In this document: one piece after another, positions 1-64,000 of the stretch
Position numbering within the stretch: position 1 is the first letter of the stretch
Layout: every line of letters begins with the position of its first letter
Origin: an uncultured Gammaproteobacteria bacterium
GTDB taxonomy: Bacteria > Patescibacteriota > Microgenomatia > 2-02-FULL-39-11
DNA length: 64,000 bases
Direction of reading: 5' to 3'
Assembly: GCA_964544585.1 (NCBI GenBank)
Contig: CAZJBV010000001.1
Coordinates: 45,330-109,329 of the forward strand
Position numbers and translations under genes: made by a program
Notes under the pieces: generated by a model
Told to the model about the DNA's origin: nothing
What the model saw: the letters and a program-made list of their open reading frames with translations, nothing else
The model's database searches: none

Positions 1-240
1 TTCGGCGGGAATGATTTTTTGATACAGACCCTCTTCCTGGGTTAAAGCCTTATTCATTGCTTTTTGAATTTCCTGCCAGGTGCCTTTACCGTTGAATTGA
101 CCTCTGATAAATACTTTTCCGATTTTTAATTTATTCATCCAGTAAGGGCATGGTACAATTTGGCCATTATCTAAATTGATATTTTCGTATTTTTTGACTA
201 TTTGGTTTAGAATATCAGATATTAAGGCTTTTGCGGTCAT
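1..240 (-). CDS. Partial CDS (N-terminal ~80 aa; gene continues past window start), hypothetical protein
   Basis: Minus-strand ATG at 238-240 (MTAKALISDILNQIVKKYENINL...); open frame runs to window edge; 10 nt downstream of the preceding minus-strand gene stop. Confidence 0.3.
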   Translation of the reverse strand, partial: MTAKALISDILNQIVKKYENINLDNGQIVPCPYWMNKLKIGKVFIRGQFNGKGTWQEIQKAMNKALTQEEGLYQKIIPAE

Positions 241-249
241 GCTTATATC

Positions 250-885
250 CTACCAGAAAAAAAGTGCAAGTAAACCAAGTGAAAGTCCCAAAAATGTTCC
301 TCCGATGACGTCTGATAGCCAATGTTCACCTAAAGAAATTCTACTGACAAAAACTATAATGAACAGGGCCAAGGTTGTCGAATAGGCTATTAGTCTGTAT
401 GTCTTATTTTTTATCCAGAGGCTTATAAGAAAGATAATAATTACAGCAAAAAAAGCAGTTCTACCTACATGACCTGAGGGGAAGGCATAATTTGTATGAA
501 TAAAACTCGATGGAAAGCGTAATATAAATGTATTACGAAGATACTCTTGAGGGGGCCCTGGATGATAGATGGCAATTTTGCCAATAAGCTCGATGATTGC
601 TATCAAAAAGAATAATAAAATAGAGCTAAATATTTTCTTTTCTTTTAAGAAAATTAATATAAATAGAAGACCAACATAGATGAGGGAAAATTCAAATGAC
701 TGAACTACCGAAAGAGTCGAGAAAAAGGGATCTATCCAGACTGGAATTTTTGCTTGGAGGGCTAAAGTTACGGCTGGGTCGATTGGGTTGAAAAGACCAG
801 AATTGACGATTATAACGGTGATAATAAATAGGAAAAAAGAGAAGGAACTTGCTAAAATAAGCTTTTTCTTTGGGGTAGAAGTCAT
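250..885 (-). CDS. PAP2-family membrane phosphatase (undecaprenyl-diphosphatase/phosphatidic acid phosphatase type 2-like)
   Basis: Multi-TM ORF with PAP2 signature motifs PSGH (AFPSGHVGRT) and SRxxxxxHxxxD (SRISLGEHWLSD). Confidence 0.7.
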   Translation of the reverse strand: MTSTPKKKLILASSFSFFLFIITVIIVNSGLFNPIDPAVTLALQAKIPVWIDPFFSTLSVVQSFEFSLIYVGLLFILIFLKEKKIFSSILLFFLIAIIELIGKIAIYHPGPPQEYLRNTFILRFPSSFIHTNYAFPSGHVGRTAFFAVIIIFLISLWIKNKTYRLIAYSTTLALFIIVFVSRISLGEHWLSDVIGGTFLGLSLGLLALFFW

Positions 886-890
886 TAATT

Positions 891-1442
891 TTACCTTTCA
901 ATTGTAAAATATTGGCCTTTGGGAATATAATTTTTAATTTTATAATCGTAGTTGAATTTTTTATTATCGAGAAAGGCCTTCAGAATAACCATTGGGTCTC
1001 CATGCGATACAGCCAGTACGGTTCTACCAGGATATTTTTTCGTAATTAATCTTACGAATTTTAGCATTCTATTTTTTATCGACTCTGGTGATTCGATACC
1101 TTTTCTCTGCCACAATTTAGTATAAAATATTGGTTCAATAAATTTATGAAAATACTCAGTATTTATACTTTCGACGGGGCGACTATCAACTTCGATGAGA
1201 AGTCTCGTTATGATTGGTTTTTTATCTAAAAATTTGCCAATTAGATTTGCCGTTTGTTTGGTGCGAAGTAAGGGGCTCGTAAATATTATGTCGATGCTTT
1301 CATTCTGAAGTTTTTTAGCAATGTCTTTGATATCTTTTATTCCTTTTGTCGATAAGGGAAATCCGGAAAGTCTTCCGTAAACTTGCTTTTCTGGATTTTC
1401 CACCTCTCCATGACGAAGAAAGATAATTTTAGTTTTCGGCAT
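891..1442 (-). CDS. Histidine phosphatase superfamily (phosphoglycerate-mutase-like) protein
   Basis: N-terminal IIFLRHGE motif (RHG catalytic His) and overall size typical of the PGM/histidine phosphatase family. Confidence 0.6.
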   Translation of the reverse strand: MPKTKIIFLRHGEVENPEKQVYGRLSGFPLSTKGIKDIKDIAKKLQNESIDIIFTSPLLRTKQTANLIGKFLDKKPIITRLLIEVDSRPVESINTEYFHKFIEPIFYTKLWQRKGIESPESIKNRMLKFVRLITKKYPGRTVLAVSHGDPMVILKAFLDNKKFNYDYKIKNYIPKGQYFTIER

Positions 1443-2544
1443 TAAATAAACTAATTAATTTTTCTGCTGTCTTATTCCAAGTATACATTTTACTTATTTT
1501 TTCCCCAAACTTACCCATAGAAATTCTGAGATTATTGTCTTTGACAAGTCTGTCTAAACTATTCATAAGCTCACCTTTATCTCCAGGAGTAAAAAGATAG
1601 CCATTTTTTCCTTGCCTTATAATTTCTGGGAGTCCACCAACCCTGGAAGCAATAACAGGAAGACCGCACGACATGGCCTCAAGAGAAGTCAGGCCAAAAG
1701 TCTCGGCAAAGGATGGAATTATCAAGATATCTGCAGCGGTATAAAATTTAGGCAAAATTTTATAGGGAATGGCACCAAAAAATTTGATATACTCCGACTT
1801 TTCCTGAATAAGATTATTTCCCTCACCGACGATTACAAGTCTTGTGTCATAGTTTGTGCTACTATTCCATTTTTTATATACCGATAAAAGAAAGTTTATT
1901 CCTTTTATTTTTTCTGTTCTGCCGACAAAAAGAAGGATAAGGGGTGAAAGTGGCAGACCCACTTCGAGCCTTATATTTATTTTATTTTGGGGAAAAAATT
2001 GTTGATGATTGACTCCGGGGTAAATTATATGTATTTTATTTTTGGCATTTCCATAATATTTTTCTAAAATTTTTGTTTCATATTTTGAAAGAGGAATAAT
2101 TTTATCTGCAGAATCAAATACTTTTTTTTCGCTTGTAAATCTTTGTGGGTCGCGACCTTCGAATCCTTCCTTGATTTTAGAAAGAGAGTGGAATGTGTGA
2201 TATAAGGGGATGCCAAATTTTTTCTTTAGTTCTATTCCAACACAACCTGATAAATAATAATGGCTATAGAAAAAATCATATTTCTTGTTTTTCTTGTTTA
2301 TGTAATCGGCGATTTCTGTTGAAGTTTGTAAACTGTTTCGAAGATGAATTAAATGAATATTTTTGTCAATTAAGCTGACTTCATGGGTGTTTTGGTGAGA
2401 GCAAGTAAACACGTCTACTTCGATTTCTTTTTGGGATAGTTTTTTTATTAGATTGCGGATAAATATGCTCATGCCGCCGTTTTTGCCAAATCCAACCGTA
2501 GATAAAGGACACGACCAAGTGGAAATAAAGGCGATAGACGTCAT
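1429..2544 (-). CDS. GT4-family glycosyltransferase
   Basis: C-terminal GT-B motif EAMSCGLPVIASRVGGLPEII, ~370 aa, typical GT4 architecture. Confidence 0.7.
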   Translation of the reverse strand: MTSIAFISTWSCPLSTVGFGKNGGMSIFIRNLIKKLSQKEIEVDVFTCSHQNTHEVSLIDKNIHLIHLRNSLQTSTEIADYINKKNKKYDFFYSHYYLSGCVGIELKKKFGIPLYHTFHSLSKIKEGFEGRDPQRFTSEKKVFDSADKIIPLSKYETKILEKYYGNAKNKIHIIYPGVNHQQFFPQNKINIRLEVGLPLSPLILLFVGRTEKIKGINFLLSVYKKWNSSTNYDTRLVIVGEGNNLIQEKSEYIKFFGAIPYKILPKFYTAADILIIPSFAETFGLTSLEAMSCGLPVIASRVGGLPEIIRQGKNGYLFTPGDKGELMNSLDRLVKDNNLRISMGKFGEKISKMYTWNKTAEKLISLFNAEN

Positions 2545-3902
2545 TTGTTGAGTTTTTCTATGAATTCCTCTTCTTCTTTGGCTAACTGTTCATCGAGATC
2601 CGCAAGTCGATTCTCTTCATCGGTCAGCCAAAGATTGTTTTTCATTTTGTCAAGTATACGGGTGGCATTGGCCTTTCTTTGATAAAGAGAATCGAGTAAT
2701 TTTTGTAAGTCGTCTTTATCTACAGAATCATTTTCTTTGAGGCTTTCCCAGGATGGAATGACTTCATTTAATTTGTCGACGAGTTTTTGCCATGATTCTA
2801 TTGTATCTTTTGAATAATTGGGCGGTTTGTAACCTCCAAAGTGAATAACGATTGCTTGCACGGGACAGGCATTTATTTCTCCCAATACTACACCGATGCC
2901 AATATCCTGATACTGTCTATCAATAGCAATTTTTTTAGTTTCCGGAAATTGAAAAATATTTTCCAGAAGTTCTTCTTCGTCATAATAACCTTGGGAAACG
3001 GTTTCGGCAAAAAGTATATTTTTGTAACCGCTACTTTTTACAGCGTCTTCTAGCGTATACCCACTTTGAGTTGCCTCGATGGAAAAATCATTGGTTTGAA
3101 TCATAATTTCGGCGCGGCTTTTGGCTGAACTGGCGAGGAGTTGGTTTGGTTTTAATTGTGGTACACCTTCTTCTACCCTTTTATTATTTAAAAGGGAAAC
3201 AAAGTTTTGGGTATTTAAGGTAACTTGGTGGGCGGTATTCCCATCCATATCGGTATTGCGCCATAGCTTTTTGTACTCATCCTGCTCTTGAAATGGTAAA
3301 AAATGGAGAACATCTTTAATATTGACGAGACTTAGCTCATGTCGGGAGTCGAGACTAGCTTTTCTGTTGTCGCCCATAACGAAGATTTGGCCATCGAGCA
3401 CTGTCAGTTTTTTGCAATCTGCCAAAAATGAGCCTCCGAATGTGGAGCGAGGTTTGGCAGTATAAGGCTCTTTAATCAGCTGACCATTTCTATAGACAAA
3501 CCCGTCGCGAATTTCGATGGTATCACCGGGAAGACCAATAATTCTTTTAACGAATCCGGCTTTTTCTCCATATTTTTCTGTGCTGATTTTGTCTGTTGTG
3601 GCATTTTCAAAATCAACGATATCCCCAAAAGACAGATTTTGGGGGAAAAGATGAAGGCCTAATATATTTATACCTCCCGGATACGTCTTTACTTTAGGCC
3701 AAGCGACTGTATTTCTGGCATTTGTAACATCATTGTCACTAGTACCTTTGGGGAATGTGGGATACATGGATCCTGTGCCGGCTATTCTTATTTCGTCTTT
3801 GACTATACCTATATTTCGTAAAATCCCGCGTAAAGTGGCTGCGTTCAGACCAATTACTAGGGCGATGAGTAGAGTGCAAACTGCGAGAATAATTTTTTTC
3901 AT
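2541..3902 (-). CDS. lepB: Signal peptidase I (S26) with ~250-aa C-terminal extension ending in a coiled-coil
   Basis: N-terminal TM anchor; S26 boxes GSMYPTFPKG (Ser nucleophile) and GDNRKASLDSR; long extra C-terminal domain not present in canonical LepB. Confidence 0.65.
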   Translation of the reverse strand: MKKIILAVCTLLIALVIGLNAATLRGILRNIGIVKDEIRIAGTGSMYPTFPKGTSDNDVTNARNTVAWPKVKTYPGGINILGLHLFPQNLSFGDIVDFENATTDKISTEKYGEKAGFVKRIIGLPGDTIEIRDGFVYRNGQLIKEPYTAKPRSTFGGSFLADCKKLTVLDGQIFVMGDNRKASLDSRHELSLVNIKDVLHFLPFQEQDEYKKLWRNTDMDGNTAHQVTLNTQNFVSLLNNKRVEEGVPQLKPNQLLASSAKSRAEIMIQTNDFSIEATQSGYTLEDAVKSSGYKNILFAETVSQGYYDEEELLENIFQFPETKKIAIDRQYQDIGIGVVLGEINACPVQAIVIHFGGYKPPNYSKDTIESWQKLVDKLNEVIPSWESLKENDSVDKDDLQKLLDSLYQRKANATRILDKMKNNLWLTDEENRLADLDEQLAKEEEEFIEKLNK

Positions 3903-3912
3903 CTAAGAGATA

Positions 3913-4992
3913 CTAGTTATATCTTAGCACCAGGGAGAGAAGTGATTCCACATCCTCTAATGAATGTTGGGGGAAATTGGCAATTCTTATTTGTTTGTCT
4001 TTGAAATCTTTGTAACCACTTCCGACTATATAGCCTTTTTCTTTTAAATAATTAAGAATTTGTTTTGAACCTCCGGCTATATTTAAGACTGCGACTGTAA
4101 GGGATCTAAATCTTTCCTCTTTGACGAATGGTGTAAACTTGTTATTTTTTTGTGTTAAGTAATAAATTTTTCTTGCTTTTATTATAGTTTCTTTACGGAT
4201 TGCGTTTAATCCTTTTTTATTCATGTCTTGGCAAACTTTTCCGAAAAGATAAATATTTAAGACATTTGGAGTTTCTGGAGTTTCATTTTTTTCATAATAT
4301 TTTAAATAATTTTCAAAAGAGTGATATGATCCTTGGGAAGTTTTTTTCTTTTTGACGGACATTGCCCTATTGATGACGTTGGGTTTGAGAATAAGTACGC
4401 CAAGGCCTGCCGGAAGTCCAAATCCCTTTTGCACGGAGAAAAAAACACAGTCGATCAGGGAAAAATCTACATTCACAAATGGAGCCGATGAGACGATATC
4501 CAGGGCAATAAGAGACTTTGGGAATCTTTTTTGGAAAGAATAAATATCTTCCATCGGAATCATGACGCCTGTCGAAGTTTCGTTTTGGGTAAAACAGGCG
4601 ATTTCAAAATTTATTGGAATTTTTAATTTATTAAAATCAAAGCCTTCCCCCATAGGTACTTCTATTTTTTTAGTATTGATGCTGAGACTTGTGGCGACCT
4701 TATAGAAAAGATTTGAAAATGAGCCGTTGACAAAATGGAGGCTATCTTTGATAACTAAATTTTCGATTATCCGCTCCATAGCTTCGGTAGCGGAAGATAA
4801 AAAAAAGACATAATGGCCTTTTGGAACCCGATACAGTTTTTTAAATTGGGCGATGGCACCTGAATAAATTTCATGAAATTTGTCTCCCCTATGGGAAATT
4901 GAGGGAATATTTAATGCTAGCGCTTCCTTAATATAACGATTTACAGTGGGATAGAGTTGGGAGGGGCCGGGAGTAAAGAAGATCTTTTTCAT
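3913..4992 (-). CDS. serC: Phosphoserine aminotransferase (class V aminotransferase)
   Basis: N-terminus MKKIFFTPGPSQLYPTV typical of SerC; ~360 aa; adjacent to serB-serA fusion. Confidence 0.7.
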   Translation of the reverse strand: MKKIFFTPGPSQLYPTVNRYIKEALALNIPSISHRGDKFHEIYSGAIAQFKKLYRVPKGHYVFFLSSATEAMERIIENLVIKDSLHFVNGSFSNLFYKVATSLSINTKKIEVPMGEGFDFNKLKIPINFEIACFTQNETSTGVMIPMEDIYSFQKRFPKSLIALDIVSSAPFVNVDFSLIDCVFFSVQKGFGLPAGLGVLILKPNVINRAMSVKKKKTSQGSYHSFENYLKYYEKNETPETPNVLNIYLFGKVCQDMNKKGLNAIRKETIIKARKIYYLTQKNNKFTPFVKEERFRSLTVAVLNIAGGSKQILNYLKEKGYIVGSGYKDFKDKQIRIANFPQHSLEDVESLLSLVLRYN

Positions 4993-6912
4993 TTAATATA
5001 AGACTCTTAATTTGATGGTTTCGGGCATTTTTTTCAACGCATCTATGACGTCTTGTTGATATGTTTTATTTACATCGGTGATGACATAACCAATATATTC
5101 ATTGGTTTTGAGGTATTGACCCTCGATATTGATCTTATGCTCGGCGAGTAAACTATTAATTTTGGCTAAAACTCCAGGAACATTTTGATGTATGTGAATT
5201 AACCTGTGAGCATTTTTTAGTTCTGGGAGTTGAAGATTGGGGAAATTGAGACTGAGAGTAGTATTACCTGTATTTATATAATTTATTACTTTTTCGGGAA
5301 CAAATTTTCCCATATGAGCTTGGGCTTCTTCTGATCGACCGCCAATATGTGGCGTAAGAATGACATTTTCTAGATTTTGCAGCGGTGAAGAAAAAGGCTC
5401 CGTATTACTTTTGGGTTCTTTGGGAAAAACGTCGAGTCCGGCGCCAAGAATTTTTCCTGTTTTGATATATTTTATCAGTGCATTTATATCTACGATGTGT
5501 CCCCTACTGGTGTTGACCAAAATTGCACCTTCTTTCATTAAACGAAACTCTTTTTCGGAAATTAAATTTGTATTTTCCTTTCTTCCATCCATATGGAGGG
5601 TGATGACGTCTGCAGTTTGCAGTAATTCTTTTAATGATTTACAAGGTTTGGCATTGCCAAGTGGAAGCCTCTCAATAATGTCATAAAAATAGACTTCCAT
5701 GCCAAGCATTTCGGCCAGGATGGAAACTTGAGAACCAATATTGCCATAGCCAATGATGCCCAATTTTTTGCCTTTTACTTCGTGGCAATTTTTAGCGCTT
5801 TTATCCCAGATGCCTTTGTGCATTTTGACGCTTTTTTCAAAGGTTCTTCTATAGAGCAAAATTATCTCTCCGATGACCAATTCAACGACACTTCTGGTAT
5901 TACTAAATGGTGCATTAAAAACAATAATTCCTTTTTGGGCACATGCAGCAAGATTTATATTGTTGACGCCTATACCGAACCGAGCTACGGCCATTAATTT
6001 GGGTGAATTTTCAGCTATTAATTGAGTAATTTGGGTCCGAGAACCTATACCAACAACGTGTATGTCTTTTAAATTGTCGAAGAGTTCCTCTTCATCAATA
6101 GACTGGGGTAATGATTCTACTTGATATCCCTCTTTTTTAAATGCATCATAGGCATTTTTATGAATATTTTCTAAAAGAAGTACTTTAATTCTATTTTTGG
6201 GATATGAAAGGGCTCTGGGCATACGCATAATATACAAGAACTCGTCGAGATTTGGAAGAAGATAATCTGCTTTGTTGGCAACGCTTTCTCTTCTAATATT
6301 CTCGCTGAAGAGAAAAAATTTGTCTGCAGATCCTTCCTTTTTTATTTCGTAGTCTGTGAAGCCGTCGCCAATTGCATAGATTGTTCCTTTTAAATTAAGC
6401 GTTTTTATCCTTTTAAACTTTCCTCCTTTTTGGGAAAGAAGATTTTTTCTATCAAAACCTTTGATTTGGTCTTTTTTGTTAAAGATAAATTCATTTGCCA
6501 GGATGTGATTTTCCTTTATGCCAAATAGTTTGAAGATGGGAGCTATATATTCTTTAAATCCGCCCGAAATAATAAAAATGTTATCTTTGTATTGTTTGAA
6601 AAATTCTTTATTTCTTATAATCGATGGGGTAATATTTTTCCTTAGAATTTTAATCAATTTGGCTATATGGTTTTTATTGGCATTAAATAATTTAATTCTT
6701 TTCTCCAGTGAAGTATCAAATGGAATCTTACCCGTCATCCCCTGATTGGTAAAATCTCGTATTTTTTCCATGATTTCCGCTTTCTTGGGATTTTCTTCCA
6801 GCGATATTTCTGCCAGTTTCTCTAATGATTCGATTTTGATGAAAGTACTATCGAAATCGATAATAAAAAAGAGATTGTGACTTTTCATTGGGAGGATTAT
6901 AATGCAAATCAA
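4993..6912 (-). CDS. Fusion protein: phosphoserine phosphatase (HAD, SerB-like) + D-3-phosphoglycerate dehydrogenase with C-terminal ACT domain (SerA)
   Basis: HAD motifs DFDST, GDGFTD at N-terminus; 2-hydroxyacid dehydrogenase NAD fold GIIGYGNIGSQV...; ACT-like C-terminus; probable real start at MKSHNLFF (about 6888). Confidence 0.7.
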   Translation of the reverse strand: MICIIILPMKSHNLFFIIDFDSTFIKIESLEKLAEISLEENPKKAEIMEKIRDFTNQGMTGKIPFDTSLEKRIKLFNANKNHIAKLIKILRKNITPSIIRNKEFFKQYKDNIFIISGGFKEYIAPIFKLFGIKENHILANEFIFNKKDQIKGFDRKNLLSQKGGKFKRIKTLNLKGTIYAIGDGFTDYEIKKEGSADKFFLFSENIRRESVANKADYLLPNLDEFLYIMRMPRALSYPKNRIKVLLLENIHKNAYDAFKKEGYQVESLPQSIDEEELFDNLKDIHVVGIGSRTQITQLIAENSPKLMAVARFGIGVNNINLAACAQKGIIVFNAPFSNTRSVVELVIGEIILLYRRTFEKSVKMHKGIWDKSAKNCHEVKGKKLGIIGYGNIGSQVSILAEMLGMEVYFYDIIERLPLGNAKPCKSLKELLQTADVITLHMDGRKENTNLISEKEFRLMKEGAILVNTSRGHIVDINALIKYIKTGKILGAGLDVFPKEPKSNTEPFSSPLQNLENVILTPHIGGRSEEAQAHMGKFVPEKVINYINTGNTTLSLNFPNLQLPELKNAHRLIHIHQNVPGVLAKINSLLAEHKINIEGQYLKTNEYIGYVITDVNKTYQQDVIDALKKMPETIKLRVLY

Positions 6913-6925
6913 TTTATAAAAAAAT

Positions 6926-8014
6926 ATGGCTTCTTATAAAATTGCTGTTATACCTGGAGATGGGGTCGGGCAAGAAGTTTCCCAAGAGGCAATTAAAATT
7001 TTAAAAGCTGTCTCTAAAAAATACGCATTTAATGTAAGACTTAATACATTTGACTGGGGTTGTGACTATTATTTGAAAAATGGGAAAATGATGCCTCCCG
7101 ATGCTCTGGAAATTTTGAAGCCGTTTGAGGCAATATTTTTAGGGTGTATTGGGGATAGTAAAAAAGTTCCTGATCATATTGCTTTGACTTTACTGCTTAA
7201 GATTAGAAAAGGTTTTGATCAGTATGTAAACTTGAGGCCGATCAAACTCTATCGGGGAGTTACATCTGTTGTTAACACTGCTTTGCCTGAAACTATCGAT
7301 ATGATTGTAGTCCGAGAAAACACAGAGGGTGAATATTCTTCTACTGGAGGTTTTTTTAAAAAAGATACCCCCGACGGATTTGCAATACAAACAAGCATAT
7401 TTACACGAAGGGGATGCGAAAGAGTGATGCGCTATGCTTTTGAGCTGGCTCGCAAAAGAAAAAAATTTGGCCGAAAAAAACCTTTTGGGATGGTAACTAA
7501 CTGTACAAAATCGAATGCTTTAAATTATTCGATGGTGTTTTGGGATTCTGTTTATCAAAAAGTTTCTAAAGATTATTCGGATATTAAAACAGATATGGCT
7601 TTGGTTGATGCATTATGTATGTGGCTAGTTAAAAATCCCGGATATTTTGACGTGATTGTGGCATCAAATCTGTTTGGGGATATAATTACTGATTTGGGGG
7701 CTATGCTCCAAGGAGGGATGGGGTTTGCTGCTGGTGGAAATATAAATCCGGAAAAAGTTTATCCCTCGATGTTTGAACCAATTCATGGATCGGCGCCTAA
7801 ATATGCTGGTAAATCGATTGTCAATCCGATTGCATCAATTGAAGCTATCCGAATGATGCTTGAACATATTGGAGAAGAAAAGGCGGCAGACGATATCCAA
7901 AAATCTGTAGAAAAAGTTTTAATTGAGGGTAAAGTAAAAACTGCCGATATGGGAGGAAAAAATAAAACTTACGAAATGGGTGATGTTATAAAAAAGGCTC
8001 TACTTTCAGGTTAG
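6926..8014 (+). CDS. Isopropylmalate/tartrate dehydrogenase family (LeuB/TtuC-like) decarboxylating dehydrogenase
   Basis: N-terminal KIAVIPGDGVGQEV and C-terminal HGSAPKYAGK motifs of the IDH/IMDH family; 362 aa. Confidence 0.7.
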   Translation: MASYKIAVIPGDGVGQEVSQEAIKILKAVSKKYAFNVRLNTFDWGCDYYLKNGKMMPPDALEILKPFEAIFLGCIGDSKKVPDHIALTLLLKIRKGFDQYVNLRPIKLYRGVTSVVNTALPETIDMIVVRENTEGEYSSTGGFFKKDTPDGFAIQTSIFTRRGCERVMRYAFELARKRKKFGRKKPFGMVTNCTKSNALNYSMVFWDSVYQKVSKDYSDIKTDMALVDALCMWLVKNPGYFDVIVASNLFGDIITDLGAMLQGGMGFAAGGNINPEKVYPSMFEPIHGSAPKYAGKSIVNPIASIEAIRMMLEHIGEEKAADDIQKSVEKVLIEGKVKTADMGGKNKTYEMGDVIKKALLSG

Positions 8015-8218
8015 GGAAAAAAAACCTTCCAGATTAAAAAAATGATAACCACAACAAGTATAATCCCCAACCAAAAAGGTAAAAATGTCAAAAAAAGAAG
8101 AAAAAGACCTAAAGCTATAAGTGCAAGAAGGATTTTGGGGAAATTAATGGTCATTTGATTTCTATATTAAGAGTTCGAAATTCAGTTGTCAATGGTTTGA
8201 AATTTTTATCTTAGTTCT

Positions 8219-8245
8219 GGATAGTGGCATTTTTTCCATTTTTTA
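8219..8245 (+). repeat. Intergenic repeat copy 1 (ggatagtggcattttttccatttttta)
   Basis: 24 bp identical to 13579..13602; core GGATAGTGGCA also at 9103 and 10730. Confidence 0.85.
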
Positions 8246-8260
8246 AAACTTTCCACCTTT

Positions 8261-8689
8261 TTAATCTTTGTCTTTTAGAATGGTCAGAAAATCGTTGGGA
8301 GTAACCAGTGTTATTCCTTCATAGGAACTACCAATCTTTCTCATGAGTGGACCATCTCCGGTCACCAAATAATCTACTTGTGCACTTAATGCTGTCGCCA
8401 AGGTAAGATCGTCTTCAGGATGTGTAGCGACTCCTTCAATTTTGACTATTATGGGAGTAATGGTAGCTTCATTTTGTAATAATTCAATAAAAGATATTAC
8501 CTCGTTTGGGCTGACCCGCTGTTGGAAATATGGTTTTTGAAGTGTTCGGGTTAATTCAACCAAAATGTGTTCTGAAACCACAAGATTAAATTGTCCGTCT
8601 CTCCAAGCATCAAGTATTTGACCCGGAGGAGTTGAGGTGGTTAGTGTGCCGGATGCTAAGATATTGGTATCTAATACTGCGAAAACCAT
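8261..8689 (-). CDS. vapC: PIN-domain toxin (VapC-like)
   Basis: MVFAVLDTNIL N-terminus and LVTGD acidic motif typical of PIN nucleases; 4 nt from upstream antitoxin gene. Confidence 0.7.
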   Translation of the reverse strand: MVFAVLDTNILASGTLTTSTPPGQILDAWRDGQFNLVVSEHILVELTRTLQKPYFQQRVSPNEVISFIELLQNEATITPIIVKIEGVATHPEDDLTLATALSAQVDYLVTGDGPLMRKIGSSYEGITLVTPNDFLTILKDKD

Positions 8690-8692
8690 GCA

Positions 8693-8995
8693 TTAATTAC
8701 GATTATCACTTACTCGTTTTTCTTTTCTTACTTCACTAAGTGCATTGTTTACCTCTTTTGCTATCTCTTGTGGAGGAACATTTTTAAATGCTTCCCGGAT
8801 TCGATCTAAAACTTTGAATCGTTCTCTACGCTGTTTCTCAAGCTGTGTAAATCTTTCTAAATCTTCTGCTGATATAACAGCTGCCACCGGAATACCACTC
8901 TTTTTTACCACGACTCTGGTCTGTCCACGAAATATTTTATTAAGCAGTTGGCTCCATTGTTGTCTCACGTCTGAAGATTTCATTGTTTGAGTCAT
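8693..8995 (-). CDS. Phd/YefM-family antitoxin
   Basis: 100 aa; RQQWSQLLNKI...GQTRVVVKKSGIPVAAVISAEDLERF matches Phd/YefM fold; immediately upstream of PIN gene. Confidence 0.65.
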   Translation of the reverse strand: MTQTMKSSDVRQQWSQLLNKIFRGQTRVVVKKSGIPVAAVISAEDLERFTQLEKQRRERFKVLDRIREAFKNVPPQEIAKEVNNALSEVRKEKRVSDNRN

Positions 8996-9100
8996 ATTTA
9001 TACCTCCTGTTCGTACATATTAGTACGAAACTGTACGAAAGTCAAGCTTCGAGTTAGATTATTTGTGTAACAAATTAATAGAGCAATTTTTATTCGAGAT

Positions 9101-9114
9101 CAGGATAGTGGCAA
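9101..9114 (+). repeat. Intergenic repeat copy 2 (caggatagtggcaa)
   Basis: core GGATAGTGGCA. Confidence 0.7.
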
Positions 9115-9124
9115 CGTTTTCTGT

Positions 9125-9304
9125 TTAATTGATCTTCTTTTCCCTGTCATTGTTGATCTTTTTTATTCTTTCTTCAAAATGCTTTCCGTACATGGTACAA
9201 CCTTCTGTTCCGCATTTTATCAAGCCATTTTTATATCTTTCCTCTGAAATTTCTGCATGGCATGTACCAGTACAGACATAAACTTTAGTCATTTTGGAAT
9301 TCAT
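9125..9304 (-). CDS. Small zinc-ribbon protein (59 aa), not in supplied ORF track
   Basis: Manual translation MNSKMTKVYVCTGTCHAEISEERYKNGLIKCGTEGCTMYGKHFEERIKKINNDREKKIN: two Cys pairs CTGTC...CGTEGC; sits between antitoxin and ATPase genes. Confidence 0.3.
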   Translation of the reverse strand: MNSKMTKVYVCTGTCHAEISEERYKNGLIKCGTEGCTMYGKHFEERIKKINNDREKKIN

Positions 9305-9317
9305 ATTAATATGTATT

Positions 9318-10679
9318 TTAATTTAATAATAGTTTTCTCAATAGTGCTTTTTTTTCCATTTCCAATTTAGCTGCAGGAATATGATAGATATTTGATTTAT
9401 TTGCTGACTCTCTCTCCGCGGATTTAGTGATGAGGAATGCAAATGGAGCTTGATGATGTTTTATAAATTGGACTAGTTCTTTTTCATCATCAGGAGTAAT
9501 GCGATCGCTATATTTGACTTCCCATGGTACCTTCATTCCTCCATGTGTTGTAGTTACAAAATCAACTTCATGATTTTGGAAACGAAAAAACTCTACCGGA
9601 ACAGGTAATTGTTTGAGAAAGGAATAAACATATGTTTCGACTAAATTACCTAATGATGATTGTTGGGAAAAATTTGTTGATGTAAGATATACTTTTTTTG
9701 CTGTCCGGCTTGATTTGGCAATTTTTTTTGTTTGATTATGACAAAGGTCGATAAGAAATGCTTTTTTCAACCAATCAATATATGCGCGCGTCGTACGAAT
9801 ATCCACCCCTAAATCTCTGGAAAGATTATCATATAGAAGGAGATTGCCGGAATGCTCTTTCAGATAGGCAAAGATGATTTTGAGAATGTCAGGTCGTTTT
9901 ATAGGAAATGTTTGCGGCAGATCAATCTCTATGATTTTATCTTGAATAGTCTCTAAATATTCATTCGCTTCAGCTTGTCCATATTGATGAATTACGGGTT
10001 GAGGAAATTGTCCTATTCTTAGATATTTCTCAAAGAATGTAGCCATGTATTCAGGAAAAAAGTGGCTATATTTATCTAATTTATCCCCTCTAAAATCGTT
10101 TTCATAAATTTCTTTGTGGGCTTTTTGATCAAGTTTAAGATACTCAGCGAAAGTAAGAGGCATAATTGCAATTTCCTTTAATCTACCGGCCAAACTTTCT
10201 GTCGATCTTTTCCGAATAAATAGTGAGGATGATCCACTAAGGATAAACTTCACATTTTTGGCTGTATCATAGTAAGTCTTAATGATATCTTGCCAGTAAG
10301 GGATAATCTGTATTTCATCTAGAAAAATGAAGGTAGAAGTATCAGTAACGCTCAAAGGAGTATGGAGATAGGAAGTGGCATACGTCTCTAGTATTTGACG
10401 CAATGTATCTGGTTCATTTTTGACAATGGAGCGATCGAAGGAAAAATAAAAAAGATTCCGTGGCGTGATGGATTTATTAAGGAGATGTCCAAGTATTTGC
10501 TTTATGAGAGTACTTTTGCCTACTCTACGTAGGCCGGTCAATGAGATGATCAAATCTTTTTCAAGCCAACGTAGAATTTCTGGGTAGTATGGACGGTGAA
10601 ACCAGGTTGTCTCTTGAGGTCGAAATCTAGGATCAAACCATTGCTGATTTTGATCTCTTAATAATGCTTCTAGATTCAT
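9318..10679 (-). CDS. AAA+ ATPase with DUF4143-type C-terminal domain (COG1373-like)
   Basis: Walker A GLRRVGKSTLIKQ; Walker B IFLDEIQ; paralog of 12331..13512. Confidence 0.7.
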   Translation of the reverse strand: MNLEALLRDQNQQWFDPRFRPQETTWFHRPYYPEILRWLEKDLIISLTGLRRVGKSTLIKQILGHLLNKSITPRNLFYFSFDRSIVKNEPDTLRQILETYATSYLHTPLSVTDTSTFIFLDEIQIIPYWQDIIKTYYDTAKNVKFILSGSSSLFIRKRSTESLAGRLKEIAIMPLTFAEYLKLDQKAHKEIYENDFRGDKLDKYSHFFPEYMATFFEKYLRIGQFPQPVIHQYGQAEANEYLETIQDKIIEIDLPQTFPIKRPDILKIIFAYLKEHSGNLLLYDNLSRDLGVDIRTTRAYIDWLKKAFLIDLCHNQTKKIAKSSRTAKKVYLTSTNFSQQSSLGNLVETYVYSFLKQLPVPVEFFRFQNHEVDFVTTTHGGMKVPWEVKYSDRITPDDEKELVQFIKHHQAPFAFLITKSAERESANKSNIYHIPAAKLEMEKKALLRKLLLN

Positions 10680-10690
10680 ATTTTAGATGC

Positions 10691-10719
10691 ATTATAATGT
10701 ATCTAATGTATATTGTCAA
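10691..10719 (-). promoter_or_regulatory. Consensus sigma70-like promoter TTGACA-17nt-TATAAT giving a near-leaderless transcript for the DUF4143 ATPase
   Basis: Minus-strand reading: ccTTGACAatatacattagatacatTATAATgcatctaaaaATG; ATG about 11 nt after -10, no SD. Confidence 0.5.
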
Positions 10720-10727
10720 GGCTGTAC

Positions 10728-10743
10728 TTCAGGATAGTGGCAT
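10728..10743 (+). repeat. Intergenic repeat copy 3 (ttcaggatagtggcat)
   Basis: core GGATAGTGGCA, about 10 nt upstream of the -35 of the ATPase promoter (minus strand). Confidence 0.7.
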
Positions 10744-11597
10744 TAAGTCGGACTTGCAAGAGACTGTGTACTTGTCAAAAGTACATTTTTAAAATGCTTA
10801 CTAAAGTCAGTCACTGTTAGTGGTGACTGAATAAATGGTTCTAAATCCCGTCGGACATCAGCCGGGTCTAGTTGAGTGATCTTCTTAATTAACTGCTTTA
10901 CTACTTCCTCTTTTGAGTTTACTTTTAGAGCTTTGTAGAGTCTTTCCCAACGCGGGTTTAGCTTGTTAGTTTTTTGTCTTCTCTCAAAAAACCATACTAG
11001 ATCAAATACATCCCTGCCTTTAAAGGATATAGTTTGAGTTTTGCCTTTAAAAAAATCTCGTTGTAAGAAAGCAATGATTTTATTGGTAAAAAGGCTCGAT
11101 AAGTCATATGCTTTCACAAAAAAAGTAAATTCACTTGTCGTTATCGGTTTTACTTCGGTCCTATACATACCAAGCGTCTCCAGAGAAAAATCCACTCGGA
11201 CAAAAAGTTGCGTCGCATCACTTTTGTTTTTTACCAATCCTGCTTCGGTCAAAAGATTAGGAAATTTAATAAATATGGTTTGCTTATTGCCGGCGATTTT
11301 TGATTCAATCTCCCGATATTGAAGATTCTTCGTAAAATATAATAATACTTCAGATGCAAACGTTTGGATATTAAATGGCTTTATAGAATCAAAATCAATT
11401 TCTTCAGATAGTCGAGGCAAACCATAGATTTTTCTAAGTGCAGTTCCGCCAGTAAAAATGAGTTCTTTATACAGTTTGTGATTGTAAACAAAATACAAAA
11501 TATATTCTTGCAGTGCCTCTTTTATTAAAGTTCGCAGAAATAACGGGTGTCTTCTCCCCTCTTTTTCGACGATAAGACGAATTGTATCAATAATCAT
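10743..11597 (-). CDS. AbiEii/DUF1814-family nucleotidyltransferase toxin (type IV TA / abortive infection)
   Basis: N-terminal NTase motif FTGGTALRKIYGLPRLSEEIDFD; 284 aa; 4-nt overlap with upstream AbiEi-like gene. Confidence 0.6.
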   Translation of the reverse strand: MIIDTIRLIVEKEGRRHPLFLRTLIKEALQEYILYFVYNHKLYKELIFTGGTALRKIYGLPRLSEEIDFDSIKPFNIQTFASEVLLYFTKNLQYREIESKIAGNKQTIFIKFPNLLTEAGLVKNKSDATQLFVRVDFSLETLGMYRTEVKPITTSEFTFFVKAYDLSSLFTNKIIAFLQRDFFKGKTQTISFKGRDVFDLVWFFERRQKTNKLNPRWERLYKALKVNSKEEVVKQLIKKITQLDPADVRRDLEPFIQSPLTVTDFSKHFKNVLLTSTQSLASPT

Positions 11598-12265
11598 AGT
11601 ATTCCTTCCCGCCGTAAAATCTCTCCAATTTGTTGCATTTTTGCTGATTGTGAGTCGGTTAGGGCTTTTTTTAATTTATCTTTTTCTGCAGAACCTAGAG
11701 CATCCCACTGTATTCTTCCCGTGTCAAATAAATAGTCACGCATATCTTCTGTTGATTTAAACTCCTTGAAATACAAAAAATCAAACAGCGCTTTAAATGG
11801 ATATGCTATCTTGACAGATAAACCCGTAGTACCAAATATGAGTAAGCGGTACCCAGAGTAATAATTGAAAAAATCTTCTTTGAGGCTACGATAGATGAAG
11901 GAAACTTTTTCAGTGTTGTATATACGTGATGATTTTCTTGTCACAGAGGTTATTGCATACGTAGATTCTGGAATAAGATTGTATTTAGAAAGCACATATT
12001 CAAGCGAGACGTATGATGGACTTCGAAGTGTATTGGCAATGTAAAGCCAGTAGAGCTCTGATTGTTCCGGATCTCTGATAAATCCGTCCTGGTATGGCTT
12101 GGAAATATAGAATCCTTTTTTAAGAGGGATTAAATATTGCTCACGGGTGAGCTTTTTGATCCAATAGTTAAGGTCCTCCCCTTCTTTTCCCAGCGCCACA
12201 CCCAGATTTTGTTTCTTAAAGCAGGGTACTTCTGCTAAAGTTGAGATTAGTTGTGCAGTAAGCAT
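11594..12265 (-). CDS. AbiEi-like antitoxin/transcriptional regulator (putative)
   Basis: Position and translational coupling upstream of AbiEii-like NTase; N-terminal helix-rich region compatible with wHTH; weak direct motif support. Confidence 0.45.
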   Translation of the reverse strand: MLTAQLISTLAEVPCFKKQNLGVALGKEGEDLNYWIKKLTREQYLIPLKKGFYISKPYQDGFIRDPEQSELYWLYIANTLRSPSYVSLEYVLSKYNLIPESTYAITSVTRKSSRIYNTEKVSFIYRSLKEDFFNYYSGYRLLIFGTTGLSVKIAYPFKALFDFLYFKEFKSTEDMRDYLFDTGRIQWDALGSAEKDKLKKALTDSQSAKMQQIGEILRREGIL

Positions 12266-12330
12266 ATATTCCAGAATTAGTAAATATTACTACTAATTCT
12301 AGAACAAAATGGGTTAATTGTCAAGTTAGA

Positions 12331-13512
12331 TTAAAGAACTACTGGTGATAAAAACCCAGCTTTTTCCTGAAACTTCTTTGAGATTACAAAGGGTTGAGTT
12401 ATCCCAAGTTCAGATGATAACGCTGAAAGTTTGGTGAGATCTTGCGATGTACCAGTTAACTTTATCTCAAAAGCTGTATTTTTATCTAGGATAGCATCAA
12501 TTTCGGCAGTGTTACGTTTGTTATAAAAACTTACCTTACCGTAACTTGAAAGTTGATTGATAACAGCATTTTCAAATATTTGCGCTTCACTGAATTTTCC
12601 AATCACATTTAAAAGCCCTGTATCAGTAAAATAGACCTTTTTCCCTCCTGCCACAGCTCGATCGATACTTTTGCTAAACCGAGGCAGAAGTTTGATAAAA
12701 AATGTTCCTTGTAAGAATTCAAGAAATCGGTATATCTTAACTCTATCAATAGAAAGTTCACTTGATAGACGAGTTACATCAAGCATTGATCCAACTCGAG
12801 GTACTAGAAGTAAAATCATGTCCCGAAGTTCCCGAATATCTGAGTAATCGGATAAAATTTTAATATCTTTTTCAAAAAATGAGGCAAAGATATTTTTCAA
12901 AACCATTATCTTGGTATCCTTATCTTCTGTAGTTACTACCTCTGGAAAGCCACCATATGTTAGAAAATCCTCGTATTCAGCAATCCTGCCTTTATGAGTA
13001 AAAATACTATTTTTCTTATATGCATCTTGCAAAGTAAAATTTTGAACTTCTTTCAATGAAACCACATCTTTAAAATAAAGATATTCTTGGAAGCTTAAAG
13101 GAGGGATTTCATACAGGAATTTACGACCAGACAGTGATTCAGGAAATAGATTTTTAAGATAAAAGCTGGAAGAACCTGTTAAATAAAATTTAATGTTATG
13201 ATGGTCAATAAGATACTTAATGACTTTGGTAATTTCAGGGAAATTTTGAATTTCATCAATAAATACTGATAATTTGCCTTTCTTTTTTCCCATATCAGTC
13301 AGTCTTTTATAGATTACATTATAATCTTGATCTTCAAAGACTTTCTGATCGAGCGGGTTGTCAAAATCAAACCACAATTTTGGCTCTTTGACTTCCTCAA
13401 AGACTTGACGCATGAGGGTAGTCTTCCCAACCTGCCGCATTCCAGTAATAAGTAGTGCGTTTTTGTGATTAAGATACTTTACTAATTCGTAATATAAGAG
13501 CCTCTTTCTCAT
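12331..13512 (-). CDS. AAA+ ATPase with DUF4143-type C-terminal domain (COG1373-like), paralog
   Basis: Walker A GMRQVGKTTLMRQV; Walker B VFIDEIQ. Confidence 0.7.
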   Translation of the reverse strand: MRKRLLYYELVKYLNHKNALLITGMRQVGKTTLMRQVFEEVKEPKLWFDFDNPLDQKVFEDQDYNVIYKRLTDMGKKKGKLSVFIDEIQNFPEITKVIKYLIDHHNIKFYLTGSSSFYLKNLFPESLSGRKFLYEIPPLSFQEYLYFKDVVSLKEVQNFTLQDAYKKNSIFTHKGRIAEYEDFLTYGGFPEVVTTEDKDTKIMVLKNIFASFFEKDIKILSDYSDIRELRDMILLLVPRVGSMLDVTRLSSELSIDRVKIYRFLEFLQGTFFIKLLPRFSKSIDRAVAGGKKVYFTDTGLLNVIGKFSEAQIFENAVINQLSSYGKVSFYNKRNTAEIDAILDKNTAFEIKLTGTSQDLTKLSALSSELGITQPFVISKKFQEKAGFLSPVVL

Positions 13513-13559
13513 AGTGTAAATATATTATTACAAATCTGCACAAATTTGTAAAGTAATGT

Positions 13560-16244
13560 TTACACCCCTAATTGCGGGTAGTGGCATTTTTTCCATTTTT
13601 TACCCGACCCGCACCAGCAGGGGTCGTTGCGGCCGAGTTTTTTATTAGTTTGTGGTTTGTAGTTTGTAGGTTGTAGTTTATCTGCTTGTTTCTGAATGGG
13701 TGTTTGTTGCTCGCGGCGCATTTGTTGGAGTTGGTCCGGAGCGAGCTGGACCTGGACTTTGAATATTCTTTGGGTTATTTCGCTGTCGATTGCGAGAACG
13801 AGTCTTTCAAACATATCAAAGGCCTCATTTTTGTACTCGACTAGTGGGTCTCTCTGGCCATAACCGCGAAGGCCAATGCCTTCACGAAGGGTGTCGATGG
13901 CATCTAGATGATCCATCCAGAGATTGTCAACCACTTGAAGCATGACCCATTTTTCGACCTGCCTGGCTACAGCTTGCGTGAGTTGTTTTTCTCTCTGAAT
14001 GTATACGTCATGAACTAATTTATTTAAAAATAAAATAATATCTTCCTCAGTTTTATTTTGGGCAATTTTTTTGCTTAATTCCTCTTGTGAACGTGGATCA
14101 AAAGGAACAATCGAGGAAAATTCTGTAATAATTTCTTTTCTCTCATTCTCTGAGATACCACTTGCTGAGTGTACAGTAACGATGCGACTAATACTATTTT
14201 CCAGTTTTTCGATTATCATGGATTTGAGATTATTTCCTTCGAGTATTTTTTTTCTTAAGCCGTAAACTATTTCCCTTTGCTTATTGAGGACATCATCGTA
14301 TTCGACCAGATGCTTTCTTGAATCGAAATGAAAACCTTCTACTTTGACTTGGGCTTGTTCTATGGCGCGGCTCACCATGGCATGTTCGAGAGGAACGTCT
14401 TCCGGCAATTTAAAAATAGTCATCAATTTAGCCACTTGATCACCGCCAAAAAGGCGCATAATATCGTCATCGAGGGCAACATAGAATCTGGTCGAGCCCG
14501 GATCTCCTTGTCTTCCCGATCTTCCCCGCAGCTGATTGTCTATCCTTCTTGACTCGTGACGTTCTGTGCCGATGACATGGAGGCCGCCAAAAGAAACTAC
14601 TTCATCATGATTTTTCTGCCATCCATCATGGAGTTGTTTATATTCTTTATTTTTTTCACCACCCTCACTTAAGTATTTATCCGGCGGGAAACCGCCAAGG
14701 ATAATATCGACTCCGCGGCCGGCCATGTTGGTGGCTACAGTTACCGCACCTTTTTTGCCGGCATCGGCGATAAACATGGCTTCTTTTTCATGATTTTTGG
14801 CGTTTAGTAAATTGTGAGGAATGCCTTTTCTTCTTAAGAGTTCTGAAAGATATTCATTTTTTTCAATAGAAGTTGTACCTACTAGTACGGGTTGACCTCT
14901 TTTATATGAATCTTCGATATCTTTGACGACTGCATCAAATTTGGCTTTTGACGTTTTATAGACGCTATCCGGATAGTCGGTCCGTATCATTGGCTTATTT
15001 GTAGGAATTACAACAACATCCAGGTTATATATTTTGTGAAACTCTTCTGCCTCTGTAGCTGCAGTACCGGTCATGCCGGCGAGTTTTTCATACATTCTGA
15101 AATAGTTTTGCAGTGAAACTGTGGCGAGAGTTTTAGATTCCTGCTGGATGGGAACGCCTTCTTTGGCTTCTATGGCTTGATGCAATCCTTCGGAAAAACG
15201 TCGGCCGTGAAGAAGTCTTCCTGTAAATTCATCGACGATAATTACTTGATTGTCTTTGACGACATATTCTTTATCTATGTGGAATAGAGATTTGGCTTTG
15301 AGGGCAGCCTCCATATGATGGACGACTTCAAAATCTTTTTCGTATAGATTTTCTACTCCTAAAAGTTTTTCCACTTTTTCGATACCTTTTTCGGTTAAAT
15401 GAGCGGTGTGCATTTTTTCGTCGACGATAAATGATTCTCCCTCTTGTGAGACTCGATCGATTATTTTGGCATATTCGTAATACTTTTGGGTTGGTTCAGT
15501 ATCGGGAGCAGAAATGATATGAGGTGTACGAGCTTCATCGATCAAGACTGAGTCAACTTCATCAACTACTGCGTAATGGAATCCTCGTTGTGACATCTGG
15601 GAAATGTCGGAAACCATATTGTCGCGAAGGTAATCAAAACCAAATTCGCTGTTGATACCGTAAGTAACATCTGCTTTGTAAGCTTCTTTTCTTGTAATCT
15701 GCTTTAGGTTTCGGAGTCTCCAGTCTGTAGCAGAATTATCAGTAAAATCTGGATCAAATATAAAGGATTGGTCGTGAATAATGGCGGAGACGGAAACTCC
15801 CAAAAGATGAAAAATCGGCCCCATCCAGCCAGCATCACGTCTGGCTAGGTAATCGTTGACAGTGACAAGATGGACGCCTCTTCCGGTCAACGAGTTTAGG
15901 TAGAGTGCGGGAATGGCTGATAGAGTTTTTCCTTCTCCCGTTTTTTGCTCGGCGACGGCTCCTCGATGGAGGGTGTATGCAGCAACTAGCTGGACTTCAT
16001 AATGTTTTTCACCTATGGTTTTTTTGGCTGCTTCTCGGACGAGGGCGAATGCTTCGGGAAGAATATCATCAAGAGTTTCGCCTTTTGCCAGTCGACTTTT
16101 AAACTCGGCTGTTTTTTCCTTGAATTCGTCTTTTTTAAGCTTTGCCATTTGTTCGTCAAGAGAAAGGATCCTATCAATTGTAGGCTTTATTCTAACTATT
16201 TCTTTTTGATTTGCATCGAGGAATCGGGAGAGAAATTTGAACAT
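13560..16244 (-). CDS. secA: Preprotein translocase ATPase SecA
   Basis: 894 aa; DEAD-like motor motifs (GEGKTL, VDEVDS), C-terminal zinc-binding CWCGSGKKWKKCH. Confidence 0.95.
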   Translation of the reverse strand: MFKFLSRFLDANQKEIVRIKPTIDRILSLDEQMAKLKKDEFKEKTAEFKSRLAKGETLDDILPEAFALVREAAKKTIGEKHYEVQLVAAYTLHRGAVAEQKTGEGKTLSAIPALYLNSLTGRGVHLVTVNDYLARRDAGWMGPIFHLLGVSVSAIIHDQSFIFDPDFTDNSATDWRLRNLKQITRKEAYKADVTYGINSEFGFDYLRDNMVSDISQMSQRGFHYAVVDEVDSVLIDEARTPHIISAPDTEPTQKYYEYAKIIDRVSQEGESFIVDEKMHTAHLTEKGIEKVEKLLGVENLYEKDFEVVHHMEAALKAKSLFHIDKEYVVKDNQVIIVDEFTGRLLHGRRFSEGLHQAIEAKEGVPIQQESKTLATVSLQNYFRMYEKLAGMTGTAATEAEEFHKIYNLDVVVIPTNKPMIRTDYPDSVYKTSKAKFDAVVKDIEDSYKRGQPVLVGTTSIEKNEYLSELLRRKGIPHNLLNAKNHEKEAMFIADAGKKGAVTVATNMAGRGVDIILGGFPPDKYLSEGGEKNKEYKQLHDGWQKNHDEVVSFGGLHVIGTERHESRRIDNQLRGRSGRQGDPGSTRFYVALDDDIMRLFGGDQVAKLMTIFKLPEDVPLEHAMVSRAIEQAQVKVEGFHFDSRKHLVEYDDVLNKQREIVYGLRKKILEGNNLKSMIIEKLENSISRIVTVHSASGISENERKEIITEFSSIVPFDPRSQEELSKKIAQNKTEEDIILFLNKLVHDVYIQREKQLTQAVARQVEKWVMLQVVDNLWMDHLDAIDTLREGIGLRGYGQRDPLVEYKNEAFDMFERLVLAIDSEITQRIFKVQVQLAPDQLQQMRREQQTPIQKQADKLQPTNYKPQTNKKLGRNDPCWCGSGKKWKKCHYPQLGV
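13576..13602 (+). repeat. Intergenic repeat copy 4 (gggtagtggcattttttccatttttta)
   Basis: 24-bp perfect direct repeat of copy 1; lies between secA stop and second DUF4143 ATPase start. Confidence 0.85.
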
Positions 16245-16289
16245 AGCTTGAAACTATTCATTTTATCACGTTGGAGGCTAAATGGCTAC

Positions 16290-16931
16290 TTATTTCCAGC
16301 AAAAGATGAGGTGGTTGATAATGGGAGTTTGGACCAAAACAGTTGAGAATTCCTGTTTTAGTTTTTTTATATATTCTTCTATTTCTAATTTATTGTCTTT
16401 ATTTCTTAATCTATTAATAATAACTACTCCATTTGTGTTTAAAATATTTTTTAAATCTTTAATAAAAGATTTATGAGTTAGTTGCGGAGGTATATTTTTG
16501 CCGATGTAGAGATCGATGAGGATAAGATCAAATTTTTTTGTGTTATTTTTTTTGACCCAATTTATGACGTCGGAGATGATAATATTTACATTTTTTGCAT
16601 TATCTAAGTTAAAGTATTTTTGGCCAAGTTTTGTCATCAGTGGGTCTATTTCTATACCAGTAATTTTTGCATGCGGGTAGTATTTATTAATTAATTGAAT
16701 AATTGTTCCACCTCCGACGCCTAAAACCAAACAAGTTCGTAGTGGGTAGTTGGTAGTTTGTAGTTCTTTAAGGCCTGATTCCCAAAGATTTTTGACCAGG
16801 CTGCCGCTTTGGGAGAGTCCGGCGACATGGATTGAATAATTATTCCAGAATTTAACTATTTTTATTTTTCCGTTTAGGGGAGAATTTATTTCTTCTATAG
16901 TCTGTGGAAACAAGAATGAGAGTAATTTCAT
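16290..16931 (-). CDS. Spermidine synthase-like / class I SAM-dependent methyltransferase-fold protein
   Basis: Rossmann MTase motif VLGVGGGT, acidic IEIDP and DLILIDLY segments resembling polyamine aminopropyltransferases. Confidence 0.45.
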   Translation of the reverse strand: MKLLSFLFPQTIEEINSPLNGKIKIVKFWNNYSIHVAGLSQSGSLVKNLWESGLKELQTTNYPLRTCLVLGVGGGTIIQLINKYYPHAKITGIEIDPLMTKLGQKYFNLDNAKNVNIIISDVINWVKKNNTKKFDLILIDLYIGKNIPPQLTHKSFIKDLKNILNTNGVVIINRLRNKDNKLEIEEYIKKLKQEFSTVLVQTPIINHLIFCWK

Positions 16932-16948
16932 TGTTAGGGTAGTTAGGG

Positions 16949-18025
16949 TCAGACCTTGAAGTATTTAAGGTCTGACCCTGTTCTGACCCCTGTTCTGGCC
17001 CTGATGATGGCAATTTCGATTAGTTTCTTGAGAAATTGGGGATATGAAAATCCCGCTGTTTTTGCTGATCGCACTGCTCCATCTTCAGGGCCTATGCCTG
17101 GATTGACATTTATTTCCAAAAAATATGGCTTGTTTTTTTCATCAAGTCTGATATCAATTCTGGCGTAATCGCGGCAGCCGGATGAATTATACGCTTCTAG
17201 TGCATATTTTTTAATCTTTTTAATAATTTCATTATCTAGTTTTGCTGGGCAGATGCCGACCGTTTCATTATAATTTTCTGATTCTTCGATCCATTTTGCT
17301 TCAAAATCAACTATTTTCCATTTGCCTTTTTTTTCAAAAGTTGGGCCAAAAATTATTTCGGATATGGGAAGCATGATAGCATCTTTACCATTACCTACAA
17401 TTGTGACATTAAGTTCTCTGGTGTTGATGAATTTTTCCACCAGGACTGGTTCTCTATACTGTTGTAAAAGCTGCAATACTTTATGTTGTAATTGACTCTC
17501 GTTTGTAATTACGGCATCGGAATGGATTCCCAAACTGCAATCTTGGTAACCAGGTTTTACTATCAAAGGATATTTTAGATGACCATTTATGACTTTATCT
17601 TGTGGGGTAAAAACTTCATAAGCTGGGGTAGGAATTTTAAATTTCTGAAAAAGTTTTTTGGTGGCGATTTTATCTGTGGTGAGAATGATTGATTTATCAG
17701 AAGCTCCGGTATATGGCAAAGCTATTTTTTCTAATAATTTAGGGATTTCTTGCTCTGTTTTAGGGATTGAACCAATTCCGTAACAAAGATTAAAGAAAAA
17801 ATCTGTTTTATAAGTTAAGAGATCGGTATAATTTTTTTCATTTACTTCTAATAGTTCAACATTTAATTTTTCTTTTTGGAGTGTTTTGAATATGGCGTGG
17901 GCGGTTTTTACGGTATCGTCATCGGCGAGAATATCTTGGGGCGATCCTATGGATATACTTTTTACCTGATTATACAAAATGGTTATTTTGTATGAAGACA
18001 GATTGTGAGCAGGTGTTTGTATCAT
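16949..18025 (-). CDS. ATP-grasp ligase, D-alanine--D-alanine ligase family
   Basis: Ddl-like layout: N-domain, central PLIVKPGYQDCSLGI, C-terminal ATP-grasp YFLEINVNPG. Confidence 0.55.
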   Translation of the reverse strand: MIQTPAHNLSSYKITILYNQVKSISIGSPQDILADDDTVKTAHAIFKTLQKEKLNVELLEVNEKNYTDLLTYKTDFFFNLCYGIGSIPKTEQEIPKLLEKIALPYTGASDKSIILTTDKIATKKLFQKFKIPTPAYEVFTPQDKVINGHLKYPLIVKPGYQDCSLGIHSDAVITNESQLQHKVLQLLQQYREPVLVEKFINTRELNVTIVGNGKDAIMLPISEIIFGPTFEKKGKWKIVDFEAKWIEESENYNETVGICPAKLDNEIIKKIKKYALEAYNSSGCRDYARIDIRLDEKNKPYFLEINVNPGIGPEDGAVRSAKTAGFSYPQFLKKLIEIAIIRARTGVRTGSDLKYFKV

Positions 18026-18066
18026 TTTGAATCACAGGGAAAGAATAGATTTATTTTATTTAGTTG

Positions 18067-19449
18067 TCAAGGGCGAGAGGGATTACGTAGAGATTCGAGT
18101 TCCTCTTCGTAGATCTTCATGAGTGGTTTTGTTAAATCATAAGTGAGAGTTTTGGTAGTATGAATGCCGAAATAAATTTTGCGCAATTTCTTTTCTTTGT
18201 GCTTGGCGATTTTGAGAAATTTTTTGATAAAAAGATCCATTAGCGGACCTTTTACACCTTTTTGATAAGCCATGAGAAAGGCAAGCAATTGCTCGTCGCG
18301 ACCTATACCACTTTCGGCATAGGCACTATCTTTAACACCATCTCCATTAGAAAAAATTGTATATAATTTCTTTTTTTTATTAAGTAGCATATTTTCGGTA
18401 AAACCTACTCGCCTGGGATTTATACCTAGGGCGAGCATAAAAATATAAATCCTGGCGCATTTGGTGCATACTCCGCACCATCGTTTGGTCTTTGCCTGGT
18501 CCTCGTCGGCAAAACAGGACATTTGGTATTTGGCAATTTGAGGATATCGATAGTGAAGTATCTTCATAATAGCCAATTCGTGAATTGGTTCGACAAGAGA
18601 AGCAAAAATGGAATTTGATCCCATCACTTTGGCGATGGCATTGCTTGATAGGAGCCATTCGCAACTTTGTTCAAAAACGGGGTTGACGCGGTAACCATCT
18701 TCATCGGTAAATACTTCATTACAACTAGCCTCATTTGCCCAAAAAAGGTACTTACTGCGAGTACCGAAAATGTAAGGAATAAGAAGCAAAGTGTACTGGG
18801 TGAGAAGTAAATCCCATCCCCACCATTTGCCTGTTGTTTGCCGCAGCCATCCGGGGGTGACGGGAAAGATATTGACGTCGATATCGAATTCATCAAAAAA
18901 TCTTTGGGCAAGGCGATATTTGTGTCTATTTTCATAGGGACTTCTGGGTTCGCGGAAAAAAATTGGGTATGGTTCTATACTCAATTCTTTGGAGAGGGCA
19001 AATGTAAGTAAACTATCTTTGCCGAATGAAAAAGGAATGATTGATCTTTTGGTACTATTTCGATTGACATTTTTAAAACGTGCGTATCGAGGGCGTTTTC
19101 CAAACTCGATTTTAAAATGAGTATTATAAAGTTTTTTGAGAAGAGTCCCCATGGTGACGTTGCTTTCTGTGAGTGAGGTTTCGGGTAGAGAATAAACCAT
19201 ACCTTTGAAGAAAAATGATTCTGTTGGCGGCGGAGGAAAGTTATAGATAAGTTTTTTATGATTAGTGAGGCTAAGATGCATGGTCAAAAAATAAGTGACG
19301 GAGTCGGCAAAGTTTTGGCGGTAGACGTCAGGAAATTGCCTCCAAATGGATTGAGGATATGTCAGGAAGTAATCTTTTCTCCCGAGAGAAATTTCGATGC
19401 CATTGTGTAAAACTTTGCGACGGATGTGCAGTTCTCCGTTTTTGACCAT
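18067..19449 (-). CDS. PP-loop-like ATP pyrophosphatase superfamily protein with C-terminal Cys cluster (function unknown)
   Basis: SFGKDS (SGGxDS-like PP-loop) motif; C-terminal CFADEDQAKTKRWCGVCTKC cysteine cluster. Confidence 0.35.
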   Translation of the reverse strand: MVKNGELHIRRKVLHNGIEISLGRKDYFLTYPQSIWRQFPDVYRQNFADSVTYFLTMHLSLTNHKKLIYNFPPPPTESFFFKGMVYSLPETSLTESNVTMGTLLKKLYNTHFKIEFGKRPRYARFKNVNRNSTKRSIIPFSFGKDSLLTFALSKELSIEPYPIFFREPRSPYENRHKYRLAQRFFDEFDIDVNIFPVTPGWLRQTTGKWWGWDLLLTQYTLLLIPYIFGTRSKYLFWANEASCNEVFTDEDGYRVNPVFEQSCEWLLSSNAIAKVMGSNSIFASLVEPIHELAIMKILHYRYPQIAKYQMSCFADEDQAKTKRWCGVCTKCARIYIFMLALGINPRRVGFTENMLLNKKKKLYTIFSNGDGVKDSAYAESGIGRDEQLLAFLMAYQKGVKGPLMDLFIKKFLKIAKHKEKKLRKIYFGIHTTKTLTYDLTKPLMKIYEEELESLRNPSRP

Positions 19450-19450
19450 G

Positions 19451-20689
19451 TTAGCCTATAAGATCTTTTCCCATATATTTGTGTAATATTTTGGGAATTC
19501 TAATTTGACCCTTTTCGGTTTGAAAATTTTCCAGTATGGCAATTAATGCTCGAGATATGGCTATGGCTGTACCATTGAGCATGTGGACATATTCTGTTAC
19601 TCCATCTTTTTTTCTATATTTTATATTGAGACGCATGGCTTGATAATCGGTGCAATTGGATGTGGAAGTGATTTCGCCATATTCTGCCTTTCCCGGCATC
19701 CAGGCTTCGACGTCAAACTTCCGCACTGCTGGGGCGCCGAGATCTCCAGAAACTATGTCTACTACTCGATAAGGAATTTCCAGTTTTTGATATATTTTTT
19801 CTTCTATTGACAAAAGATAATCGTGCATTTTGGGAGACTCTTCGGGTAGACAGTAAATAAACATTTCTACTTTAGTAAATTGGTGGACACGATAAAGACC
19901 TCTTGAATATCTACCGTAGCCGCCGGCTTCTCTTCGGAAACAATGAGAGATGCCGGCATATTTGAGGGGCAGATCTTTGGCATTTAAGATCTCATCTTTG
20001 TGATAGCCACCTATGGTGACTTCGGCGGTGGCGATCAGGCCCAAATTTTCATCTTCTATTTTATAAATTTGAGATTCGGGCCCACGCGGTTTGTAACCGA
20101 TGCCATCTAAAACTTCCAATTTTGATAGATCCGGTGTTTCGATAAAAGTAAAGCCTTCTTCTTTTAAAATATCAAAGGCAAAATTTATAAGGGCATATTC
20201 TAGTAAAACAGCATCATTTTTGAGAAAATAAAATTGACTGCCTGTAACTTTGGCGCCTTTGTCAAAATCAATAATGTCCAATTTTTTTCCAAGTTCGACA
20301 TGATCGAGAGGTTGGAAATCGAATTTTGGTGGAGTCCCCCACTTTTTTATTTCAACTGCTTCATTTTCGTCGGTGCCGATAGGGGTTTTTGGGTCTAATG
20401 TATTTGGCAATGTCCAGAGGAGTTCTTTTAATTTTTTTTCTGAATCGACTAATTCTGGTTCTATTTTTTTTAATTCTTCTTTTACTTCTTTGCCTCTTTT
20501 TATGTTTGCATCAGAAAAATTTTTACTTATTTTGTTTCTTTCTTCTCGAAGTTTTTCAATTTTTTGAATAAGATCTATTCTTTTTTTGTCAAGTCCCAAT
20601 ATTTGCTCAACGTCTATGTTGACGTTTCTTTTTTTCAATATATCAATAGCTTGGCTTTTATTATTGCGAAGAAATTTTAGATCGATCAT
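19451..20689 (-). CDS. serS: Seryl-tRNA synthetase
   Basis: N-terminal coiled-coil MIDLKFLRNN...; class II core motifs; 412 aa. Confidence 0.9.
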   Translation of the reverse strand: MIDLKFLRNNKSQAIDILKKRNVNIDVEQILGLDKKRIDLIQKIEKLREERNKISKNFSDANIKRGKEVKEELKKIEPELVDSEKKLKELLWTLPNTLDPKTPIGTDENEAVEIKKWGTPPKFDFQPLDHVELGKKLDIIDFDKGAKVTGSQFYFLKNDAVLLEYALINFAFDILKEEGFTFIETPDLSKLEVLDGIGYKPRGPESQIYKIEDENLGLIATAEVTIGGYHKDEILNAKDLPLKYAGISHCFRREAGGYGRYSRGLYRVHQFTKVEMFIYCLPEESPKMHDYLLSIEEKIYQKLEIPYRVVDIVSGDLGAPAVRKFDVEAWMPGKAEYGEITSTSNCTDYQAMRLNIKYRKKDGVTEYVHMLNGTAIAISRALIAILENFQTEKGQIRIPKILHKYMGKDLIG

Positions 20690-20698
20690 GTTTGGGGA

Positions 20699-21457
20699 TT
20701 ATCTTGTTTCGTAGCCTAAAGTGACGGAGACGTTTACCTCTGTTTGTCCCGATTGCAGTTCTGTTGATTTTTCGTCTGGTGAGCCTGCCGCAGTTTCCGC
20801 CGCGCGGTAAATTGGAGGAAATGGTTCGATCGGGTTTTCATAGACATTGATAATTTTACCTAATGTAATTCCAGTTTCTTTTGCTATTTCTTGGGCTTTT
20901 TGTTTGGCTTTTTCTATTGCCTGTTTTCGTGCTTCTGCTCTATATTTTTCCATGTCATCGATTTCAAATGACACCCCCCCTATCTGATTGGCACCGTTTT
21001 TGGAGGCGATATCAATGACTTGGTTTCCCTTTTCCAGATCTCTTGCCTTTACTTGGATATTGACATTTATAGAGTAGCCTGTAATTTTTTGAGTGCCACC
21101 GGAGTAATCATAATTTGGATTTATATTGTATGTGGTGGTTCGAATATCTTTTTCTTCGATTCCAATATTTTTTAGATCCTGAGTAATGGAATTTATAATC
21201 TCATTGGCCCTAGTTTGCACCTGAGATACATTTGTTCCTTGAGTAGAGTAGCCAATATTCACAACAGCAATATCAGGTTTGGCATAGGCTTTGCCTTCTG
21301 CTGTAACTGAAAAATAATCATTTTTCATGGTGGAAATTTGATTGACATAAAGTGGGAAACTTAGACCAAGAGAAGTGGTGAGAAATAGACCAACTAAGAT
21401 TGAGATTATTACTGCAACGGAGATAATAAGAATTTGTCTAAATTCTTGCGGAATCAT
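20699..21457 (-). CDS. SIMPL/DUF541-domain secreted protein (putative)
   Basis: N-terminal TM/signal anchor, size and composition similar to DUF541 family; weak. Confidence 0.4.
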   Translation of the reverse strand: MIPQEFRQILIISVAVIISILVGLFLTTSLGLSFPLYVNQISTMKNDYFSVTAEGKAYAKPDIAVVNIGYSTQGTNVSQVQTRANEIINSITQDLKNIGIEEKDIRTTTYNINPNYDYSGGTQKITGYSINVNIQVKARDLEKGNQVIDIASKNGANQIGGVSFEIDDMEKYRAEARKQAIEKAKQKAQEIAKETGITLGKIINVYENPIEPFPPIYRAAETAAGSPDEKSTELQSGQTEVNVSVTLGYETR

Positions 21458-21469
21458 AAGATAATTATA

Positions 21470-22036
21470 CTATAAACCTAGTTCTTGTGATATCTCCTGC
21501 ATCGCTTTTAGAGCTTTGGTGATGAAATCTTCTTTTTTTATACCAAGTTTTTCTTCGCACATGGCGATTTGTTCTCTTTTGGCGCCGGCAGCAAAGGATT
21601 TTGTTTTATATTTTTTCATCACAGAATCTGTTGTAACTGATAATAATTTCTTATCCGGTCTGACAAGTGCCACAGCAACTATAAGACCTGTCAATTCATC
21701 GCAGCAAAAAAGCGACCACTCGAGATTGTTTTTGGGCGGGTTTTGGCCGGTGTGGGCAAAGTTATGGGAGGCAATCGCCGATAAAATTCTTTCATCAGTC
21801 TCCCCTACTTCTTTTAACCATTCAGACATCTTAATGGTGTGTAGTTCTGGTTTGTCTTTGACTTCTTCATAATCTCCATCATGTAAAAGTCCCACTATTC
21901 CGTATACTTCTTCATCTTCTCCGAAATGTTTTGCCAGTGCTCTCATCACTGCCTCTACAGAGAGACAGTGGCGAATGAGGTTTTTATTCTTCATGTGGGC
22001 GTCTAATAATTCCCAAGCTTGTTGACGTGTAATCAT
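21470..22036 (-). CDS. HD-domain phosphohydrolase
   Basis: HD motif H...LLHDGDYE; ~190 aa. Confidence 0.7.
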   Translation of the reverse strand: MITRQQAWELLDAHMKNKNLIRHCLSVEAVMRALAKHFGEDEEVYGIVGLLHDGDYEEVKDKPELHTIKMSEWLKEVGETDERILSAIASHNFAHTGQNPPKNNLEWSLFCCDELTGLIVAVALVRPDKKLLSVTTDSVMKKYKTKSFAAGAKREQIAMCEEKLGIKKEDFITKALKAMQEISQELGL

Positions 22037-22090
22037 AAAAGTAATTTTAAATTTTTAATTCTAAATTTTAAATCAATATTCAATTTTAAA

Positions 22091-22420
22091 TTATTTTGTG
22101 CTAATTGCAATTCTAGAAAATATTAAAGTCAATTCTTGTGCTTCTTTCCAGAGAACTCTGCATTCATCTCTTACTTTATCGTCTGCTTTAACAATTAATC
22201 TGAGCCAGTATTTTGTCTCTCTTGCTTCTTTCTTACAAATAACAATTTTGTTTTTAAAATCTTTTTTACTTCCTGCACCGTTTGCTTCGAAATAGTTTGC
22301 TCCTATACTGGTTGCTGCTCTGACCAATTGATTAATAATCGGCGATGTAATAGATGAAGGTTTAACTTTCTTACACATTTCTATTACTCTTTCGGAAAAA
22401 TCGGCTGTTCTTTCTTCCAA
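22091..22420 (-). CDS. Four-helix-bundle protein (23S rRNA intervening-sequence protein family)
   Basis: Characteristic GANYFEANGAGSKKDFKNKIVICKKEARETKYWLRL segment; 109 aa. Confidence 0.7.
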   Translation of the reverse strand: MEERTADFSERVIEMCKKVKPSSITSPIINQLVRAATSIGANYFEANGAGSKKDFKNKIVICKKEARETKYWLRLIVKADDKVRDECRVLWKEAQELTLIFSRIAISTK

Positions 22421-22447
22421 ATCGTATTTAGTATTTAAAATTTGGAT

Positions 22448-24751
22448 TTAAATTACTAATCCTTTCATCTCTACGCTTCCACCACAGTATTTTTGAATAA
22501 TAGCGATTGTTTCGTCGAGAGATCTTTGGACTTTTTGCCGAGTGGCGTCATAAATTCCATCAAGATTTAAAATAACATTTTTCGTATCCAGGGTGACTGC
22601 GGTTCTTTTTGCATCTCGAAAATTAAAATCAATATTGTATCCGCCGATAGCATCAAAATAGGCAATTTCTTTTTCTGTGTAGGCGGTAGGTTTTTCGTCG
22701 CCTAAAAGATGGATTTCTTCTCCTTTTTTGGCAAATCTGATGATGGTCGGCAATTTCATTTTATCCAGATCAAAGGCGCCGACAGAGACTCTATGCTTCA
22801 TAACAATTAGATTGTAAGAATCGACGCAAGTATTTATGGTGTATAATCCTTTTTTAAGAGCAACCCGACGAAGAAGGGCTTCGGGAGAAGGACGACGTGA
22901 ATGCCAGTCGATTCCCGTCTCTTTATAGAGTCTTCTATAACTTATAATCTCCGGATATTTTCCAAGTTCTTCTGTGGTGAGGCCTTGAATTGAAGATAGA
23001 AATTCTTCTTTTTCTTTTTCTAATTCAGGGTTTGTTTTTTCTACTTTTATTCCTTTAATAATGGCGATGCCTATTGAGATCGATGGATATTTTTCTTTTA
23101 ATTTGGGATCGATGGAAAAAATATCCGGTCGAGAAATAGTTTTAATTGTTGATATTTTTTCTTTAGTTTTTTGTTGTTTATTCAGCGTTAATCGTTCGCT
23201 GATTACATCTTTGGGAAATTTATTGAGTAGCCAACCAGCTCTAGGTCCATAAGGTTTATCAAGTATTACTGTATACAATGCTTTAAAGGCATCTTGGTAA
23301 TTGATATTAATGGATTTAGTTAGCTGAAAAATTTCAGATTGCAACTTTTCAGGGTCTTTTGATTCTTGCCAAATTTTTGCCAGACCATTCAAAAATTTCC
23401 ATTGATTTTCAGATAGCGTAATTTCAGGAAATGATTTTATTGATATTTGATACTTATATTCGTTAGGAGCATATTTACTTAACCAAACAGTGGCATTGGT
23501 AAGTCGGTCCTGCAAAATATCATTTTCTTCATCTGTGAGTGAAGATCCTTTAATTTGAGCAAATCGGTCCCAGAGTTTAACGTTTGGAAGTTGTCTAAAA
23601 TTCGCTATATCTCGAAAGCGGGGAATAAAAAGATTAGGATTTTTTGGCGGAATGTCATCAATTTGAGATAATTCATAGGCACGGGAGAGGTCGGGGTCAC
23701 CGCTTTTATTATATGCTTGCCAGCAACGATCGTACTCGTCAAAAAGATCAGGGATAGCCATGGTTTCGACAGGATCAAACTCGATGGCCTGTCGGTAGTC
23801 TGTCCTTGTAAACATAAACCGGACTAGGTATGGTGGCATAATATCTGAAACTTCTTTTGCAGACACACCCATACCTTTACTGGATGACATTTTTTTACCG
23901 CCGATGAGGAAAAATTCGTGCGAAAACCCAAAAGGAGTAGGATAATCAATCACACGTTTACATATTTGTTCTGCAATATCATGCGAGCCTCCGGCGCCCA
24001 TATGGTCTTTACCCGCGCCTTCAATTGTCACGCCAATTACTTTCCATTTGACCGCCCATTCTACTTTCCAAGATAACTTTCCAACAAATTTTCCATTGTT
24101 GCTAAATGGGCTAATTTTACCTTCATACCCGCATCCCTTAGTCCAGTCGACGGCATCTTCTTTGCAGGTAAAATGAACGTTTTCACTATCCCATTTGTAG
24201 ACTCTGGTGGTAGACTCTTTACCGCATTTCGGACAAACTACTTGGAATGGATACCAATCAGGTTGGAGCGACTTTTTGTACATTTTTTCATAAATATCCC
24301 GAATAATATCAGCTTTATCCAGACAAATTTTAATATCCTTGTTCATTTTGCCTGATTTATATAAATCAGCACTCCAGATGATTTTTGGTTCCGATCCAAT
24401 TTTATTGAACACGTGTTTGAATTCCAAAGCAAAGTACTCGGCATAATTTTTCGCAGCTTTGGGATCAGGCGAGGGAATAGTAAATAATGGTTGCCCTAAA
24501 TATTTTTCCCATTTTTCTTTCTCCAGATAAATTGGCAAACCATCCATGGGATCCTGGTCTTCAAAAACATAGCTGAATGTCACTTTTTGTCCGGAGTCTT
24601 TTAAAGCGCGGTTTATTGAGTCGTGTACAACAACGCCCCGAAGTGAACCGACATGAATCCTGCCCGAAGGAGTCTTCATGTCGTCAACCCAGTAGGGAGT
24701 GTATTTACCAGAATCTATTATCTTTTTTGCAATTTTATCGGCCCAGAACAT
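22448..24751 (-). CDS. lysS: Class I lysyl-tRNA synthetase fused to a C-terminal B3/4-like domain
   Basis: HIGH-like PSGRIHVGSLRG and KMSKS-like KMSSSKG; N-terminal catalytic body is about 530 aa (class I LysRS-sized) with a ~230-aa extra C-terminal domain resembling PheT B3/4. Confidence 0.7.
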   Translation of the reverse strand: MFWADKIAKKIIDSGKYTPYWVDDMKTPSGRIHVGSLRGVVVHDSINRALKDSGQKVTFSYVFEDQDPMDGLPIYLEKEKWEKYLGQPLFTIPSPDPKAAKNYAEYFALEFKHVFNKIGSEPKIIWSADLYKSGKMNKDIKICLDKADIIRDIYEKMYKKSLQPDWYPFQVVCPKCGKESTTRVYKWDSENVHFTCKEDAVDWTKGCGYEGKISPFSNNGKFVGKLSWKVEWAVKWKVIGVTIEGAGKDHMGAGGSHDIAEQICKRVIDYPTPFGFSHEFFLIGGKKMSSSKGMGVSAKEVSDIMPPYLVRFMFTRTDYRQAIEFDPVETMAIPDLFDEYDRCWQAYNKSGDPDLSRAYELSQIDDIPPKNPNLFIPRFRDIANFRQLPNVKLWDRFAQIKGSSLTDEENDILQDRLTNATVWLSKYAPNEYKYQISIKSFPEITLSENQWKFLNGLAKIWQESKDPEKLQSEIFQLTKSININYQDAFKALYTVILDKPYGPRAGWLLNKFPKDVISERLTLNKQQKTKEKISTIKTISRPDIFSIDPKLKEKYPSISIGIAIIKGIKVEKTNPELEKEKEEFLSSIQGLTTEELGKYPEIISYRRLYKETGIDWHSRRPSPEALLRRVALKKGLYTINTCVDSYNLIVMKHRVSVGAFDLDKMKLPTIIRFAKKGEEIHLLGDEKPTAYTEKEIAYFDAIGGYNIDFNFRDAKRTAVTLDTKNVILNLDGIYDATRQKVQRSLDETIAIIQKYCGGSVEMKGLVI

Positions 24752-25406
24752 AGACCTTTCCCTTTTTTGCTTTATTCCAATTATACGATAATATGGGCGC
24801 AGAGCATACTAGTGTCATGTTTTTATCGTGATAGTAATGCAGAGAAAAATAATCTGAAAAGCTTGGGTATTGGTTAAGAAAATAAAAACTTTTGCCGTCT
24901 GATAATCCTATATTCATGCCTTCAATTGAACGTGAATGGGAAATGAGAGTTTTGTGGACAGAATCTAAAGCCTGACTTAATGATTTTTTTTGCTTTTTAA
25001 ATAATTGAATAAGAGAAAAAATTTTTTGTGCTCCGATTTTTCCGAAAAGGGGAAGATTTAGGCGAACGCCTTTTAGCATTCCATTGAAAACAAAACAGAG
25101 ACCATCGTCTATATACGGTTGATTGTATTCAATAATCCCCTTTTGGTCGGGAAAGCCTGCGCTCCTGGCGTGGACAATAAGGATTTTAGTTTCAGGCAAT
25201 TGTGGGAAAAGTTTATTATCTTTCCAGATGGGATTAAGTGATTTTTTGGTGATCCATTTTCCCGATGTTTCCCAAGCTACTCCCCAACCGTCATTCTGTA
25301 AATCTCCGTCTGGTGTGCGGCTTTTTTGGCACATTTGGGAAAATGCAGTTAAAAAATGCTGCGGATTAAATTTCCTTTTTGATTTTATGAGAAGGAAACG
25401 GCACAT
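24735..25406 (-). CDS. Class II (Ntn) glutamine amidotransferase-like protein (YafJ/EgtC-like)
   Basis: Starts MCRF (Cys2 nucleophile), DGWGVAW and HARSAG motifs of GATase class II; overlaps lysS start by 17 nt and lies last in the lysine operon. Confidence 0.6.
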   Translation of the reverse strand: MCRFLLIKSKRKFNPQHFLTAFSQMCQKSRTPDGDLQNDGWGVAWETSGKWITKKSLNPIWKDNKLFPQLPETKILIVHARSAGFPDQKGIIEYNQPYIDDGLCFVFNGMLKGVRLNLPLFGKIGAQKIFSLIQLFKKQKKSLSQALDSVHKTLISHSRSIEGMNIGLSDGKSFYFLNQYPSFSDYFSLHYYHDKNMTLVCSAPILSYNWNKAKKGKVYVLGR

Positions 25407-25407
25407 A

Positions 25408-26553
25408 TTAATTTTTAAAAATTTCTTTTAGAGCGTTTATGACCATGTCTACTTCTTTTTTAGTTATCAAGTACGGAGGAAGAAAACGGACTATATTTGA
25501 TCCGGCTGGAATGGCAATAATATTTTTCTCTTGCAAAGCTTTTAGTAACCAGGTAGCATTTTCTTTCAATTGGATTCCAAGCATAAGACCAATACCTCTT
25601 GCCTCTAAAATTTTGTCTGAATCAATTTTTTTCAGTTGGGATAAAAAATATTCTCCAGTTTTTTTAATATGACTAAAGATATCTTTATTACCAAATTCAT
25701 CTAGAGTTGTAACAACACCGGCGCAGGCTAAGGGATTGCCACCAAAAGTAGTTGTATGAAGATGCATGGGAATTTTTTGCGCTATTTGTTCTGTCACGAG
25801 CGTTGCACCAATTGGTATTCCACCACCCAATCCTTTTCCAAGACAAAGAATGTCGGGTGAGATACCAAGTTGCTCTGATGCCAGGAATGTACTTGTTCTT
25901 CCTACTCCTGTTTGAATTTCATCAACAATGAGTAAAATATTGTTTTCCCGGCAGAAAGACTGAAGGGAGTGGAAGTATTCTTTTGACGCTAATTTGATTC
26001 CTCCTTCTCCTTGAATGGGTTCTGTAATAATTCCGGCGATATCTTTCGGTGCCATTTTTTTGAGAGCATTCACTTCACCAAAAGGAATATGAGTAAAATT
26101 CCAAAGAAGCGGAAGAAAGGGTACACGATATTTTTCTCCTCCCGTTGCTGAAAGAGCACCTAATGTTTTTCCATGATAGCCATGTTCCATAGCTATAAAA
26201 TGTTTTTTTCCAGTTGCAAGACAGGCAAATTTTAGAGCTGCCTCTATGGCTTCTGCGCCAGAATTTGAGAAAAATACTTTTGTTAATTTGCCCCCACAAA
26301 TAGTAATTAATTTCTCTGCAGCCTGATTTCTCATTTCGTTGTTAAATGAACCATGAAGATCAATAAGTTTAGATATTTGATTTACTAGTGCATCGTTTAT
26401 CTTTTGATATCCATAGCCAAAAATATTTACACCATAATTACTCCCGAGATCTAGATATTGTTTCCTGCTTGTGTCTATAAGATACATTCCTTTTCCTTTG
26501 ATAAAGGTAATACCCCTATTGGGGTATGAGGCGACTAAATGATTATTTAACAT
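25408..26553 (-). CDS. lysJ: Class III aminotransferase (LysJ/ArgD-type acetylornithine / LysW-gamma-lysine aminotransferase)
   Basis: PLP aminotransferase class III motifs (DEIQTG, catalytic Lys region LCLGKGLGGG). Confidence 0.7.
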   Translation of the reverse strand: MLNNHLVASYPNRGITFIKGKGMYLIDTSRKQYLDLGSNYGVNIFGYGYQKINDALVNQISKLIDLHGSFNNEMRNQAAEKLITICGGKLTKVFFSNSGAEAIEAALKFACLATGKKHFIAMEHGYHGKTLGALSATGGEKYRVPFLPLLWNFTHIPFGEVNALKKMAPKDIAGIITEPIQGEGGIKLASKEYFHSLQSFCRENNILLIVDEIQTGVGRTSTFLASEQLGISPDILCLGKGLGGGIPIGATLVTEQIAQKIPMHLHTTTFGGNPLACAGVVTTLDEFGNKDIFSHIKKTGEYFLSQLKKIDSDKILEARGIGLMLGIQLKENATWLLKALQEKNIIAIPAGSNIVRFLPPYLITKKEVDMVINALKEIFKN

Positions 26554-27341
26554 ATGGTTGTACCTCCACCTTTTAAGGCATTTGTAATAGGATGGGGAAT
26601 TCTGCCATCGCCGAAATAAATTTTTTTTGCTCCGAAATGGATTGCTTCCTTGACGCCGAGAAGTTTTTTTCTCATTCTGTCTTCTGTTTTTTTTATATAT
26701 TGATCTAACTGGTCAAATTTGATTGTTTTAATCATTGATTTTTTATCATCTCTATCCTCTAGTAAACCCGGGGCTTCAAAGAGGATGACTATTTTTTTTA
26801 TATTGAGATCGCGGACCATGACTGCGGCAGCTCTATCATTATCGACATTGATGAGTAGTCCATCAGCGGTTATTGCCGGAATGGTGATAACAGGAATAAA
26901 GCCGGATTTTATAAGCAAGGCTATCAGAGTTTTATTAACTGAAATTACATTTCCGGTGAGAGAGTTTCTTATTATTTTGGTTTTATTGCCTACTTTTGCA
27001 TAAATTACGTCTTTTTGTTTGCCAAGCCAGGTTTTGCCATCGGCTCCGGAAAGTCCAACTGCATTTAGGCCATGTTTTTGCAGTGTAGCGACAATTTTTT
27101 TGTTGATGAGACCACTATAGACCATAGTAAGTAACTCTATGGTTTGGCTATCAGTGTAGCGGCTGGTTTGGCCTGTGGGAGAGGTAATTATTTTTTCTTT
27201 TAACTTTAGTTTTTCGGTAATATCTTTCATCCAGGCATTTGCACCGTGCACTATCACATATTCTTCAGAAATGCTTTGCAAATCCGCGGCAATGTAATCC
27301 CAGTTGATAGCTTTTCCGCCACCAATTTTAATGATAATCAT
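26547..27341 (-). CDS. lysZ: Amino acid kinase LysZ/ArgB-type
   Basis: AAK fold: IIKIGG N-terminus, HGAN, 264 aa; within lys cluster. Confidence 0.7.
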   Translation of the reverse strand: MIIIKIGGGKAINWDYIAADLQSISEEYVIVHGANAWMKDITEKLKLKEKIITSPTGQTSRYTDSQTIELLTMVYSGLINKKIVATLQKHGLNAVGLSGADGKTWLGKQKDVIYAKVGNKTKIIRNSLTGNVISVNKTLIALLIKSGFIPVITIPAITADGLLINVDNDRAAAVMVRDLNIKKIVILFEAPGLLEDRDDKKSMIKTIKFDQLDQYIKKTEDRMRKKLLGVKEAIHFGAKKIYFGDGRIPHPITNALKGGGTTIC

Positions 27342-28350
27342 GACTTCTTTTTAAATTTTTTATAACTTCTTTTGTTACTTCTGTGGTTGTTGCATTGCCC
27401 CCGATATCCGGTGTGGTGCAGTTGTTTTTTATTGTTTTTATGATGGCTTCTTTTATTGCTTGGGAATACTTTTCCAGTTTCAAATATTCCAGCATCAGAC
27501 ATACTGCAAAAAAAGTGGCGAGAGGATTGATGCGGTTTTTCCCTTTGTATTTTGGCGCCGATCCGTGTACTGGTTCAAAAAGAGCATATTTGTTGCCTAT
27601 ATTTGCAGAAGCTGCTACTCCCAATCCTCCAACCAATGCTGCAGCAACATCAGATAAAATATCACCAAACATGTTGGTGGTAACAATAATGTCAAATGTT
27701 TCCGGTTTTTTTACCAAGTTCATTGCACATGAGTCGACCAACATATCATCAAAATAAATAGAAGAATATATTGGAGCAATTTTTTGTGCCATTGCCAAAA
27801 ATAGACCGTCAGTTAAACGCAATACATTAGATTTATGTACGACAGTCACTTTCTTTCGTTTTTGGTTGGTTGCTAAACGAAAGGCAGATTCAATGATGCG
27901 TTTACTTGCGTATGTAGTAATTACTCTTTCTGCTATAGCTCCTTCTTTTGTCTTTTTTTCTCTTCCTATATAGAGATCTTCGGTATTTTCTCTGACGATT
28001 GTAAAATTAATGTCCTGCCGGGTCCCTGGTAATGGCAGTGAAAAAAAAGGTCGGATATTAGCATAAAGATTTAAGTCTCTCCTCAATTTTACAATGGGGC
28101 TGAAATAATTTTTTATATGGGGAGGACTAGTAACGGCTCCAAAGAGTATGGCATCAGCCATTTTACATGTATCGATCGTATGAGAAGGTAAAGGAATACC
28201 GCAATTTAAATAGCAATCATATCCGGCTCTCGCTTCAACAAATCTAAAAGGTATAGGTAATTGCTCCAATAACTGAAGAGATTGGTCGATAACTTCCGGC
28301 CCTATACCATCTCCTTTGATGACACAAATAGTGTATTTATTAGTTTTCAT
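27328..28350 (-). CDS. Homoisocitrate/isopropylmalate dehydrogenase family enzyme (putative homoisocitrate dehydrogenase)
   Basis: ICVIKGDGIGPEV N-terminus, HGSAPKYKGK; 340 aa; between homoaconitase and lysZ. Confidence 0.7.
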   Translation of the reverse strand: MKTNKYTICVIKGDGIGPEVIDQSLQLLEQLPIPFRFVEARAGYDCYLNCGIPLPSHTIDTCKMADAILFGAVTSPPHIKNYFSPIVKLRRDLNLYANIRPFFSLPLPGTRQDINFTIVRENTEDLYIGREKKTKEGAIAERVITTYASKRIIESAFRLATNQKRKKVTVVHKSNVLRLTDGLFLAMAQKIAPIYSSIYFDDMLVDSCAMNLVKKPETFDIIVTTNMFGDILSDVAAALVGGLGVAASANIGNKYALFEPVHGSAPKYKGKNRINPLATFFAVCLMLEYLKLEKYSQAIKEAIIKTIKNNCTTPDIGGNATTTEVTKEVIKNLKRSHDYH

Positions 28351-28808
28351 TGAAATGTAATTATATTTTTTAAACTTTTTAAGCCATTTTTTTGTAAATA
28401 GGGAATAATTCCACCCTCATGGTATAAACGGAGCATCAGAGGAGGAATCAGCACTTTTCTTTCTATGTATAAATTTAAGTCATCTTTTTCATCAATTTTT
28501 GAAGTATCTACCTCGATTAGAAGCATGCCTATATTTAAACAATTTCGGTAAAAGATTCTGGCAAATGATTTTGCCAGGATGGCTTTCACTCCTGCGTACT
28601 TAAGCGCAATTGCCGCTGTCTCCCGGGAACTGCCGCAGCCGAAATTTTCTCCCGCAATAATAAAATCACCTTTTTTAACTTTTTTTCTGAATTCGGGCCT
28701 ATATTCTATAAAAGCAATTTCGGCCAATTTTTTAGCGTCGGTTGTGATGTTGTATCGACCGGGAGTGATAAGGTCAGTATTGATATTGTCGCCAAACATC
28801 CAATTCAT
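28347..28808 (-). CDS. Homoaconitase/3-isopropylmalate dehydratase small subunit (LeuD-like)
   Basis: MNWMFGDNINTDLITPGRY N-terminus typical of LeuD/LysU small subunit. Confidence 0.75.
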   Translation of the reverse strand: MNWMFGDNINTDLITPGRYNITTDAKKLAEIAFIEYRPEFRKKVKKGDFIIAGENFGCGSSRETAAIALKYAGVKAILAKSFARIFYRNCLNIGMLLIEVDTSKIDEKDDLNLYIERKVLIPPLMLRLYHEGGIIPYLQKNGLKSLKNIITFQ

Positions 28809-30082
28809 GATAAATACCTCCTTGGATCTGTAATATATCCAGTAATTGCACTAGCTGCTGCTGTTGCCGGGGACGCCAGATATATTAGAGCTTTGGCGCT
28901 TCCCATGCGGCCGGTAAAGTTTCTATTACTTGTCGATACGCAAATCTCACCATCGGCTAGAACTCCCTGATGCCGTCCGAGACACGGACCACAACCGGGA
29001 TTGGTTATAATCGCTCCAAGTTTGGTGAAAAATTCAATGTATCCTTTATGGAGAGCTTGAATATAGACCAACTTGGAAGCTGGAGTGATAATGACGCGAA
29101 GGCCGGGACGAAGTTTTTCTCCCTTCCACATGATATAGACTATATCGAGATCCTCAATACGACAATTGGTACAGGAGCCTATAAAAACTTGGTCAAGTTT
29201 TATCTTTTCTTTTTCTACTTCAATGACGGTAACGACATTGTCGATATCAGGAGGACGGGCAATAAGAGGTTTCAAATCAGCGACATTAAATGACATTACT
29301 TTTTCATAGTCTGCATCTTTATCACTTTTTAGTTCATTTTCAGAAAAGGCATAATCCCGACTATTTTTCTCTAAATACTCTTTTGTATTTTTGTCTGGTG
29401 GTACGATCGCGGCTTTGGCTCCCATTTCGGCAGACATATTGGTAAGGGTCAACCTATTGGGAACGTTAAAGCTTGATACTACTTCTCCACCATACTCTAA
29501 TACTTTATAGTTACCCCCGTCTGGTCCAATAACTTTTGCCACAGAGAGGATGACGTCTTTAGAAAAGACGCCTTTTTTAAGTCGTCCGTTTATTTCTATT
29601 TTGATTGTTTTTGGTACACGAAACCAGCATTTTCCTGTGGCCATAGCTATCGCTGCATCTGTAGAGCCTACTCCGATAGTTAAAGCGCCTACACCCCCTC
29701 CTGTGGGAGTATGAGAATCGGCACCTAATACCAGATTTCCGGGATTAATGAATCGTTCAGACATAATTTGGTGGCAGACTCCTTCTGTAGTAATTGGTAT
29801 CCTTTGCTCGTCGGCAAATTTGCGAATTGCTGCTTGAAGCGTAGCTACCTGGGTATTCGGTGCAGGAAACGCATGATCAAAAGGAATAAATATTTTCTTT
29901 TTATTCCAAACTTTTTTGGCAATGGCATAGAAAGGTTCTAGCGCCCACGCACAAGTCGTATCATGCGCCATAACTAAATCGAGATCTGCCAAGACAAAGT
30001 CTCCCGCATGTACTTTTTTTCGGGCATGATTAGAAAATATTTTTTCGGCAATAGTTTGTCCCATATTATTGTAAGTTTTCAA
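28805..30082 (-). CDS. Homoaconitase/3-isopropylmalate dehydratase large subunit (aconitase family, archaeal-type LeuC/LysT)
   Basis: MGQTIAEKIFSNH...LVMAHDTT and Fe-S ligand Cys region GSCTN / GCGPCLG. Confidence 0.8.
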   Translation of the reverse strand: MKTYNNMGQTIAEKIFSNHARKKVHAGDFVLADLDLVMAHDTTCAWALEPFYAIAKKVWNKKKIFIPFDHAFPAPNTQVATLQAAIRKFADEQRIPITTEGVCHQIMSERFINPGNLVLGADSHTPTGGGVGALTIGVGSTDAAIAMATGKCWFRVPKTIKIEINGRLKKGVFSKDVILSVAKVIGPDGGNYKVLEYGGEVVSSFNVPNRLTLTNMSAEMGAKAAIVPPDKNTKEYLEKNSRDYAFSENELKSDKDADYEKVMSFNVADLKPLIARPPDIDNVVTVIEVEKEKIKLDQVFIGSCTNCRIEDLDIVYIMWKGEKLRPGLRVIITPASKLVYIQALHKGYIEFFTKLGAIITNPGCGPCLGRHQGVLADGEICVSTSNRNFTGRMGSAKALIYLASPATAAASAITGYITDPRRYLS

Positions 30083-31307
30083 TCCTATTCATCAATATTT
30101 GTTGTTTCATAGGTAATTTTTCTAACTTAAATTCTTCTACGACTTTCTTTAAAAGTACTTCCGGACGGTTTCTTTTCGTAACTCTATGTATATGTTTTTT
30201 AAATAATTTTGCAATTACTTTGGCTTGATCGGGTGTAACATCATAATAGTCAATTTCGCGTAAATAATAATAAATGAGATTCCATCCGCTGAGTGGACCT
30301 AGTAATAACTGGTTTCTAGTTACACCAAATTTTTGTAAATCATGTGCTTCATAAAGTCCATGGTGATTCATTACTGCTTTTTGATGCACTCCTGCGGTAT
30401 GTGTGCGATTGGTAAGAGACACCGGTTCGTTGTAGGGAACATGCCATTTGAGGATTGCGCCCATCAGTACATTAAGAGGATATGCGTATTCTAAATTATA
30501 ATTTTTGCAAAGTTGCCTTTGTTCAAAAAATGAATTGAGAAGAATTCCGGTAAGAGAAGTAATTCCTGATCTTTCAGCCATGCCCCAGATTGATGTATCT
30601 ATATAAGAAACACCAGATTGAATAGCGGTAAGAGCGTTTATTAGAGATAGACCTCGGTCATTGTGGAAGTGGCCCTCTAACATGACTTTTGGGTAGCGTG
30701 TTTTTAAAGCGGTGACATGATGTTTTACTAAGTCTGGGGTGGCACAACCTACGGTATCGGGCATACCAAACATATCAACATATTTATAAATAGTATCGTA
30801 AATACGAAATGTATCTTTTAAAGGAGTCCGGAAACAATCTTCGACACTAAATCGTATTGAAAGGTGTGGATATTTTAAGCGGACTGCAATAATAGTGTCT
30901 TTAATCATTTTTGCAATTGTATCAAAAGAATATCCATGGCTATATTTTTGGGCTCTTTCGGCGATACCCATGTATATTTGTAGTCCATCAAAACCAGCTT
31001 GGATGGCTTCTTCTATATCTTTAGGGTGACAGCGTACATGTGCGTAACAGGAAATTTTTTCTTGCACATTTTGTTGAATAAATTCTCTTAATCGTAAGAA
31101 GTCGTTTTGTTCAGCTTTACTTACGACAGGCGAAAAAAATTCGAATCGGCGAACTCCTAATTGGATGAGACCGTTTAGGAGTACTTTTTTATCGGCAAAA
31201 GAAAAACGATATTTTCCACTATCAAACATTAGTGGGGATTGTTGCCCATCTCGAAATGTTGTATCTATAAAGCCTTTAAATGTATTTAGGTGATTATTTT
31301 TTTTCAT
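30066..31307 (-). CDS. Homocitrate synthase / 2-isopropylmalate synthase family (LeuA/NifV DRE-TIM)
   Basis: TFRDGQQ substrate motif and HFHNDRGLSL...GMAERSG metal-binding HxH motif. Confidence 0.7.
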   Translation of the reverse strand: MKKNNHLNTFKGFIDTTFRDGQQSPLMFDSGKYRFSFADKKVLLNGLIQLGVRRFEFFSPVVSKAEQNDFLRLREFIQQNVQEKISCYAHVRCHPKDIEEAIQAGFDGLQIYMGIAERAQKYSHGYSFDTIAKMIKDTIIAVRLKYPHLSIRFSVEDCFRTPLKDTFRIYDTIYKYVDMFGMPDTVGCATPDLVKHHVTALKTRYPKVMLEGHFHNDRGLSLINALTAIQSGVSYIDTSIWGMAERSGITSLTGILLNSFFEQRQLCKNYNLEYAYPLNVLMGAILKWHVPYNEPVSLTNRTHTAGVHQKAVMNHHGLYEAHDLQKFGVTRNQLLLGPLSGWNLIYYYLREIDYYDVTPDQAKVIAKLFKKHIHRVTKRNRPEVLLKKVVEEFKLEKLPMKQQILMNRIENLQ

Positions 31308-31309
31308 AT

Positions 31310-32377
31310 TTATATGGGGTGAAGTCCGGGAAACTCTAATCCCGTAGTTTCAGGAAACCCATACATAATGTTCATGGCCTGAATTGCCTGGCCGGCAGTA
31401 CCTTTGCCTAGATTATCTATGGCGCCGATTGCAACTAGGCGATTTTCTCTTTCGGAGAGAGCAAAACCGATGTCGCAGTAGTTTGTACCTGTGAGGATTT
31501 TTGGCTCGGGAAAGCGATAGTTGCCTGTTTCTTTTTTGACAAGTCTTACAAATGGTTCGTTTTCGTAAGCTTGGCGATAAGCTTTCCAGACATCAAGTTC
31601 TTTTACGCCATGATGTGGTATGGCGTGGATTGTAACGAGGAGGCCGCGAACTATTTCAATGGTGGTAGCAGTGACAGAGACTTTTAGGTTTTTGACATAT
31701 GGCGATAATTCCTGTTCTATTTCAGCTGTGTGACGATGATTTATTGGCTTGTAAGTTCTGACTACGCCATGACGTTCAGGATGATGTGAAGAATAGGAAG
31801 GAGTATTCCCCCCTTGGGAACTGCTCATTTTGGCATCGATGATAATATCCGGCTTGATAAGTTTGTATTTGACAAGAGGATAAAGAGTTAAGATGGAGAC
31901 AGTAGCCTCACAGCCACCACATGAAACAAACGATGTTTTTTTTATTTTATGGCGATTGAGTTCGGCGATACCGTAGACAAATTTATTTAAAAGGGATGGA
32001 TATAAGTGAGTCGTTTTATACCAATCAGCAAAAATGCTTTTATCGTGCAAGCGAAAATCAGCGCCGAGGTCTATAATTTTTCTGGCACTTTTTTGGGCAA
32101 GGCGCATATATTCCATGGATTTGCCGTTGGGAAGAGCCAGAAATATGAGGTCGGTTTTTTTAATATCTTTAAATCGACAAAAAGTAAGATCTGTTATTTT
32201 TCTTAAGTTAGGATGAACTTCGCCGACTGGCAAACCTGCAAATTTGCGGGAAGTGACATATTTTAATTCAATGTAAGGATGAAAGAGGAGAATGCGAAGT
32301 AACTCTCCGCCTGCATACCCGGACCCGCCAATTATAGAAACAGATATTTTCCTGTTCATGATATTTTTTCCAGACAA
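31310..32377 (-). CDS. lysY: N-acetyl-gamma-glutamyl-phosphate / LysW-aminoadipyl-phosphate reductase (ArgC/LysY)
   Basis: VSIIGGSGYAGGELLR NAD-binding N-terminus, catalytic Cys region; 355 aa. Confidence 0.8.
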   Translation of the reverse strand: MSGKNIMNRKISVSIIGGSGYAGGELLRILLFHPYIELKYVTSRKFAGLPVGEVHPNLRKITDLTFCRFKDIKKTDLIFLALPNGKSMEYMRLAQKSARKIIDLGADFRLHDKSIFADWYKTTHLYPSLLNKFVYGIAELNRHKIKKTSFVSCGGCEATVSILTLYPLVKYKLIKPDIIIDAKMSSSQGGNTPSYSSHHPERHGVVRTYKPINHRHTAEIEQELSPYVKNLKVSVTATTIEIVRGLLVTIHAIPHHGVKELDVWKAYRQAYENEPFVRLVKKETGNYRFPEPKILTGTNYCDIGFALSERENRLVAIGAIDNLGKGTAGQAIQAMNIMYGFPETTGLEFPGLHPI

Positions 32378-33204
32378 TAATTAATAATTTCTCCTGCAAT
32401 GTTTACGTTTGTGACTCTTTGAACGTTTTTAAACTCCATGGTGTGATTGACTTCGTTTATGAGGAGTCCATCGTTTGTTTCAAAGACGTCTATTCCCAAT
32501 ACTCCCTCGCCTATTGCGGCAATAGTTTTTTGGGCGATATCCTCTAAATCTTTGGTAATTTTGCAGTTAAGAGGCAAGGCTCCGCGAGCTGTATTAGTGA
32601 TCCAATGATCACTCTTTCTATATATTGCAGCTATTGCATTACGTCCAATAACATTTAAGCGTATATCTCTTCCGTGCTTTTCTATATATTGCTGCATATA
32701 GAAGGCGTGGTGTGATGGTCCTCCTAAGACTGTTTTACTTTCTAAAATGGACTCGAGACTATCTAAGTCGTTTATTTTGGCTATAAGCCTCCCCCACGAT
32801 CCTGAAACCGGTTTTATAACAACAGGGAATCCCCCCCACGCTTCGACTGCAATCTTTGCTTGACGCTCACTAAATACCATACAAAATTTGGGTGTGGCGA
32901 CTTTATGTTTCCAAAGAGCTAAAGAGGTAATGAATTTATTCTCGCAGACTTGGGCGACAGAAAGAGAGTTTACACAAGGAATATTTAAACTGGCAAAAAA
33001 TTCCAGGGCGTGCATTCCTTTGACGGTTGAGACGCAACGCTCAAGAACGACGTCAAAGCCATAAGAATTATCCGGGTCGAAAATCTGTTCCCGGACATCA
33101 ATAATGTCAAGTGAAACTCTATTTTTTTTAGCTGCCTCGATGATGAGTTTTTCGTCGCCTCTTATGGTTGTATGTAAAAGGCCAATTTTTTTATTTTTTA
33201 GCAT
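32356..33204 (-). CDS. lysX: RimK-type ATP-grasp ligase LysX (LysW--alpha-aminoadipate ligase)
   Basis: 282 aa ATP-grasp; immediately downstream of lysW. Confidence 0.75.
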   Translation of the reverse strand: MLKNKKIGLLHTTIRGDEKLIIEAAKKNRVSLDIIDVREQIFDPDNSYGFDVVLERCVSTVKGMHALEFFASLNIPCVNSLSVAQVCENKFITSLALWKHKVATPKFCMVFSERQAKIAVEAWGGFPVVIKPVSGSWGRLIAKINDLDSLESILESKTVLGGPSHHAFYMQQYIEKHGRDIRLNVIGRNAIAAIYRKSDHWITNTARGALPLNCKITKDLEDIAQKTIAAIGEGVLGIDVFETNDGLLINEVNHTMEFKNVQRVTNVNIAGEIINYCLEKIS

Positions 33205-33207
33205 ATT

Positions 33208-33393
33208 TTATTGCCCCCAATCTTCTTCAACTTTTGGAGCTTCTTTTAAATTAAATTTACTACTTTTGTTGTCGACTGAGACTACTTCAAGCTTTGAACC
33301 ACAATCCTTACAGGAAATAATTTCCGAAACTTCAACGGATGTAATCTTTATATTTGCGTCACATATGGGACAACTACCTAGCATAAAAATCAC
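33208..33393 (-). CDS. lysW: Amino-group carrier protein LysW
   Basis: 61 aa; zinc ribbon CPICD...CKDCG; acidic C-terminus EEDWGQ (LysW EDWGE-like tail); strong RBS AAGGAGGTG. Confidence 0.8.
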   Translation of the reverse strand: MIFMLGSCPICDANIKITSVEVSEIISCKDCGSKLEVVSVDNKSSKFNLKEAPKVEEDWGQ

Positions 33394-33518
33394 CTCCTTT
33401 TAGCCATATCCCAGTACTATGCTTACCTCAAGCCGGAGGCTTCCAGCCTCGCGCTCTTGAGGGGCGCAAGTACGGGATTTGCAAGAGTAATACTCGCAAA
33501 GCTCGTAAACTCTTGCAT

Positions 33519-33545
33519 AAAAAAACCCCTCATTTGAGGGGTTAG
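33519..33545 (-). terminator. Intrinsic terminator hairpin inside lysW leader (attenuator terminator)
   Basis: Minus-strand CCCCUC-AAAU-GAGGGG followed by U7 run. Confidence 0.6.
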
Positions 33546-33569
33546 TAGGTCACGAAACGACAACAGAAA

Positions 33570-33632
33570 CTAACCCCTAATAAAAGGGGGTCGCTTCTTG
33601 GGTTCGTTGACAATATAATTTGTTTGTTTCAT
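33570..33632 (-). CDS. Putative 20-aa leader peptide with tandem Lys codons (MKQTNYIVNEPKKRPPFIRG)
   Basis: ATG 8 nt after a TATAAT -10 (leaderless-like); AAG AAG immediately precedes first attenuator hairpin; stop lies inside antiterminator segment. Confidence 0.35.
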   Translation of the reverse strand: MKQTNYIVNEPKKRPPFIRG

Positions 33633-33671
33633 TATGGACTATTATACCAGAGATATTTATCGAGTCAAATT

Positions 33672-34136
33672 TTAATCAATCGAGAGTATTTTGTAAAGGA
33701 TTTTTCCAACCGGCGCCTCTACCTCTACCTTTTCTCCTACCTTCTTTCCCAGAAGGGCTTTGCCCAATGGTGAAGAGTGAGAAATCTTTTTTTGGGTGGG
33801 ATCTGCTTCCCATTCGCCGACTATGGTAAATACGTCTCTTTTGCCATTGAGGTGAAGGGTGACTCTGGAGCCAACGTCTACTTTTGACCTGGAATGGCTG
33901 GAGACTATTTTGGCTTCGTGAAGGATGGTCTCTAGCTCGGCAATTCTGCCGTCGATGAAGCCTAGATCCTGTTTAGCCGATGTGTATTCGCTATTCTCGG
34001 CTAGATCTCCTTGGGAGCGCGCGTTGGCAAGCCGAGAAACTAGTTCCGGCCTTTTTTTATTAAGAAGCTCGTCGTATTCTTTTTTGAGCTCCGTCATGCC
34101 GTCTTTGGTGAGTAATATTTTCTGTATGTTGTTCAT
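33672..34136 (-). CDS. greA: Transcription elongation factor GreA
   Basis: N-terminal coiled coil with LTKDGMTELKKEYDELL, acidic tip, C-terminal FKBP-like domain; 154 aa. Confidence 0.9.
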   Translation of the reverse strand: MNNIQKILLTKDGMTELKKEYDELLNKKRPELVSRLANARSQGDLAENSEYTSAKQDLGFIDGRIAELETILHEAKIVSSHSRSKVDVGSRVTLHLNGKRDVFTIVGEWEADPTQKKISHSSPLGKALLGKKVGEKVEVEAPVGKILYKILSID

Positions 34137-34256
34137 AGTTCGACTTCGCTCACTACAAGTTTTAGGCTAAATAAAAAGACCCCTTACGCATGAATTATTT
34201 GGGAAAGCGCTTGGTGGGTCGAATTATTATAAATATTTTAGCAAATCTTTTTTGGC

Positions 34257-34285
34257 TTGTCAAGACAATCTTGAGGCTATATAAT
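34257..34285 (+). promoter_or_regulatory. Putative sigma70-like promoter for tRNA-Glu (TTGTCA-17-TATAAT)
   Basis: ggcTTGTCAagacaatcttgaggctaTATAATacc about 28 nt upstream of tRNA 5' end. Confidence 0.35.
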
Positions 34286-35915
34286 ACCTACTGAGGCTAA
34301 ATAAAAGCTTTTTGCCGCCATCGTCTAGTGGCCCAGGACGGTACCTTCTCAAGGTACAAATCGGGGGTTCGAATCCCCCTGGCGGTACCCAGTTCCGACT
34401 TGTCGGGGCCGCCCGCAGGGCGGCCCAAGGTTCGCGCGCGTTACCGCGCGCTATTTTGTGGTTGAGAGTCAGGTTCGAGCCGAAGATTTTTTGGGCCAAT
34501 ACCTTTTTCTGGTATAAATCATTGCCCCTTGCGATGTTTGCCGCGCTAGCGGCATCTATAACCCATGTCCGCATGGGTTCGAGCCAAGCATTTTGCGTTT
34601 GTTCAAATGTTTTTACTTTCTCTTCCAGCGTCTTCTTGATATTTAACAGTTCAGCTTTTTTAAAGCGGTACGTTTCTATATCAATTTCCTGATCCAAATA
34701 AGCATCTAGAAGACGCTGTAACTTGATATTAATATTTTCAATTTCCATTTTTTTCATTTGAACAAACGCTCGGCAGGATTGGGCAGTGTCTTTTTCTTCC
34801 TCTTTGAGTTTAACTAACATTCTATTTGCCCAATCCTGACGTAAAGAAACTTTTTGAATAAGGCTGGATAGCTGCCTATCCAGGACTTCTTCGCGAATAT
34901 AAAGTTCGCGGCAAGAAATTGTTTTGGATTTTTTGGTACACCTATAATAAGTATGGCCTTTTTGAATTTCAGCTGTAATCATCATGCCGCAACTACTGCA
35001 GCGAAGAAGCCGGGCAAATGGTTTGGGGATTCTTCCCTTGTCTTTGATATGTTGGGGCTTACTCCTGTCTTTCAAAACCATTTGCACTTTATCAAAAAGT
35101 TTCTTGGAAATGATGGGCTCGTGGATTCCCTCGTATAATTCTCCACCAAACCGAAAGAAACCGACATAAAACGGGTCGGAAAGTACATATTTAATTCTGT
35201 CTTTATGAAGAGGCTTGTTACCTCTTGAGAAAATACCATGACGAGCCAAAAAGTCAGATATATCTTCAAGTCTTGATTCATTTTGGGCATAGATACCAAA
35301 TGCAAGGGAAATGTAGGGTGATTTAAATTTATCAACTACAATTTTCTTAGTCCTGACATTATTTAGATACCCGATGGGTGCCAGACTGGGAAATTCTCCT
35401 TTTCTTACTTTTTGGCGAAGTCCTCTTTTGGTATTTTCAGAGAGGGAATCCACATAGTACTTACTTTGCCCAAACGCAATATTGAGCATAAATTTACCCT
35501 GCGGAGTGGATTCAAACCAGAATTGGGGAAATTTGAGAAACTTGATTTTACCAGTATCAACTAGATAAATAATCCTTCCTCCATCTATACTATTGCGCGC
35601 AAGTCTATCCGGATGCCAAGCCAAGATACCGGCGGCTTCACCTTTTTCAATTCTCTCAATCATAGAATTGAAAACAGGACGGCCGGGAATCTTGGCCGAT
35701 TGTTTCTCAATAAGTTCCTCAATAATGGAAATTGACTCACGTTTGGCAAATTCCCTAAGCTCCGTAATCTGTGCCTCGATAGATAATACCTGTTTATCCT
35801 CTGTATCTGTAGACTTGCGCGCATACAAAAATAATTTTTGCAGAGTTGGTAATTGAGATCTTAAATACTCTTTTGGAGGTCTTGTTATGAGATTGTTGGC
35901 AGGAGTGGTAATCAT
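34260..35915 (-). CDS. Large serine recombinase (resolvase/invertase catalytic domain + recombinase domain + zinc ribbon + coiled coil); 3' end as drawn reads through inverted repeat and antisense tRNA
   Basis: YARKSTDTEDKQ...SIEAQ catalytic Ser region, zinc ribbon CSSCGMM...YYRCTKK, long coiled coil; C-terminal ~70 aa are Ala/Arg/Pro/Gly-rich translation of GC-rich IR and tRNA antisense, so true C-terminus uncertain. Confidence 0.75.
   Translation of the reverse strand: MITTPANNLITRPPKEYLRSQLPTLQKLFLYARKSTDTEDKQVLSIEAQITELREFAKRESISIIEELIEKQSAKIPGRPVFNSMIERIEKGEAAGILAWHPDRLARNSIDGGRIIYLVDTGKIKFLKFPQFWFESTPQGKFMLNIAFGQSKYYVDSLSENTKRGLRQKVRKGEFPSLAPIGYLNNVRTKKIVVDKFKSPYISLAFGIYAQNESRLEDISDFLARHGIFSRGNKPLHKDRIKYVLSDPFYVGFFRFGGELYEGIHEPIISKKLFDKVQMVLKDRSKPQHIKDKGRIPKPFARLLRCSSCGMMITAEIQKGHTYYRCTKKSKTISCRELYIREEVLDRQLSSLIQKVSLRQDWANRMLVKLKEEEKDTAQSCRAFVQMKKMEIENINIKLQRLLDAYLDQEIDIETYRFKKAELLNIKKTLEEKVKTFEQTQNAWLEPMRTWVIDAASAANIARGNDLYQKKVLAQKIFGSNLTLNHKIARGNAREPWAALRAAPTSRNWVPPGGFEPPICTLRRYRPGPLDDGGKKLLFSLSRYYIASRLS
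34314..34387 (+). tRNA. tRNA-Glu (anticodon CUC)
   Basis: Cloverleaf readable: acceptor GCCGCCA/UGGCGGU, D-arm TCGTCTAGTGGCCCAGGACG, anticodon stem GTACC/GGTAC with loop TTCTCAA (CTC), T-arm GGGGGTTCGAATCCCCC; CCA not encoded. Confidence 0.85.
34386..34485. repeat. IR1 left copy: ~100-bp GC-rich inverted repeat starting at the tRNA-Glu discriminator base
   Basis: acccagttccgacttgtcggggccgcccgcagggcggcccaaggttcgcgcgcgttaccgcgcgctattttgtggttgagagtca... reverse-complement of 36106..36200; contains internal palindromes GGCCGCCCGCAGGGCGGCC and GCGCGCGTTACCGCGCGC. Confidence 0.9.
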
Positions 35916-36105
35916 GAGCTAAGGAGTACTATACTTTTTCCTTCAAAATTTTCAATATGACTTAATGAATCAAACATAAGCAAAAAATTCTTTTTGTTCG
36001 TTTGCACGTAAAAAATGCTGATGCATTTTTCAGTGTAAAGGCAAAGTTTCCCCCACTATTTAGTGGGGGACAAATAACATCGCAAGGGGCAATTAATTAA
36101 AATTC

Positions 36106-36200
36106 TTCGGCTCATGACTCTCAACCACAAAATAGCGCGCGGTAACGCGCGCGAACCTTGGGCCGCCCTGCGGGCGGCCCCGACAAGTCGGAACTGGGTA
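36106..36200. repeat. IR1 right copy (inverted), abutting IR2
   Basis: Reverse complement matches 34386..34471 perfectly, then 4-5-nt indel, then gagccgaag matches again. Confidence 0.9.
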
Positions 36201-36387
36201 AGCCTTTACAGTTACGCTCGAAACTATTTTATAAATAATTCTTAGTATTATAAATAAAATGTTGCGATGAGGAAAAGGGGTAAAGGGGAAAAGGAATCAT
36301 CGCAACATAAACCTTATTGCTCGGCCGCTTCGCGGCCTCGCATTATCCCAGGCCTCTCCTTCTCATTCTCTCTTTGGGAAATTTTCG
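36199..36387. repeat. IR2 left copy: ~190-bp inverted repeat bounding the cargo module
   Basis: Reverse-complement of 45440..45629 essentially perfect over ~190 bp; internal palindromes (gttgcgatga...tcatcgcaac; GGCCGCTTCGCGGCC). Confidence 0.9.
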
Positions 36388-36569
36388 AAATTTTTTAAAG
36401 CCTTCTTATAGGTCGCTAACGAGAATATTTATTAGAAAAAGGAGAATATTTTGTCAGAAATATCATGAAAATAGCAAAATACTAGCTACCATATAAAACT
36501 GTCAACAAACGCATAGCTTCATAATTATTTTTACTGTCTTTATCTTTCCAAAGTTTTTCGGTCATAAAA

Positions 36570-39500
36570 TCAACTGGCATTATTTTTAAGCCATGTTTGT
36601 TTAAAGTCGTAGTATTTAGGATTTCTCTCCATGAGCCCAGCAAACAATTTTTCTACTTGCTCTTTGTGGGTTTTAATAGAAGTTAAGTATTCGACTGCAA
36701 CATCAAGGTCGTTTGCAATTAACAGATCAGTTGGATAATCAACGAGTTTTTTAAACCAACGTAAAAATTCTTGGTTGCCTTTTACCTGCGCAATTTTTAC
36801 CAATATTTTTCCATTATAGAAGAATGGCCACCAATACATGTCAGGAAGATTATCTTTAGTATAGTTATCTTTAAAATACTGATACTCCGTTTCAATACAT
36901 TTCTTCCAAAGGTCAAAACACACATCAAAATGTTCTTCAATATAATCCTCAACAAAACGATAGATATTCTCAAAAGTCCTGTGGTCGTAGGTTACTGTCA
37001 TATACTCAAGATAATAAGCGGCGAGTTTTACAGCATCTTCAAACTTCGGTGTATCTTTTACCTCATGGGGTATACGTACCATTTGCCAAGCAAAAATTTG
37101 CTTAATTTCTGGATCACCACTTTTTACCAGACTAATCAATAATTTCTTAAAGGGTCTGTCATCAAACTTTCCTAGTGGTTCCCAGTCCTTTGGCCAGTCC
37201 TTGAAAGATTGTATTCTGTATTCAGCAAAAAATATGTATAATGGTGCTGCTTCGCTTAATACATCTGCTAAATATGATTCATGTCCTCTTTGTTTGTCTT
37301 TTTTAGGATACTCATTTTTAAGAAATATTTGTAAAACTTCAAATGCCTTCTTTTGATCTATACTTCTCATGTAAGTAAACACCATCGCCAAATGTTTCAT
37401 AATGGCAGGTAATTCGTGATTAACCAAATCACGTAGCATCAAAAAAGCTAAATCCTCTATTTTCTTAGAAATTTCAACTTGCAGAAATCTCTCTTTTCTA
37501 TTATCTGGAAGCACAGTGTTACGATTTTTTACTAACTCTAAAAGGGGAATACAAGATTGTAATCGTACATAATAATTTTTATCCTTAGTTAGCTTTTCAA
37601 CTAGAGGTAGAATTGCAGGTATATGTTTTCTTCCATAAAGAGTCGCAAATTTTTGTAAAACCCACGCGCAGTAACCTCTGACAGAACCAATTGATAAGTC
37701 ATCTTCACCGCCTATAATTTTTTGATGTCTATTAAAATTACCTTCTGGATCATCAAAGTAATTCTCAAGTATAGGATCGCTATCTTTTATAAAAATATTT
37801 AGTATGTAAAGAGTCTCATCAAACAATTTTACTTCGGCCAGTTTTTCAGCAAACTGTACAATTTGCTCTCTTGAGTGTCGGTTCGTAATTCTTTCTTCAG
37901 TTTTTGATATGTCATCGCCTAGGTTTTGTAAGAACGGGTATACAAAATCTTTATAAACCCCTTGGATTACTTCTTTGTTTTCTTTTGGTAAATCGTTTAT
38001 TGAACTGCAAATTAGAATTTGTTGATTTAATGTAAGAGTTCTTGAAGAGCCCACTTCTTTTAAAATGCTTACTCCAATACCCAGGTTTTTGACTATAATC
38101 TTGGCAAGATTTTTAGCCACCTCCCATGTCTCCCAATCGTCATCCTTCTTAACAAATTCATCGCTTGTGATGTAACTTATAAAAATCTTAACACCCTCAT
38201 CAAAAGTTTCTGGATTATCTAAAAGTTTAGAGATATTACCCATTACATTAAACGAACCTATGGTTTGTCTTTTGTGATATTCGGGATTCGTTATCCAGCT
38301 TGCGATAATAGCAGCTGCTTCTTTGTGCCTTTCTGCCGCCAAATCTGAAGTTATTTGCTCAACAAAAACGTTAGCCGATAAATTATTATATTCATCAAGA
38401 CTGACTTTTATTAGCGCCCACTTTTGCTCTTTTGTATAATCACCTCTCAATTCTTGGAATATTAAGTCTGCTTTCCATGGAATACCTTTTCTCATTCTTA
38501 CGAAGTCGCTTAAAATGTCAAAGGCTTCGGAGCTATGTTTACCACCTTTATATTCTGCAAAAATAACTGGAATTGAAGCACGATTGAGGAAATCTGGCTT
38601 ATTACTAGAAACATCACTTATTTTCCTAGCTATACAATTTTTGATAATAAACTTCCAATTCTTTTCACTATTTTTGTATAGTTCTTGCAAAGCTGGTCTG
38701 ATAATGTATCTTACAAAGTGGTTGTCTAAGATCGAAAAATTACTACCTGATTGAGAAATTCCGCTACCTGCTAAATCCCATCCATCAAACTTCCATTTCA
38801 AGCGAAACCTACCATAAAAATTATTGTAATGCTTCACACAAAGCTCTTTAAACCAAATAATCCTTTCTTCCGGATTTTCTATTACATAATCTCTAAAAAT
38901 CTCGAAAATAGCGGTAGGGGTATAATGCCAGTACTCCCCATGATCTTCTATAAGATTGAAAGTTTTACTTAGGTATTCAATAATTTCTTCTTTAAGTTTT
39001 CTATCTTTTGTATCTTGATATAGTTTTGTTAATAATTTACTAATTTTCTCTCTTTCCCATTTATCGTCTCTATGTCTTGATTTTTTTTCGGTATAGAAAA
39101 AGTCACTGATACTCGGACTAAATAATTTCTTAATCACTTCAAAAACTTTGCGATTAAGCTTAGGATTTACATCTAAAATTTTTTGACACAGTCGTGCAAT
39201 ATCAGTTTTGATAAATTCTTCTCTAAAGAAGTTGTAACTTCCGTCTTCCAGCACTTTATCTGCAAAATCCAGCGAGTATTCTTGATTATCTTTTGTAGGT
39301 AAGTTGTTTTCAAATATTTGAAATAGGTGCACAGAAAATGCGCTCTTAACTGTAGCCTCCCATAGATTATCCCATTGACTTAAATTTAAGTTTTGCTTGT
39401 CTTTGAGTCTCATCAACGCGTAGTAAAATTCCGAAGGGAGATTAGAAAGTTCAGAAATCTTATTGTTAGCCCATTTTTTCTTCTCTGGATTTTCTATAGC

Positions 39501-40178
39501 TTCAATAAGCCCTTTGATGTCTTTTTCGGCAGTTTGTCTCTCTTTTTCATAACCTGCGTCTTCAAGTATTTGAGTTTTTCTTTTATCTAGTTTCTTCAAA
39601 AAAACCTCGGCTGTTAAAGTCTTCCCTGCTGCCGATCCATCGTACACTTCCTGTTTAACAAGATGATCTCTTATTTCCTCCAGTGTATGTTTTGGGACCC
39701 AAACCTGAAGAAGTTTTGCGACTAAAAGCTCTACTATTTTTTCACTCATTTCTTTTGGAACCTCCCAAATTTTTAACTGTGCCAAAAGTTCAAAATGATA
39801 ATCTTTAAAATTGTGTGGTTTTTTGGCGAGCCTCTCTCTTACTCGATCTTGAAAGTATTTATAATTTTCAATATCGTTCTTAGCAGATCTATTTACCCCT
39901 TTGCAAATAATCACTATTTCATCCTGTTTGGTTACTTGGCCGTGCTCGTGAATTTTATCGAGAATATCTCTAATATCTGCGTAGTTTAAAATTGAGTCTT
40001 TTGATTCACAAATTATTTTTCGGCCATCCTCAAAGACCAAATAAAAATCTTCAAGCTTGTCACCTTCAAAACCAATATATCTAAAATCTGAACGTTTAAC
40101 ATATTGAAGAAACAGCGACATAGCTGCCCAAGCTTGGGCATTAACTCCTTTAACGTTATATTGACCCTGCTTACTCAT
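36570..40178 (-). CDS. 1202-aa protein: N-terminal restriction-endonuclease-like (PD-(D/E)xK) domain followed by ~1000 aa of alpha-helical (HEAT/ARM-like) repeats
   Basis: N-terminal LEDFYLVFEDGRKIICESKD (D...ExK); remainder helical repeat composition (e.g. LPLVEKLTKDKNYYVRLQSCIPLLELV); start overlaps stop of upstream 209-aa gene (ATGA). Confidence 0.5.
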   Translation of the reverse strand: MSKQGQYNVKGVNAQAWAAMSLFLQYVKRSDFRYIGFEGDKLEDFYLVFEDGRKIICESKDSILNYADIRDILDKIHEHGQVTKQDEIVIICKGVNRSAKNDIENYKYFQDRVRERLAKKPHNFKDYHFELLAQLKIWEVPKEMSEKIVELLVAKLLQVWVPKHTLEEIRDHLVKQEVYDGSAAGKTLTAEVFLKKLDKRKTQILEDAGYEKERQTAEKDIKGLIEAIENPEKKKWANNKISELSNLPSEFYYALMRLKDKQNLNLSQWDNLWEATVKSAFSVHLFQIFENNLPTKDNQEYSLDFADKVLEDGSYNFFREEFIKTDIARLCQKILDVNPKLNRKVFEVIKKLFSPSISDFFYTEKKSRHRDDKWEREKISKLLTKLYQDTKDRKLKEEIIEYLSKTFNLIEDHGEYWHYTPTAIFEIFRDYVIENPEERIIWFKELCVKHYNNFYGRFRLKWKFDGWDLAGSGISQSGSNFSILDNHFVRYIIRPALQELYKNSEKNWKFIIKNCIARKISDVSSNKPDFLNRASIPVIFAEYKGGKHSSEAFDILSDFVRMRKGIPWKADLIFQELRGDYTKEQKWALIKVSLDEYNNLSANVFVEQITSDLAAERHKEAAAIIASWITNPEYHKRQTIGSFNVMGNISKLLDNPETFDEGVKIFISYITSDEFVKKDDDWETWEVAKNLAKIIVKNLGIGVSILKEVGSSRTLTLNQQILICSSINDLPKENKEVIQGVYKDFVYPFLQNLGDDISKTEERITNRHSREQIVQFAEKLAEVKLFDETLYILNIFIKDSDPILENYFDDPEGNFNRHQKIIGGEDDLSIGSVRGYCAWVLQKFATLYGRKHIPAILPLVEKLTKDKNYYVRLQSCIPLLELVKNRNTVLPDNRKERFLQVEISKKIEDLAFLMLRDLVNHELPAIMKHLAMVFTYMRSIDQKKAFEVLQIFLKNEYPKKDKQRGHESYLADVLSEAAPLYIFFAEYRIQSFKDWPKDWEPLGKFDDRPFKKLLISLVKSGDPEIKQIFAWQMVRIPHEVKDTPKFEDAVKLAAYYLEYMTVTYDHRTFENIYRFVEDYIEEHFDVCFDLWKKCIETEYQYFKDNYTKDNLPDMYWWPFFYNGKILVKIAQVKGNQEFLRWFKKLVDYPTDLLIANDLDVAVEYLTSIKTHKEQVEKLFAGLMERNPKYYDFKQTWLKNNAS

Positions 40179-40180
40179 AA

Positions 40181-40810
40181 CTAGATGACCCCACTTTCTA
40201 CCTCGGAAGATATTGGTAGTGTAATACCGTTTATATTGGTATCTTTATGTGAAATAATTTTTTGACAAAATTCTTCAAAGTTATCGCAAGAGAAAACATA
40301 AGTTTTACCGATCACCGGACTAAAGTCATGTATTAGTGTGCGCACAACTTCACTTAGTTTATTCAGATCAAAAACTCTAAAATTTCTGAATTTTTTATCT
40401 GCAAATACCTCTGAAGCAAGATAATCATTTGCATCTCTGTTAATGTTGCCGTTACAGATAAAGTAGAATTCTTCAATGTATACTTTTAATGAAAAATCTA
40501 TAGGAGAGGAGAGGGGAATATCTAAAGCTTCTTCTATGGCTCCCTTAAATGATCTAATGTCATTGTTTCCGCTTTTTGTTATATCACCAGCTTTTATAAA
40601 AACGCAACAATGTCGAGCTTTTTTGAATAAGTCTTTATAAGAAAAGTATAAATCCTTACCCTTTTCGTTCCGGCCATGCATATCAACAACTGGATGTGCA
40701 CCCATAGCTTTTAATAAAGGGATGAGTATTTTTATCCTAAGATCGTCTTCGAGAAGCTCTCCTAATAGTGTCTGAACATCTTTAACCATCTGTATTTTTT
40801 TCAACCACAT
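40181..40810 (-). CDS. Mrr-cat-like (type IV restriction endonuclease catalytic domain-like) small protein
   Basis: LLKAMGAHPVVDMHGRNEKGKD...CVFIKAG resembles Mrr catalytic core (LLEAMGY...D...QCK); translationally coupled to 1202-aa gene. Confidence 0.4.
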   Translation of the reverse strand: MWLKKIQMVKDVQTLLGELLEDDLRIKILIPLLKAMGAHPVVDMHGRNEKGKDLYFSYKDLFKKARHCCVFIKAGDITKSGNNDIRSFKGAIEEALDIPLSSPIDFSLKVYIEEFYFICNGNINRDANDYLASEVFADKKFRNFRVFDLNKLSEVVRTLIHDFSPVIGKTYVFSCDNFEEFCQKIISHKDTNINGITLPISSEVESGVI

Positions 40811-41047
40811 TGGTTTCTTCCTGCCTAAGGCCGTAGAGTTTATAAACTAACTCATCAATCTGCCGTTCGTGGCCGAGTGCTTGGTGCTTATCTTTTTCCA
40901 AGATGGTTTTCTTCCAGTCAGATGATAGTGCTTATATATAGGCTTGTCAATTGATCTAAAAAGAGGTAAAAGGATTCAGTATGAAATTCTCATGAGGTAT
41001 AATAATCAAATATAGTAAAGAGTTTAGTTTTACTAATATTTATTACA

Positions 41048-42475
41048 ATGATCGAAGCGACATTATCTCGGGGTCCACTACCTGATCAGTTCGGTCAACC
41101 AGAGCGAAGCGTTGCTTCTCCCAAAATAATATTTCTGCATGGATATACTTCATCCCCACAAAAAGATTGGTATCCAACTATTTCCAGGCAATTAACTACC
41201 ATGGGTATTGATCATGACATACCTGAATTACCAGGAGGAGAACACCCAAATCCACAAGAATGGATAGAAGCGATAGATAAAGAAGTAAAGTCTTTGGATG
41301 GTCGACCCTTTGTTCTTGTAGGTCATAGTTTAGGAGCAAGAGCTGCTCTTTTGTATCTTAAAGACAAAAAACCTGCAAATCTTGAAGGGTTATTTCTTGT
41401 ATCACCCCCAGCTAATCGAACAGAGGATTACAATGTAAAAGGTTCCCAGGGATTCGGTGATTTTTTCAAAGAAAAAATTGATATTTCTGAAATTAAGCCG
41501 TTGATAAAAAGAAAACCAGCAGTAATACACTCACCTACTGATCCAGATGTTCGAGTTGAGCAAGCAAGGGAATTAGCTGATGAATTAGGTGCCAGATTTA
41601 TTAGCATTCCCAATCGTGGCCACTTTAATGATGAATTTCATCCAGAAATGGATGCAGAGGAAATTTTAGATGTAGTTTATCATCAATTAAATAGTACACC
41701 ACTTCCTAAAGAATTTGAAGATAAAAATGTTCACTTTGGTATTTGGGGAGTAATTGGAGGTAATAATGATAGAAAATTAGACAGTTTGGAACCATTTAGG
41801 CAAAATATAGAAGCCAAAGGTATAGAAGCACTTAGAAAAATTACTGATGCTATGCCGATACATGATTTAGAGGTGGGGATTTATGATACTACTCGCCATA
41901 TTATCAGAGAAGAAGGAATGGGCGGATTTGCATGGGGTGATCATAATCGAGCTATGATTTTTTTTAATACGGAGTTGCCTGATGATGTGATAAAAAACGC
42001 AATAGAAAAATATATGGTTAGAACAGTGGCACATGAAGTGGATCATATAATGAGGATGAAAGAAGTTGGATTGCCCACCACACTTTTTAAGTCATTTATT
42101 TTAGAAGGACTCGCACAGCATTTTTCGGAAGAAATTGAGCCTGGTGATCATCCTTTGTATGCGGTTGCATTGCAGGATCCTGCACAAATCCATAATTTAC
42201 TTTTGAAGGCTCAACCAGAGTTTGATATAGACCTTACGGAGGAAGACTATAAAGAAAATGGCAGATATGATCAGTGGTTTTTTGGTAGAGGTACGACTGA
42301 AATTCCCAGATGGACTGGGTATACATTAGGGTATCAGATAGTTGGTGAATATTTAAAAGATCATCCTGGTTCTAAACCATCTACTGTTTATAATGTACCA
42401 GATGAAGACTTTCGTCCTTATATTGAAAAGGTTCTGGCAACAACAGAACAAAGTATACAGAAAAATAAAGATTAG
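41048..42475 (+). CDS. Fusion: RBBP9/YdeN-type alpha/beta serine hydrolase + HExxH zinc metallopeptidase-like domain
   Basis: N-terminus IIFLHGYTSSPQKDWYP with GHSLG nucleophile elbow; C-terminus VAHEVDHIMR (HExxH) plus downstream EGLAQHF. Confidence 0.55.
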   Translation: MIEATLSRGPLPDQFGQPERSVASPKIIFLHGYTSSPQKDWYPTISRQLTTMGIDHDIPELPGGEHPNPQEWIEAIDKEVKSLDGRPFVLVGHSLGARAALLYLKDKKPANLEGLFLVSPPANRTEDYNVKGSQGFGDFFKEKIDISEIKPLIKRKPAVIHSPTDPDVRVEQARELADELGARFISIPNRGHFNDEFHPEMDAEEILDVVYHQLNSTPLPKEFEDKNVHFGIWGVIGGNNDRKLDSLEPFRQNIEAKGIEALRKITDAMPIHDLEVGIYDTTRHIIREEGMGGFAWGDHNRAMIFFNTELPDDVIKNAIEKYMVRTVAHEVDHIMRMKEVGLPTTLFKSFILEGLAQHFSEEIEPGDHPLYAVALQDPAQIHNLLLKAQPEFDIDLTEEDYKENGRYDQWFFGRGTTEIPRWTGYTLGYQIVGEYLKDHPGSKPSTVYNVPDEDFRPYIEKVLATTEQSIQKNKD

Positions 42476-42756
42476 TTTTTAAAAAACTGAGAAAATCGCA
42501 ACTTATATAAACTCTCCAAGAAATCTGATCCGGCATAGCCAGCCAATAGAGACATTCTCCAATCTGCGTTGGCAATAAGGCCAGCCATTTGGCCTGTAAT
42601 TATAGAGACAATTATGGTAATTGCAAAATATTTCCACTGAAACTTAAATTTTTCGGGATCGAATTCTTTAGCTTTGGTGATACCGACTACTGCACGGACT
42701 AGACCTCCCATACCTCCCGCCAGAAATTGAAACGCTGTTATTTGAAAATCCATCAA
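42472..42756 (-). CDS. Small 2-TM membrane protein (holin-like, speculative)
   Basis: 94 aa with two hydrophobic helices and charged C-terminus. Confidence 0.3.
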   Translation of the reverse strand: MMDFQITAFQFLAGGMGGLVRAVVGITKAKEFDPEKFKFQWKYFAITIIVSIITGQMAGLIANADWRMSLLAGYAGSDFLESLYKLRFSQFFKN

Positions 42757-42780
42757 TAATCACCTCCTATTTATACTATT

Positions 42781-43227
42781 TTAAGAGATATTTTTACTGT
42801 AAATAATATAATCCTGATGGTCATGATGATTGAAATGTTCTCCGGTTTTTACAAACCCGAGAGATTCATAAAACTTGGATGTTCTTTTAGTTTTTGAAGT
42901 ATTGAGAAATATTTTATGGGCTTTGAGTGATTGAGCTATCTTTATAGCTTCTTTTACAAGTTCGGTTCCAATACCCTGTCTGTGCTTTTCGTGTTTCACG
43001 ATTAGGCTTTCAATTCTGACTACTCCTGCCATGAGAGATAATTCTAAAAAACCTACCATTGTCCCGTTTTCTGTTGCTTTTAGAATCTTTCTTTGCTTTG
43101 TCCAATCTATTTTGGTACCAAACTCCTCCAGGTCTGCCAGTGCCCATTCTTTCTTTTGAAATTCTTCTATCTCTTTGGTGGTTTGATTGATTTCCTGTAT
43201 GGATATCATATGTTTTGTTTTGACCAA
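42781..43227 (-). CDS. GNAT-family N-acetyltransferase
   Basis: Acetyl-CoA binding motif HRQGIGTELV and GNAT fold length (148 aa). Confidence 0.75.
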   Translation of the reverse strand: MVKTKHMISIQEINQTTKEIEEFQKKEWALADLEEFGTKIDWTKQRKILKATENGTMVGFLELSLMAGVVRIESLIVKHEKHRQGIGTELVKEAIKIAQSLKAHKIFLNTSKTKRTSKFYESLGFVKTGEHFNHHDHQDYIIYSKNIS

Positions 43228-43766
43228 ATTCCTAACTTTTTTGATTTTGCTTCTTTTTCTGCAGATAATAATTGTTGCTGATAAATAAGTGGTTTTCTTT
43301 TTTCGTATATTGTAACTTTGGCTAATCCTCTTTTTGCCAACTCAATCGCAAGATTTTTGTCACTAATAATAATGTATGCAAGAATTCTTCCGAATCTGTC
43401 TGATTTATACTCATCGTATTCAATATTTACTTTTTTTCCTTCAACGAGTCTTTTAGCAAATTCTGTAGACTCTTCATCAAAAGGTTGTCCGTGATCCGGA
43501 GTATTTACTCCGACAAGTCGGACGATTTGTCCGTTTTGTAATTCGAGAGTATCCCCATCTATGACTCTTTTGATTTTGGCTTCTTTGGGAAACTCTATGA
43601 CTTGACTGGAGTTTATAATAGGCTGGTTTTCAATCGCATCTTTAATCTCACTTTCATACTTAGTCCCTGCAAAAAATGAGGAGAATGATAAAAGCAGGGC
43701 AAGAGGAATAAGGACATATTTGTTTTTATTTGACTTTTTGTTTTGGGGTTTGGATTTTGGTTTCAT
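43206..43766 (-). CDS. Thermonuclease / staphylococcal nuclease (SNase) homolog, secreted
   Basis: N-terminal signal anchor; SNase core VIDGDTLEL...VRLVGVNTPD...RFGRILAYI. Confidence 0.75.
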   Translation of the reverse strand: MKPKSKPQNKKSNKNKYVLIPLALLLSFSSFFAGTKYESEIKDAIENQPIINSSQVIEFPKEAKIKRVIDGDTLELQNGQIVRLVGVNTPDHGQPFDEESTEFAKRLVEGKKVNIEYDEYKSDRFGRILAYIIISDKNLAIELAKRGLAKVTIYEKRKPLIYQQQLLSAEKEAKSKKLGIWSKQNI

Positions 43767-44853
43767 AAAGTGTATTTTGCCCCACCTCGAATACCCTGTT
43801 GTTTGAGTAATCCCTTCTTTTCCAGTTCAGTCAGATAGTTAGTGGCAGTGCTTTGAGATACTCGACATAATCTTTGCACATCGGTGTTGGTTATGGTTCC
43901 CGTTTCTTTGATAAAGAGCATGATTTTATCTAAGTTTTTCTGTCTTTTGTTGAGTCTTTTTGCGTTGGCTTTCTGGCGAAGAGAGGATATGCCTTCCTTC
44001 GCTGAAGCTTCGGCGGCTAAAGGAGATTGGGGTAATGGGGGAGATGGGGGAATTTGGGGAGTAACCGCAGGAGATGGCTTCGGTGGGACGATGGGTTCTA
44101 TATTTATTTTTGGTTCATCCTGCAGGGACTGGTCTAATTGGGAGGGAGAGGTGTTTCCATGCAAGATATCTCCAAACGAAGATGGCTTGGGAAGAATAGA
44201 AGGAGCAGAAGAAATAGGAGGATTTGATGAAGATGGCGGATTTTCTTTCGCTAGGATCTCGCCGAAAGAGCTTTTGGGAGAGGTGGGAGGCTTAATTTCT
44301 TCTGTTTTTTGAGAATTGCCATTGGCCAATGGAGCGTTCTGGACTGGTTTTGGTGGCTCAGTCTTGATATTGGCCAAGTCGGGAGGAACTTGAAATGTTG
44401 TATTTATAGATGCACTATCTGACGGGCCGGATTGCACTTGAGACGGTGCAATTGGAGTAGTAGTGACAGAAACGGGAGGTGTAGAAATGTCGTTAGGAGA
44501 TGAAGGAGATTGGGGTAATGGGGGAGATATGGGAGAGTCGGAATCGTCCGATGAGGACGGATTGGCCAGATTGGAGGAAGATGTAATCTCGGTGGGTTTC
44601 GGCTCAATCGATGGTGGAGCAACATGGCCAGAATCCGTAGCCGTCTGATTGGTCAAGTCTGGATGAGCCGAACTATTATTGGCCAATGGAGTTTCTACTG
44701 ATTGGCCAGATGTTGATGCTTCCTTGGGAGCCTCATTGGCCATTTTGGTGGAAATTGGCCAAGTGGGATCAGATGTATTGGCCAATTGTGAATCGGCCAG
44801 CTTATCCTGAACTTGGCCAATAATACTTCCTTGCTGGAACTGATCATCAGCCA
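43763..44853 (-). CDS. Pro/Ser-rich low-complexity protein with C-terminal winged-helix DNA-binding domain
   Basis: Likely start MADDQF (44853) rather than ORF-track start; C-terminus ITNTDVQRLCRVSQSTATNYLTELEKKGLLKQQG is wHTH-like; internal ~30-bp direct repeats encode PISPPLPQSP repeats. Confidence 0.45.
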
Positions 44854-44975
44854 TATTAAATCCAGTATACAACAAAGTAAATGGCCAAGTGATTGGCCAA
44901 CACAAAAAGCAACATGGCCATTTTGGTGGAAATTGGCCAAGTGGAAAAAATAATTGGCCAAGTAATAATCGCCAG
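44680..44975. repeat. Dense cluster of ~13 ATTGGCCAA (TGGCCA palindrome) motifs incl. a 28-bp direct repeat
   Basis: TGGCCA occurs about 13 times in ~300 bp spanning the 5' end/upstream region of the wHTH gene; ccattttggtggaaattggccaagtgg repeated at 44738 and 44917. Confidence 0.8.
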
Positions 44976-44999
44976 TGGTCACCCACCCGTGCAATGCTC

Positions 45000-45420
45000 T
45001 CATGATGACACCGATGGAATACAAAGAGGGGTCATCGCACGGGGGGTGAAGGAATTTCTCCCCCGAGTGCCACGGGCACACCGGAAGCACGGGGTAGGGG
45101 GACCCCCGTGAGTGCAAACCCAGAGGACGAAGTCCGACTGGATGCACGAACGGAGGGAGACCCCCCGTGGGAAGTGATTGGAAAATACCTCTGAGGGAAC
45201 CAGGCTCTATAGCACTACGGGCACGGCAGGGGGTACGTGCGAAAAACCTATGACCTGATATAACAGAGAAACTCTCACAGTCTCCAAAAGCGAACCCCAC
45301 TGGCGACATATATAAATGTATATTTGGGAGTACCTTGTTGTTGTCCGCGGATGGGATGGGTGCCCATAAAAAATCGCTGAGGCGATTTTTCAGGGTAAAG
45401 GCCAAGGACAACTACAAATA
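45000..45420. other. GC-rich, hairpin-dense, apparently non-coding ~400-nt region (candidate structured RNA or cis-acting DNA site) ending in a bidirectional terminator-like hairpin
   Basis: Local GC far above window average; many stable stem-loops (GTGCCACGGGCAC; CACGGGG...CCCCGTG; GTGCA...CCAG..GGACGAAGTCC..CTGG..TGCAC); overlapping ORFs have implausible Pro/Gly/Trp/His/Cys-rich composition; aaaatcgctgaggcgatttt hairpin at about 45370-45395. Confidence 0.35.
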
Positions 45421-45439
45421 ATTTCCCCTTACCTTATAA

Positions 45440-45629
45440 CGAAAATTTCCCAAAGAGAGAATGAGAAGGAGAGGCCTGGGATAATGCGAGGCCGCGAAGC
45501 GGCCGAGCAATAAGGTTTATGTTGCGATGATTCCTTTTCCCCTTTACCCCTTTTCCTCATCGCAACATTTTATTTATAATACTAAGAATTATTTATAAAA
45601 TAGTTTCGAGCGTAACTGTAAAGGCTTAC
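45440..45629. repeat. IR2 right copy (inverted)
   Basis: cgaaaatttcccaaagagagaatgagaaggagaggcctggg...tagtttcgagcgtaactgtaaaggcttac is the reverse complement of 36199..36387. Confidence 0.9.
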
Positions 45630-47179
45630 AAAGTCTCTGCGTCTCTTTTAGTTATAACCGTAAATTTATAGGGGCTAGATTTGTTTGAAAAGTAGGCAGT
45701 ATTGGGTAATTGTTCAATATCCTGACCAAAATAGTACTTTAAAATCAAGCGAAAAGTATTTACTGGAGTTATTTCTGGGTATATTAGTTTATCCCCTCCG
45801 AGAGGTAAGTAATAAGCATTGAGGATGGCCATTTTTTGTCTCTTTTCTTCTTCTGTTGCATTTTTCCAATCAAAATTCAGTTCACCTTTTCTGTATGCTT
45901 CCGGGTATGGTCCTTCATCGCCCTGAATAATTATAATGGGTGGATTTTCTTTTGATTTTTCCATGATCGTGTTTACCAATTCCTGTATTTTTTTATTGGC
46001 GAATACTATTTGTTCCTCATAGTTTCTTTTTTCACTTCTTTTATCCGTTTCCTCCTGACTTAAGCAATTTCCATCTTTGTCAAAGACATATGGTTCATGC
46101 GTTAGGAGAAAATGAGCAAATGTAAACGTAGGTTTTGAAATATCAGGCACTTTGGCAATTTCGTCAAACTTGTAGTAAGGTCTTTTGCAGTGAGTGAGCC
46201 GGCTATTAAAAAGCGGGATATTTAGCTTTATTGTAAGTGGATGAAATAATGATTTGCTATACACAATCTCTGAAAACTCAGAGAGCGAAGGCAAATTAAT
46301 ATTTTTATCTGCATTTCTATTCCAGGCCGTTGGACCCCACCATGAGCCGGCATGGATATAGAGATAACCATTTGATTTTAGAAATCTTAAGACAGAATAA
46401 TCCTCAATAAGATCAATAAGGGGTCTAATATCATCTGATTGTCTACCTAAAGATTTTATTAGATCGTCATGATATTCCATATTCAAAGATGAGGATAATG
46501 ATAATTGAGTTTGGGTATAATTTGCCCATGATTTTTGGGGAATAGAAAAATTGCTATCCTGTAGAAACTTTATAAATTGAGAATTGTCAAACTGGTACAC
46601 ATTTTCTAAAATATCGCTTCTTCCATAACGGTCGAATACAAAATAGTAAATATCAGGAGGATTTTTCTGATTTGAGCTGGTCACCTGCCAGGTATATGTT
46701 TTTTCATTCACAGCATAATTCAAAGAATATAATATGTCATATTTTATTATTTCGAAAAGAGATGGAATTAAGAGTGCAATTCCAATAAAGTTAGATATCA
46801 GCATTATCGATATTAGATTGGATTTACTCTTAAGGATTAGGTAGCTTGTTAAGAAAATTATTGCTATTGCAGCAATAAAACCAGGGGTTTGTTTTCCTTG
46901 GAGAAGACTATCTAAAGGTGACTGCCGAAGCAAATCAAAAATATGCCCGTAGCTTAGAATGACTAGTGCTGAGAGGGAAACAATAAGTGATGATTTATAA
47001 ATATTCTTTATAAATATATTCAGAAGAGCAAAGACAAACAAGGTACAGGCCACAATAAAAAATAGAGGCAAAAAAATGCCTGAAATGTGAATTCCTGTAA
47101 TGTTGTGGCTGTAGATAAAAAAGATAGGATAGGAAGAAATAAGAATGGGAAGGAGGATGGGAAATAAATTTTTTCTCAT
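45626..47179 (-). CDS. Membrane-anchored sulfatase/alkaline-phosphatase-superfamily protein (LTA synthase / phosphotransferase-like)
   Basis: N-terminal ~5 TM helices; extracytoplasmic sulfatase-like domain (YYFVFDRYGRSD...); 517 aa. Confidence 0.55.
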   Translation of the reverse strand: MRKNLFPILLPILISSYPIFFIYSHNITGIHISGIFLPLFFIVACTLFVFALLNIFIKNIYKSSLIVSLSALVILSYGHIFDLLRQSPLDSLLQGKQTPGFIAAIAIIFLTSYLILKSKSNLISIMLISNFIGIALLIPSLFEIIKYDILYSLNYAVNEKTYTWQVTSSNQKNPPDIYYFVFDRYGRSDILENVYQFDNSQFIKFLQDSNFSIPQKSWANYTQTQLSLSSSLNMEYHDDLIKSLGRQSDDIRPLIDLIEDYSVLRFLKSNGYLYIHAGSWWGPTAWNRNADKNINLPSLSEFSEIVYSKSLFHPLTIKLNIPLFNSRLTHCKRPYYKFDEIAKVPDISKPTFTFAHFLLTHEPYVFDKDGNCLSQEETDKRSEKRNYEEQIVFANKKIQELVNTIMEKSKENPPIIIIQGDEGPYPEAYRKGELNFDWKNATEEEKRQKMAILNAYYLPLGGDKLIYPEITPVNTFRLILKYYFGQDIEQLPNTAYFSNKSSPYKFTVITKRDAETL

Positions 47180-47237
47180 AGTTTAAATTCAATTATAAAA
47201 GATTATGACGTCTAATGTACGGGTCTCGGGTACAAAA

Positions 47238-48356
47238 TTATTCCTTTAAATCGATGACTCGGATCGCGCGGGTGGGAGACAGGCGCGGAGAAGGAGAAGG
47301 TGGCGGTCCGATGGAAGAGTGAATGTAAAACTTTACCTCTTCCCATTTATTTTTTCCTTTTTGGGGAATGAGAATATACTGACCGTCATCGGAATAGTCG
47401 TATTTCAAGACATTATCTATATCTGGCGATACGGTATAGACTTTATAATCATCTTTGTGTGGCGCTTGTGACAGGAGAGAGGTTATATCAAGGGGTGTGA
47501 GGTCTGTTTGCACATAAAGACTTAGGGTTTCAAACAGTGAGGGAATTTTGGGCAGAATTGAGGGATTTAAAAGCTTTTTTGATAGTGCCTCCAAAATAAG
47601 TTGCTGCCTTTTGGCGCGGGCAAAATCTCCTTGTTCGCCGGCTCCGTGACGGGATCTGACATACTTTAAGGCTGTATCTCCATCCATGGTTTTTATACCG
47701 GCGCTAAAAGTAGCTATCTCAAATCTACAAGGAAAAGATTGCCGGGGCTTATCTTTAAATTCTTCAAGCGCTTTTTCCAGTTCCTCTCCCTCTTTTCCGC
47801 AGGTGTCTGCCTCTTTGCCGGCGATGGGGAATTCTTTATCCTCGAATGATTTTTCGACATTGACAGTTATCCCGCCAAGATTGTCGATTGCCTGAATAAA
47901 TCCATCAAAGTTGACTATAACTACTTTTGTTACGGGAAAACCGGTTATTTGGGAAATTGTCCTTTTTATAAGTTCTGAATCTGATGTGGGGTCGTGCTGT
48001 TTTTTATTTTTATTGAAACGTTCCAGTTGATATAAAGTATTTATTTTTGCAAACGTGCCTTTTTTATCGGGTCTTTCTACCCAAAGGTCACGGGGAATTG
48101 AAATTAAGGAAGCTATTTTTTTTGTTTTATTTATGCTGACCGTAAGGATAGTATCTGTGAGAAATGCGCCATCGTGTTTCCCCCCGGGGTAGCCTAGAAG
48201 AAGGATAGAATATATATCATCTGATGGTGTGGGGATAGGCATATTTCCAAAGAGTGGGCTTTTTGTAGTTTGGGAATTTTTGGACAAGGTCTTCCATCCG
48301 AAAAATATTATCAATCCAATAATAGAAATAATGATAAAAGACTTGAGCTTTTGCAC
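47238..48356 (-). CDS. LytR-CpsA-Psr (LCP) family cell-wall polymer transferase
   Basis: LCP core LLGYPGG...GAFLTDTILTVSIN...ISIPRDLWV; ORF-track start (48440) overlaps the plus-strand response regulator, so a GTG start about 48356 is more plausible. Confidence 0.65.
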   Translation of the reverse strand: MQKLKSFIIISIIGLIIFFGWKTLSKNSQTTKSPLFGNMPIPTPSDDIYSILLLGYPGGKHDGAFLTDTILTVSINKTKKIASLISIPRDLWVERPDKKGTFAKINTLYQLERFNKNKKQHDPTSDSELIKRTISQITGFPVTKVVIVNFDGFIQAIDNLGGITVNVEKSFEDKEFPIAGKEADTCGKEGEELEKALEEFKDKPRQSFPCRFEIATFSAGIKTMDGDTALKYVRSRHGAGEQGDFARAKRQQLILEALSKKLLNPSILPKIPSLFETLSLYVQTDLTPLDITSLLSQAPHKDDYKVYTVSPDIDNVLKYDYSDDGQYILIPQKGKNKWEEVKFYIHSSIGPPPSPSPRLSPTRAIRVIDLKE

Positions 48357-48386
48357 TATTAAATTATAATAGTAGATAAACAATTT

Positions 48387-48749
48387 ATGAAGAAAGTACT
48401 TTTTATTGATGATGATGCGAGTCTGACGAGGGTGTACCACCAGCGATTATCGGCTGAGGGATATGAAGTAATAAGCGCCGCAACGGCAGAAGATGGATTG
48501 AAAATTTTAGAAACTAACCAACCTGATTTGGTGGTTTTGGATATTATGCTTCCGGGAGCGATGAGTGGCATGGACCTCTTGGAAAAAATTAAAAGAGATT
48601 ATAAACTTAATAAGATTCCGACAATTATGCTGTCAAATATTGACAGTCACATGGTCAAATCGCTTGAATTGGGGGCAACGTGGTATTTTGTCAAAGCGAA
48701 TTCTTCTTTGGATGAAGTAATAAAAAAGGTGAAGTCAATCATCGGCTAG
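48387..48749 (+). CDS. Stand-alone response-regulator receiver (CheY-like REC) protein
   Basis: KKVLFIDDD...DLVVLDIMLPG...TIMLS with phospho-acceptor Asp; 120 aa, no output domain. Confidence 0.8.
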   Translation: MKKVLFIDDDASLTRVYHQRLSAEGYEVISAATAEDGLKILETNQPDLVVLDIMLPGAMSGMDLLEKIKRDYKLNKIPTIMLSNIDSHMVKSLELGATWYFVKANSSLDEVIKKVKSIIG

Positions 48750-49639
48750 GTGATATTGCGAGGAAGAAGTACACTAAATTCAGTGCCTTTGTCTACAGTT
48801 GAAGAGACCTTTATTTTCCCGTTCATAGCGTCAATTATAGCTTTGACTAAATAGAGACCTAGTCCGTGTCCACTAGGAGCAAAACTTTTGGCATTGGAAG
48901 CCCGAAAAAGTTTTGCGAAAATTTTATCTATTTCTTTTACGGGAATGCCGATACCGGTATCTTTAACTTTTATTTCAACTTCTTTAGGATCATCCAAAAT
49001 GGCAACCTCTAGAATCCCCCCAGTTTTACTATACTTGACGGCATTTTCTAATAGGTTTTTGACGACTATTTTAAAAACATTTTCTTCCATAGGCATGAAA
49101 ACTTGCCCGCTTCCATATTTTGTCCTAAATGACAATTGTTTTGCCGATATTTCTGGTCTCAATTCCGTCACGACCTGTTTTGTCAGATTGATAATGTTGG
49201 ACTTTTGGATAGCCGGTAGTTGCCTGAGCGCACCGAATGTAGAGATATTTAAAAGGACGTCGGTCAATTCCGCCAATCTTTTTGACTCTGTACCAATATC
49301 ATCTAAAACTCTTTTTATATCTTTGCCTAGATTTTTCTTCTTGAGTAAGCCCTCTGTCTCCCATCTAATATGAGTAATGGGGTTTCGCAGTTGATGGGCG
49401 GCAAAAGCGATAAAGTCCTCTTTGGTTCTAACCTCTTTTAAATTATTCGCCAATTCAAGTTCCTCGTCTCTTTTTCTTAGGATGTACCAACAAATAATGA
49501 TGATATTAAGGCCTACCAATAAACTCAGAATGTGAATAATACTAAGTTGGGCCCCCTGAAAAATATGAAGGCTGACTTTGAGGAGATTGTATGAAAAAAA
49601 AATGCCACCGAGGAGTGTACCAATAAGGAGAAGTTTCAT
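48746..49639 (-). CDS. Sensor histidine kinase (HisKA + HATPase_c)
   Basis: H-box FAAHQLRNP; G-boxes DTGIGIP and GHGLGLYLV; start set at MKLLLIGTLL to avoid 80-nt overlap with sortase gene. Confidence 0.75.
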   Translation of the reverse strand: MKLLLIGTLLGGIFFSYNLLKVSLHIFQGAQLSIIHILSLLVGLNIIIICWYILRKRDEELELANNLKEVRTKEDFIAFAAHQLRNPITHIRWETEGLLKKKNLGKDIKRVLDDIGTESKRLAELTDVLLNISTFGALRQLPAIQKSNIINLTKQVVTELRPEISAKQLSFRTKYGSGQVFMPMEENVFKIVVKNLLENAVKYSKTGGILEVAILDDPKEVEIKVKDTGIGIPVKEIDKIFAKLFRASNAKSFAPSGHGLGLYLVKAIIDAMNGKIKVSSTVDKGTEFSVLLPRNIT

Positions 49640-49676
49640 ATTAGTAATTCTACTATGGCAAATTGGGGTTTCGCGG

Positions 49677-50213
49677 TCAAGTAAGGAGGGCGACGATGAC
49701 AAATCGTTTGGAATCAAAAAAGCCGGTACAGGTATATAGAGTAAGGCGAACGTCATTGGAGGGATCGAGAATCTGAAAGTCTGTAGGACTGACTACGGTC
49801 GTATATTTAATAGTAAATTTTTTAATGGAGCGATCATCAAATTCTATGACTATTTCCTGACCTGGCCGGGCATTGGGCAGGTTTCCCAAGAGATTTGTCC
49901 AATTATGTCCGTATAAAATGCTATTTCCAACTTCGCCGGGGATAACTGATGATGAGAGGTAAGAGACTCCTTCGGTTGATGCCTCCCACTGTCCTTTTGC
50001 TAGAGTGGCCGGATAAATAGGAAGATCAATGCCGAGTTTTTTAATGGTTATTCTTTTGGGGAGTCTTTTAACGGCAAGAGTGTTCTTGGATGGATAAGTG
50101 TTGATGTCAAAAGAGAGACGACGAGGGGAATTTCTCTGCCAGACTAAATATGATGTAAAAATTAATGAAAGAAGACCAATAGTTATAAATGTGTAAGAGA
50201 AGAAGCGCTTCAT
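49677..50213 (-). CDS. Sortase (class E-like)
   Basis: Catalytic His in ILYGHNW, Cys in TLYTCTG (TLxTC), downstream Arg; N-terminal membrane anchor. Confidence 0.75.
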   Translation of the reverse strand: MKRFFSYTFITIGLLSLIFTSYLVWQRNSPRRLSFDINTYPSKNTLAVKRLPKRITIKKLGIDLPIYPATLAKGQWEASTEGVSYLSSSVIPGEVGNSILYGHNWTNLLGNLPNARPGQEIVIEFDDRSIKKFTIKYTTVVSPTDFQILDPSNDVRLTLYTCTGFFDSKRFVIVALLT

Positions 50214-50797
50214 TTCTCTTTTTTTAGATAAAGTCCCAGAGAAAGTGAGATAAAGCCAAGTGAGCCTAGGATAAAGATTGGAAGAATGCCTCCTGTTGCG
50301 GCGAGTCCTAAAACAGATCCGATGGAGGTCGAGGTTCCGGCGACAGTTCCTCCCCCGCTGCCGTTATCAGAGGTTGATCCATTTGTTCCTCCACTGCAGG
50401 AATAGTTGGCATTTTGGACTAAATATGGATCGTCTTCGAGTCCCCAAACAACACCAGTAGGAATGAATGTCCAGCCCTGGGAAAGAAGAATATCTATTTC
50501 TTGCCCTGTCAACGAATTTACATTCCACCAGTTTGTTTGAATTCCATTGCCGTCCTCAGCACAGAAGCACTGGACGTGATTTCCCGAGCCTAAATCATAA
50601 ACTGTATCGGACCCGGAAAATGAACTAGTATTACCTGGAATTCCGTGGGTACCTGATGGATAACTGACTTTGACTGTGCCTGTCGGATTTGTGCATGATG
50701 GGAATGAAGGAGGAGTTGTCTGGGCCAGAACAACTGAATGAACGCTGAATAAAAATGCGATGGCGATCGTTAAGCTTTGAATTATTTTTCTGGACAT
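50210..50797 (-). CDS. Secreted cell-wall-anchored protein with LAATG sorting signal
   Basis: Signal peptide; C-terminal LAATGG + hydrophobic segment + KKEK tail (LAxTG is the class E sortase motif); gene overlaps sortase start. Confidence 0.65.
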   Translation of the reverse strand: MSRKIIQSLTIAIAFLFSVHSVVLAQTTPPSFPSCTNPTGTVKVSYPSGTHGIPGNTSSFSGSDTVYDLGSGNHVQCFCAEDGNGIQTNWWNVNSLTGQEIDILLSQGWTFIPTGVVWGLEDDPYLVQNANYSCSGGTNGSTSDNGSGGGTVAGTSTSIGSVLGLAATGGILPIFILGSLGFISLSLGLYLKKEK

Positions 50798-50876
50798 TTT
50801 TGGGGGGCAAGAGGACAGCTTGTTTTATAGGAAATATTATGGGATTATAACATACTCCTTCAATTTTTACTAATTT

Positions 50877-52109
50877 TTACCATCCTAGGAGTTTGTATAG
50901 ATTTTTAAGAAATTTATAAATTAAATCAGGGTCCTTTTTAGACATAATGATAGGATCTTGATTTATATTATTCGGATCAAGTGTTATTGAGTAATATCCC
51001 GAAGCTTCAATTTTTAGACTTTTGCCGTGATTACTATAAAATAAGCTAAAATTGCCATTTTTATCTGTAGTTATAGACTGGGAAGAAATAGATACAGAAG
51101 CACCTATTATGGGCTGTTTTAATTCGTTAATTATTTTACCTTTAATAATTTTAGGAGAATAATATGATGTCACGACGTCTGCTGCCATTCTTTTTGTCCC
51201 GTCCGGATTCCAAAGTTGGGTCGAACCACCGACGCTGACCCAATAGTTTAGACCGATGAGATTTTTCTCGCTGGTTAATTTTTCCAGGGTCTCGGCTAAA
51301 TATTGAGCTTGATCGGTTTCACTTAAATTACCATGGATATCCGGAATGGGAGCACCGAATTCGCCCAAAATTATCTTTCCTCCCGAATTTAGGGCATAAT
51401 TTTTGATATCCTTTAATAGTTTATCCGGACTTCTGACATAATGATCGATGACGACTACTCCGTCGAGGGCTTTGGTTGTCGGGCGATCCATAATTATACT
51501 GGCGACGTCTCCATTCATAGAATATGTATTAGCCATGACATTTTTGCCAATTTTATTAAATGCATTTTTGGCAGCTTGGTATTCCTCAATGAGAAATTTA
51601 CGGTGGCCAGTGATGTCTCCGGTGCGTCTCGGGTCTCCGGGACCACCGTTTTCGCATTCGGTGCATGATGTAAAAAGATCGCCATCTTCGAATAATTCAG
51701 GATTTCTTTCAATAAAATCTTTTGTCTTTTGGATGTGTTCTTCTCTATTTATGCTTGTGTAGCCAAACCATTTTTCCCAACCAGAAAAATTGCCACGGAA
51801 CCAGACATTGAGGTCATACTTTCTGGCGGTGGAAACCCAGCGTTTTAGGAAGGGAATAAATTCTTCGTCGTAGGGGGTGCCGATGGCAATATGAGTTGCT
51901 CCTGTTTGGGAAATATTTCTGACCTGTTCATCGATAGTTCTGTCGAAGCTTTTGTCTTTTAATTTTTCCCGGGCAATGTCGCGGGAATATTTCATGACAT
52001 CTATAGACTGGATTTGCCACCAGGAATGACGGGGGTCGATTGCCTCCGGTTTTTCGATTAAGAGAAAAAAGAAGCTGAAAATTAAAAGTAAAATCAAATA
52101 CTTGGTCAT
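50877..52109 (-). CDS. Putative secreted glycoside hydrolase (TIM-barrel, GH5/GH113-like) with C-terminal carboxypeptidase-regulatory-like beta-sandwich
   Basis: ILGEFGAP nucleophile-like segment; C-terminal GASVSISSQSITTDKNGNFSLFY motif; weak. Confidence 0.4.
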   Translation of the reverse strand: MTKYLILLLIFSFFFLLIEKPEAIDPRHSWWQIQSIDVMKYSRDIAREKLKDKSFDRTIDEQVRNISQTGATHIAIGTPYDEEFIPFLKRWVSTARKYDLNVWFRGNFSGWEKWFGYTSINREEHIQKTKDFIERNPELFEDGDLFTSCTECENGGPGDPRRTGDITGHRKFLIEEYQAAKNAFNKIGKNVMANTYSMNGDVASIIMDRPTTKALDGVVVIDHYVRSPDKLLKDIKNYALNSGGKIILGEFGAPIPDIHGNLSETDQAQYLAETLEKLTSEKNLIGLNYWVSVGGSTQLWNPDGTKRMAADVVTSYYSPKIIKGKIINELKQPIIGASVSISSQSITTDKNGNFSLFYSNHGKSLKIEASGYYSITLDPNNINQDPIIMSKKDPDLIYKFLKNLYKLLGW

Positions 52110-52110
52110 A

Positions 52111-53733
52111 TTATTTATTATTTTTTAAAGTAGGATCAGTATTTAGTTCGGCAATAAATTCTTCTCTCAGTTGATAAACGTCAGCAAATGGATATTCTGC
52201 CACTTTGTCATATAGCTTAAATCCGGGGACGCGGCTGACTGCTTTCCAAGTTAGGTCGTTGTCGTCGTGCGTCCTCATGACGATCCAGCGGGCCCAGCGA
52301 TCCGGAGAAGTGGTGGCGCTTTCCCAGTATGAGCCCGTTCCTTCGTGGATAAAGCGCTTCATGGGTAATCCCGATGAGAAGATAATGGCGTCGTGGGAGG
52401 CAGCAGAGATAAGGATAAAACCTTTTTTGTCTGTGGCATGTGCTTTTAAATATCCGCTTACTTCTGAGACATTTTTCTGGCTGGAGCCGACGAGGGCATC
52501 ATCTATCGTGACCGCATCGCCATTGAGAAAAGAAAATGTAGTTACAAAAAGAAGGAGTCCAACGATAACCCATTTAAGATTTGCAAGTCTATAGATTAGA
52601 TAACCAACAAAGATGGCAATTGAAGGCATCATCATCACACCGTAGCGGACATTAAACCAGGTATCGCCTGATATCCCCTGAACGAAAAGAACGCTGTGAC
52701 CTAATACCAAGGCTAAAATATTGAAAAGAAAGGGGGTAAAAAGAAGGCCAATTATGCTTGCGCGCAGACTTAATTTTATGGATTTATCGAGGAGTAAAAG
52801 TATTGCGCCTACCAAACCTAACAGAGCGGTAAAGGCGCCGGAATTGAATATAAGTGCATAGAGATAGACTTTTAGGGATAAGATTAGATCTCCTTTGGTG
52901 GCGAGAACGCCTGCTTCTTCGAGCTGCTGCTGCTGGGCTCTGGCTGAAAATGGTCCAAAAGCAAAGTAGAGAGCGTCTTTAAAGATTAATTGGTTCCAGA
53001 GAAACCAAAGTGCGATTCCAAACCCTGCCAGTGTGACAAAAAGAATTGTCAGTCCCTCTGCGGTTTTGTATCCTTTTTCTTTTAATACTTTGAGGCCAAC
53101 AAGAAGTGTTGACATAAAAAGTAGAAACCAACCGTCATAGCGGACGAGGGTAGCGAGCATAATCCAAAATGCGGCCCGAATAATATAAATTATTTCAACT
53201 TTTTTAAACCAGGTGACAAGCTCGTAGACACCGAGTGTCATTGTGCCTATGAGTAACAATTCCGTCATGGCAATTGATTGAAGATATAAGACGTTTAAAT
53301 TAGCCACAAAGACAAAAACTCCTACCAGACGGCCGAATAAGCCGACTTTTAAGAAAGAGAGGAATTTATAGATAACGATGCTGGTAATGACAAACGAGAT
53401 CATTGACTGGAGGCTTCCAGAGAGTCCTGAGTGCCAGAAGAAATCATTCCAGACAGTCGGAACCATGAGGACGTGAGGAAGCGGGAGCCAGACTGATCCG
53501 AGTTGAGCAAGTCCGGGTTTTAAACCTTCCACGACACGGCGGCCTATATCCAGATGTGATCGGGCATCATTGTAAGAAAGACTGAGGCCAATCTGATAAT
53601 AATAGACAAAGAGAATTACTGATACGGAAGATAAAAAACCTATGATAAATATGAATAGATACTTATTGGAATTGTCTTTTAGAGAAGTGAAAATTTTTTC
53701 CGGTAGCGTAATTGTCAATTCTAGTGATTTCAT
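52111..53733 (-). CDS. Large polytopic membrane protein (GT-C-like / DUF2079-like, putative glycosyltransferase)
   Basis: About 12 predicted TM helices with large C-terminal soluble domain; in glycosylation gene cluster. Confidence 0.4.
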   Translation of the reverse strand: MKSLELTITLPEKIFTSLKDNSNKYLFIFIIGFLSSVSVILFVYYYQIGLSLSYNDARSHLDIGRRVVEGLKPGLAQLGSVWLPLPHVLMVPTVWNDFFWHSGLSGSLQSMISFVITSIVIYKFLSFLKVGLFGRLVGVFVFVANLNVLYLQSIAMTELLLIGTMTLGVYELVTWFKKVEIIYIIRAAFWIMLATLVRYDGWFLLFMSTLLVGLKVLKEKGYKTAEGLTILFVTLAGFGIALWFLWNQLIFKDALYFAFGPFSARAQQQQLEEAGVLATKGDLILSLKVYLYALIFNSGAFTALLGLVGAILLLLDKSIKLSLRASIIGLLFTPFLFNILALVLGHSVLFVQGISGDTWFNVRYGVMMMPSIAIFVGYLIYRLANLKWVIVGLLLFVTTFSFLNGDAVTIDDALVGSSQKNVSEVSGYLKAHATDKKGFILISAASHDAIIFSSGLPMKRFIHEGTGSYWESATTSPDRWARWIVMRTHDDNDLTWKAVSRVPGFKLYDKVAEYPFADVYQLREEFIAELNTDPTLKNNK

Positions 53734-55247
53734 ATATTTTCCCTTTCTCTAATTTGATCTTTTTGAGTAGCAATTAAGCTAATAAATAATATAGATGATA
53801 TTACTACTAGATAGGACGTGACAAAATATCTTGCGGAAATAAATTTTGCGAAATATAGATTGTAGGCAATTGAACTTGAGAAATCTTTTTCCAACAATTT
53901 CAGATTATATTGGTATGTATGAGGAATGGGCTCTGATAAATTGACTGCTTCTACTTTGGGCGGAACAGCATTGGTGGTGATTGCACCGACGAGAGAGATT
54001 GTTATGCTATATATGGAAATAACAGCAAACACGATCACGAAAGTTTTGTTTTGTTTAAATTTTTCTATTAATACTCCAATACCTGCTGAGGCTATTGCCG
54101 TTGCCGGAAGTAAGTATCTGGGACCAAAGGACCAGCCACCCCAAGGATCGCCAAACATAGAGTAGGAAGTAACAACTGTGAGGATGACGGCTACAGCCAA
54201 TATGGTATTGCCATTTACGTTTTTCTTCTTTAAGCTGACATACAGACCTATAAATCCAATGATAATAACTGGAGAATAAATCAACCAACCTCTTTCGTCG
54301 CTTATAAGAAGTATATAAAGACCGTTTAGTTGATTTCTGGTATCGAAGGGTAGCTTTTTTTCTATTTGCAATTTCTTTGTTCCACTTCGTGGTTTGGCGA
54401 TAATTTTTCCATTTACCTCCATCACATCCGATCTTCCGATTAGCTGGCCGGTTAAGGTATATGAGCCGGTGAGAGTATGATTGTACCAACCAAAAAGGGC
54501 AAGAAAAGGCAGTATGCCAAATATCAGTCCTACTATATTTAATTTTAGTGAAAGAGCGACTTTTTCCTCAATTTGCTTTTTGTCAAATGATTTATAAAGA
54601 GCATAAAGTAGAACCGGTATAAAGAAAAAGGCGTTAGGTATATCTGCCAATAATCCTATTCCGAATAAACCTCCCAGGACAACATTCTTGAGAAATGTTC
54701 TTTTACCGAAGAGATTTAAAAGCGAAAGAAGAATGACCAAAATGGTGAGGTGATGCTGGGTATATGTGGTGGCATAGGATAGTGCATTGGTGCCGAAAAG
54801 GAAAATAAATCCTGCTATATATGATGCTATATTGCCTGCACCGAATTTTCTGGATAGTTTTGCCACAAGGAGCATGTTTATAAAGGCAAGGATGACGTTT
54901 AGAAGATAGGTAGTGAATTGAGGAAAGCCAAAATATTTTCCTATTATATATAGCGGTACGCCTAAAAATGATACACCCGGGGTAAAGATGGAGAAAAATT
55001 TTCCATTGTGATAGACGACGTCGGGTGTAGCAAATTTGGCCTCTTTGGGGGTCAATTCAAAAGAGAATCGATCGGCTATAGCTTGAGTTAGTGCATAACG
55101 CGAGCTATTGTTGGAAGACTCAAATGGACCGCCAAGTGTAGTATCGTATTCTTTCTGATAAGCAATCGGCTCGCCCACTTTGCCTCTAACTAAACCCAAA
55201 AGAAATATTAAGCTCATAATTATTATTAGTAATTTGAATTTTTTCAT
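53730..55247 (-). CDS. GT-C family (GT39/83, ArnT/PMT-like) membrane glycosyltransferase
   Basis: N-terminal TM + first extracytoplasmic loop with acidic residues, about 11 TM helices, 505 aa. Confidence 0.5.
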   Translation of the reverse strand: MKKFKLLIIIMSLIFLLGLVRGKVGEPIAYQKEYDTTLGGPFESSNNSSRYALTQAIADRFSFELTPKEAKFATPDVVYHNGKFFSIFTPGVSFLGVPLYIIGKYFGFPQFTTYLLNVILAFINMLLVAKLSRKFGAGNIASYIAGFIFLFGTNALSYATTYTQHHLTILVILLSLLNLFGKRTFLKNVVLGGLFGIGLLADIPNAFFFIPVLLYALYKSFDKKQIEEKVALSLKLNIVGLIFGILPFLALFGWYNHTLTGSYTLTGQLIGRSDVMEVNGKIIAKPRSGTKKLQIEKKLPFDTRNQLNGLYILLISDERGWLIYSPVIIIGFIGLYVSLKKKNVNGNTILAVAVILTVVTSYSMFGDPWGGWSFGPRYLLPATAIASAGIGVLIEKFKQNKTFVIVFAVISIYSITISLVGAITTNAVPPKVEAVNLSEPIPHTYQYNLKLLEKDFSSSIAYNLYFAKFISARYFVTSYLVVISSILFISLIATQKDQIRERENI

Positions 55248-56152
55248 GTTGTGACCTTTTTGGAACTTGTGACAATATCGTATCTTGAGTGGTGTTTGGG
55301 TTCTATTTTGTACATAAGCCTAATCCAGGCGTTTAGGAGTAGGTAGGCGACAGTTGAGATGGGGCGGGTAATGAAAAACTTCATGAGTGTAAGAATGATG
55401 ATAGTTTTCGGGATGTAGTATTCTTGGCGTAAAAATTCCTTCGGGAAGAATTCCTCGAGTTTTTTCTTGCCATAGATATAGCGATTGCTTTGTTTTATAT
55501 GCCCTTTTATATTTTTGGGACAACGGAATTTGACATATGCTTTTTTGGCAAACGCGAATTCGAAGCCCCTTTTGATGCAGGCTAGATATGAATATGCATC
55601 TTCGGGACAATTATCCGGCCAGCGTAACTGGGTATAAAATTCTTGGGAAAATGCTCTGGCTTTACCATTGCAAAGATAAATATTGTTGCCTTTGTTTATT
55701 CTTTTAAACATGTATTGTTTTAAATGGTGACTGTTTCCTAAGAATCGTTCTAGGTGAGTCATGGGGGGTACAGTGAACGCATTTCCACCAACGAGTCCAA
55801 CTTTTTTATCCAGAAGGATTGGTTTTACAATTTCTTCAATAAAGGTTGGGCTTGCCGGAAGTACATCTGCATTGATAATGACTAAAATGTCTTCGCCTGC
55901 ATTTTTAAGTATTTCATTTTGAGCTAAGTTAACTCCTACTCTTGTTTTAAGTTCTATTAACTTAACCTTCGGGTCGGCTATTTCTTTTACTTTTTTTACG
56001 GTTTTATCCGTACTGCCGTCAGAAACGATAATAATTTTTTTTAATTTATAAGTATTAGCTTTTTGTGATAACAGAGATCGAATAAGCTCTTTGATATTAG
56101 CTTCTTCGTTGTATGCTGGAATTCCCACTGAAACTGAAATTTTTCTTTTCAT
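55244..56152 (-). CDS. GT2-family glycosyltransferase
   Basis: VSVGIPAYNEEANI...IIVSDGSTDKT (GT-A DxD region). Confidence 0.75.
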   Translation of the reverse strand: MKRKISVSVGIPAYNEEANIKELIRSLLSQKANTYKLKKIIIVSDGSTDKTVKKVKEIADPKVKLIELKTRVGVNLAQNEILKNAGEDILVIINADVLPASPTFIEEIVKPILLDKKVGLVGGNAFTVPPMTHLERFLGNSHHLKQYMFKRINKGNNIYLCNGKARAFSQEFYTQLRWPDNCPEDAYSYLACIKRGFEFAFAKKAYVKFRCPKNIKGHIKQSNRYIYGKKKLEEFFPKEFLRQEYYIPKTIIILTLMKFFITRPISTVAYLLLNAWIRLMYKIEPKHHSRYDIVTSSKKVTT

Positions 56153-57054
56153 AAGTTTAGTTTTCTTTTTGTAGAATAGGCAATAGCCCAGTGGTCGGTA
56201 AATTTGGCATTATTTAGTTTGGTCTTAAGCCAGAGAGCGATTAAAAAATAAAGAATAAAATAAAGTGGGAAATAGATAAGAAATTGGAAAGTCATTAATA
56301 GCTTTAGAAGAACTGGTCGATTGTAAAATTGGTCAATACTTTCCTTTGGGAAGTATTGTCTTAAGCTGTGTATACTCGATTTTATTTTTTGTCTTTGTTT
56401 TAATAAGTCTTCCAGACTTTCGGGAGGCTGATAAAAGCAAAGAGCATCTTTAGTAAAATAAGTTTTTATATTCATTTCTTGACACCACAGATATGCAAAT
56501 ACGTCTTCAGGTACATTTAGAGGCCAGATTAGATTTTTATAGACTTTTTTTGAAAAAGCCCTTCCACCCCTACCCGTACAGGACCAGTCCGTATTCCCTC
56601 TATACTTCAAGCTTATCTGATGGTAGATATATTGTTGCGTCCCAAGAATTTTGCTTAATAAATTCTTTGAAAGCGAGGGTGAAGAGTTTCCCTGGACATA
56701 GTCGACTTGAGAATCTTTGATCATAGGCTCTAAAAGAGTTTCCAGATACCTGTTGTTTGCGGGAAGTGTATCTCCCTCAAGAAGAATAACTATGTCTGAT
56801 TCTGTCTGATGAAAAATAAGATTTTGACAATAGATTTGACCAAATCTTTCCAAATTTTTTATAAGTTTTATTTTCTTATTTCTAATTGACTTAACTTCTT
56901 CTATTGTTTTGTCATTACTACCGTCAGAAATTACAATAATTTCTTTAAGATTGAAATTGTTTTGTTTTTGACCGAGAAGTACTAAAAGCAATCTTTTAAT
57001 ATTAGCTTCTTCGTTGTATGCAGGGACACCAATGGTAATAGATGGCTTCCTCAT
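56149..57054 (-). CDS. GT2-family glycosyltransferase (tandem paralog)
   Basis: ITIGVPAYNEEANI...IIVISDGSNDKT; same architecture as neighbour. Confidence 0.75.
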   Translation of the reverse strand: MRKPSITIGVPAYNEEANIKRLLLVLLGQKQNNFNLKEIIVISDGSNDKTIEEVKSIRNKKIKLIKNLERFGQIYCQNLIFHQTESDIVILLEGDTLPANNRYLETLLEPMIKDSQVDYVQGNSSPSLSKNLLSKILGTQQYIYHQISLKYRGNTDWSCTGRGGRAFSKKVYKNLIWPLNVPEDVFAYLWCQEMNIKTYFTKDALCFYQPPESLEDLLKQRQKIKSSIHSLRQYFPKESIDQFYNRPVLLKLLMTFQFLIYFPLYFILYFLIALWLKTKLNNAKFTDHWAIAYSTKRKLNL

Positions 57055-58235
57055 ATTAGTTGTTGATAAATTTTATTTACTTTCATGGCGATATCATTCC
57101 ATGAATTTTTTAAGGATTTTTTTTTATTAACTTCACTCATCTTTTGCATTTTTTTTGAATTTATATTTTCTAAAACGTATTTTAAATTCTCAGCAAATTC
57201 TCTATAATTATTTGTTTCAACACAGTAGCCATTAATTCCATTTTTTACAAGAAATGGTAGATTGGTATTATTGGCAACAATGCAGATTTTTCCCTGGCTT
57301 AATCCTTCGTTTACTGCATGGCAGAAACTTTCATTTTTAGATGTGTGAATTAAAGCTTGGGCTTTTTTGATAAGATAATATTTGTCAATCTTAGTTATTA
57401 CTCCTAAAAATATAACTCTACTTTGAAGATTTAAGTCTGTTACCACTTGGTTTATCTTTTTTGCGTATTCCTTATCCATGATAGGTCCTATAATTACCAA
57501 TTTTATATTGTCTGAAAGAAGACTTAAGGCATGGATTGAAGTTTCGTAATTTTTAATCGGATGAATTCTGCCGATTTGGATAATATATCGATCAAGCCTT
57601 TTTATTTGATTTTTAATGTTGATACTGGCTAAACTATCTATATTTTCATACGCCTCTTCTTCAATACCATTTCCGATGGTTATTAATTTGGGTTTAACTA
57701 TACCTCTTTTAGATAATTCTATTTTTTCCCATTCAGATATAGGGATAAGATAATCGACAATATGATTAATAAGCAATGCGCCAAGAGTAAAATGGTATAT
57801 TTTCTTTAATAAACCGAAAAAAAATGGAAAAGTTGACCATTCAGGAGTAAAACCGCCTTGAGGGCTTAATACTAAAGTGAATTTCTTTTTACCCAAGAGT
57901 TTAAGGACATGGCTAAAACTTAATATATAAAAATGGGGGAAAACGTCAAAGTTGAATAAATGCACTATTTTTGTGTTTTGGTAGTCGATTTTGGGGAAGT
58001 AACCAAAGAACCTAAGAGGATAGCGATTAATGTTTACTCCGTCTACAACTTCAAAATCTTTTAGTACGCCTTTACTCGATAATGTATTTTTTGATGCATG
58101 CATGTTGATATTCCATCCCTTTTTATAAAGAGCTGGATAGACATTAATGAGAAATGTTTCTATACCTGCTGTCACCGGGTAATAATATCTATTGATGACA
58201 TCGATACTTAGTTTTGTATTAGTTTTTTGATTCAT
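57051..58235 (-). CDS. GT4-family glycosyltransferase
   Basis: GT-B C-terminal motif EGLSQGKICIVANNTNLPFLVKNGINGY. Confidence 0.7.
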   Translation of the reverse strand: MNQKTNTKLSIDVINRYYYPVTAGIETFLINVYPALYKKGWNINMHASKNTLSSKGVLKDFEVVDGVNINRYPLRFFGYFPKIDYQNTKIVHLFNFDVFPHFYILSFSHVLKLLGKKKFTLVLSPQGGFTPEWSTFPFFFGLLKKIYHFTLGALLINHIVDYLIPISEWEKIELSKRGIVKPKLITIGNGIEEEAYENIDSLASINIKNQIKRLDRYIIQIGRIHPIKNYETSIHALSLLSDNIKLVIIGPIMDKEYAKKINQVVTDLNLQSRVIFLGVITKIDKYYLIKKAQALIHTSKNESFCHAVNEGLSQGKICIVANNTNLPFLVKNGINGYCVETNNYREFAENLKYVLENINSKKMQKMSEVNKKKSLKNSWNDIAMKVNKIYQQLI

Positions 58236-59151
58236 ATATTTTTTTGGTTGATAAGTCTATTTCCCAATTGGCGTTGAGGACGCGGCTTGGGTTTAGTTTT
58301 GCAAATCTACTGATCGTAAAAATGAAAAAGTAGGCAATTGTTTTTAATGGGTGAGAAAATAATTCTTCCAACAATGCTTGAAAAATTGTCAATCTGGGAA
58401 TTTTGTATTCTTTATCTAAATTGCCGAAATAGGAAGACATTTCTTTTTTGGAATACTGGAAGCGGCTACTTTTACGCATGAATTCTTTTATCGACTGTGG
58501 ATTTTTGAAGTAAACTGAGACAGTAGGAATATATTCGTACTTTCCGCCATTTTTTTTGTTGGCAAAATAGAAATAGGCATCGGTTGTAGCTACATCATCT
58601 GGAATTTCGGCCCATGATTTGAGAAATTCTGTACGGATTGCCTCGCATCTACCTATCACAGAAAGATAGTTGTCTCCCTTTTTCCAGAGATAGGCAATTC
58701 TATTGGCTATTCTTGTTCCGACGGTTAAGATATCTTCGATCGGATGGGTGGGAGCGATTGCTTTGTTGTGGATACTAATAAATGTTGTTTGGGGATGAAG
58801 TTTGAAGCGCTCCATAATACGGGCGATGGCATAACTATCAAAGAGAACGTCGTCGTTTGTGAGTAATAAAATGTCAGTATTACATTTAGCGATAATTTGC
58901 TTTTTTTTTGGCATTTGACCGCTTTCGTATTTATTTTCAATAAGCTCGACGTTAAGTTTTTTCAATTCCTTTTTTACCTTGGGTTTGATTGGATTTCTGT
59001 CGGCGACGATAATAAAGCGAAATTTCCCTATTCCTTTGGAGTTTCTAATCGAATGAACCGTATCAAGTATTGATTCATCTCCATAGCAGGTGGTGAAGCC
59101 AACTGTAAGTGTAAGTTTTTGATTTTTCATAGAGATTGTTGTTCCTTCCAT
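58219..59151 (-). CDS. GT2-like glycosyltransferase (putative)
   Basis: N-terminal GT-A-like LTVGFTTCYGDE...IIVADRNP; weak. Confidence 0.45.
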   Translation of the reverse strand: MEGTTISMKNQKLTLTVGFTTCYGDESILDTVHSIRNSKGIGKFRFIIVADRNPIKPKVKKELKKLNVELIENKYESGQMPKKKQIIAKCNTDILLLTNDDVLFDSYAIARIMERFKLHPQTTFISIHNKAIAPTHPIEDILTVGTRIANRIAYLWKKGDNYLSVIGRCEAIRTEFLKSWAEIPDDVATTDAYFYFANKKNGGKYEYIPTVSVYFKNPQSIKEFMRKSSRFQYSKKEMSSYFGNLDKEYKIPRLTIFQALLEELFSHPLKTIAYFFIFTISRFAKLNPSRVLNANWEIDLSTKKIYESKN

Positions 59152-60350
59152 AATTTGTCGGAGATTCTGTTTTGGGGCAAGGAAACATGGCTAAATTTTA
59201 TGGCTGTATCTTTGGGGATATCTTTTCTTAAGATGCAATTTTCGGAAAGTCCCATTGGTAATAAGTTTTCTTTTGTTGCGACTTCTGAATTTTCGATTGT
59301 GCCGTAGCAGGTGAACCCGCCGATACCATCCAGTCTTTCTCCTTTTTTGAGATCTTTTTTGGCAATGGTAATAACGTCACAAAATTTTCCAGTGGGTGCA
59401 AGGGCGGCATCTTTGAAAAGATACGCACGGGCAACAGTGAGAGGCGCCTCAAGAGGGCTAAGATGGTAAGGAGTGTAAAATGTATACACTGGCCCATCCC
59501 CCATTTTGTAGACTTTCATGTATTTTTGACGAATAGGATTTTCGGAATATCCCAAGACAAAAACGCCAAATGATGGCTCGGCGCCGAGAATATAGTCTAC
59601 CCAGCCACGCTTTAAGAGTTTTTCGATAGGAAATAGTTTTGCGGCTTCTTCGACTCGAGCGCAGGATGGACCTGTCATACCGCGTCTGTCTACCTTAAAT
59701 CCGGTAGCATTGGCGGCAGTCGCCATTTCAAAGGAAATTTTGGTGCCATCGGCAAAAGAAGTGATGTGTTTTGGTCTTTGAAAATGAGCTCTGGCAAAAT
59801 TGGCCTGGGTCTCGGGTGTGCGATAGTGATCGATGAGGCTTTTTATATTGCCGAGTAAGATTGGCTTGAATCCCAGGGACTTGACTTCCCTATAAAGATT
59901 CATTAACTTTGCCGGTTGGTCGCCGTCGGCTTGAGAGTAAATAACGCCTTTTTTATCTGCATAGGATTTGAGAATTGGGCCTAAAGTACCATCGAGCTCG
60001 GCATTGATGAGGATAATGTGTTTTCCATTTTTGATGGCGGAGAGAGCAACTTTGGCACCAAATTCTACTTCGCCTGTAGCCTCTATAATAACATCAATAT
60101 CGCCAGATGAACACAAAAATTCTGCATTATCTGTAATTGAATACTTCTTTTGATCAAATCCGTTCTCTTGGAGCAGTTCTTTAGCATGTTCGACTGTTCT
60201 ATTAGCTACTGCAACCAGTTTAATTCCTTTTTGAAGGGTCAAAAGCTGTAAGGCAAATCCGCGGGCGGCAAAGCCTGCGCCCACCAGACCGACTCTGATC
60301 GGTTTTCCTTCAATTTCAAGTTTTTCTAATAATTTATCGATAATAATCAT
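59127..60350 (-). CDS. NAD-binding oxidoreductase with C-terminal SAF domain (COG4091 homoserine-dehydrogenase-like family)
   Basis: Rossmann N-terminus IRVGLVGAGFAARG; dehydrogenase-like middle; SAF-like C-terminus. Confidence 0.5.
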   Translation of the reverse strand: MIIIDKLLEKLEIEGKPIRVGLVGAGFAARGFALQLLTLQKGIKLVAVANRTVEHAKELLQENGFDQKKYSITDNAEFLCSSGDIDVIIEATGEVEFGAKVALSAIKNGKHIILINAELDGTLGPILKSYADKKGVIYSQADGDQPAKLMNLYREVKSLGFKPILLGNIKSLIDHYRTPETQANFARAHFQRPKHITSFADGTKISFEMATAANATGFKVDRRGMTGPSCARVEEAAKLFPIEKLLKRGWVDYILGAEPSFGVFVLGYSENPIRQKYMKVYKMGDGPVYTFYTPYHLSPLEAPLTVARAYLFKDAALAPTGKFCDVITIAKKDLKKGERLDGIGGFTCYGTIENSEVATKENLLPMGLSENCILRKDIPKDTAIKFSHVSLPQNRISDKLWKEQQSL

Positions 60351-60360
60351 TTAAAATTAT

Positions 60361-60420
60361 CCACCATCCGAGGAGTCATGGCTTGCGCTGCCGCTTCAGC
60401 CTGCCACCTCGGAGGTGCTC
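60361..60420. repeat. ~58-bp conserved 5'-UTR stem-loop element (copy A)
   Basis: CCACCATCCGAGGAGTCATGGCTT...TCAGCCTGCCACCTCGGAGGTG; second copy at 61983..62040. Confidence 0.8.
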
Positions 60421-60951
60421 TTTTAATTGGAAATTCTCCCAACTTTTATCTTTTTGAGAAACTGTGGTCACGGGATTAGGCCAGTCTATATTGAATAAGG
60501 GATCGTCATAGCGGATACCATGCTCATATTCCTGTGAATAAAGAGCACTTGTAAGGTTTAATACTTCGGTATCGTCCTCGAGAGATAAAATAGCGTGGGC
60601 AAAGAGGGGTGGGATATAGAGCATTTTGTATTCATTGGCGTGGACAGAAAATCCGGCCCATTTTTTGTAAGTTTTAGATTTTGGGCGGAGATCGATGATA
60701 GCCTCAAAGATCGAACCTCGGGTACAGCGAATAAGTTTGGCTTCCTCTTTCGGACTTATTTGATAGTGGAATCCACGCAGTGTTCCTTTTTTTTCCGTTT
60801 TGGTCATGTAGCTTTGTTTGATGGTGAAATCTATGCCATGATGGTAAAATTCCTTCGTATCAAATGTGCGAGCGAGGAAACCACGATTATCTTCATGTCT
60901 TTGCAGATCAATAAAATAAACACCGTCAAATTTGGTGGGGATAAATTTCAT
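60376..60951 (-). CDS. RmlC-like cupin sugar-nucleotide 3,5-epimerase
   Basis: MKFIPTKFDGVYFIDLQRHEDNRGFLARTFD typical of dTDP/CDP-4-dehydro-6-deoxyhexose 3,5-epimerases. Confidence 0.7.
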   Translation of the reverse strand: MKFIPTKFDGVYFIDLQRHEDNRGFLARTFDTKEFYHHGIDFTIKQSYMTKTEKKGTLRGFHYQISPKEEAKLIRCTRGSIFEAIIDLRPKSKTYKKWAGFSVHANEYKMLYIPPLFAHAILSLEDDTEVLNLTSALYSQEYEHGIRYDDPLFNIDWPNPVTTVSQKDKSWENFQLKEHLRGGRLKRQRKP

Positions 60952-62000
60952 ATATTTTTCCAGTAATATTTTTCATCGATTGAATTTTGGGAAAGAAGAT
61001 ATTTAATTTGTTTGATTCTGATGAATTCCTTGGACTCAAACATTTGCCGAGTAAGATTAATTTGACCAAAGAGTTTTACAAGCTCTTCTATGCCATCTTG
61101 GAGGGAAATTCTGGCTTTGAATCCGGGAAGAGCGGCCTCTATTTTTTGGAAACCGACACGATAGTTTCTTTTATCTTTGCCTTCGGGGTTTAAGCTCACT
61201 TTACAATCTGGAAGTACCCTTTTGATGGCAACTGCTATATCTTTGATTTGGTAATTGCTTTTTGAGGAGCCGACATTGAAAATCTGTCTATGAGTCTTTT
61301 GTCTTGGGCTATTGACTACCGCTATAACTGCTCTTCCAATATCTTCTGTATGAATAAATGGTCGCCAGGAGCTGCCGTCGGATTCCATTTTGATAGTTCC
61401 GGTAGTAAAAGCTATGCCGACGAGATTGTTTACTACCAGATCAAACCTCATTTTGGGAGATGGGCCAAAGGCTGTCGCCAGTCTTAGTATTACGGGAGAG
61501 AATGTTTTTGATGCTTGTTTTAAAAGATACTTTTCATTTAAGACTTTGCATTTGGCATAGGTGGTAAGAGGATTGGCAGGCGATGCCTCATCGACAATAT
61601 TGTCCGATGAACCGTAGACGCTACATGAGGAAAAATAAATAAACCTGGCTACGCCTATCTCTTTGGCCATTTTTATCAGATGAACTGTGCCTCTGTGATT
61701 TATATCCATGGTAGTTTTTGGGTCTGTTTCGCCTAGAGGATCGTTTGATAGCTCTCCCAAGTGGATAACCGCATCATAGCCAATGAGATCTTTCTTTGAT
61801 ATTTTTCTGGTATCTTTATCGATGACGATAGGTGGCTTTTTTACTCCATTGTAGAGCCAGCCGTCTCGATAGAAGCCGGTGTCAAGACCCACGATTTCAT
61901 ATCCCTGCCTCAAGAGAGCCTGGGTAAGAGGAACTCCTAGATATCCTTCTGAACCTGTGACTAATATTTTCATGTGATTCCTCCACCTCGGAGGAGTCAT
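60948..62000 (-). CDS. NAD-dependent epimerase/dehydratase (extended SDR; CDP-/UDP-sugar dehydratase or epimerase)
   Basis: ILVTGSEGYLG glycine-rich NAD motif; YxxxK region; 350 aa. Confidence 0.7.
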   Translation of the reverse strand: MTPPRWRNHMKILVTGSEGYLGVPLTQALLRQGYEIVGLDTGFYRDGWLYNGVKKPPIVIDKDTRKISKKDLIGYDAVIHLGELSNDPLGETDPKTTMDINHRGTVHLIKMAKEIGVARFIYFSSCSVYGSSDNIVDEASPANPLTTYAKCKVLNEKYLLKQASKTFSPVILRLATAFGPSPKMRFDLVVNNLVGIAFTTGTIKMESDGSSWRPFIHTEDIGRAVIAVVNSPRQKTHRQIFNVGSSKSNYQIKDIAVAIKRVLPDCKVSLNPEGKDKRNYRVGFQKIEAALPGFKARISLQDGIEELVKLFGQINLTRQMFESKEFIRIKQIKYLLSQNSIDEKYYWKNI

Positions 62001-62040
62001 GGCTTCTCTTCGTTCAGCCTGCCACCATCCGAGGTGTCTT
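61983..62040. repeat. ~58-bp conserved 5'-UTR stem-loop element (copy B, stem arms swapped)
   Basis: CCACCTCGGAGGAGTCATGGCTT...TCAGCCTGCCACCATCCGAGGTG. Confidence 0.8.
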
Positions 62041-62084
62041 TGAGCTAGTACTGTTTTAGCATTGTTATCTATTTATTAATTTTT

Positions 62085-62861
62085 TTATTTCCATAATTTC
62101 CAGGGAGCCTGACCTTCATCCCATAATTTTTCCAGAACATTTTTATCACGAAGAGTATCCATGGGATGCCAGAAACCAGTGTGTCTGTATGCGGCCAGAT
62201 TTCCTTCGTGAGCAAGCTCTCTCAGGGGTCGGCCTTCCCAGATTTCACTATCGCCGTCGATATAATCCAAAACTTGTGGTTCCAGAACAAAAAATCCGCC
62301 ATTGACCCAGGTGCCGTCGCCGGGGACTTTTTCTTTGAATGTATGGACTTTGTTTTCACCTTTTTTGATATTGATGGCCCCAAATCTTCCGGGAGGTTCA
62401 ACTGCGGTGACTGTAGCAAGAACATTTTGCGTTTTATGAAAGTCAATGAGGCTTTTTATATTTATATTAGATACTCCGTCGCCGTAAGTCAGACAAAATG
62501 TTTCGTTGCCAATATAATCTTTGACTCTTTTTAGCCTTCCACCGGTCATCGTCCCCTCTCCGGTATCGACCAGGGTAACTTTCCAATTTTCGGCGCCATT
62601 TTTGTGGACTTTTATATCATGGGTTTTTAAGTCAAAAGTGATATCGGCGTTTTTAAGGTGATAGTTGGCAAAATAATCTTTGATAATTTCGCCTTTATAG
62701 CCACAGCAGATGATAAATTCATTTATGCCGTGGTGGGAAAAAATCTTCATGATATGCCAGAGGATGGGCTTTCCGCCAATTTCGACCATGGGTTTGGGGC
62801 GGACGCCGCTTTCCTCGCTAATTCTTGTTCCGTAGCCTCCTGCTAATATGACTGCTTTCAT
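62085..62861 (-). CDS. rfbF: Glucose-1-phosphate cytidylyltransferase
   Basis: [38 protein letters not shown]; 258 aa, RfbF length and motifs. Confidence 0.8.
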
Positions 62862-62903
62862 AAAGAATTTAGTATTATAATATATTCTATAGGTTATTTC
62901 AAT

Positions 62904-63953
62904 TTATTCGGCGATGGCGACTTTACCTGTATATATGCGTTGATAATCCTCTTTATAATTACTTCGCACAATATTTAATATTTTCTCCGCTCCCCTTTCC
63001 CAGTTGAATGTCTTTGCCCAATCATAGGCTCTTTTGGACATGTGGCGGCGGGTTTTTTCGTCGGTAAAAAGCTCTTCGATGGCTTTGGAAAATGCATTTG
63101 TGCTTTCTTGTGGAACTAGAATCCCCGTCTTTCTGTTTACAATAGAATCCCTTAGGCCTGGAACATTGGCGGCAACTACAGGGGTTCCGGAAATATTGGC
63201 TTCAATGACGGTAATTCCCCAGCCTTCGATCAGTGATGGCTGCACTAGAACCCAGGATTGTGCGAGGAGATTTGCTTTTTCTTTTTGGGAAACTTTTCCT
63301 TTGAAGGAAATGTTTTTGTGTAGACCGAGTCTGACGACGAGATTTGCTAGCTTTATTTGACTTTCCCCTTCTCCGGCGATAGTAAAGTATGCATCTTTAT
63401 ACGTTTTTAAAACTTCTGCAAATGCGTTTATTGCCAGATCAATATTTTTGTAGGGCTTTAGCCTGCCTAAATATAAAAGGGATGGGTGGGATGTTTTTTT
63501 CAGTCTGGTAAAGAGAGTAGGGTCTATGCCAGGGGAAACAACATAAATTTCCTCTTCTTTGGTAATACCCAGCTTTTGGATATCTTTTTTGGATGACTCG
63601 GAGACGGTGATAATCTTGGCATTTTTGTAACATATAGGCATAAGGCGCGATTCGATAAACATGGCAATTTTATTTAGGGGAAAATGGAGATGATTTCTAA
63701 AAACATCCTGGTGGATGTGGTGGATGAGAAGAAATCTGGGTAAGCCAACATATAAGGGCGTGAAAAAAGGGATGCCGTTTTCACTATCGATAACTACATC
63801 GTATTGCCCACGGAATTTGAAAAGATAATAAAGCATCGCCCAAATGTAAACTGTATAAAAGCCTCCGCGCCTGACGATTTTTAGGCCGTCTATGGTTTCA
63901 AATCTTTTGTGCTTTTCGTCGTTGCCACAGAAGAGAGTCACCGTATGCCCCAA
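62904..63953 (-). CDS. GT4-family glycosyltransferase
   Basis: EGWGITVIEANISGTPVVAANVPGLRDSI GT-B motif. Confidence 0.7.
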   Translation of the reverse strand: MGHTVTLFCGNDEKHKRFETIDGLKIVRRGGFYTVYIWAMLYYLFKFRGQYDVVIDSENGIPFFTPLYVGLPRFLLIHHIHQDVFRNHLHFPLNKIAMFIESRLMPICYKNAKIITVSESSKKDIQKLGITKEEEIYVVSPGIDPTLFTRLKKTSHPSLLYLGRLKPYKNIDLAINAFAEVLKTYKDAYFTIAGEGESQIKLANLVVRLGLHKNISFKGKVSQKEKANLLAQSWVLVQPSLIEGWGITVIEANISGTPVVAANVPGLRDSIVNRKTGILVPQESTNAFSKAIEELFTDEKTRRHMSKRAYDWAKTFNWERGAEKILNIVRSNYKEDYQRIYTGKVAIAE

Positions 63954-64000
63954 TGAAACCCAACGTTTGGCAAGTTCATGGATATAGACTTCGGCACCTC

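What the first reader, a model, noticed from the sequence alone, without database searches (positions are those of the whole stretch)
8219..13602. 5.4-kb toxin-antitoxin/abortive-infection islet partitioned by a repeated GGATAGTGGCA element, bounded by 24-bp perfect direct repeats
Sequence: tagtggcattttttccatttttta occurs identically at 8222-8245 and 13579-13602, between a LeuB-like gene and secA. Two further copies of the core (9103, 10730) split the interval into three modules (VapBC; Zn-ribbon + DUF4143 ATPase; AbiEii-AbiEi + DUF4143 ATPase). Three of the four copies sit about 60-110 nt upstream of a minus-strand gene start. Inference: the repeat is either a shared promoter/operator or cassette-boundary (att-like) sequence of a modular defence islet.
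Basis: partly seen in the sequence, partly recalled or inferred. Interest (0 to 1): 0.55.

Follow-up and report, generated by a model that had tools for sequence, protein, structure and literature searches.

The report
Defence cassettes stacked in secA's tail
The repeated motif is the last few codons of the essential secA gene, copied each time a small anti-phage/toxin-antitoxin cassette was inserted there; related bacteria show that this gene end is the docking site of a family of serine-recombinase mobile elements, so the islet is a stack of insertion scars, not a promoter.

Summary
The 24-bp perfect repeat (8222-8245, 13579-13602) and the core copies at 9103 and 10732 exist and are far above chance.

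On the minus strand every copy reads TGC CAC TAY CC = Cys-His-Tyr-Pro, followed 3-4 codons later by a stop. This is the end of the SecA SEC-C zinc finger. The copy at 13576-13602 is the working secA end. The other three are orphan pseudo-tails.

The 5.4-kb interval is three promoter-bearing, recombinase-less defence modules stacked in the secA 3' end:
- ATPase2 (PDC-S01) plus AbiEi/AbiEii
- ATPase1 (PDC-S01) plus a Zn-ribbon protein
- Phd/PIN

Each module supplied a new secA tail and pushed the older tail downstream.

In about 110 related CPR (Microgenomates) loci, the region downstream of secA is hypervariable, and pseudo-tails recur only on the secA strand. All six lineages examined of one large serine recombinase (LSR) family lie convergent to secA, 3-65 nt from its stop, with definable attL/attR arms. 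secA's tail is therefore an LSR attB.

The window holds no LSR gene and no attP-type arms, so LSR catalysis of these particular insertions is inferred, not shown. The closest analogue is the SCC/psiSCC composite island at staphylococcal orfX.

The parts
13560..16244 (-). secA (894 aa), intact. Its last 9 codons are the current, functional copy of the repeat.
   Evidence: ORF. Pfam SecA_DEAD, P-loop_SecA, SecA_SW, SecA_PP_bind, and SEC-C at residues 872-890.
13560..13602 (-). Site A: the functional secA end, AAA AAA TGG AAA AAA TGC CAC TAC CCG CAA TTA GGG GTG TAA (KKWKKCHYPQLGV*). It holds the right-hand 24-bp repeat (13579-13602) and the core (13576-13586), and matches the inferred attB centre.
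   Evidence: The same KKWKKCHYP end is conserved in about 60 related SecA proteins. The LSR crossover is inferred to fall in the Lys-Lys codons just 5' of TGYCAY.
12331..13553 (-). Module A, unit 1: own promoter/palindromic operator (13552..13524) plus the AAA_14-DUF4143 ATPase2 (13512..12331). This is a horizontally mobile single-gene unit.
   Evidence: Pfam. PADLOC PDC-S01, E 1.4e-59. The unit is 86.5% and 81.7% nt-identical in L010 and L045, from the -35 box to the stop, while secA of the same genomes is about 70% identical. Promoter.
10743..12325 (-). Module A, unit 2: promoter (12324..12296), AbiEi (12265..11594) and AbiEii (11597..10743). This is a type IV TA / abortive-infection pair. 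The AbiEii stop codon abuts core B.
   Evidence: Pfam AbiEii. PADLOC AbiEi 6e-36 and AbiEii 4.5e-33. The unit is about 80% nt-identical in L110-L112, which are not next to secA.
10716..10742 (-). Site B: orphan secA pseudo-tail TGC CAC TAT CCT GAA GTA CAG CCT TGA (CHYPEVQP*). It has no upstream secA sequence. Its stop overlaps the -35 box of the next promoter.
9125..10719 (-). Module B: consensus promoter TTGACA-17-TATAAT (10719..10691), AAA_14-DUF4143 ATPase1 (10679..9318) and a 59-aa Cys-rich Zn-ribbon-like ORF (9304..9125).
   Evidence: Promoter matches 12/12. Pfam. PADLOC PDC-S01, E 5e-65. The 59-aa ORF has no family hit.
9090..9113 (-). Site C: orphan secA pseudo-tail TGC CAC TAT CCT GAT CTC GAA TAA (CHYPDLE*).
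8261..9045 (-). Module C: promoter (9045..9017) flanked by GTACGAA inverted repeats, Phd/YefM-type antitoxin (8995..8693) and PIN toxin (8689..8261).
   Evidence: Pfam PIN_3 3.7e-17 and PhdYeFM 3.6e-7. NCBIfam TIGR00305 and TIGR01552. Promoter.
8206..8245 (-). Site D: the distal pseudo-tail AAA AAA TGG AAA AAA TGC CAC TAT CCA GAA CTA AGA TAA (KKWKKCHYPELR*). It holds the left-hand 24-bp repeat and is inferred to be the original secA end of this lineage.
   Evidence: L041, whose SecA ends CHYPELPS*, also carries the orf47 homologue downstream and shares ...GAACT..ACTAAGATAAA after the tail.
6926..8192 (.). The rest of the variable region relative to the closest relative: promoter 8192..8164, a 47-aa membrane ORF (8154..8011, minus) and a convergent isopropylmalate/tartrate-dehydrogenase-family gene (6926..8014, plus).
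   Evidence: In L001 secA is followed directly by the serA-like gene, the homologue of window 6912..4993. NCBIfam.

Best explanation
**What it is.** The repeated element is the 3'-terminal coding sequence of secA: the Lys-Lys-Cys-His-Tyr-Pro codons of the SEC-C zinc finger. In Microgenomates (CPR bacteria) this sequence is the chromosomal attachment site (attB) of a family of large serine recombinases (LSRs).

**How the islet formed.** The 5.4-kb islet is a composite island built by at least three successive insertions of small, recombinase-less, promoter-bearing defence cassettes into that site. Each incoming cassette joined secA within or just next to TGCCACTA. It supplied a new Pro-X3-4-stop tail, so SecA stayed intact with all four zinc ligands. 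It also pushed the previous tail downstream as an orphan.

The order of the copies therefore records history:
- Site D (CHYPELR*, next to orf47) is the original end.
- Sites C and B are intermediate ends.
- Site A is the current end.

The cassettes are expressed from their own promoters and do what their families do: PIN/Phd TA, AbiE abortive infection, and PDC-S01 ATPase-nuclease candidates.

**Shown.** The repeats are secA pseudo-tails. The hotspot exists. LSR elements target exactly this site in relatives.

**Inferred.** An LSR acting in trans, or recombination between core copies, mobilised these particular arm-less cassettes, and in this order.
For: 1. **Frame and stop.** All four copies read C-H-Y-P in one frame with a stop 3-4 codons later. 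One of them is the true secA end.

2. **Strand bias in relatives.** Across 76 related secA loci, CHYP-type pseudo-tails occur 26 times downstream on the secA strand (593 kb). They occur 3 times upstream (642 kb) and 11 times on the opposite strand (1240 kb). For the strict DNA core the counts are 7, 2 and 0.

3. **Variable region between conserved flanks.**
   - Upstream synteny is conserved.
   - Downstream, 146 ORFs fall into 134 Pfam families.
   - A conserved downstream block sits 2.0-8.1 kb from the secA stop.

4. **Other genomes carry cassettes here too.** Single cassettes and tandem arrays occur, each ending in a conserved ~45-nt arm plus TGYCAYTAYCC plus a short tail. A metagenome scan with the arm found it only downstream of secA, in 7 of the 7 contigs that reach far enough upstream.

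5. **The LSR family.** The L043 locus has an LSR (Resolvase+Recombinase+Zn_ribbon_recom) 8 nt from a secA broken inside the core. Five further lineages, 48-78% identical to it, are all convergent to secA within 3-65 nt.

6. **Two-armed att site.** The sequence after the crossover on the secA side is the inverted copy of the distal arm, giving a ~54-bp palindromic attP. The L105 element has both attL and attR, and the reconstructed attB restores a normal SecA end.

7. **LSR-less cassettes with both arms exist** in L059, L076 and L086.

8. **Horizontal transfer.** The ATPase2 unit is 82-86% nt-identical between secA hotspots of genomes whose secA is about 70% identical.

9. **The 24-bp repeat is centred on the inferred crossover**.
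Against: - The window has no LSR gene. This rests on a motif-level screen only.
- Its three internal or distal junctions lack the conserved P-type arm. nhmmer matches only the 17-nt core part, E=4.
- They also lack significant hairpin potential.
- Canonical LSR chemistry (attP x attB giving attL + attR) does not regenerate an attB. Serial insertion with normal CHYP tails therefore needs non-canonical substrates or another recombination route.
- Just 5' of TGCCAC, sites B and C do not match secA. This fits poorly with a crossover in the Lys-Lys codons.
- Site D's left side resembles secA itself rather than an attP arm.
- The AbiE unit also occurs away from secA, so some units move by other means.
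- No empty-site or alternative-junction contigs were found in the same population.
Confidence: 0.7

Rival explanations
1. **Recombinase-independent accretion.** The cassettes arrived by transformation or other DNA uptake and were fixed by homologous recombination anchored in the conserved secA 3' end. The other junction was illegitimate or based on microhomology (homology-facilitated illegitimate recombination), which duplicated part of the secA end each time. The LSR family uses the same site but had nothing to do with this islet.
For: - The window junctions have no attP-type arms and no recombinase.
- The extent and position of the duplicated secA segment vary between cases:
  - 24 bp in the window
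  - 26 bp including the tail in L031
  - about 60 nt with no cargo in L040
  - a different left junction in the ~100-bp mini-inserts
- Tails A and D look like native SecA tails of other genomes, as expected if donor secA ends come along with the cargo.
- The AbiE unit junction truncates the last AbiEii codons.
Against: - Three independent junctions in the window begin exactly at TGCCAC, and arrays in other genomes have precise, conserved arm-core junctions.
- The pseudo-tails coincide with the attB of an LSR family found at this site in 6 of 6 lineages.
- Illegitimate joins would not be expected to hit the same 11 bp repeatedly.
Confidence: 0.17
2. **Shared cis-regulatory element.** GGATAGTGGCA is an operator or promoter module bound by a common regulator that co-ordinates the defence operons.
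For: Each copy lies 52-107 nt upstream of a minus-strand start codon. All copies share one orientation.
Against: - One copy is the coding end of secA, and all are in frame with a following stop.
- The best promoter hexamers lie downstream of the copies and differ in sequence.
- The module operators are different palindromes.
- In relatives the same motif marks insertion boundaries regardless of cargo or cargo orientation. In L071 the cargo is on the opposite strand.
Confidence: 0.02
3. **Remnants of cassette-encoded SEC-C proteins.** Each module originally ended in its own small SEC-C-motif protein, and the repeats are what is left of those genes rather than of secA.
For: The SEC-C motif occurs at the C-terminus of many non-SecA proteins (Pfam PF02810, general knowledge). 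A Cys-rich 59-aa ORF lies next to site C.
Against: - The pseudo-tails lack the first two Cys codons.
- They are preceded by stops or lie out of frame with the neighbouring genes.
- The 59-aa ORF ends 11 nt before core C, in another frame.
- Site D shares 24 identical nt with this genome's own secA.
Confidence: 0.02

Closest known systems
SCC / psiSCC composite islands at the 3' end of orfX (rlmH) in staphylococci (Ccr large serine recombinases)
   Same: - Insertion is into the last codons of a conserved housekeeping gene, which stays intact.
- Every element is flanked by direct repeats that are copies of the integration-site sequence.
- Tandem composite islands carry internal repeats.
- Some modules lack recombinase genes and carry accessory or defence functions.
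- The recombinase class is serine, as seen in relatives here.

The SCC features are cited from PMC7029136: att in orfX, flanking direct repeats, 18-nt direct-repeat variants, and composite islands with ccr-less modules such as ACME or ars.
   Different: - Different phylum (CPR Microgenomates), target gene (secA SEC-C zinc-finger codons) and core sequence.
- The modules are tiny (0.9-2.8 kb), each essentially one promoter-to-stop defence operon.
- Each insertion replaces the last 3-5 residues of an essential protein.
- No recombinase lies in the window.
- Whether the CPR LSRs are specifically related to Ccr was not tested.
Serine-integrase prophages and integrative elements that insert into coding genes (e.g. 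phiC31, Bxb1, A118 in comK; own knowledge)
   Same: In relatives (L043, L100-L109):
- The LSR has Resolvase+Recombinase+Zn_ribbon_recom domains and lies at one end of the element.
- An HTH_17 gene lies adjacent.
- attP is an imperfect palindrome of about 50 bp.
- attL/attR are hybrid sites.
- The attP half-site is 6 nt longer than the attB half-site between the shared outer TGYGGT motif and the centre.
   Different: - The window holds only the attB-derived cores and cargo. It has no LSR, no P-type arms and no phage genes.
- Canonical serine-integrase reactions do not create tandem arrays with regenerated attB.
Integron gene-cassette arrays (attI/attC, IntI)
   Same: - Mostly co-oriented small cassettes without their own recombinase are stacked at one site, the newest next to the insertion point.
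- In relatives a conserved recombination sequence lies at the 3' end of each cassette, and the crossover is at its edge, so nothing conserved lies on the other side.
- TA modules are frequent cargo.
   Different: - No IntI tyrosine recombinase was found.
- No GTTRRRY cores were found.
- The window junctions show no conserved hairpin.
- The cassettes carry their own promoters.
- The capture site lies inside a coding gene.
CIMEs and accretion of ICESt1/ICESt3 at the 3' end of fda in Streptococcus thermophilus (own knowledge)
   Same: Site-specific accretion occurs at a housekeeping gene's 3' end. It leaves integrase-less elements bounded by att repeats that can be mobilised in cis or trans.
   Different: That system uses a tyrosine integrase and much larger elements. 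The comparison rests on memory only and was not tested here.

Membership tests
attB of the Microgenomates secA-targeting large serine recombinase family | The sequence ...GGN AAR AAR TGG AAR AAR TGY CAY TAY CC... lies at the 3' end of secA and is the site at which LSR elements are found integrated. | tested here: met
   The window secA ends GGT AAA AAA TGG AAA AAA TGC CAC TAC CC. The LSR-element attL junctions in L043, L100, L103, L105, L107 and L109 break exactly at this sequence.
Integrated LSR element (autonomous) | An LSR gene (Resolvase + Recombinase + Zn_ribbon_recom) lies inside the element, next to one att site. | tested here: not met
   None of the 7 islet proteins has these domains. 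A serine/tyrosine recombinase motif screen of all window ORFs of at least 120 aa found nothing (low sensitivity). The feature is met in relatives.
LSR-mobilisable non-autonomous cassette (attL/attR retained) | P'-type arm after the secA-side junction (YTGAATAGTGA... / ...TAGGGAACCGCA) and P-type arm (TGTGGYAYCCYTATT..ATGACAGYTCARAAR) before the distal core. | tested here: not met
   An nhmmer profile of 12 arms matches the window only over the 17-nt core part, E=4. The window junction sequences do not align with the arms. The feature is met in L059, L076 and L086.
SCC-like composite island / psiSCC analogue | Insertion in the 3' end of a conserved gene, with direct repeats of the integration-site sequence at both ends and between modules. 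| tested here: met
   Four co-oriented copies at 13576, 10732, 9103 and 8219, the outer pair sharing 24 bp.
SCC-like composite island / psiSCC analogue | Recombination at these repeats is catalysed by a serine recombinase. | not testable with these tools
   There is only comparative association of an LSR family with the same site. No excision products or empty sites were found in population contigs.
Integron | IntI-type tyrosine recombinase next to attI, and attC sites with inverted R''/R' cores (GTTRRRY) that fold as hairpins. | tested here: not met
   No tyrosine recombinase motif appeared in 1961 ORF segments of the window and loci, and none appeared in the Pfam census. The window junctions give z-scores of -0.8 to +0.9. 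No GTTRRRY is present at the boundaries.
Sigma70 promoter / operator element | The motif coincides with the -35/-10 hexamers or a regulator palindrome and recurs upstream of regulated genes. | tested here: not met
   The best hexamer pairs start 13-60 nt downstream of each core. The motif is neither a palindrome nor structured. It is coding sequence in secA.
AbiE (type IV TA / abortive infection) | An adjacent AbiEi antitoxin/regulator gene and AbiEii nucleotidyltransferase toxin gene. | tested here: met
   PADLOC AbiEi 6e-36 and AbiEii 4.5e-33. Pfam AbiEii 1.1e-19. The genes overlap by 4 nt. Function was not tested.
PDC-S01 (PADLOC single-gene defence candidate; AAA_14 + DUF4143) | Full-length match to the PDC-S01 profiles, with an AAA_14 ATPase followed by the DUF4143 (PD-(D/E)XK-fold) domain. 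| tested here: met
   ATPase1 5.1e-65 and ATPase2 1.4e-59. Pfam AAA_14 and DUF4143 in both. DUF4143 is listed among PD-(D/E)XK families in PMC3424549. A defence role is only a candidate.
Type II TA, PIN toxin with Phd/YefM antitoxin | A small antitoxin gene directly upstream of a PIN-domain toxin gene. | tested here: met
   Pfam PIN_3 3.7e-17 and PhdYeFM 3.6e-7. NCBIfam TIGR00305 and TIGR01552, both above their cut-offs. The genes are 3 nt apart.

The most novel reading that the evidence does not exclude
In Microgenomates, secA's last codons may act as the capture site of a serine-recombinase-based functional analogue of an integron. Small promoter-bearing cassettes, each carrying a hybrid site (attP-type left arm plus attB-type right half and tail), would be excised by recombination between neighbouring sites. 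A trans-acting LSR would then insert them serially into the secA end. Each insertion would regenerate a usable attB and a functional SecA tail. The result would be defence and accessory cassette arrays that are shuffled between genomes. The window's arm-less array would be a decayed or variant form.
Probability: 0.2. Interest if true: 0.8.

Novelty: new member of a known kind. Interest (0 to 1): 0.6.

Why it matters
**Correct reading of the motif.** The apparent regulatory motif is a set of insertion scars. This gives the islet a readable history: oldest tail distal, newest proximal.

**An apparently undescribed integration hotspot in CPR bacteria.** Full-text searches found no prior description. 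The zinc-finger codons of the essential secA gene serve as attB for a widespread LSR family. The attP, attL and attR sequences can be defined. The elements are built so that SecA keeps its four zinc ligands.

**Practical value.** A natural LSR/attB pair that already sits in every Microgenomates genome is a plausible handle for site-specific genetics in a radiation that has almost no genetic tools. It also adds a well-delimited family to the serine-integrase toolbox.

**Defence biology.** CPR genomes of about 1 Mb concentrate TA, Abi and PDC-S01 units in a recombination hotspot, and these promoter-to-stop units move between genomes.

Tried and rejected
- **Promoter/operator reading.** Rejected: see the coding frame and the promoter scan.
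- **Known RNA family or structured element.** Rfam found nothing at E<=1 in 7900-13700.
- **attC-like hairpins.** Significant only for relatives' arms with a TGTCAT core. Absent from TGCCAC-core arms and from all four window junctions.
- **Phage or plasmid carriers.** Three viral-contig scans found nothing: the arm, the secA-tail pattern and ATPase2.
- **Population variants of this genome.**
  - Logan contigs show the same islet order.
  - Contigs from the upstream gene all break inside secA near codon 387.
  - The exact ATPase2 protein is not on record.
  - No empty site or alternative junction was seen.
- **Base composition.** The islet has 31-37% GC against 39-45% in secA, but the serA side is equally AT-rich, so this is not informative.
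- **dif/Xer site idea.** Dropped: gene orientation and GC skew do not switch here.
- **Cis-encoded integrase.** Cargo of other arrays and a census of 146 downstream ORFs showed none. It was found only after a motif screen picked out L043.
- **Shared cargo between arm-terminated cassettes.** Only the ATPase2 unit is shared at above 60%.
- **Literature on DUF4143/AAA_14.** Only a fold assignment as PD-(D/E)XK.
- **Aligning the sequences left of cores B and C to the attP arm.** No convincing similarity was found by eye, and the arm profile matched only the core.

Full report
**1. Observation**

The 24-mer TAGTGGCATTTTTTCCATTTTTTA occurs exactly twice in the window, at 8222-8245 and 13579-13602. 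No shuffle produced a match even with three mismatches allowed. The 11-mer GGATAGTGGCA occurs at 8219, 9103 and 10732, and as GGGTAGTGGCA at 13576, all on the + strand. With at most one mismatch there are 6 hits against 0.62 expected.
- PIN_3 toxin and Phd/YefM antitoxin
- a 59-aa Cys-rich ORF
- two AAA_14-DUF4143 ATPases
- AbiEi and AbiEii
- secA on one side and an isopropylmalate/tartrate-dehydrogenase-family gene on the other

**2. What the repeat is**

All islet genes and secA lie on the minus strand. Read on that strand, each copy is TGC CAC TA(T/C) CC. Translated in that frame, each gives Cys-His-Tyr-Pro followed by a stop within 3-4 codons:

| Site | Core position | Reading |
|---|---|---|
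| A | 13576 | ...CWCGSGKKWKKCHYPQLGV* |
| B | 10732 | CHYPEVQP* |
| C | 9103 | (KR)CHYPDLE* |
| D | 8219 | KKWKKCHYPELR* |

Site A is the real C-terminus of SecA (894 aa), inside the Pfam SEC-C match at residues 872-890. The other three have no secA sequence upstream. The AbiEii stop codon abuts core B. The Zn-ribbon ORF ends 11 nt before core C. VapC ends 15 nt before the 24-bp repeat. The repeats are therefore orphan copies of the secA end.

The strongest sigma70-like sites on the minus strand start 13-60 nt after each core: 13552, 12324, 10719 (a perfect TTGACA-17-TATAAT), 9045 and 8192. They differ in sequence. Each module thus has its own promoter, and the core is not one. Rfam finds nothing in the interval.

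**3. Comparative evidence for an insertion hotspot**

A scan of species-representative genomes with the SecA C-terminal 350 aa returned 80 loci. All are Patescibacteria, mostly Gottesmanbacteria and other Microgenomates. Their SecA proteins end C.CGSGKKWKKCHYP plus 2-5 variable residues.

The gene upstream of secA, a spermidine-synthase-like methyltransferase, is syntenic in most loci. The downstream side is not:
- In the closest relative, L001, secA is followed after 89 nt by the homologue of the window's serA-like gene.
- 146 ORFs within 4.5 kb downstream of secA fall into 134 Pfam families, with only a DsbA-like thioredoxin recurring.
- A conserved downstream block lies anywhere from 2.0 to 8.1 kb from the secA stop.

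Pseudo-tails are not peculiar to the window. The C[HC][YF]P pattern occurs 26 times downstream on the secA strand, 3 times upstream and 11 times on the opposite strand, over comparable or larger lengths. For the strict DNA core the counts are 7, 2 and 0.

**4. Cassettes and arrays in other genomes**

In L010, L045, L047, L063, L071 and L076 the distal pseudo-tail is preceded by a conserved ~45-nt arm, approximately TGTGGYAYCCYTATTnRRATGACAGYTCARAAR-TGYCAYTAYCC. In the CHYP frame this reads as a disabled SEC-C motif with an in-frame TGA.

A metagenome scan with the arm returned 10 contigs. In all 7 that extend far enough, secA lies 0.5-3.3 kb upstream in the same orientation. A profile of 12 arms then revealed internal arms, meaning tandem arrays:
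- L071: GH5 | arm | VWA | arm | ...
- L092: DUF5671 + 305 aa | arm | PIN | arm
- L047: VIT + exosortase | arm | methyltransferase | arm
- L089

The cargo is very diverse and mostly co-oriented with secA. None of the annotated cargo encodes a recombinase.

**5. The enzyme**

A crude motif screen of 1961 ORF segments picked out a single candidate. It is a 523-aa protein in L043, convergent to secA and 8 nt from its stop. Pfam shows Resolvase + Recombinase + Zn_ribbon_recom, which identifies a large serine recombinase. In L043 secA is broken inside the core (...AAGAAGTGCCAT|CTGAATAGGGAACC...), so SecA ends KKCHLNREP...*.

This LSR has 131 homologues at E<1e-30, largely from Microgenomates. I looked up five further lineages: P0014 (78% identical), P0022 (77%), P0052 (70%), P0101 (48%) and P0093 (50%). 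In every one:
- The LSR gene is convergent to secA, 3-65 nt from its stop.
- Where one was called (three of the five lineages), an HTH_17/MerR-type small gene lies just upstream of the LSR.
- The element carries either defence genes (MmeI-type RM, SMODS, GmrSD) or replication/phage-satellite-like genes (primases, GP3_package, P4 cII, LexA-like).

The secA-side junctions share AARAAR-TGYCAY-N5-TnGGnAACCRCA. This is the inverted copy of the distal arm's outer part, so attP is an imperfect ~54-bp palindrome centred on the Lys-Lys codons just 5' of TGYCAY. Its inner right half-site (TGTCAT or TGCCAT) doubles as the Cys-His codons, which keeps all four zinc ligands of SecA.

The 11.5-kb L105 element has both attL and attR, and the reconstructed attB restores ...CWCGSGKKYKKCHYPN*. 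The attP left half-site is 6 nt longer than the attB left half-site between the shared outer TGYGGT motif and the centre. As I recall, this is the kind of spacing difference described for serine-integrase attP and attB half-sites. That point is inference.

**6. Classes of insert, and where the window fits**

Four classes occupy this attB:
1. Autonomous LSR elements: L043, L100-L109.
2. LSR-less inserts that keep both P' and P arms: L059 (9 kb), L076 (one gene), L086 (three genes) and probably L023.
3. Cassettes with only the distal P arm and a normal CHYP-type SecA tail, including tandem arrays: L010, L045, L047, L063, L071, L085, L089, L092.
4. Arm-less cassettes bounded only by attB-core repeats: the window (three modules of 2844, 1629 and 884 nt) and L031 (a Fic cassette between 26-bp repeats).

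The window's 24-bp repeat is centred on the inferred crossover.

Site D is probably the original secA end. L041 has a CHYPELPS* tail, similar sequence just after it, and the orf47 homologue downstream.

**7. Mobility of the cargo**

The ATPase2 unit (window 13553..12331) runs exactly from its -35 box to its stop. It is 86.5% and 81.7% nt-identical in L010 and L045, in both cases within the secA-downstream array, whereas secA of those genomes is about 70% identical. Its palindromic promoter/operator, TTTACAAATTTRYGCARATTTGTAA, also heads a PIN cassette in L092.

The AbiE unit (12325..10756) is about 80% identical in L110-L112, which are not next to secA. These small promoter-to-stop defence units therefore also move by routes other than this hotspot.

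PADLOC classifies both ATPases as PDC-S01 and confirms AbiEi/AbiEii.

**8. Mechanism: what is shown and what is inferred**

Shown:
- The repeats are secA 3'-end copies.
- The locus is a hypervariable hotspot between conserved flanks.
- A large LSR family integrates precisely there.
- Recombinase-less cassettes with canonical att arms exist there.

Inferred:
- The window's three arm-less modules were inserted one after another at the secA end, newest nearest secA.
- Either a trans-acting LSR or recombination between core copies did this.

Against a simple LSR origin:
- P-type arms are absent.
- Sequences just 5' of cores B and C do not match secA.
- The textbook attP x attB reaction does not regenerate attB.

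The main rival is homology-anchored illegitimate recombination in the conserved secA end. I give it about 0.17.

**9. Comparison and novelty**

The best analogue is the SCC/psiSCC composite island at the 3' end of staphylococcal orfX. It shares serine recombinases, 18-nt direct-repeat copies of the integration site between modules, and ccr-less modules (PMC7029136).

Integrons resemble the arrays in topology but fail the defining tests: no IntI, no attC cores or fold.

Full-text searches found no description of secA as an integration site in CPR bacteria. I file the islet as a new member of a known kind. It has an interesting extension: a conserved, definable LSR attB inside an essential gene across Microgenomates.

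Noticed in passing
L010 11000-11260; also L029, L032, L048-L050, L052, L054, L060, L073 (secA ends): There is a second kind of event at the SEC-C motif. A ~100-150-bp insert after CxCG gives SecA an alternative end such as CPCGAINPETRRPYKYKKCGMINAPYHKG*. The original GSGKKWKKCHYPxx* is left 90-120 nt downstream, preceded by a conserved AAGTAAGGATAGGAGG. L040 has a near-complete duplicate of the secA end 90 nt after the stop, with no cargo. Origin and function are unknown.
   Followed up: partly
window 13524-13552; L010 ~13061; L045 ~12110; L092 (reverse-complemented) ~5615: The same palindromic promoter/operator, TTTACAAATTTRYGCARATTTGTAA, heads the ATPase2 unit in three genomes and a PIN cassette in L092. 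This suggests a shared regulator or a common cassette 5' end.
   Followed up: partly
L110 5414-6253; L111 90-1659; L112 1-1220: The AbiEi/AbiEii unit of the window recurs at about 80% nt identity in contexts unrelated to secA. Homology starts at the -35 box and ends 13 nt before the AbiEii stop. In L111 it is flanked by an imperfect direct repeat, GGGATATG(AA)TAGC.
   Followed up: partly
window 4993-6912 (minus): The gene after the variable region is a fusion. It has an N-terminal HAD/SerB-like phosphoserine phosphatase (about residues 11-193) and a C-terminal D-3-phosphoglycerate dehydrogenase (residues 233-639) (NCBIfam).
   Followed up: no
L095-L099 (Logan contigs of the same population), secA codon ~387; window ~15080: Five independent assemblies from different runs all end at about the same point inside secA (387-390 aa called). 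This hints at strain heterogeneity or a repeat at that position.
   Followed up: no
window 6926-8154: The isopropylmalate/tartrate-dehydrogenase-family gene scores 462.7 bits on TIGR02089, just under its cut-off of 470.4, and passes the cut-off of NF002898 (IPMDH). This gene and the 47-aa membrane ORF are absent between secA and serA in the closest relative, L001. They also belong to the variable region, although no pseudo-tail marks their far boundary.
   Followed up: partly
L103 1-7455: One LSR element at secA carries a dense defence load: an MmeI-type RM fusion, a SMODS-domain protein, DUF6602, GmrSD and a trypsin-like protease. The LSR elements themselves are therefore defence-island vectors in CPR bacteria.
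   Followed up: no
window 9125-9304 (minus): The 59-aa ORF next to ATPase1 has two Cys pairs (CTGTC...C...C) but matches no Pfam, NCBIfam or PADLOC model. Whether it is a partner of the PDC-S01-type ATPase is unknown. ATPase2 has no such partner.
   Followed up: no

What the first reader, a model, noticed from the sequence alone, without database searches (positions are those of the whole stretch)
24735..33393. Complete-looking LysW-dependent alpha-aminoadipate lysine pathway as one overlapping operon that continues into lysS
Sequence: the operon order is lysW-lysX-lysY-homocitrate synthase-homoaconitase large subunit-small subunit-homoisocitrate dehydrogenase-lysZ-lysJ-GATase-lysS. Nearly every junction overlaps by 4-20 nt. 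Established knowledge: this route is known from Thermus/Deinococcus and archaea. Inference: finding it in a low-GC bacterium with CPR-like traits suggests horizontal acquisition, likely from archaea given the gene order. Direct transcriptional linkage to class I LysRS is unusual.
Basis: partly seen in the sequence, partly recalled or inferred. Interest (0 to 1): 0.6.

Follow-up and report, generated by a model that had tools for sequence, protein, structure and literature searches.

The report
Lysine operon with swapped release enzyme
A candidate-phyla-radiation bacterium has a real carrier-protein (LysW) lysine-synthesis operon joined to its lysyl-tRNA synthetase, but the usual last enzyme is replaced by an unrelated cysteine hydrolase and the carrier ends in glutamine instead of the glutamate it needs, a pairing that recurs in many lineages and that I could not find described.

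Summary
On the minus strand, 33384..22448, eleven tightly packed genes read lysW-lysX-lysY-HCS-homoaconitase L/S-HICDH-lysZ-lysJ-"GATase"-class I lysS.

The pathway is not canonical in three ways:
- There is no LysK (M20 LysW-lysine hydrolase) and no LysN in the 64 kb window.
- LysW ends EEDWGQ. The Glu that carries the substrate is encoded as Gln.
- The "GATase" is a standalone EgtC-like Ntn cysteine hydrolase.

Comparative data link these three points:
- The hydrolase sits inside lysW clusters in 63 of 64 informative species-level loci.
- All 18 metagenomic Gln-tailed lysW clusters seen through lysZ and lysJ carry it, and four cut ones do too.
- Of the 120 best matches to a canonical LysW profile, 114 end in Glu. 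The single Gln-tailed one again has the hydrolase and no M20.
- Glu and Gln swapped at least 10 times among hydrolase-bearing relatives.

Best reading: the Ntn hydrolase replaces LysK and also matures Gln-LysW to Glu-LysW.

LysRS follows the cluster in 26 of 60 loci, as either class I or class II. A Lys-codon leader attenuator precedes lysW.

Recent transfer from archaea is not supported. This is a new variant of a known pathway, and the biochemistry is untested.

The parts
33641..33668 (-). promoter-like site TTGACT-16-TG-TATAAT just after the greA stop
   Evidence: 11 of 12 consensus matches with an extended -10. This is a consensus match only.
33570..33632 (-). leader ORF MKQTNYIVNEPKKRPPFIRG* with tandem Lys codons AAG AAG at 33599..33594
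   Evidence: Analogous Lys-Lys leader ORFs lie upstream of lysW in L009, L022, L026 and L023.
33517..33590 (-). attenuator-like RNA with three alternative structures: hairpin 1:2 (33589..33574), antiterminator AGGGGUUAG (33578..33570) pairing with CUAACCCCU (33545..33537), and terminator 33543..33524 plus a U7 run
   Evidence: folding energies are -8.5 (hairpin 1:2), -16.3 (antiterminator) and -13.4 (terminator) kcal/mol. There is a weak Rfam Phe_leader hit. Function is inferred.
33208..33384 (-). lysW, amino-group carrier protein, 58 aa, zinc ribbon CPxC...CxxC, tail EEDWGQ (Gln in place of the terminal Glu)
   Evidence: TIGR01206 scores 61.8 against a cut-off of 53.2. It aligns end to end with the three solved LysW proteins, all of which end EDWGE.
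32356..33204 (-). lysX, ATP-grasp ligase that loads alpha-aminoadipate onto LysW
   Evidence: TIGR02144 scores 306 against a cut-off of 275.6; the specificity motif reads N-I-T-NV, against F-I-T-NS (LysX type), Y-I-T-NA (bifunctional type) and I-Y-V-GF (ArgX type).
31310..32359 (-). lysY (ArgC-family reductase)
   Evidence: TIGR01850 scores 379 against a cut-off of 233.6. Specificity for LysW-bound substrate is inferred from context.
30066..31307 (-). homocitrate synthase-like enzyme
   Evidence: Best solved matches are homocitrate synthases (172 and 163 bits) against 75 bits for isopropylmalate synthase. The Thermus HCS residues R12, H72, R133, T166, H195 and H197 are conserved. It scores below the TIGR02146 cut-off (202 against 413).
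28805..30064 (-). homoaconitase / isopropylmalate isomerase family large subunit
   Evidence: TIGR01343 hacA_fam scores 510 against a cut-off of 385.7.
28347..28808 (-). homoaconitase / isopropylmalate isomerase family small subunit
   Evidence: TIGR02087 scores 165 against a cut-off of 109.
27328..28350 (-). homoisocitrate dehydrogenase-like enzyme
   Evidence: best solved matches are T. thermophilus HICDH (313 bits), against 240 bits for isopropylmalate dehydrogenase; it scores below the curated cut-offs.
26547..27341 (-). lysZ, [LysW]-aminoadipate kinase
   Evidence: NF010659 scores 271 against a cut-off of 223.
25408..26553 (-). lysJ, class III aminotransferase
   Evidence: Aminotran_3 matches. 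The argD subfamily scores 383 (cut-off 410) and the LysJ models score 334 and 328, below their cut-offs of 700.
24735..25406 (-). standalone EgtC-like Ntn (Cys2) amidohydrolase, proposed LysW-gamma-lysine hydrolase and LysW-Gln deamidase (a LysK analogue)
   Evidence: Searches cover the family, the conserved residues and the fold. Searches cover synteny and its association with the Gln tail.
22448..24751 (-). class I lysyl-tRNA synthetase fused to a C-terminal B3/4 domain, overlapping the hydrolase gene by 17 nt
   Evidence: TIGR00467 scores 353 against a cut-off of 147.6, and PF03483 B3_4 covers residues 605-756.

Best explanation
This is a functional, vertically inherited lysine-synthesis operon of a Gottesmanbacteria-like member of the Microgenomates (candidate phyla radiation). 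It is a variant of the LysW carrier-protein pathway.

Proposed route:
1. Homocitrate synthase, homoaconitase and homoisocitrate dehydrogenase make 2-oxoadipate.
2. An aminotransferase not encoded here makes alpha-aminoadipate.
3. LysX attaches it to the gamma-carboxyl of the C-terminal residue of LysW.
4. LysZ, LysY and LysJ convert it to LysW-gamma-lysine.
5. The 223-aa EgtC-like Ntn hydrolase releases lysine, in place of the M20 metallohydrolase LysK. Its Cys2 attacks the gamma-glutamyl amide.

The same chemistry on a gamma-carboxamide would turn the encoded C-terminal Gln58 of LysW into the Glu that LysX needs. A Gln-terminated pro-carrier is therefore tolerated wherever this hydrolase is present.

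The operon runs on into lysS. It is probably controlled by a Lys-codon leader-peptide attenuator, so lysine supply and tRNA-Lys charging respond together to uncharged tRNA-Lys.

Shown here: gene identities, synteny, the Gln tail and its association with the hydrolase, the fold and the conserved catalytic residues. Inferred: both activities of the hydrolase, the attenuation mechanism, and the source of alpha-aminoadipate.
For: Gene identities.

The hydrolase:
- Its N-terminus MCRFL is at least 90% conserved.
- R81 and N108-G109 are invariant in 114 homologues.
- The AlphaFold model has pLDDT 96.4.
- The best structural match is EgtC, which cleaves a gamma-glutamyl amide (Foldseek E = 4e-13, TM 0.72).
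- It has no synthase domain.

Synteny:
- In 66 GTDB species-level loci, 63 have the gene inside a lysW-X-Y-Z-J cluster, 2 are cut at a contig end and 1 is unlinked.
- In marine Gammaproteobacteria and other lineages it sits between lysY and lysZ.
- No M20 gene flanks those clusters.

The Gln tail:
- 16 of 51 hydrolase-linked clusters end in Gln, with at least 10 independent Glu/Gln switches.
- Of 72 metagenomic EEDWGQ-ending LysW loci, all 18 with lysZ and lysJ visible have the hydrolase. There are no counter-examples.
- Of the 120 best matches to a profile of the three solved LysW proteins, 114 end DWGE and 1 ends DWGQ. That one (P0486) has the hydrolase between lysY and lysZ and no M20.
- The Thermococcaceae control has a Glu tail, a bona fide LysK (NF003367 scores 425 against a cut-off of 363) and no hydrolase.
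- Among 150 LysW cluster representatives, every tail that keeps DWG ends in E (115) or Q (12); no other residue follows DWG.

Established knowledge: ATP-grasp ligases activate a carboxylate, so a Gln side chain cannot be loaded.

LysRS linkage.

Attenuator.
Against: - There is no biochemical test, and everything about the hydrolase's substrate is inferred.
- I could not scan whole genomes, so a LysK or another amidase encoded elsewhere is not excluded. Thermus itself keeps lysK outside its cluster (own knowledge).
- One hydrolase-bearing locus (L049) has a generic ArgE/DapE-family gene next to lysW. It scores 72 bits against the LysK model, whose cut-off is 363.
- Two homologues of the hydrolase are not next to lys genes: L007 (Chloroflexi) and L074.
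- The metagenome sample was selected for Gln tails. The control set of Glu tails has gene context for only two loci.
- In ViennaRNA minimum-energy folds of the whole leader the terminator persists under both ribosome masks, so attenuation would have to be kinetic.
- LysN is missing.
- Many related clusters lack the 2-oxoadipate genes, so some of them may make ornithine instead.
Confidence: 0.6

Rival explanations
1. The hydrolase is not the release enzyme. It only deamidates Gln-LysW, or it does something unrelated such as supplying ammonia, and lysine is released by an unlinked LysK or another peptidase.
For: - lysK is unlinked in some canonical organisms. The Anaerolineales cluster L201 has neither enzyme in its cluster.
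- L049 has an ArgE/DapE-family gene beside lysW.
- Whole genomes were not searched.
Against: - About 70% of hydrolase-linked clusters encode Glu-tailed LysW, which needs no deamidation, yet they keep the gene inside the cluster.
- The gene is embedded between lysY and lysZ in other phyla.
- No M20 gene was found in 201 loci apart from the Thermococcaceae control and L049.
- A single-domain class II 'amidotransferase' has no acceptor domain, and its closest fold is a pure hydrolase.
Confidence: 0.2
2. The cluster mainly makes ornithine/arginine, or is bifunctional, rather than lysine. This would resemble the ArgW or Thermococcus-type systems.
For: - LysW systems of Thermococcus and Sulfolobus are bifunctional (PMC12998189).
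- LysX position 182 is Asn, which matches no known motif type.
- Many relatives lack the HCS, homoaconitase and HICDH genes.
- L197 has two LysX paralogues.
Against: - In this window the three 2-oxoadipate enzymes are inside the operon, with the 2-oxoglutarate-binding residues of HCS conserved.
- LysZ passes the [LysW]-aminoadipate kinase equivalog.
- The LysX motif keeps I-T-N of the LysX and bifunctional types and has none of the ArgX residues.
- The operon ends in lysS and starts with a Lys-codon leader.
Confidence: 0.15
3. One reading: the operon is a recent horizontal acquisition from archaea into a CPR genome.
For: - The core order W-X-Y-Z-J-(hydrolase) resembles the Thermococcus order W-X-Y-Z-J-K.
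- Class I LysRS matches the 'lysS_arch' model.
- A serine-recombinase island lies about 1 kb upstream.
Against: - The cluster and its flanking synteny are shared by five Microgenomates lineages.
- There is no GC anomaly.
- LysX scores 245/229 bits against Thermus and 202 against Thermococcus. HICDH scores 313 against Thermus and 206 against Thermococcus.
- Scores against bacterial clusters exceed those against the Thermococcaceae cluster for LysX, LysY, LysZ and LysJ.
- The recombinase island ends at a tRNA-Glu on the far side of greA.
Confidence: 0.08
4. With a Gln tail the substrate is attached to the alpha-carboxyl of the last residue, as in RimK, so no deamidation is needed.
For: LysX is a RimK-family ligase, and RimK extends a C-terminal alpha-carboxyl (for the family hits; the RimK chemistry is own knowledge).
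Against: - Glu and Gln alternate among close relatives that share the same enzyme set.
- Only E or Q ever follows DWG. That argues for a side-chain role.
- Solved complexes show gamma-linkage at the terminal Glu (PMC12998189).
- The associated hydrolase has the fold of a gamma-glutamyl amidase.
Confidence: 0.03

Closest known systems
Thermus thermophilus LysW (amino-group carrier protein) alpha-aminoadipate lysine pathway: HCS, LysT/U, HICDH, LysN, LysW, LysX, LysZ, LysY, LysJ, LysK
   Same: - The carrier has the same zinc ribbon and acidic EDWG tail.
- LysX, LysZ, LysY and LysJ are homologous.
- HCS and HICDH are closest to the Thermus enzymes.
- From my own knowledge, the Thermus cluster also has a Lys-codon leader-peptide attenuator.
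   Different: - The terminal residue is Gln, not Glu.
- There is no LysK. An Ntn cysteine hydrolase occupies its place.
- No LysN lies nearby.
- All genes form one operon that continues into lysS.
Thermococcus kodakarensis / Thermococcaceae bifunctional LysW cluster (HCS-HACN-HICDH-lysW-X-Y-Z-J-K)
   Same: It is a single cluster that holds both the 2-oxoadipate genes and the carrier-dependent genes, with the core order W-X-Y-Z-J followed by a hydrolase.
   Different: - The last gene there is the M20 [LysW]-lysine hydrolase; here it is an EgtC-like Ntn hydrolase.
- The carrier tail there is Glu.
- Here the 2-oxoadipate block is inserted between lysY and lysZ.
EgtC, the ergothioneine-biosynthetic Ntn hydrolase (PDB 4zfj/4zfk/4zfl)
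   Same: - It is a standalone class II glutamine-amidotransferase fold with an N-terminal Cys nucleophile.
- It hydrolyses a gamma-glutamyl-N-alpha amide, the bond type present in LysW-gamma-Lys (the chemistry is own knowledge).
   Different: - Sequence identity is only about 17%.
- The EgtC equivalog scores 36.5 bits against a cut-off of 218.65.
- There are no egt genes nearby.
- The proposed substrate here is a protein C-terminus.
Leader-peptide transcription attenuators (the trp/phe/his type; the Thermus lysine cluster leader, from own knowledge)
   Same: The elements match: a promoter, a short ORF with tandem codons for the end-product amino acid, mutually exclusive 1:2, 2:3 and 3:4 pairings, and a U-run terminator.
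   Different: - Only two adjacent Lys codons are present.
- There is no Rfam family for it; the best hit is a weak Phe_leader match.
- It is untested.

Membership tests
LysW/AmCP-mediated alpha-aminoadipate lysine pathway | Small zinc-ribbon carrier protein with an acidic C-terminal EDWG motif | tested here: met
   TIGR01206 scores 61.8 against a cut-off of 53.2, and PF21344 matches. CPIC...CKDC and EEDWG are present. It aligns end to end with the three solved LysW proteins.
LysW/AmCP-mediated alpha-aminoadipate lysine pathway | C-terminal Glu whose gamma-carboxyl carries the substrate | tested here: not met
   The encoded last residue is Gln (CAA TAA). All three solved LysW proteins end in Glu. 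A Glu could arise only by post-translational deamidation, which is inferred.
LysW/AmCP-mediated alpha-aminoadipate lysine pathway | LysX ATP-grasp ligase with an aminoadipate-type pocket | tested here: inconclusive
   TIGR02144 scores 306 against a cut-off of 275.6. The signature motif N-I-T-NV shares I, T and N with the LysX type (F-I-T-NS) and the bifunctional type (Y-I-T-NA), and shares nothing with the ArgX type (I-Y-V-GF). Position 182 is a new residue.
LysW/AmCP-mediated alpha-aminoadipate lysine pathway | LysZ kinase, LysY reductase and LysJ aminotransferase | tested here: met
   LysZ passes NF010659 (271 against 223). LysY passes TIGR01850 (379 against 233.6). LysJ matches Aminotran_3; its argD subfamily score is 383, just under the cut-off of 410, and the LysJ models score 334 and 328. 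All three lie beside lysW and lysX.
LysW/AmCP-mediated alpha-aminoadipate lysine pathway | LysK, the M20 [LysW]-lysine hydrolase | tested here: not met
   No Peptidase_M20 hit among the operon proteins. phmmer with a verified LysK (L200; NF003367 scores 425 against 363) finds nothing in the 64 kb window. The rest of the genome could not be searched.
LysW/AmCP-mediated alpha-aminoadipate lysine pathway | Homocitrate synthase, homoaconitase and homoisocitrate dehydrogenase that supply 2-oxoadipate | tested here: inconclusive
   - HCS is nearest to solved homocitrate synthases, and the 2-oxoglutarate-binding residues are conserved, but it scores below the TIGR02146 cut-off (202 against 413).
- The homoaconitase family TIGR01343 is passed.
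- The dehydrogenase is nearest to Thermus HICDH (313 bits) but is below the curated cut-offs.
- Specificity leans toward the lysine route and is not proven.
LysW/AmCP-mediated alpha-aminoadipate lysine pathway | LysN, the 2-oxoadipate aminotransferase | tested here: not met
   None of the window ORFs that I scanned is LysN-like. The only other aminotransferase found is SerC-like, at 3913..4992. Several smaller ORFs were not scanned, and absence from the whole genome is not testable.
Class II (Ntn) glutamine amidotransferase / EgtC-like hydrolases | N-terminal Cys nucleophile after Met removal, a conserved Arg, and an Asn-Gly oxyanion pair | tested here: met
   MCRFL is at least 90% conserved. 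R81, N108 and G109 are invariant in 114 sequences.
Class II (Ntn) glutamine amidotransferase / EgtC-like hydrolases | Ntn alpha-beta-beta-alpha fold, standalone with no synthase domain | tested here: met
   The model has pLDDT 96.4. The top Foldseek hits are EgtC (E = 4e-13, TM 0.72), then 3mdn, 1te5 and the GlmS glutaminase domain. The protein is 223 aa and has a single domain.
EgtC (ergothioneine pathway) proper | Passing the TIGR03442 equivalog score and lying in an egt gene context | tested here: not met
   It scores 36.5 bits against a cut-off of 218.65. The neighbours are lys genes in 63 of 64 informative loci.
Class I lysyl-tRNA synthetase | Passing the TIGR00467 equivalog score | tested here: met
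   It scores 353 against a cut-off of 147.55 over residues 1-522, and carries an extra B3_4 domain at 605-756.
Leader-peptide transcription attenuator | Short ORF with tandem regulatory codons, mutually exclusive antiterminator and terminator hairpins, and a U-run | tested here: inconclusive
   All the sequence elements are present, and the same layout recurs in L009, L022, L026, L023 and L017. The full-length minimum-energy fold keeps the terminator. There is no expression data.

The most novel reading that the evidence does not exclude
A large, unannotated family of EgtC-like Ntn cysteine hydrolases is the LysW-lysine (or LysW-ornithine) hydrolase of a second, LysK-independent version of the amino-group-carrier-protein pathway. 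The family holds thousands of proteins in CPR Microgenomates, marine Gammaproteobacteria and other lineages.

The same enzyme would double as a maturase that creates the carrier's attachment residue by deamidating a genetically encoded C-terminal Gln. That would be the first carrier protein made as a pro-form and activated by its own release enzyme.
Probability: 0.55. Interest if true: 0.75.

Novelty: new variant of a known kind. Interest (0 to 1): 0.65.

Why it matters
- It would add a second, non-homologous solution for the last step of carrier-protein-mediated lysine and arginine synthesis.
- It would explain why many LysW genes encode Gln at the residue that must be Glu.
- It would give a function to a widespread family now labelled only 'class II glutamine amidotransferase' or 'hypothetical'. 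Pathway-reconstruction tools that require LysK currently score these genomes as lysine auxotrophs.
- It shows that a whole class of CPR bacteria, usually assumed to depend on hosts for amino acids, keeps a compact, regulated lysine pathway coupled to LysRS.
- The prediction is cheap to test in vitro with three small proteins.

Tried and rejected
- **Riboswitch or T-box upstream of lysW.** Rfam at gathering and at E-value thresholds gave only a weak Phe_leader hit. That led to the leader-peptide reading instead.
- **Mapping the Asp that binds the glutamine alpha-amino group.** This is D123 in GlmS. I wanted to see whether it is lost, as expected for a peptide-linked substrate. hhalign aligned only 19 columns around the NG motif, and hmmsearch against PDB reached only 3mdn. 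This stays unresolved.
- **Minimum-energy folding of the whole leader with ribosome masks.** The terminator persisted. Only the nascent-transcript fold shows the stronger antiterminator.
- **Naming the source organism.** The exact-sequence cluster look-up gave no names. Placement as Gottesmanbacteria-like rests on best homologues and on the neighbour-joining tree.
- **Literature.** Eight full-text searches covered LysW with CPR, Gottesmanbacteria, amidotransferase or Ntn hydrolase; 'amino-group carrier protein' alone; LysW with LysK and LysX; aminoadipate with Microgenomates; and the Thermus leader-peptide attenuator. None described this variant.
- **Leucine or coenzyme B paralogues (LeuA/C/D/B, AksA/D/E/F).** Rejected for the synthase and the dehydrogenase on nearest solved homologues and substrate residues. 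Not fully excluded for the isomerase.
- **Predicting a hydrolase-LysW complex.** Not attempted, because the tool returns no contact information and refuses non-window sequences.

Full report
**1. Observation**

The region holds eleven co-directional genes on the minus strand. Pfam and NCBIfam identify them as follows.

| Gene | Coordinates (minus strand) | Key evidence |
|---|---|---|
| lysW | 33384..33208 | TIGR01206 scores 61.8, cut-off 53.2 |
| lysX | 33204..32356 | TIGR02144 scores 306, cut-off 275.6 |
| lysY (ArgC family) | 32359..31310 | TIGR01850 scores 379, cut-off 233.6 |
| HMGL-like synthase | 31307..30066 | see section 2 |
| aconitase-family large subunit | 30064..28805 | TIGR01343 scores 510, cut-off 385.7 |
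| aconitase-family small subunit | 28808..28347 | TIGR02087 scores 165, cut-off 109 |
| Iso_dh dehydrogenase | 28350..27328 | see section 2 |
| lysZ | 27341..26547 | NF010659 [LysW]-aminoadipate kinase scores 271, cut-off 223 |
| lysJ | 26553..25408 | Aminotran_3 |
| GATase_4 protein, 223 aa | 25406..24735 | see section 3 |
| class I LysRS + C-terminal B3/4 domain, 767 aa | 24751..22448 | TIGR00467 scores 353, cut-off 147.6 |

With ATG starts, six of the ten junctions overlap by 4-17 nt and the other four are 1-3 nt apart. LysW ends ...EEDWGQ followed by TAA and has a strong ribosome-binding site.

One caveat applies. Nearly every gene from 250 to 40810 is on the minus strand. The operon call therefore rests on the overlaps and on conservation elsewhere, not on shared direction.

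**2. Lysine rather than leucine or arginine**

- The synthase is closest to solved homocitrate synthases: S. pombe 172 bits and T. thermophilus 163 bits, against 75 bits for isopropylmalate synthase and 58 bits for citramalate synthase.
- It keeps the Thermus HCS residues R12, H72, R133, T166, H195 and H197. The role of those residues is from my own knowledge.
- The dehydrogenase is closest to T. thermophilus homoisocitrate dehydrogenase (313 bits, against 240 bits for isopropylmalate dehydrogenase).
- The LysX specificity motif was read through alignment to 1uc8 and 5k2m. It is N-I-T-NV. The reference types are F-I-T-NS (LysX), Y-I-T-NA (bifunctional) and I-Y-V-GF (ArgX) (PMC12998189). It is therefore not ArgX-like. 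An extra ornithine-forming activity cannot be excluded.
- Several models fall below the curated cut-offs: HCS, HICDH and LysJ. I take this as divergence in the candidate phyla radiation.

**3. What is missing, and what stands in its place**

No M20 peptidase (LysK) and no LysN-type aminotransferase is in the operon. phmmer with a verified LysK finds no homologue in the window, and none of the ORFs I scanned is LysN-like.

The gene after lysJ encodes a single-domain protein that starts MCRFL. Across 114 homologues:
- Cys2 is at least 90% conserved.
- R81 and N108-G109 are invariant.

These are the nucleophile, the carboxylate-binding Arg and the oxyanion pair of class II (Ntn) amidotransferases (own knowledge; the NG motif alignment is).

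By sequence the protein is remote from everything curated:
- Pfam GATase_4 scores 22.6 bits, just under its cut-off.
- The EgtC equivalog scores 36.5 bits against a cut-off of 218.65.
- The best PDB sequence match is 3mdn at E = 4.6e-4.

The AlphaFold model is confident (pLDDT 96.4). Its best structural matches are all EgtC chains (E = 4e-13, TM 0.72). Other standalone Ntn proteins and the GlmS and PurF glutaminase domains follow. EgtC hydrolyses a gamma-glutamyl-N-alpha amide. That is the bond type that joins LysW to lysine.

**4. Comparative test of the link between the hydrolase and LysW**

- Close homologues come almost entirely from Candidatus Gottesmanbacteria and other Microgenomates.
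- A scan of one genome per GTDB species returned 66 loci. I labelled their ORFs with the window proteins.
- 63 loci have the hydrolase gene inside a lysW-X-Y-(2-oxoadipate genes, optional)-Z-J cluster. Almost always it comes directly after lysJ. Two loci are cut at a contig end, and one (L074) is unlinked.
- The HCS-to-HICDH block can be absent, can lie between lysY and lysZ as here, or can follow the hydrolase (L025).
- A Chloroflexi homologue stands alone (L007).

**5. The Gln tail**

Among 51 non-redundant hydrolase-linked clusters, 35 LysW proteins end DWGE and 16 end DWGQ. A neighbour-joining tree of the concatenated enzymes needs at least 10 Glu/Gln switches, some between close sisters.

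I then scanned metagenome contigs for DNA encoding EEDWGQ followed by a stop codon:
- 72 of the 120 hits are LysW-like ORFs.
- 22 of those loci show the hydrolase.
- All 18 loci in which both lysZ and lysJ are visible have it.
- The other 50 are cut by contig ends, and there is no counter-example.

Most of these belong to a different lineage with the order lysW-X-Y-hydrolase-Z-J. Sources label its members as marine Gammaproteobacteria MAGs. The search returned 3029 relatives, annotated only as 'glutamine amidotransferase' or 'hypothetical'. No M20 gene lies in the flanks.

Controls:
- The three solved LysW proteins all end EDWGE.
- Of the 120 best database matches to their profile, 114 end DWGE and one ends DWGQ.
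- I looked up that one, P0486, as a prospective test. Its cluster is lysW-HCS-lysX-lysX-lysY-[219 aa]-lysZ-lysJ. The 219-aa protein starts MCRIL and is 36% identical to the window hydrolase (E = 4e-42). There is no M20 gene.
- A Thermococcaceae cluster has a Glu tail, a bona fide LysK (NF003367 scores 425, cut-off 363) and no hydrolase.
- An Anaerolineales cluster has a Glu tail and neither enzyme in the cluster.
- Among 150 LysW cluster representatives, every tail that keeps DWG ends in E (115) or Q (12). No other residue follows DWG.

**6. Mechanism (inferred)**

LysX is an ATP-grasp ligase and must phosphorylate a carboxylate. A Gln side chain therefore cannot be loaded (established enzymology). 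The only alternative to Glu ever seen is its amide, and it is seen only where a gamma-glutamyl-amidase-type Ntn hydrolase sits in the cluster.

The simplest account is that this hydrolase does two jobs:
- It cleaves LysW-gamma-Lys, which is the LysK reaction.
- By the same acyl-enzyme chemistry it converts Gln-LysW to Glu-LysW.

That would make a GAA/CAA change nearly neutral, which fits the repeated switches. A role limited to maturation is unlikely, because about 70% of hydrolase-linked LysW proteins already encode Glu. None of this has been tested biochemically. Whole genomes could not be searched for an unlinked LysK.

**7. Link to LysRS, and regulation**

LysRS follows the hydrolase gene in 26 of 60 informative loci. 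In 20 it is class I. In 6 it resembles class II, and L005 was verified (TIGR00499 scores 553, cut-off 427.6). The adjacency survives a change of LysRS class, so it is functional and not accidental.

Upstream of lysW lie these elements:
- a promoter-like site at 33668..33641;
- a 20-codon ORF with tandem Lys codons at 33599..33594;
- hairpin 1:2, at -8.5 kcal/mol;
- a 9-bp antiterminator, AGGGGUUAG pairing with CUAACCCCU, at -16.3 kcal/mol;
- a U7 terminator, at -13.4 kcal/mol.

The same layout occurs upstream of lysW in L009, L022 and L026 (leader ...KKEVKKPR.), in L023 and in L017. A classical Lys-tRNA-sensing attenuator would co-regulate lysine synthesis and LysRS. It is unproven, because the full-length minimum-energy fold keeps the terminator.

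**8. Origin**

- GC content is uniform across the region.
- The cluster and its flanks (LysRS, SerRS, SpeE-like, SecA) are shared across the Microgenomates.
- The enzymes score better against Thermus, Gammaproteobacteria and Anaerolineales homologues than against Thermococcaceae ones.

Recent transfer from archaea is not supported. An ancient transfer cannot be judged without proper trees.

**9. Novelty**

Eight full-text searches found no description of LysW with an amidotransferase or Ntn hydrolase, of Gln-terminated LysW, or of this pathway in the Microgenomates. Many subscription papers are not in that library.

I rate this a new variant of a known pathway. The operon itself is an ordinary, if unexpected, member of the LysW family. 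The enzyme swap and the pro-carrier are the interesting part.

Noticed in passing
window 22448-24751 (-), 21470-22036 (-); L005:10693-12798; L197:2938-5691: LysRS is repeatedly joined to a B3/4 domain (the PheRS-beta editing-domain family) and to an HD/HDIG phosphohydrolase. The window has class I LysRS+B3_4, then a separate HD protein two genes downstream. L005 has class II LysRS+HD (701 aa). L197 has class II LysRS+B3_4+HD (917 aa). The pattern holds regardless of LysRS class. It suggests a LysRS-associated editing or Ap4A-handling module.
   Followed up: partly
window 33517-33668 (-): A candidate Lys-codon leader-peptide attenuator lies between greA and lysW. It has no Rfam family. Similar leaders occur in at least five related loci.
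   Followed up: partly
window 34260-40810: A tRNA-Glu(CTC) at 34313-34391 (+) is overlapped by the 3' end of a large serine recombinase ORF (34260-35915, -). Next come a 1202-aa ORF and a 209-aa ORF with no Pfam hits. This looks like an integrated element inserted at the tRNA, right next to greA and the lys operon.
   Followed up: no
window 3913-8014: A serine-synthesis set is present: a fused SerB-SerA (639 aa, 4993-6912) and a SerC-like aminotransferase (3913-4992). Beside them is a second Iso_dh paralogue of the tartrate dehydrogenase / isopropylmalate dehydrogenase type (6926-8014, +). That is more amino-acid metabolism than is usually credited to CPR genomes.
   Followed up: no
L007:10001-10669 and L074:6559-7206: Two homologues of the hydrolase are not next to any lys gene. 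L007 (51% identity) is on a contig labelled Chloroflexi. L074 (41% identity) is on a contig labelled Peregrinibacteria. Either the lysW cluster is elsewhere in those genomes or the family has another substrate.
   Followed up: no
L049:4466-5608: One Roizmanbacteria locus with a Gln-tailed LysW and the hydrolase also has a generic ArgE/DapE-family M20 gene directly upstream of lysW. It scores 72 bits against the LysK model, whose cut-off is 363. It is the only M20 hit in 201 loci apart from the Thermococcaceae control.
   Followed up: partly
L197:11289-12958; L101:6778-6957; L148:462-662: Some hydrolase-type clusters have duplicated parts. L197 has two tandem LysX paralogues, possibly a LysX plus an ArgX. 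L101 and L148 have a second LysW-like ORF that lacks the DWG tail.
   Followed up: no
L013, L021, L023, L025, L026 and others; L015, L018: Many contigs titled 'uncultured Gammaproteobacteria' (TPA MAGs) carry typical Microgenomates clusters. Near-identical clusters are labelled Dehalococcoidia (L015) and Borrarchaeota (L018). Record titles in this collection are unreliable for taxonomy.
   Followed up: no
window 22091-22420 (-); L201:4887-5255: A '23S rRNA intervening-sequence protein' family gene sits just after lysS in the window. The same family sits inside the Anaerolineales lysW cluster, between lysY and lysZ. This recurrence is unexplained.
   Followed up: no

What the first reader, a model, noticed from the sequence alone, without database searches (positions are those of the whole stretch)
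24735..25406. Class II (Ntn) glutamine-amidotransferase-like gene at the position where LysK is expected
Sequence: no M20-type LysK deacylase and no LysN aminotransferase are seen in the cluster. Instead, a 223-aa protein starting MCR… with a Cys2 nucleophile, DGWG and HxRxA motifs (YafJ/EgtC-like) is the last biosynthetic gene. It overlaps lysS. Established knowledge: EgtC-type enzymes hydrolyse gamma-glutamyl amide bonds, and LysW-gamma-Lys is a gamma-glutamyl isopeptide. Inference: this protein could be a non-orthologous replacement that releases lysine from LysW.
Basis: inference. Interest (0 to 1): 0.55.

Follow-up and report, generated by a model that had tools for sequence, protein, structure and literature searches.

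The report
New lysine-releasing enzyme for LysW pathway
A small cysteine amidohydrolase sits in many bacterial lysine-synthesis operons exactly where the usual last enzyme (LysK) belongs; it most likely frees lysine from its carrier protein LysW, and probably also activates LysW versions that end in glutamine instead of the required glutamate.

Summary
ORF 24735-25406 (-) encodes a 223-aa protein that begins MCR. Its predicted fold is a stand-alone class-II (Ntn) amidohydrolase, closest to EgtC. It lies 1 nt after lysJ and overlaps lysS by 17 nt, at the end of a complete LysW-type aminoadipate lysine cluster with no M20 LysK.

In 72 of 76 informative species genomes from several phyla, the homolog lies directly after lysJ. 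In a second clade it lies between lysY and lysZ. Three canonical control clusters have M20 LysK in that same slot.

I also found something new: LysW in this window ends in Gln (EEDWGQ), not the Glu that LysX must activate. A blind metagenome scan for Gln-ended LysW returned 71 loci. All 22 with enough downstream DNA carry this gene, and none carries LysK. Glu and Gln swap repeatedly between close relatives.

Best model: a LysW gamma-glutamyl amidohydrolase that releases lysine and also deamidates pro-LysW, as Dop does for Pup. This is not shown biochemically, and a LysK elsewhere in the genome cannot be excluded. No description was found in the searchable literature.

The parts
24735..25406 (-). 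Stand-alone Ntn (class-II GATase-like) cysteine amidohydrolase, 223 aa. Proposed LysW gamma-glutamyl amidohydrolase: a LysK substitute and LysW-Gln deamidase.
   Evidence: ORF. Pfam GATase_4 22.6 bits. AF2 pLDDT 95.6. Foldseek top hit EgtC 4zfl, TM 0.72. Conserved position after lysJ in 72 of 76 informative genomes.
25401..25403 (-). Codon of Cys2, the predicted N-terminal nucleophile after Met removal.
   Evidence: Sequence. Cys in 100 of 101 unique family members; the remaining sequence has a gap at this column.
25408..26553 (-). lysJ ([LysW]-aminoadipate semialdehyde aminotransferase, class III). Its stop lies 1 nt before the amidohydrolase start.
   Evidence: Pfam Aminotran_3 335 bits. NCBIfam argD/LysJ models.
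26547..27341 (-). lysZ ([LysW]-aminoadipate kinase).
   Evidence: NF010659, 271 bits, above the cut-off of 223.
27328..28350 (-). Homoisocitrate dehydrogenase.
   Evidence: Pfam Iso_dh. AksF and LEU3_arch models.
28347..28808 (-). Homoaconitase small subunit (hacB).
   Evidence: TIGR02087, 165 bits.
28805..30082 (-). Homoaconitase large subunit (hacA).
   Evidence: TIGR01343 hacA_fam, 510 bits.
30066..31307 (-). Homocitrate synthase.
   Evidence: HMGL-like plus HCS_D2. TIGR02146 is the best NCBIfam model.
31310..32377 (-). lysY ([LysW]-aminoadipyl-phosphate reductase, ArgC family).
   Evidence: TIGR01850, 379 bits.
32356..33204 (-). lysX (ATP-grasp ligase that joins aminoadipate to the LysW C-terminal gamma-carboxylate).
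   Evidence: TIGR02144 LysX_arch, 306 bits, above the cut-off of 275.6.
33208..33393 (-). lysW carrier protein. The likely true start is the ATG at 33384, giving 58 aa. It has a zinc ribbon (CPICD...CKDC) and an acidic tail ending EEDWGQ.
   Evidence: TIGR01206 lysW, 61.5 bits, above the cut-off of 53.2. Translation.
33211..33213 (-). Last sense codon of lysW: CAA (Gln), where canonical LysW has GAA or GAG (Glu).
   Evidence: DNA read ...GAT TGG GGG CAA TAA. The same Gln ending occurs in 17 of 57 homologous clusters with a visible LysW and in 71 metagenome loci.
22448..24751 (-). lysS: class-I lysyl-tRNA synthetase fused to a C-terminal B3_4 domain. It overlaps the amidohydrolase gene by 17 nt, so it is translationally coupled and consumes the pathway's product.
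   Evidence: Pfam tRNA-synt_1f 290 bits plus B3_4 78 bits. A LysRS (class I in most loci, class II in L001) follows the gene in many related loci.

Best explanation
The gene encodes a stand-alone N-terminal-cysteine (Ntn) amidohydrolase that acts on the gamma-carboxyl amide of the C-terminal residue of the carrier protein LysW. Proposed mechanism (inferred): after the initiator Met is removed, Cys2 attacks the gamma-carbonyl and forms a gamma-glutamyl thioester with LysW. The Asn108-Gly109 oxyanion hole and Arg81, which would hold the free alpha-carboxylate of the terminal residue, assist this step. The leaving group departs and water regenerates LysW-Glu. If the leaving group is lysine (substrate LysW-gamma-Lys), this is the last step of the aminoadipate pathway, and the enzyme replaces the M20 metallohydrolase LysK. 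If the leaving group is ammonia (newly made LysW ending in Gln), the same chemistry turns an inactive pro-carrier into LysW-Glu, which LysX can load. The free lysine is handed to LysRS, whose gene is translationally coupled downstream. Shown here: the gene, its fold class, its invariant catalytic residues, its operon position, the absence of LysK from the clusters, and the Gln-ended LysW with its strict association with this gene. Inferred: the substrate and both reactions.
For: Fold and catalytic apparatus. The AF2 model has pLDDT 95.6. The closest solved structures are EgtC (4zfl, 4zfj, 4zfk; TM 0.72, E 3e-12), then the stand-alone GATase-like proteins 1te5 and 3mdn and the GlmS and PurF glutaminase domains. 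The profile alignment to 3mdn superposes DGWG, HxR and NG. Cys2, Arg81 and Asn108-Gly109 are invariant in 101 unique sequences.

Operon position. The gene is immediately after lysJ in 72 of 76 informative species genomes: Microgenomates (Gottesman-, Roizman-, Levy-, Davies-, Shapiro-, Pace- and Dojkabacteria), Aminicenantes and other Acidobacteriota, Coprothermobacterota and Dehalococcoidia. The median lysJ-to-gene gap is 4 nt. A second clade (Arenicellales, Ignavibacteria, Acidobacteriota) has it between lysY and lysZ. So the link survives rearrangement of the operon.

In-situ displacement. Control clusters with the same order lysW-X-Y-Z-J carry M20 LysK in that slot. A tblastn search with that LysK finds nothing in the window or in loci L001-L210.

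LysW-Gln. The window's LysW ends EEDWGQ. Among gene-selected clusters, 40 end in E and 17 in Q. In a scan for EEDWGQ-stop that was blind to this gene, all 22 LysW-Gln loci reaching far enough contain the gene, and these form about 10 groups at 60-70% identity. There are at least 14 E/Q switches on the family tree, and discordant pairs reach 88.5% identity.

The gene is kept with intact catalytic residues where LysW ends in Glu, so it must do more than deamidate.

Precedent. Dop both deamidates Pup-Gln and cleaves the Pup isopeptide (PMC8223512).
Against: There is no biochemical evidence. Whole genomes could not be searched, so a LysK elsewhere is not excluded. An ArgE/DapE-like M20 family is common in Roizman- and Dojkabacteria, and in one locus (L061) it sits just upstream of a lysW-Gln cluster that also has this gene. 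Eight or more homologs (four Tectimicrobiota/Entotheonella, Chloroflexi L003/L004, and some at contig ends) are not next to lys genes. The Q-to-gene association is partly phylogenetic: there are about 10 independent groups, not 22. Two Gln-ended LysW in a Deinococcus-like sample had contigs too short to check. The Ntn glutaminase-type enzymes listed as closest relatives here (EgtC, PurF and GlmS glutaminase domains) act on small molecules; a protein-bound gamma-glutamyl substrate would be new as far as I know. I could not establish how the peptide-linked alpha-amino group of the terminal residue is accommodated. Family pI is only moderately basic (median 8.6, range 5.3-10.3).
Confidence: 0.6

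Rival explanations
1. The enzyme is only a LysW-Gln deamidase, a maturation factor. Lysine release is done by an M20 or other hydrolase encoded elsewhere.
For: Every LysW-Gln locus that could be checked has the gene. An M20 ArgE/DapE-like deacylase family exists in Microgenomates. In L061 it lies next to a lysW-Gln cluster that also has the gene.
Against: About 70% of gene-selected clusters have LysW ending in Glu (40 E against 17 Q), yet they keep the gene with all catalytic residues invariant. A pure deamidase would have no substrate there. The gene occupies the LysK slot. The Microgenomates M20 scores 72 bits against the LysK model (cut-off 363). It sits as GNAT-like/M20/LysRS in genomes whose syntenic slot lacks the whole lys cluster, so its function does not depend on LysW. 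It is absent within 10 kb in 79 of 80 genomes.
Confidence: 0.13
2. It is an ordinary free-glutamine glutaminase that supplies glutamate (the amino donor for LysJ and LysN) or ammonia to the pathway.
For: It has the class-II GATase fold with the complete glutaminase catalytic set. Databases call it 'glutamine amidotransferase'.
Against: There is no synthase partner or fused domain in any locus. This reading does not explain why the gene sits in the LysK slot while LysK is missing. It also does not explain why Gln-ended LysW occurs only with it. It is below threshold for every curated GATase or EgtC model.
Confidence: 0.08
3. It is a proofreading or recycling hydrolase that strips wrongly loaded amino acids (for example LysW-gamma-Glu) or dead-end adducts from LysW, and is not the productive last step.
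For: The chemistry is the same as in the main model. Operon membership is compatible with this.
Against: The pathway would still lack its final hydrolase in about 100 clusters. Editing enzymes are rarely this universally and tightly coupled: the median gap is 4 nt and the gene overlaps lysS.
Confidence: 0.07
4. It is a passenger gene with an unrelated housekeeping role (YafJ-like) that merely lies beside the lys operon.
For: A few homologs are not near lys genes.
Against: The linkage is conserved across at least six phyla and two different gene orders, with translational coupling. The gene is absent where the lys cluster is absent from the same syntenic slot.
Confidence: 0.03

Closest known systems
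EgtC (gamma-glutamyl hercynylcysteine sulfoxide hydrolase, ergothioneine pathway; PDB 4ZFJ, 4ZFK, 4ZFL)
   Same: It is the closest solved fold (TM 0.72). Both are stand-alone proteins of about 220-230 aa that start MC(R) and share the DG(W/F)G, HxR and NG motifs. EgtC hydrolyses a gamma-glutamyl amide whose leaving group is an amino-acid derivative, which is the chemistry proposed here.
   Different: Identity is only 16-17%. The protein scores 36.5 bits against the EgtC equivalog cut-off of 218.65. No egt genes are nearby. The proposed substrate is the C-terminal residue of a protein, with its alpha-amino group in a peptide bond, not a free gamma-glutamyl compound.
LysK ([LysW]-lysine hydrolase, EC 3.5.1.130; M20 ArgE/DapE family)
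   Same: It occupies the same operon slot, directly after lysJ. It is proposed to perform the same reaction and pathway step.
   Different: The fold and mechanism are unrelated: a metal-dependent M20 enzyme against a cysteine Ntn hydrolase. There is no sequence similarity. A metallohydrolase is not expected to deamidate LysW-Gln; this is my inference.
Dop, the deamidase and depupylase of the Pup system
   Same: This is a functional analogy. One enzyme removes either ammonia (carrier or modifier ending in Gln) or a lysine-linked partner from the gamma-carboxyl of a C-terminal Glu/Gln of a small acidic protein. The Glu and Gln forms of the small protein alternate between lineages (PMC8223512).
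   Different: Dop has a glutamine-synthetase-like fold and depends on ATP/phosphate, so it is not homologous. Pup tags proteins for degradation, whereas LysW is a biosynthetic carrier.
Pfam GATase_4 / YafJ-type stand-alone class-II glutamine amidotransferase-like proteins (PDB 1TE5, 3MDN)
   Same: They share the superfamily, size and N-terminal Cys. This is the only Pfam match, and they are structural neighbours.
   Different: The match is just below Pfam's gathering score (22.6 against 23). The YafJ-type proteins matched here carry only generic or predicted names in the PDB hits. The family studied here forms a compact separate group (122 clusters at E<1e-30) with its own invariant residues, for example G125-x-[QE]-K128.
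Glutaminase domains of PurF and GlmS
   Same: They share the Ntn fold, Cys1, the Arg that binds the alpha-carboxylate, and the Asn-Gly oxyanion hole.
   Different: Those domains are fused to synthase domains and channel ammonia. Here there is no partner. The helix between the NG motif and the next conserved segment appears to be missing (DSSP). I could not identify the counterpart of their alpha-amino-binding Asp.

Membership tests
Class-II (Ntn) glutamine amidotransferase-like hydrolases | Cys directly after the initiator Met, acting as the N-terminal nucleophile | tested here: met
   MCR.... Cys2 is present in 100 of 101 unique homologs; the remaining sequence has a gap at this column.
Class-II (Ntn) glutamine amidotransferase-like hydrolases | Four-layer alpha-beta-beta-alpha Ntn fold | tested here: met
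   AF2 model with pLDDT 95.6. Foldseek probability is 1.00 to EgtC, 1te5, 3mdn, GlmS and PurF, with TM 0.63-0.72.
Class-II (Ntn) glutamine amidotransferase-like hydrolases | Asn-Gly oxyanion hole and an Arg that binds the substrate alpha-carboxylate | tested here: met
   The HMM alignment to 3mdn pairs H79-A-R81 with H-V-R and N108-G109 with N-G. All are invariant in the family.
Class-II (Ntn) glutamine amidotransferase-like hydrolases | Asp that binds the free alpha-ammonium of glutamine (Asp127 in PurF, Asp123 in GlmS; from memory) | tested here: inconclusive
   The segment at the start of helix 125-138 is G125-[AS]-[QE]-K128 with no invariant acid. No residue-level structural alignment was available.
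Pfam GATase_4 (PF13230) | Score at or above the gathering threshold | tested here: not met
   22.6 bits against 23.0. This is borderline. Many homologs have no precomputed Pfam hit.
EgtC (TIGR03442 equivalog) | Score above the curated cut-off and an egt gene neighbourhood | tested here: not met
   36.5 bits against 218.65. The neighbours are lys genes, not egtA, egtB or egtD.
True glutamine amidotransferase (glutaminase plus synthase) | A fused or adjacent acceptor (synthase) domain that receives ammonia | tested here: not met
   It is a single domain of 223 aa. No candidate partner appears in about 100 loci.
LysK / [LysW]-lysine hydrolase (M20, NF003367) | M20 metallopeptidase homology | tested here: not met
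   No M20 hit for this protein. A bona fide LysK scores 420 bits on NF003367 and finds nothing in the window.
LysK / [LysW]-lysine hydrolase (M20, NF003367) | Encoded directly after lysJ in lysW-X-Y-Z-J clusters | tested here: met
   Window. 72 of 76 genomes. LysK holds this slot in the controls.
LysK / [LysW]-lysine hydrolase (M20, NF003367) | Hydrolyses LysW-gamma-Lys to LysW plus lysine | not testable with these tools
   This needs an enzyme assay.
LysW (amino-group carrier protein) aminoadipate lysine pathway | LysW, LysX, LysZ, LysY and LysJ present together with HCS, HacAB and HICDH | tested here: met
   All were identified. LysW, LysX, LysZ and LysY score above the curated cut-offs of their models; LysJ, HCS and HICDH were assigned from family-level hits that lie below the equivalog cut-offs.
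LysW (amino-group carrier protein) aminoadipate lysine pathway | LysW ends in Glu, whose gamma-carboxylate is the attachment site | tested here: not met
   The window's LysW ends EEDWGQ. The attachment residue in characterised LysW is a C-terminal Glu (E53 in T. kodakarensis; PMC12998189).
Dop-type deamidase/depupylase | Homology to the Dop/PafA glutamine-synthetase-like fold | tested here: not met
   The fold is Ntn, not GS-like. The resemblance is functional only.

The most novel reading that the evidence does not exclude
LysW is made in many lineages as an inactive pro-carrier ending in glutamine. A single Ntn cysteine amidohydrolase both matures it (Gln to Glu) and completes each biosynthetic cycle by cleaving the LysW-gamma-lysine isopeptide through a covalent LysW-enzyme thioester. 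This would be a biosynthetic counterpart of Dop and Pup, the first Ntn glutaminase-type enzyme I know of that acts on a protein C-terminus, and a second, mechanistically unrelated solution to the last step of prokaryotic aminoadipate lysine (and possibly ornithine) synthesis. It is spread across CPR bacteria, Acidobacteriota, Ignavibacteria and marine Gammaproteobacteria.
Probability: 0.5. Interest if true: 0.8.

Novelty: new variant of a known kind. Interest (0 to 1): 0.72.

Why it matters
- It would fill the missing last step of LysW-dependent lysine synthesis in a large group of organisms where pathway-annotation tools would probably score the route as incomplete. These include CPR/Microgenomates, usually described as unable to make amino acids, and also Aminicenantes, Ignavibacteria and marine Arenicellales.
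- It would add a second, unrelated enzyme class for EC 3.5.1.130-type chemistry.
- It would reveal a carrier protein made in a pro-form (C-terminal Gln) that needs deamidation, paralleling Pup and Dop.
- It would extend the substrate range of Ntn glutaminase-type enzymes to a protein-bound gamma-glutamyl group.
- Every element can be tested directly with recombinant LysW-Gln, LysW-gamma-Lys and a C2A control.

Tried and rejected
- Sequence searches of the PDB with the family profile and with the single protein gave only a marginal 3mdn hit and noise. No residue-level alignment to EgtC was obtained, so the fate of the alpha-amino-binding Asp stays open.
- A tblastn search of LysW against plasmids gave only six hits. 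It was useful only for supplying a genuine Deinococcus LysW/LysK cluster.
- The LysW control search returned only 35 proteins: 33 end in Glu and 2 in Gln. The two Gln contigs (787 and 1045 bp) are too short to show context, and BLAST against my LysW set did not place them.
- The M20 lead: a regex plus jackhmmer found one M20 in 80 genome loci (L061). I followed it with my last homolog search. The family is widespread in Roizman- and Dojkabacteria, but it is DapE/ArgE-like. It sits next to lysS in loci without any lys cluster. I therefore rejected it as the general LysK of these organisms, without excluding it for L061.
- The Entotheonella context was uninformative: luciferase-like monooxygenases, MsrA and an ABC transporter.
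- A basic surface that would bind acidic LysW: family pI is only moderately basic and variable, so I gave this no weight.
- A GAT-linker-LysW fusion model was considered and not attempted.
- A transamidase role (loading aminoadipate from LysW-Gln without ATP) was considered and set aside, because LysX is present in every cluster that shows the region downstream of lysW.


Full report
**1. The observation**

Its ATG lies 1 nt after the stop of the upstream aminotransferase gene. Its 3' end overlaps the ATG of lysS by 17 nt.

The surrounding minus-strand genes form a complete LysW-type aminoadipate (AAA) lysine cluster:
- lysW 33208-33393
- lysX 32356-33204
- lysY 31310-32377
- homocitrate synthase 30066-31307
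- hacA 28805-30082 and hacB 28347-28808
- homoisocitrate dehydrogenase 27328-28350
- lysZ 26547-27341
- lysJ 25408-26553
- the ORF
- lysS, a class-I LysRS fused to a B3_4 domain, 22448-24751

LysW, LysX, LysZ and LysY score above the curated NCBIfam cut-offs. LysJ, homocitrate synthase and homoisocitrate dehydrogenase rest on family-level hits below the equivalog cut-offs.

No M20 peptidase was found among the 37 window ORFs scanned with Pfam, which cover most ORFs of 200 aa or more. A tblastn search with a bona fide LysK finds nothing in the window.

**2. What the protein is**

Curated models barely see it. Pfam GATase_4 scores 22.6 bits against a cut-off of 23. The EgtC equivalog scores 36.5 bits against 218.65.

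It nevertheless belongs to a compact, well-conserved family:
- 229 homologs at 44-57% identity.
- In an exhaustive profile search, 122 clusters at 50% identity have E<1e-30 and 276 have E<1e-10.

An AlphaFold model built on 30 homologs is very confident (pLDDT 95.6, pTM 0.92). Its nearest solved structures are:
- the ergothioneine amidohydrolase EgtC (TM 0.72, 16-17% identity);
- the stand-alone GATase-like proteins 1TE5 and 3MDN;
- the glutaminase domains of GlmS and PurF.

A profile alignment to 3MDN superposes the DGWG, HxR and NG motifs. In 101 unique family members from all loci gathered here, these residues are invariant or nearly so: Cys2, Arg3, Gly40-Trp41-Gly42, His79, Arg81, Asn108-Gly109, Gly125, Lys128, Asn165 and Ser202.

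It is therefore an active-looking, single-domain Ntn cysteine amidohydrolase. It is not an EgtC ortholog, and it is not a true amidotransferase, because no synthase partner exists in any locus.

**3. Genomic context elsewhere**

A scan of one genome per GTDB species returned 80 loci, which I annotated offline.
- In 72 loci the gene lies directly downstream of lysJ, in lysW-X-Y-(HCS-hacAB-HICDH)-Z-J-gene.
- Four more loci sit at contig ends.
- Only four (Entotheonella/Tectimicrobiota) have 10 kb of upstream DNA with no lys genes.

The hosts are Microgenomates (Gottesman-, Roizman-, Levy-, Davies-, Shapiro-, Pace- and Dojkabacteria), Aminicenantes and other Acidobacteriota, Coprothermobacterota and Dehalococcoidia. 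The median gap between lysJ and the gene is 4 nt, and 57 of 83 gaps are 10 nt or less. A lysyl-tRNA synthetase follows in many loci. It is class I in most and class II in L001.

**4. The LysK slot**

I fetched three canonical clusters as controls:
- a Deinococcus replicon with an annotated [LysW]-lysine hydrolase, which scores 420 bits on NF003367;
- two metagenomic clusters, one from a Blastocatellia MAG.

All three have lysW-X-Y-Z-J followed immediately by an M20 peptidase. In all three LysW ends in Glu. The new gene therefore sits precisely where LysK sits. This is a textbook in-situ non-orthologous displacement. The Deinococcus LysK finds no homolog in the window or in loci L001-L210.

**5.

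LysW in this window ends EEDWGQ-stop (GAT TGG GGG CAA TAA). LysX attaches aminoadipate to the gamma-carboxylate of the C-terminal Glu (E53 in T. kodakarensis; PMC12998189). A Gln there cannot be activated unless it is first deamidated.

Among the gene-selected genome loci with a visible LysW, 40 end in Glu and 17 in Gln.

To test the link without bias, I scanned the metagenome collection for the DNA pattern encoding EEDWGQ-stop.
- Of 120 stretches, 71 are genuine LysW-Gln genes.
- All 22 that extend far enough downstream contain a homolog of this gene, as do all 21 with at least 3.5 kb downstream.
- None contains a LysK homolog.
- These 21-22 genes form about 10 groups at 60-70% identity.

Most of them belong to a second clade with the order lysW-X-Y-gene-Z-J (motifs QGHGWG and GRIGAEK). 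This clade is found in Arenicellales (Gammaproteobacteria), Ignavibacteria and Acidobacteriota. Databases label the gene only 'hypothetical' or 'glutamine amidotransferase'. What follows lysJ there is PEPCK, a LysR regulator and similar genes, not a hydrolase.

On a neighbour-joining tree of the enzyme, the Glu/Gln state changes at least 14 times. Discordant pairs are as close as 88.5% identical (L022 Gln against L026 Glu). The change needs a single G-to-C or C-to-G substitution.

Frequent neutral flipping of a residue that is chemically essential in its Glu form implies that a deamidating activity is always present in these lineages. A Gln-amide hydrolase encoded in the same operon is the obvious source.

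**6. Mechanism proposed**

This section is inference. Cys2 attacks the gamma-carbonyl of LysW's terminal residue, and a gamma-glutamyl thioester forms. The leaving group is lysine (from LysW-gamma-Lys) or ammonia (from LysW-Gln). Water then regenerates LysW-Glu. Arg81 would hold the terminal alpha-carboxylate, and Asn108-Gly109 would form the oxyanion hole.

The same enzyme would therefore both replace LysK and mature pro-LysW. This is what Dop does for Pup: it deamidates Pup-Gln and cleaves the isopeptide, two chemically equivalent reactions, while Pup alternates between Gln and Glu endings among actinobacteria (PMC8223512).

About 70% of the clusters have LysW-Glu yet keep the gene with an intact active site. 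This argues that deamidation alone cannot be its job.

**7. The main rival: a LysK elsewhere**

I could not search whole genomes. One of the 80 genome loci (L061, Roizmanbacteria) has an M20 gene upstream of its lysW-Gln cluster. Its family is widespread in Roizman- and Dojkabacteria. Several points argue against it being LysK:
- It is DapE/ArgE-like, scoring 72 bits on the LysK model against a cut-off of 363.
- In L212 it forms GreA / GNAT-like / M20 / LysRS. This is the same syntenic slot that holds the lys cluster in the window, but here with no lysW-J genes and no copy of the amidohydrolase.
- In L213 two M20 genes precede a class-II LysRS.

This looks like LysW-independent lysine salvage feeding LysRS. 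If anything, it suggests that the gene just upstream of lysS supplies lysine. It does not exclude an M20 acting as LysK in L061 or elsewhere.

**8. Comparison, membership and novelty**

- The protein works like EgtC in chemistry, like LysK in pathway role and like Dop in dual logic.
- It is a member of the class-II Ntn amidohydrolase superfamily only.
- It fails the membership tests for EgtC, for LysK and, marginally, for Pfam GATase_4.
- Four full-text searches found nothing that links LysW with a GATase, Ntn or EgtC-like enzyme or with a Gln terminus.

I rate it a new variant of a known kind: a known pathway and a known reaction, with a new enzyme class and a new pro-carrier feature.

**9. 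Confidence**

- About 0.9 that the gene is a functional component of the LysW pathway.
- About 0.6 for the full model (LysK substitute plus deamidase).

The remainder is split among the rivals listed.

Noticed in passing
window 22448-24751 (-); also L006 12493-14793, L212 11124-13418: The class-I lysyl-tRNA synthetase carries a C-terminal B3_4 domain (the fold of the PheRS beta-subunit editing/tRNA-binding module), giving about 765 aa. The fusion recurs in several Microgenomates, while other relatives have an unfused LysRS of about 490 aa or a class-II LysRS in the same position.
   Followed up: partly
L212 8974-13418; L213 10001-14437; L061 3463-5611: In Roizman- and Dojkabacteria that lack the lys cluster at this syntenic slot, an ArgE/DapE-like M20 deacylase lies immediately upstream of lysS. 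In L212 and L061 a GNAT-like protein of about 350 aa precedes it. This may be a lysine-salvage module, such as deacylation of an N-acyl-lysine. The family has about 100 clusters at 45% identity or more.
   Followed up: partly
L061 5608-5808 (-): A degenerate LysW-like zinc-ribbon ORF (…CPVC…CDEC…AREEED-stop, lacking the WG[EQ] end) lies antisense between the M20 gene and the real lysW-Gln. It may be a decayed second carrier gene.
   Followed up: no
window 34260-40810: tRNA-Glu(CTC) at 34313-34391 (+) is overlapped by the 3' end of a large serine recombinase ORF (34260-35915, -). Next come a 1202-aa protein and a 209-aa protein with no Pfam match (36570-40810). This is probably an integrated element, possibly a defence island, inserted at the tRNA just beyond greA and lysW.
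   Followed up: partly
window 3913-8014: A serine-biosynthesis group: a class-V aminotransferase (SerC-like, 3913-4992) and a 639-aa fusion of a HAD phosphatase, D-2-hydroxyacid dehydrogenase and ACT domain (SerB-SerA-like, 4993-6912). A second isocitrate/isopropylmalate-type dehydrogenase (6926-8014, +) lies beside them. This is unusual biosynthetic capacity for a CPR-type genome.
   Followed up: no
window 9318-13512: An AbiEii-type nucleotidyltransferase toxin (10743-11597) with an upstream 223-aa partner that has no Pfam hit (11594-12265). Two AAA_14/DUF4143 ATPases flank the pair.
   Followed up: no
window 16949-19449; L001 12752-15225: A D-Ala-D-Ala-ligase-like ATP-grasp gene is paired with a 460-487-aa protein with no Pfam match. 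The pair is conserved near the lys/lysS/secA region in Gottesmanbacteria.
   Followed up: no
L092, L099, L115, L161, L182 and others (order lysW-X-Y-gene-Z-J): Marine Gammaproteobacteria (Arenicellales) carry a LysW-type carrier operon with no homocitrate synthase or homoaconitase genes in the locus. It is unclear whether it makes lysine or ornithine/arginine. A carrier-protein route in Gammaproteobacteria seems unusual to me.
   Followed up: no
window 22091-22420 (-): A protein of the '23S rRNA-intervening sequence protein' family (four-helix bundle, PF05635) lies just downstream of lysS.
   Followed up: no
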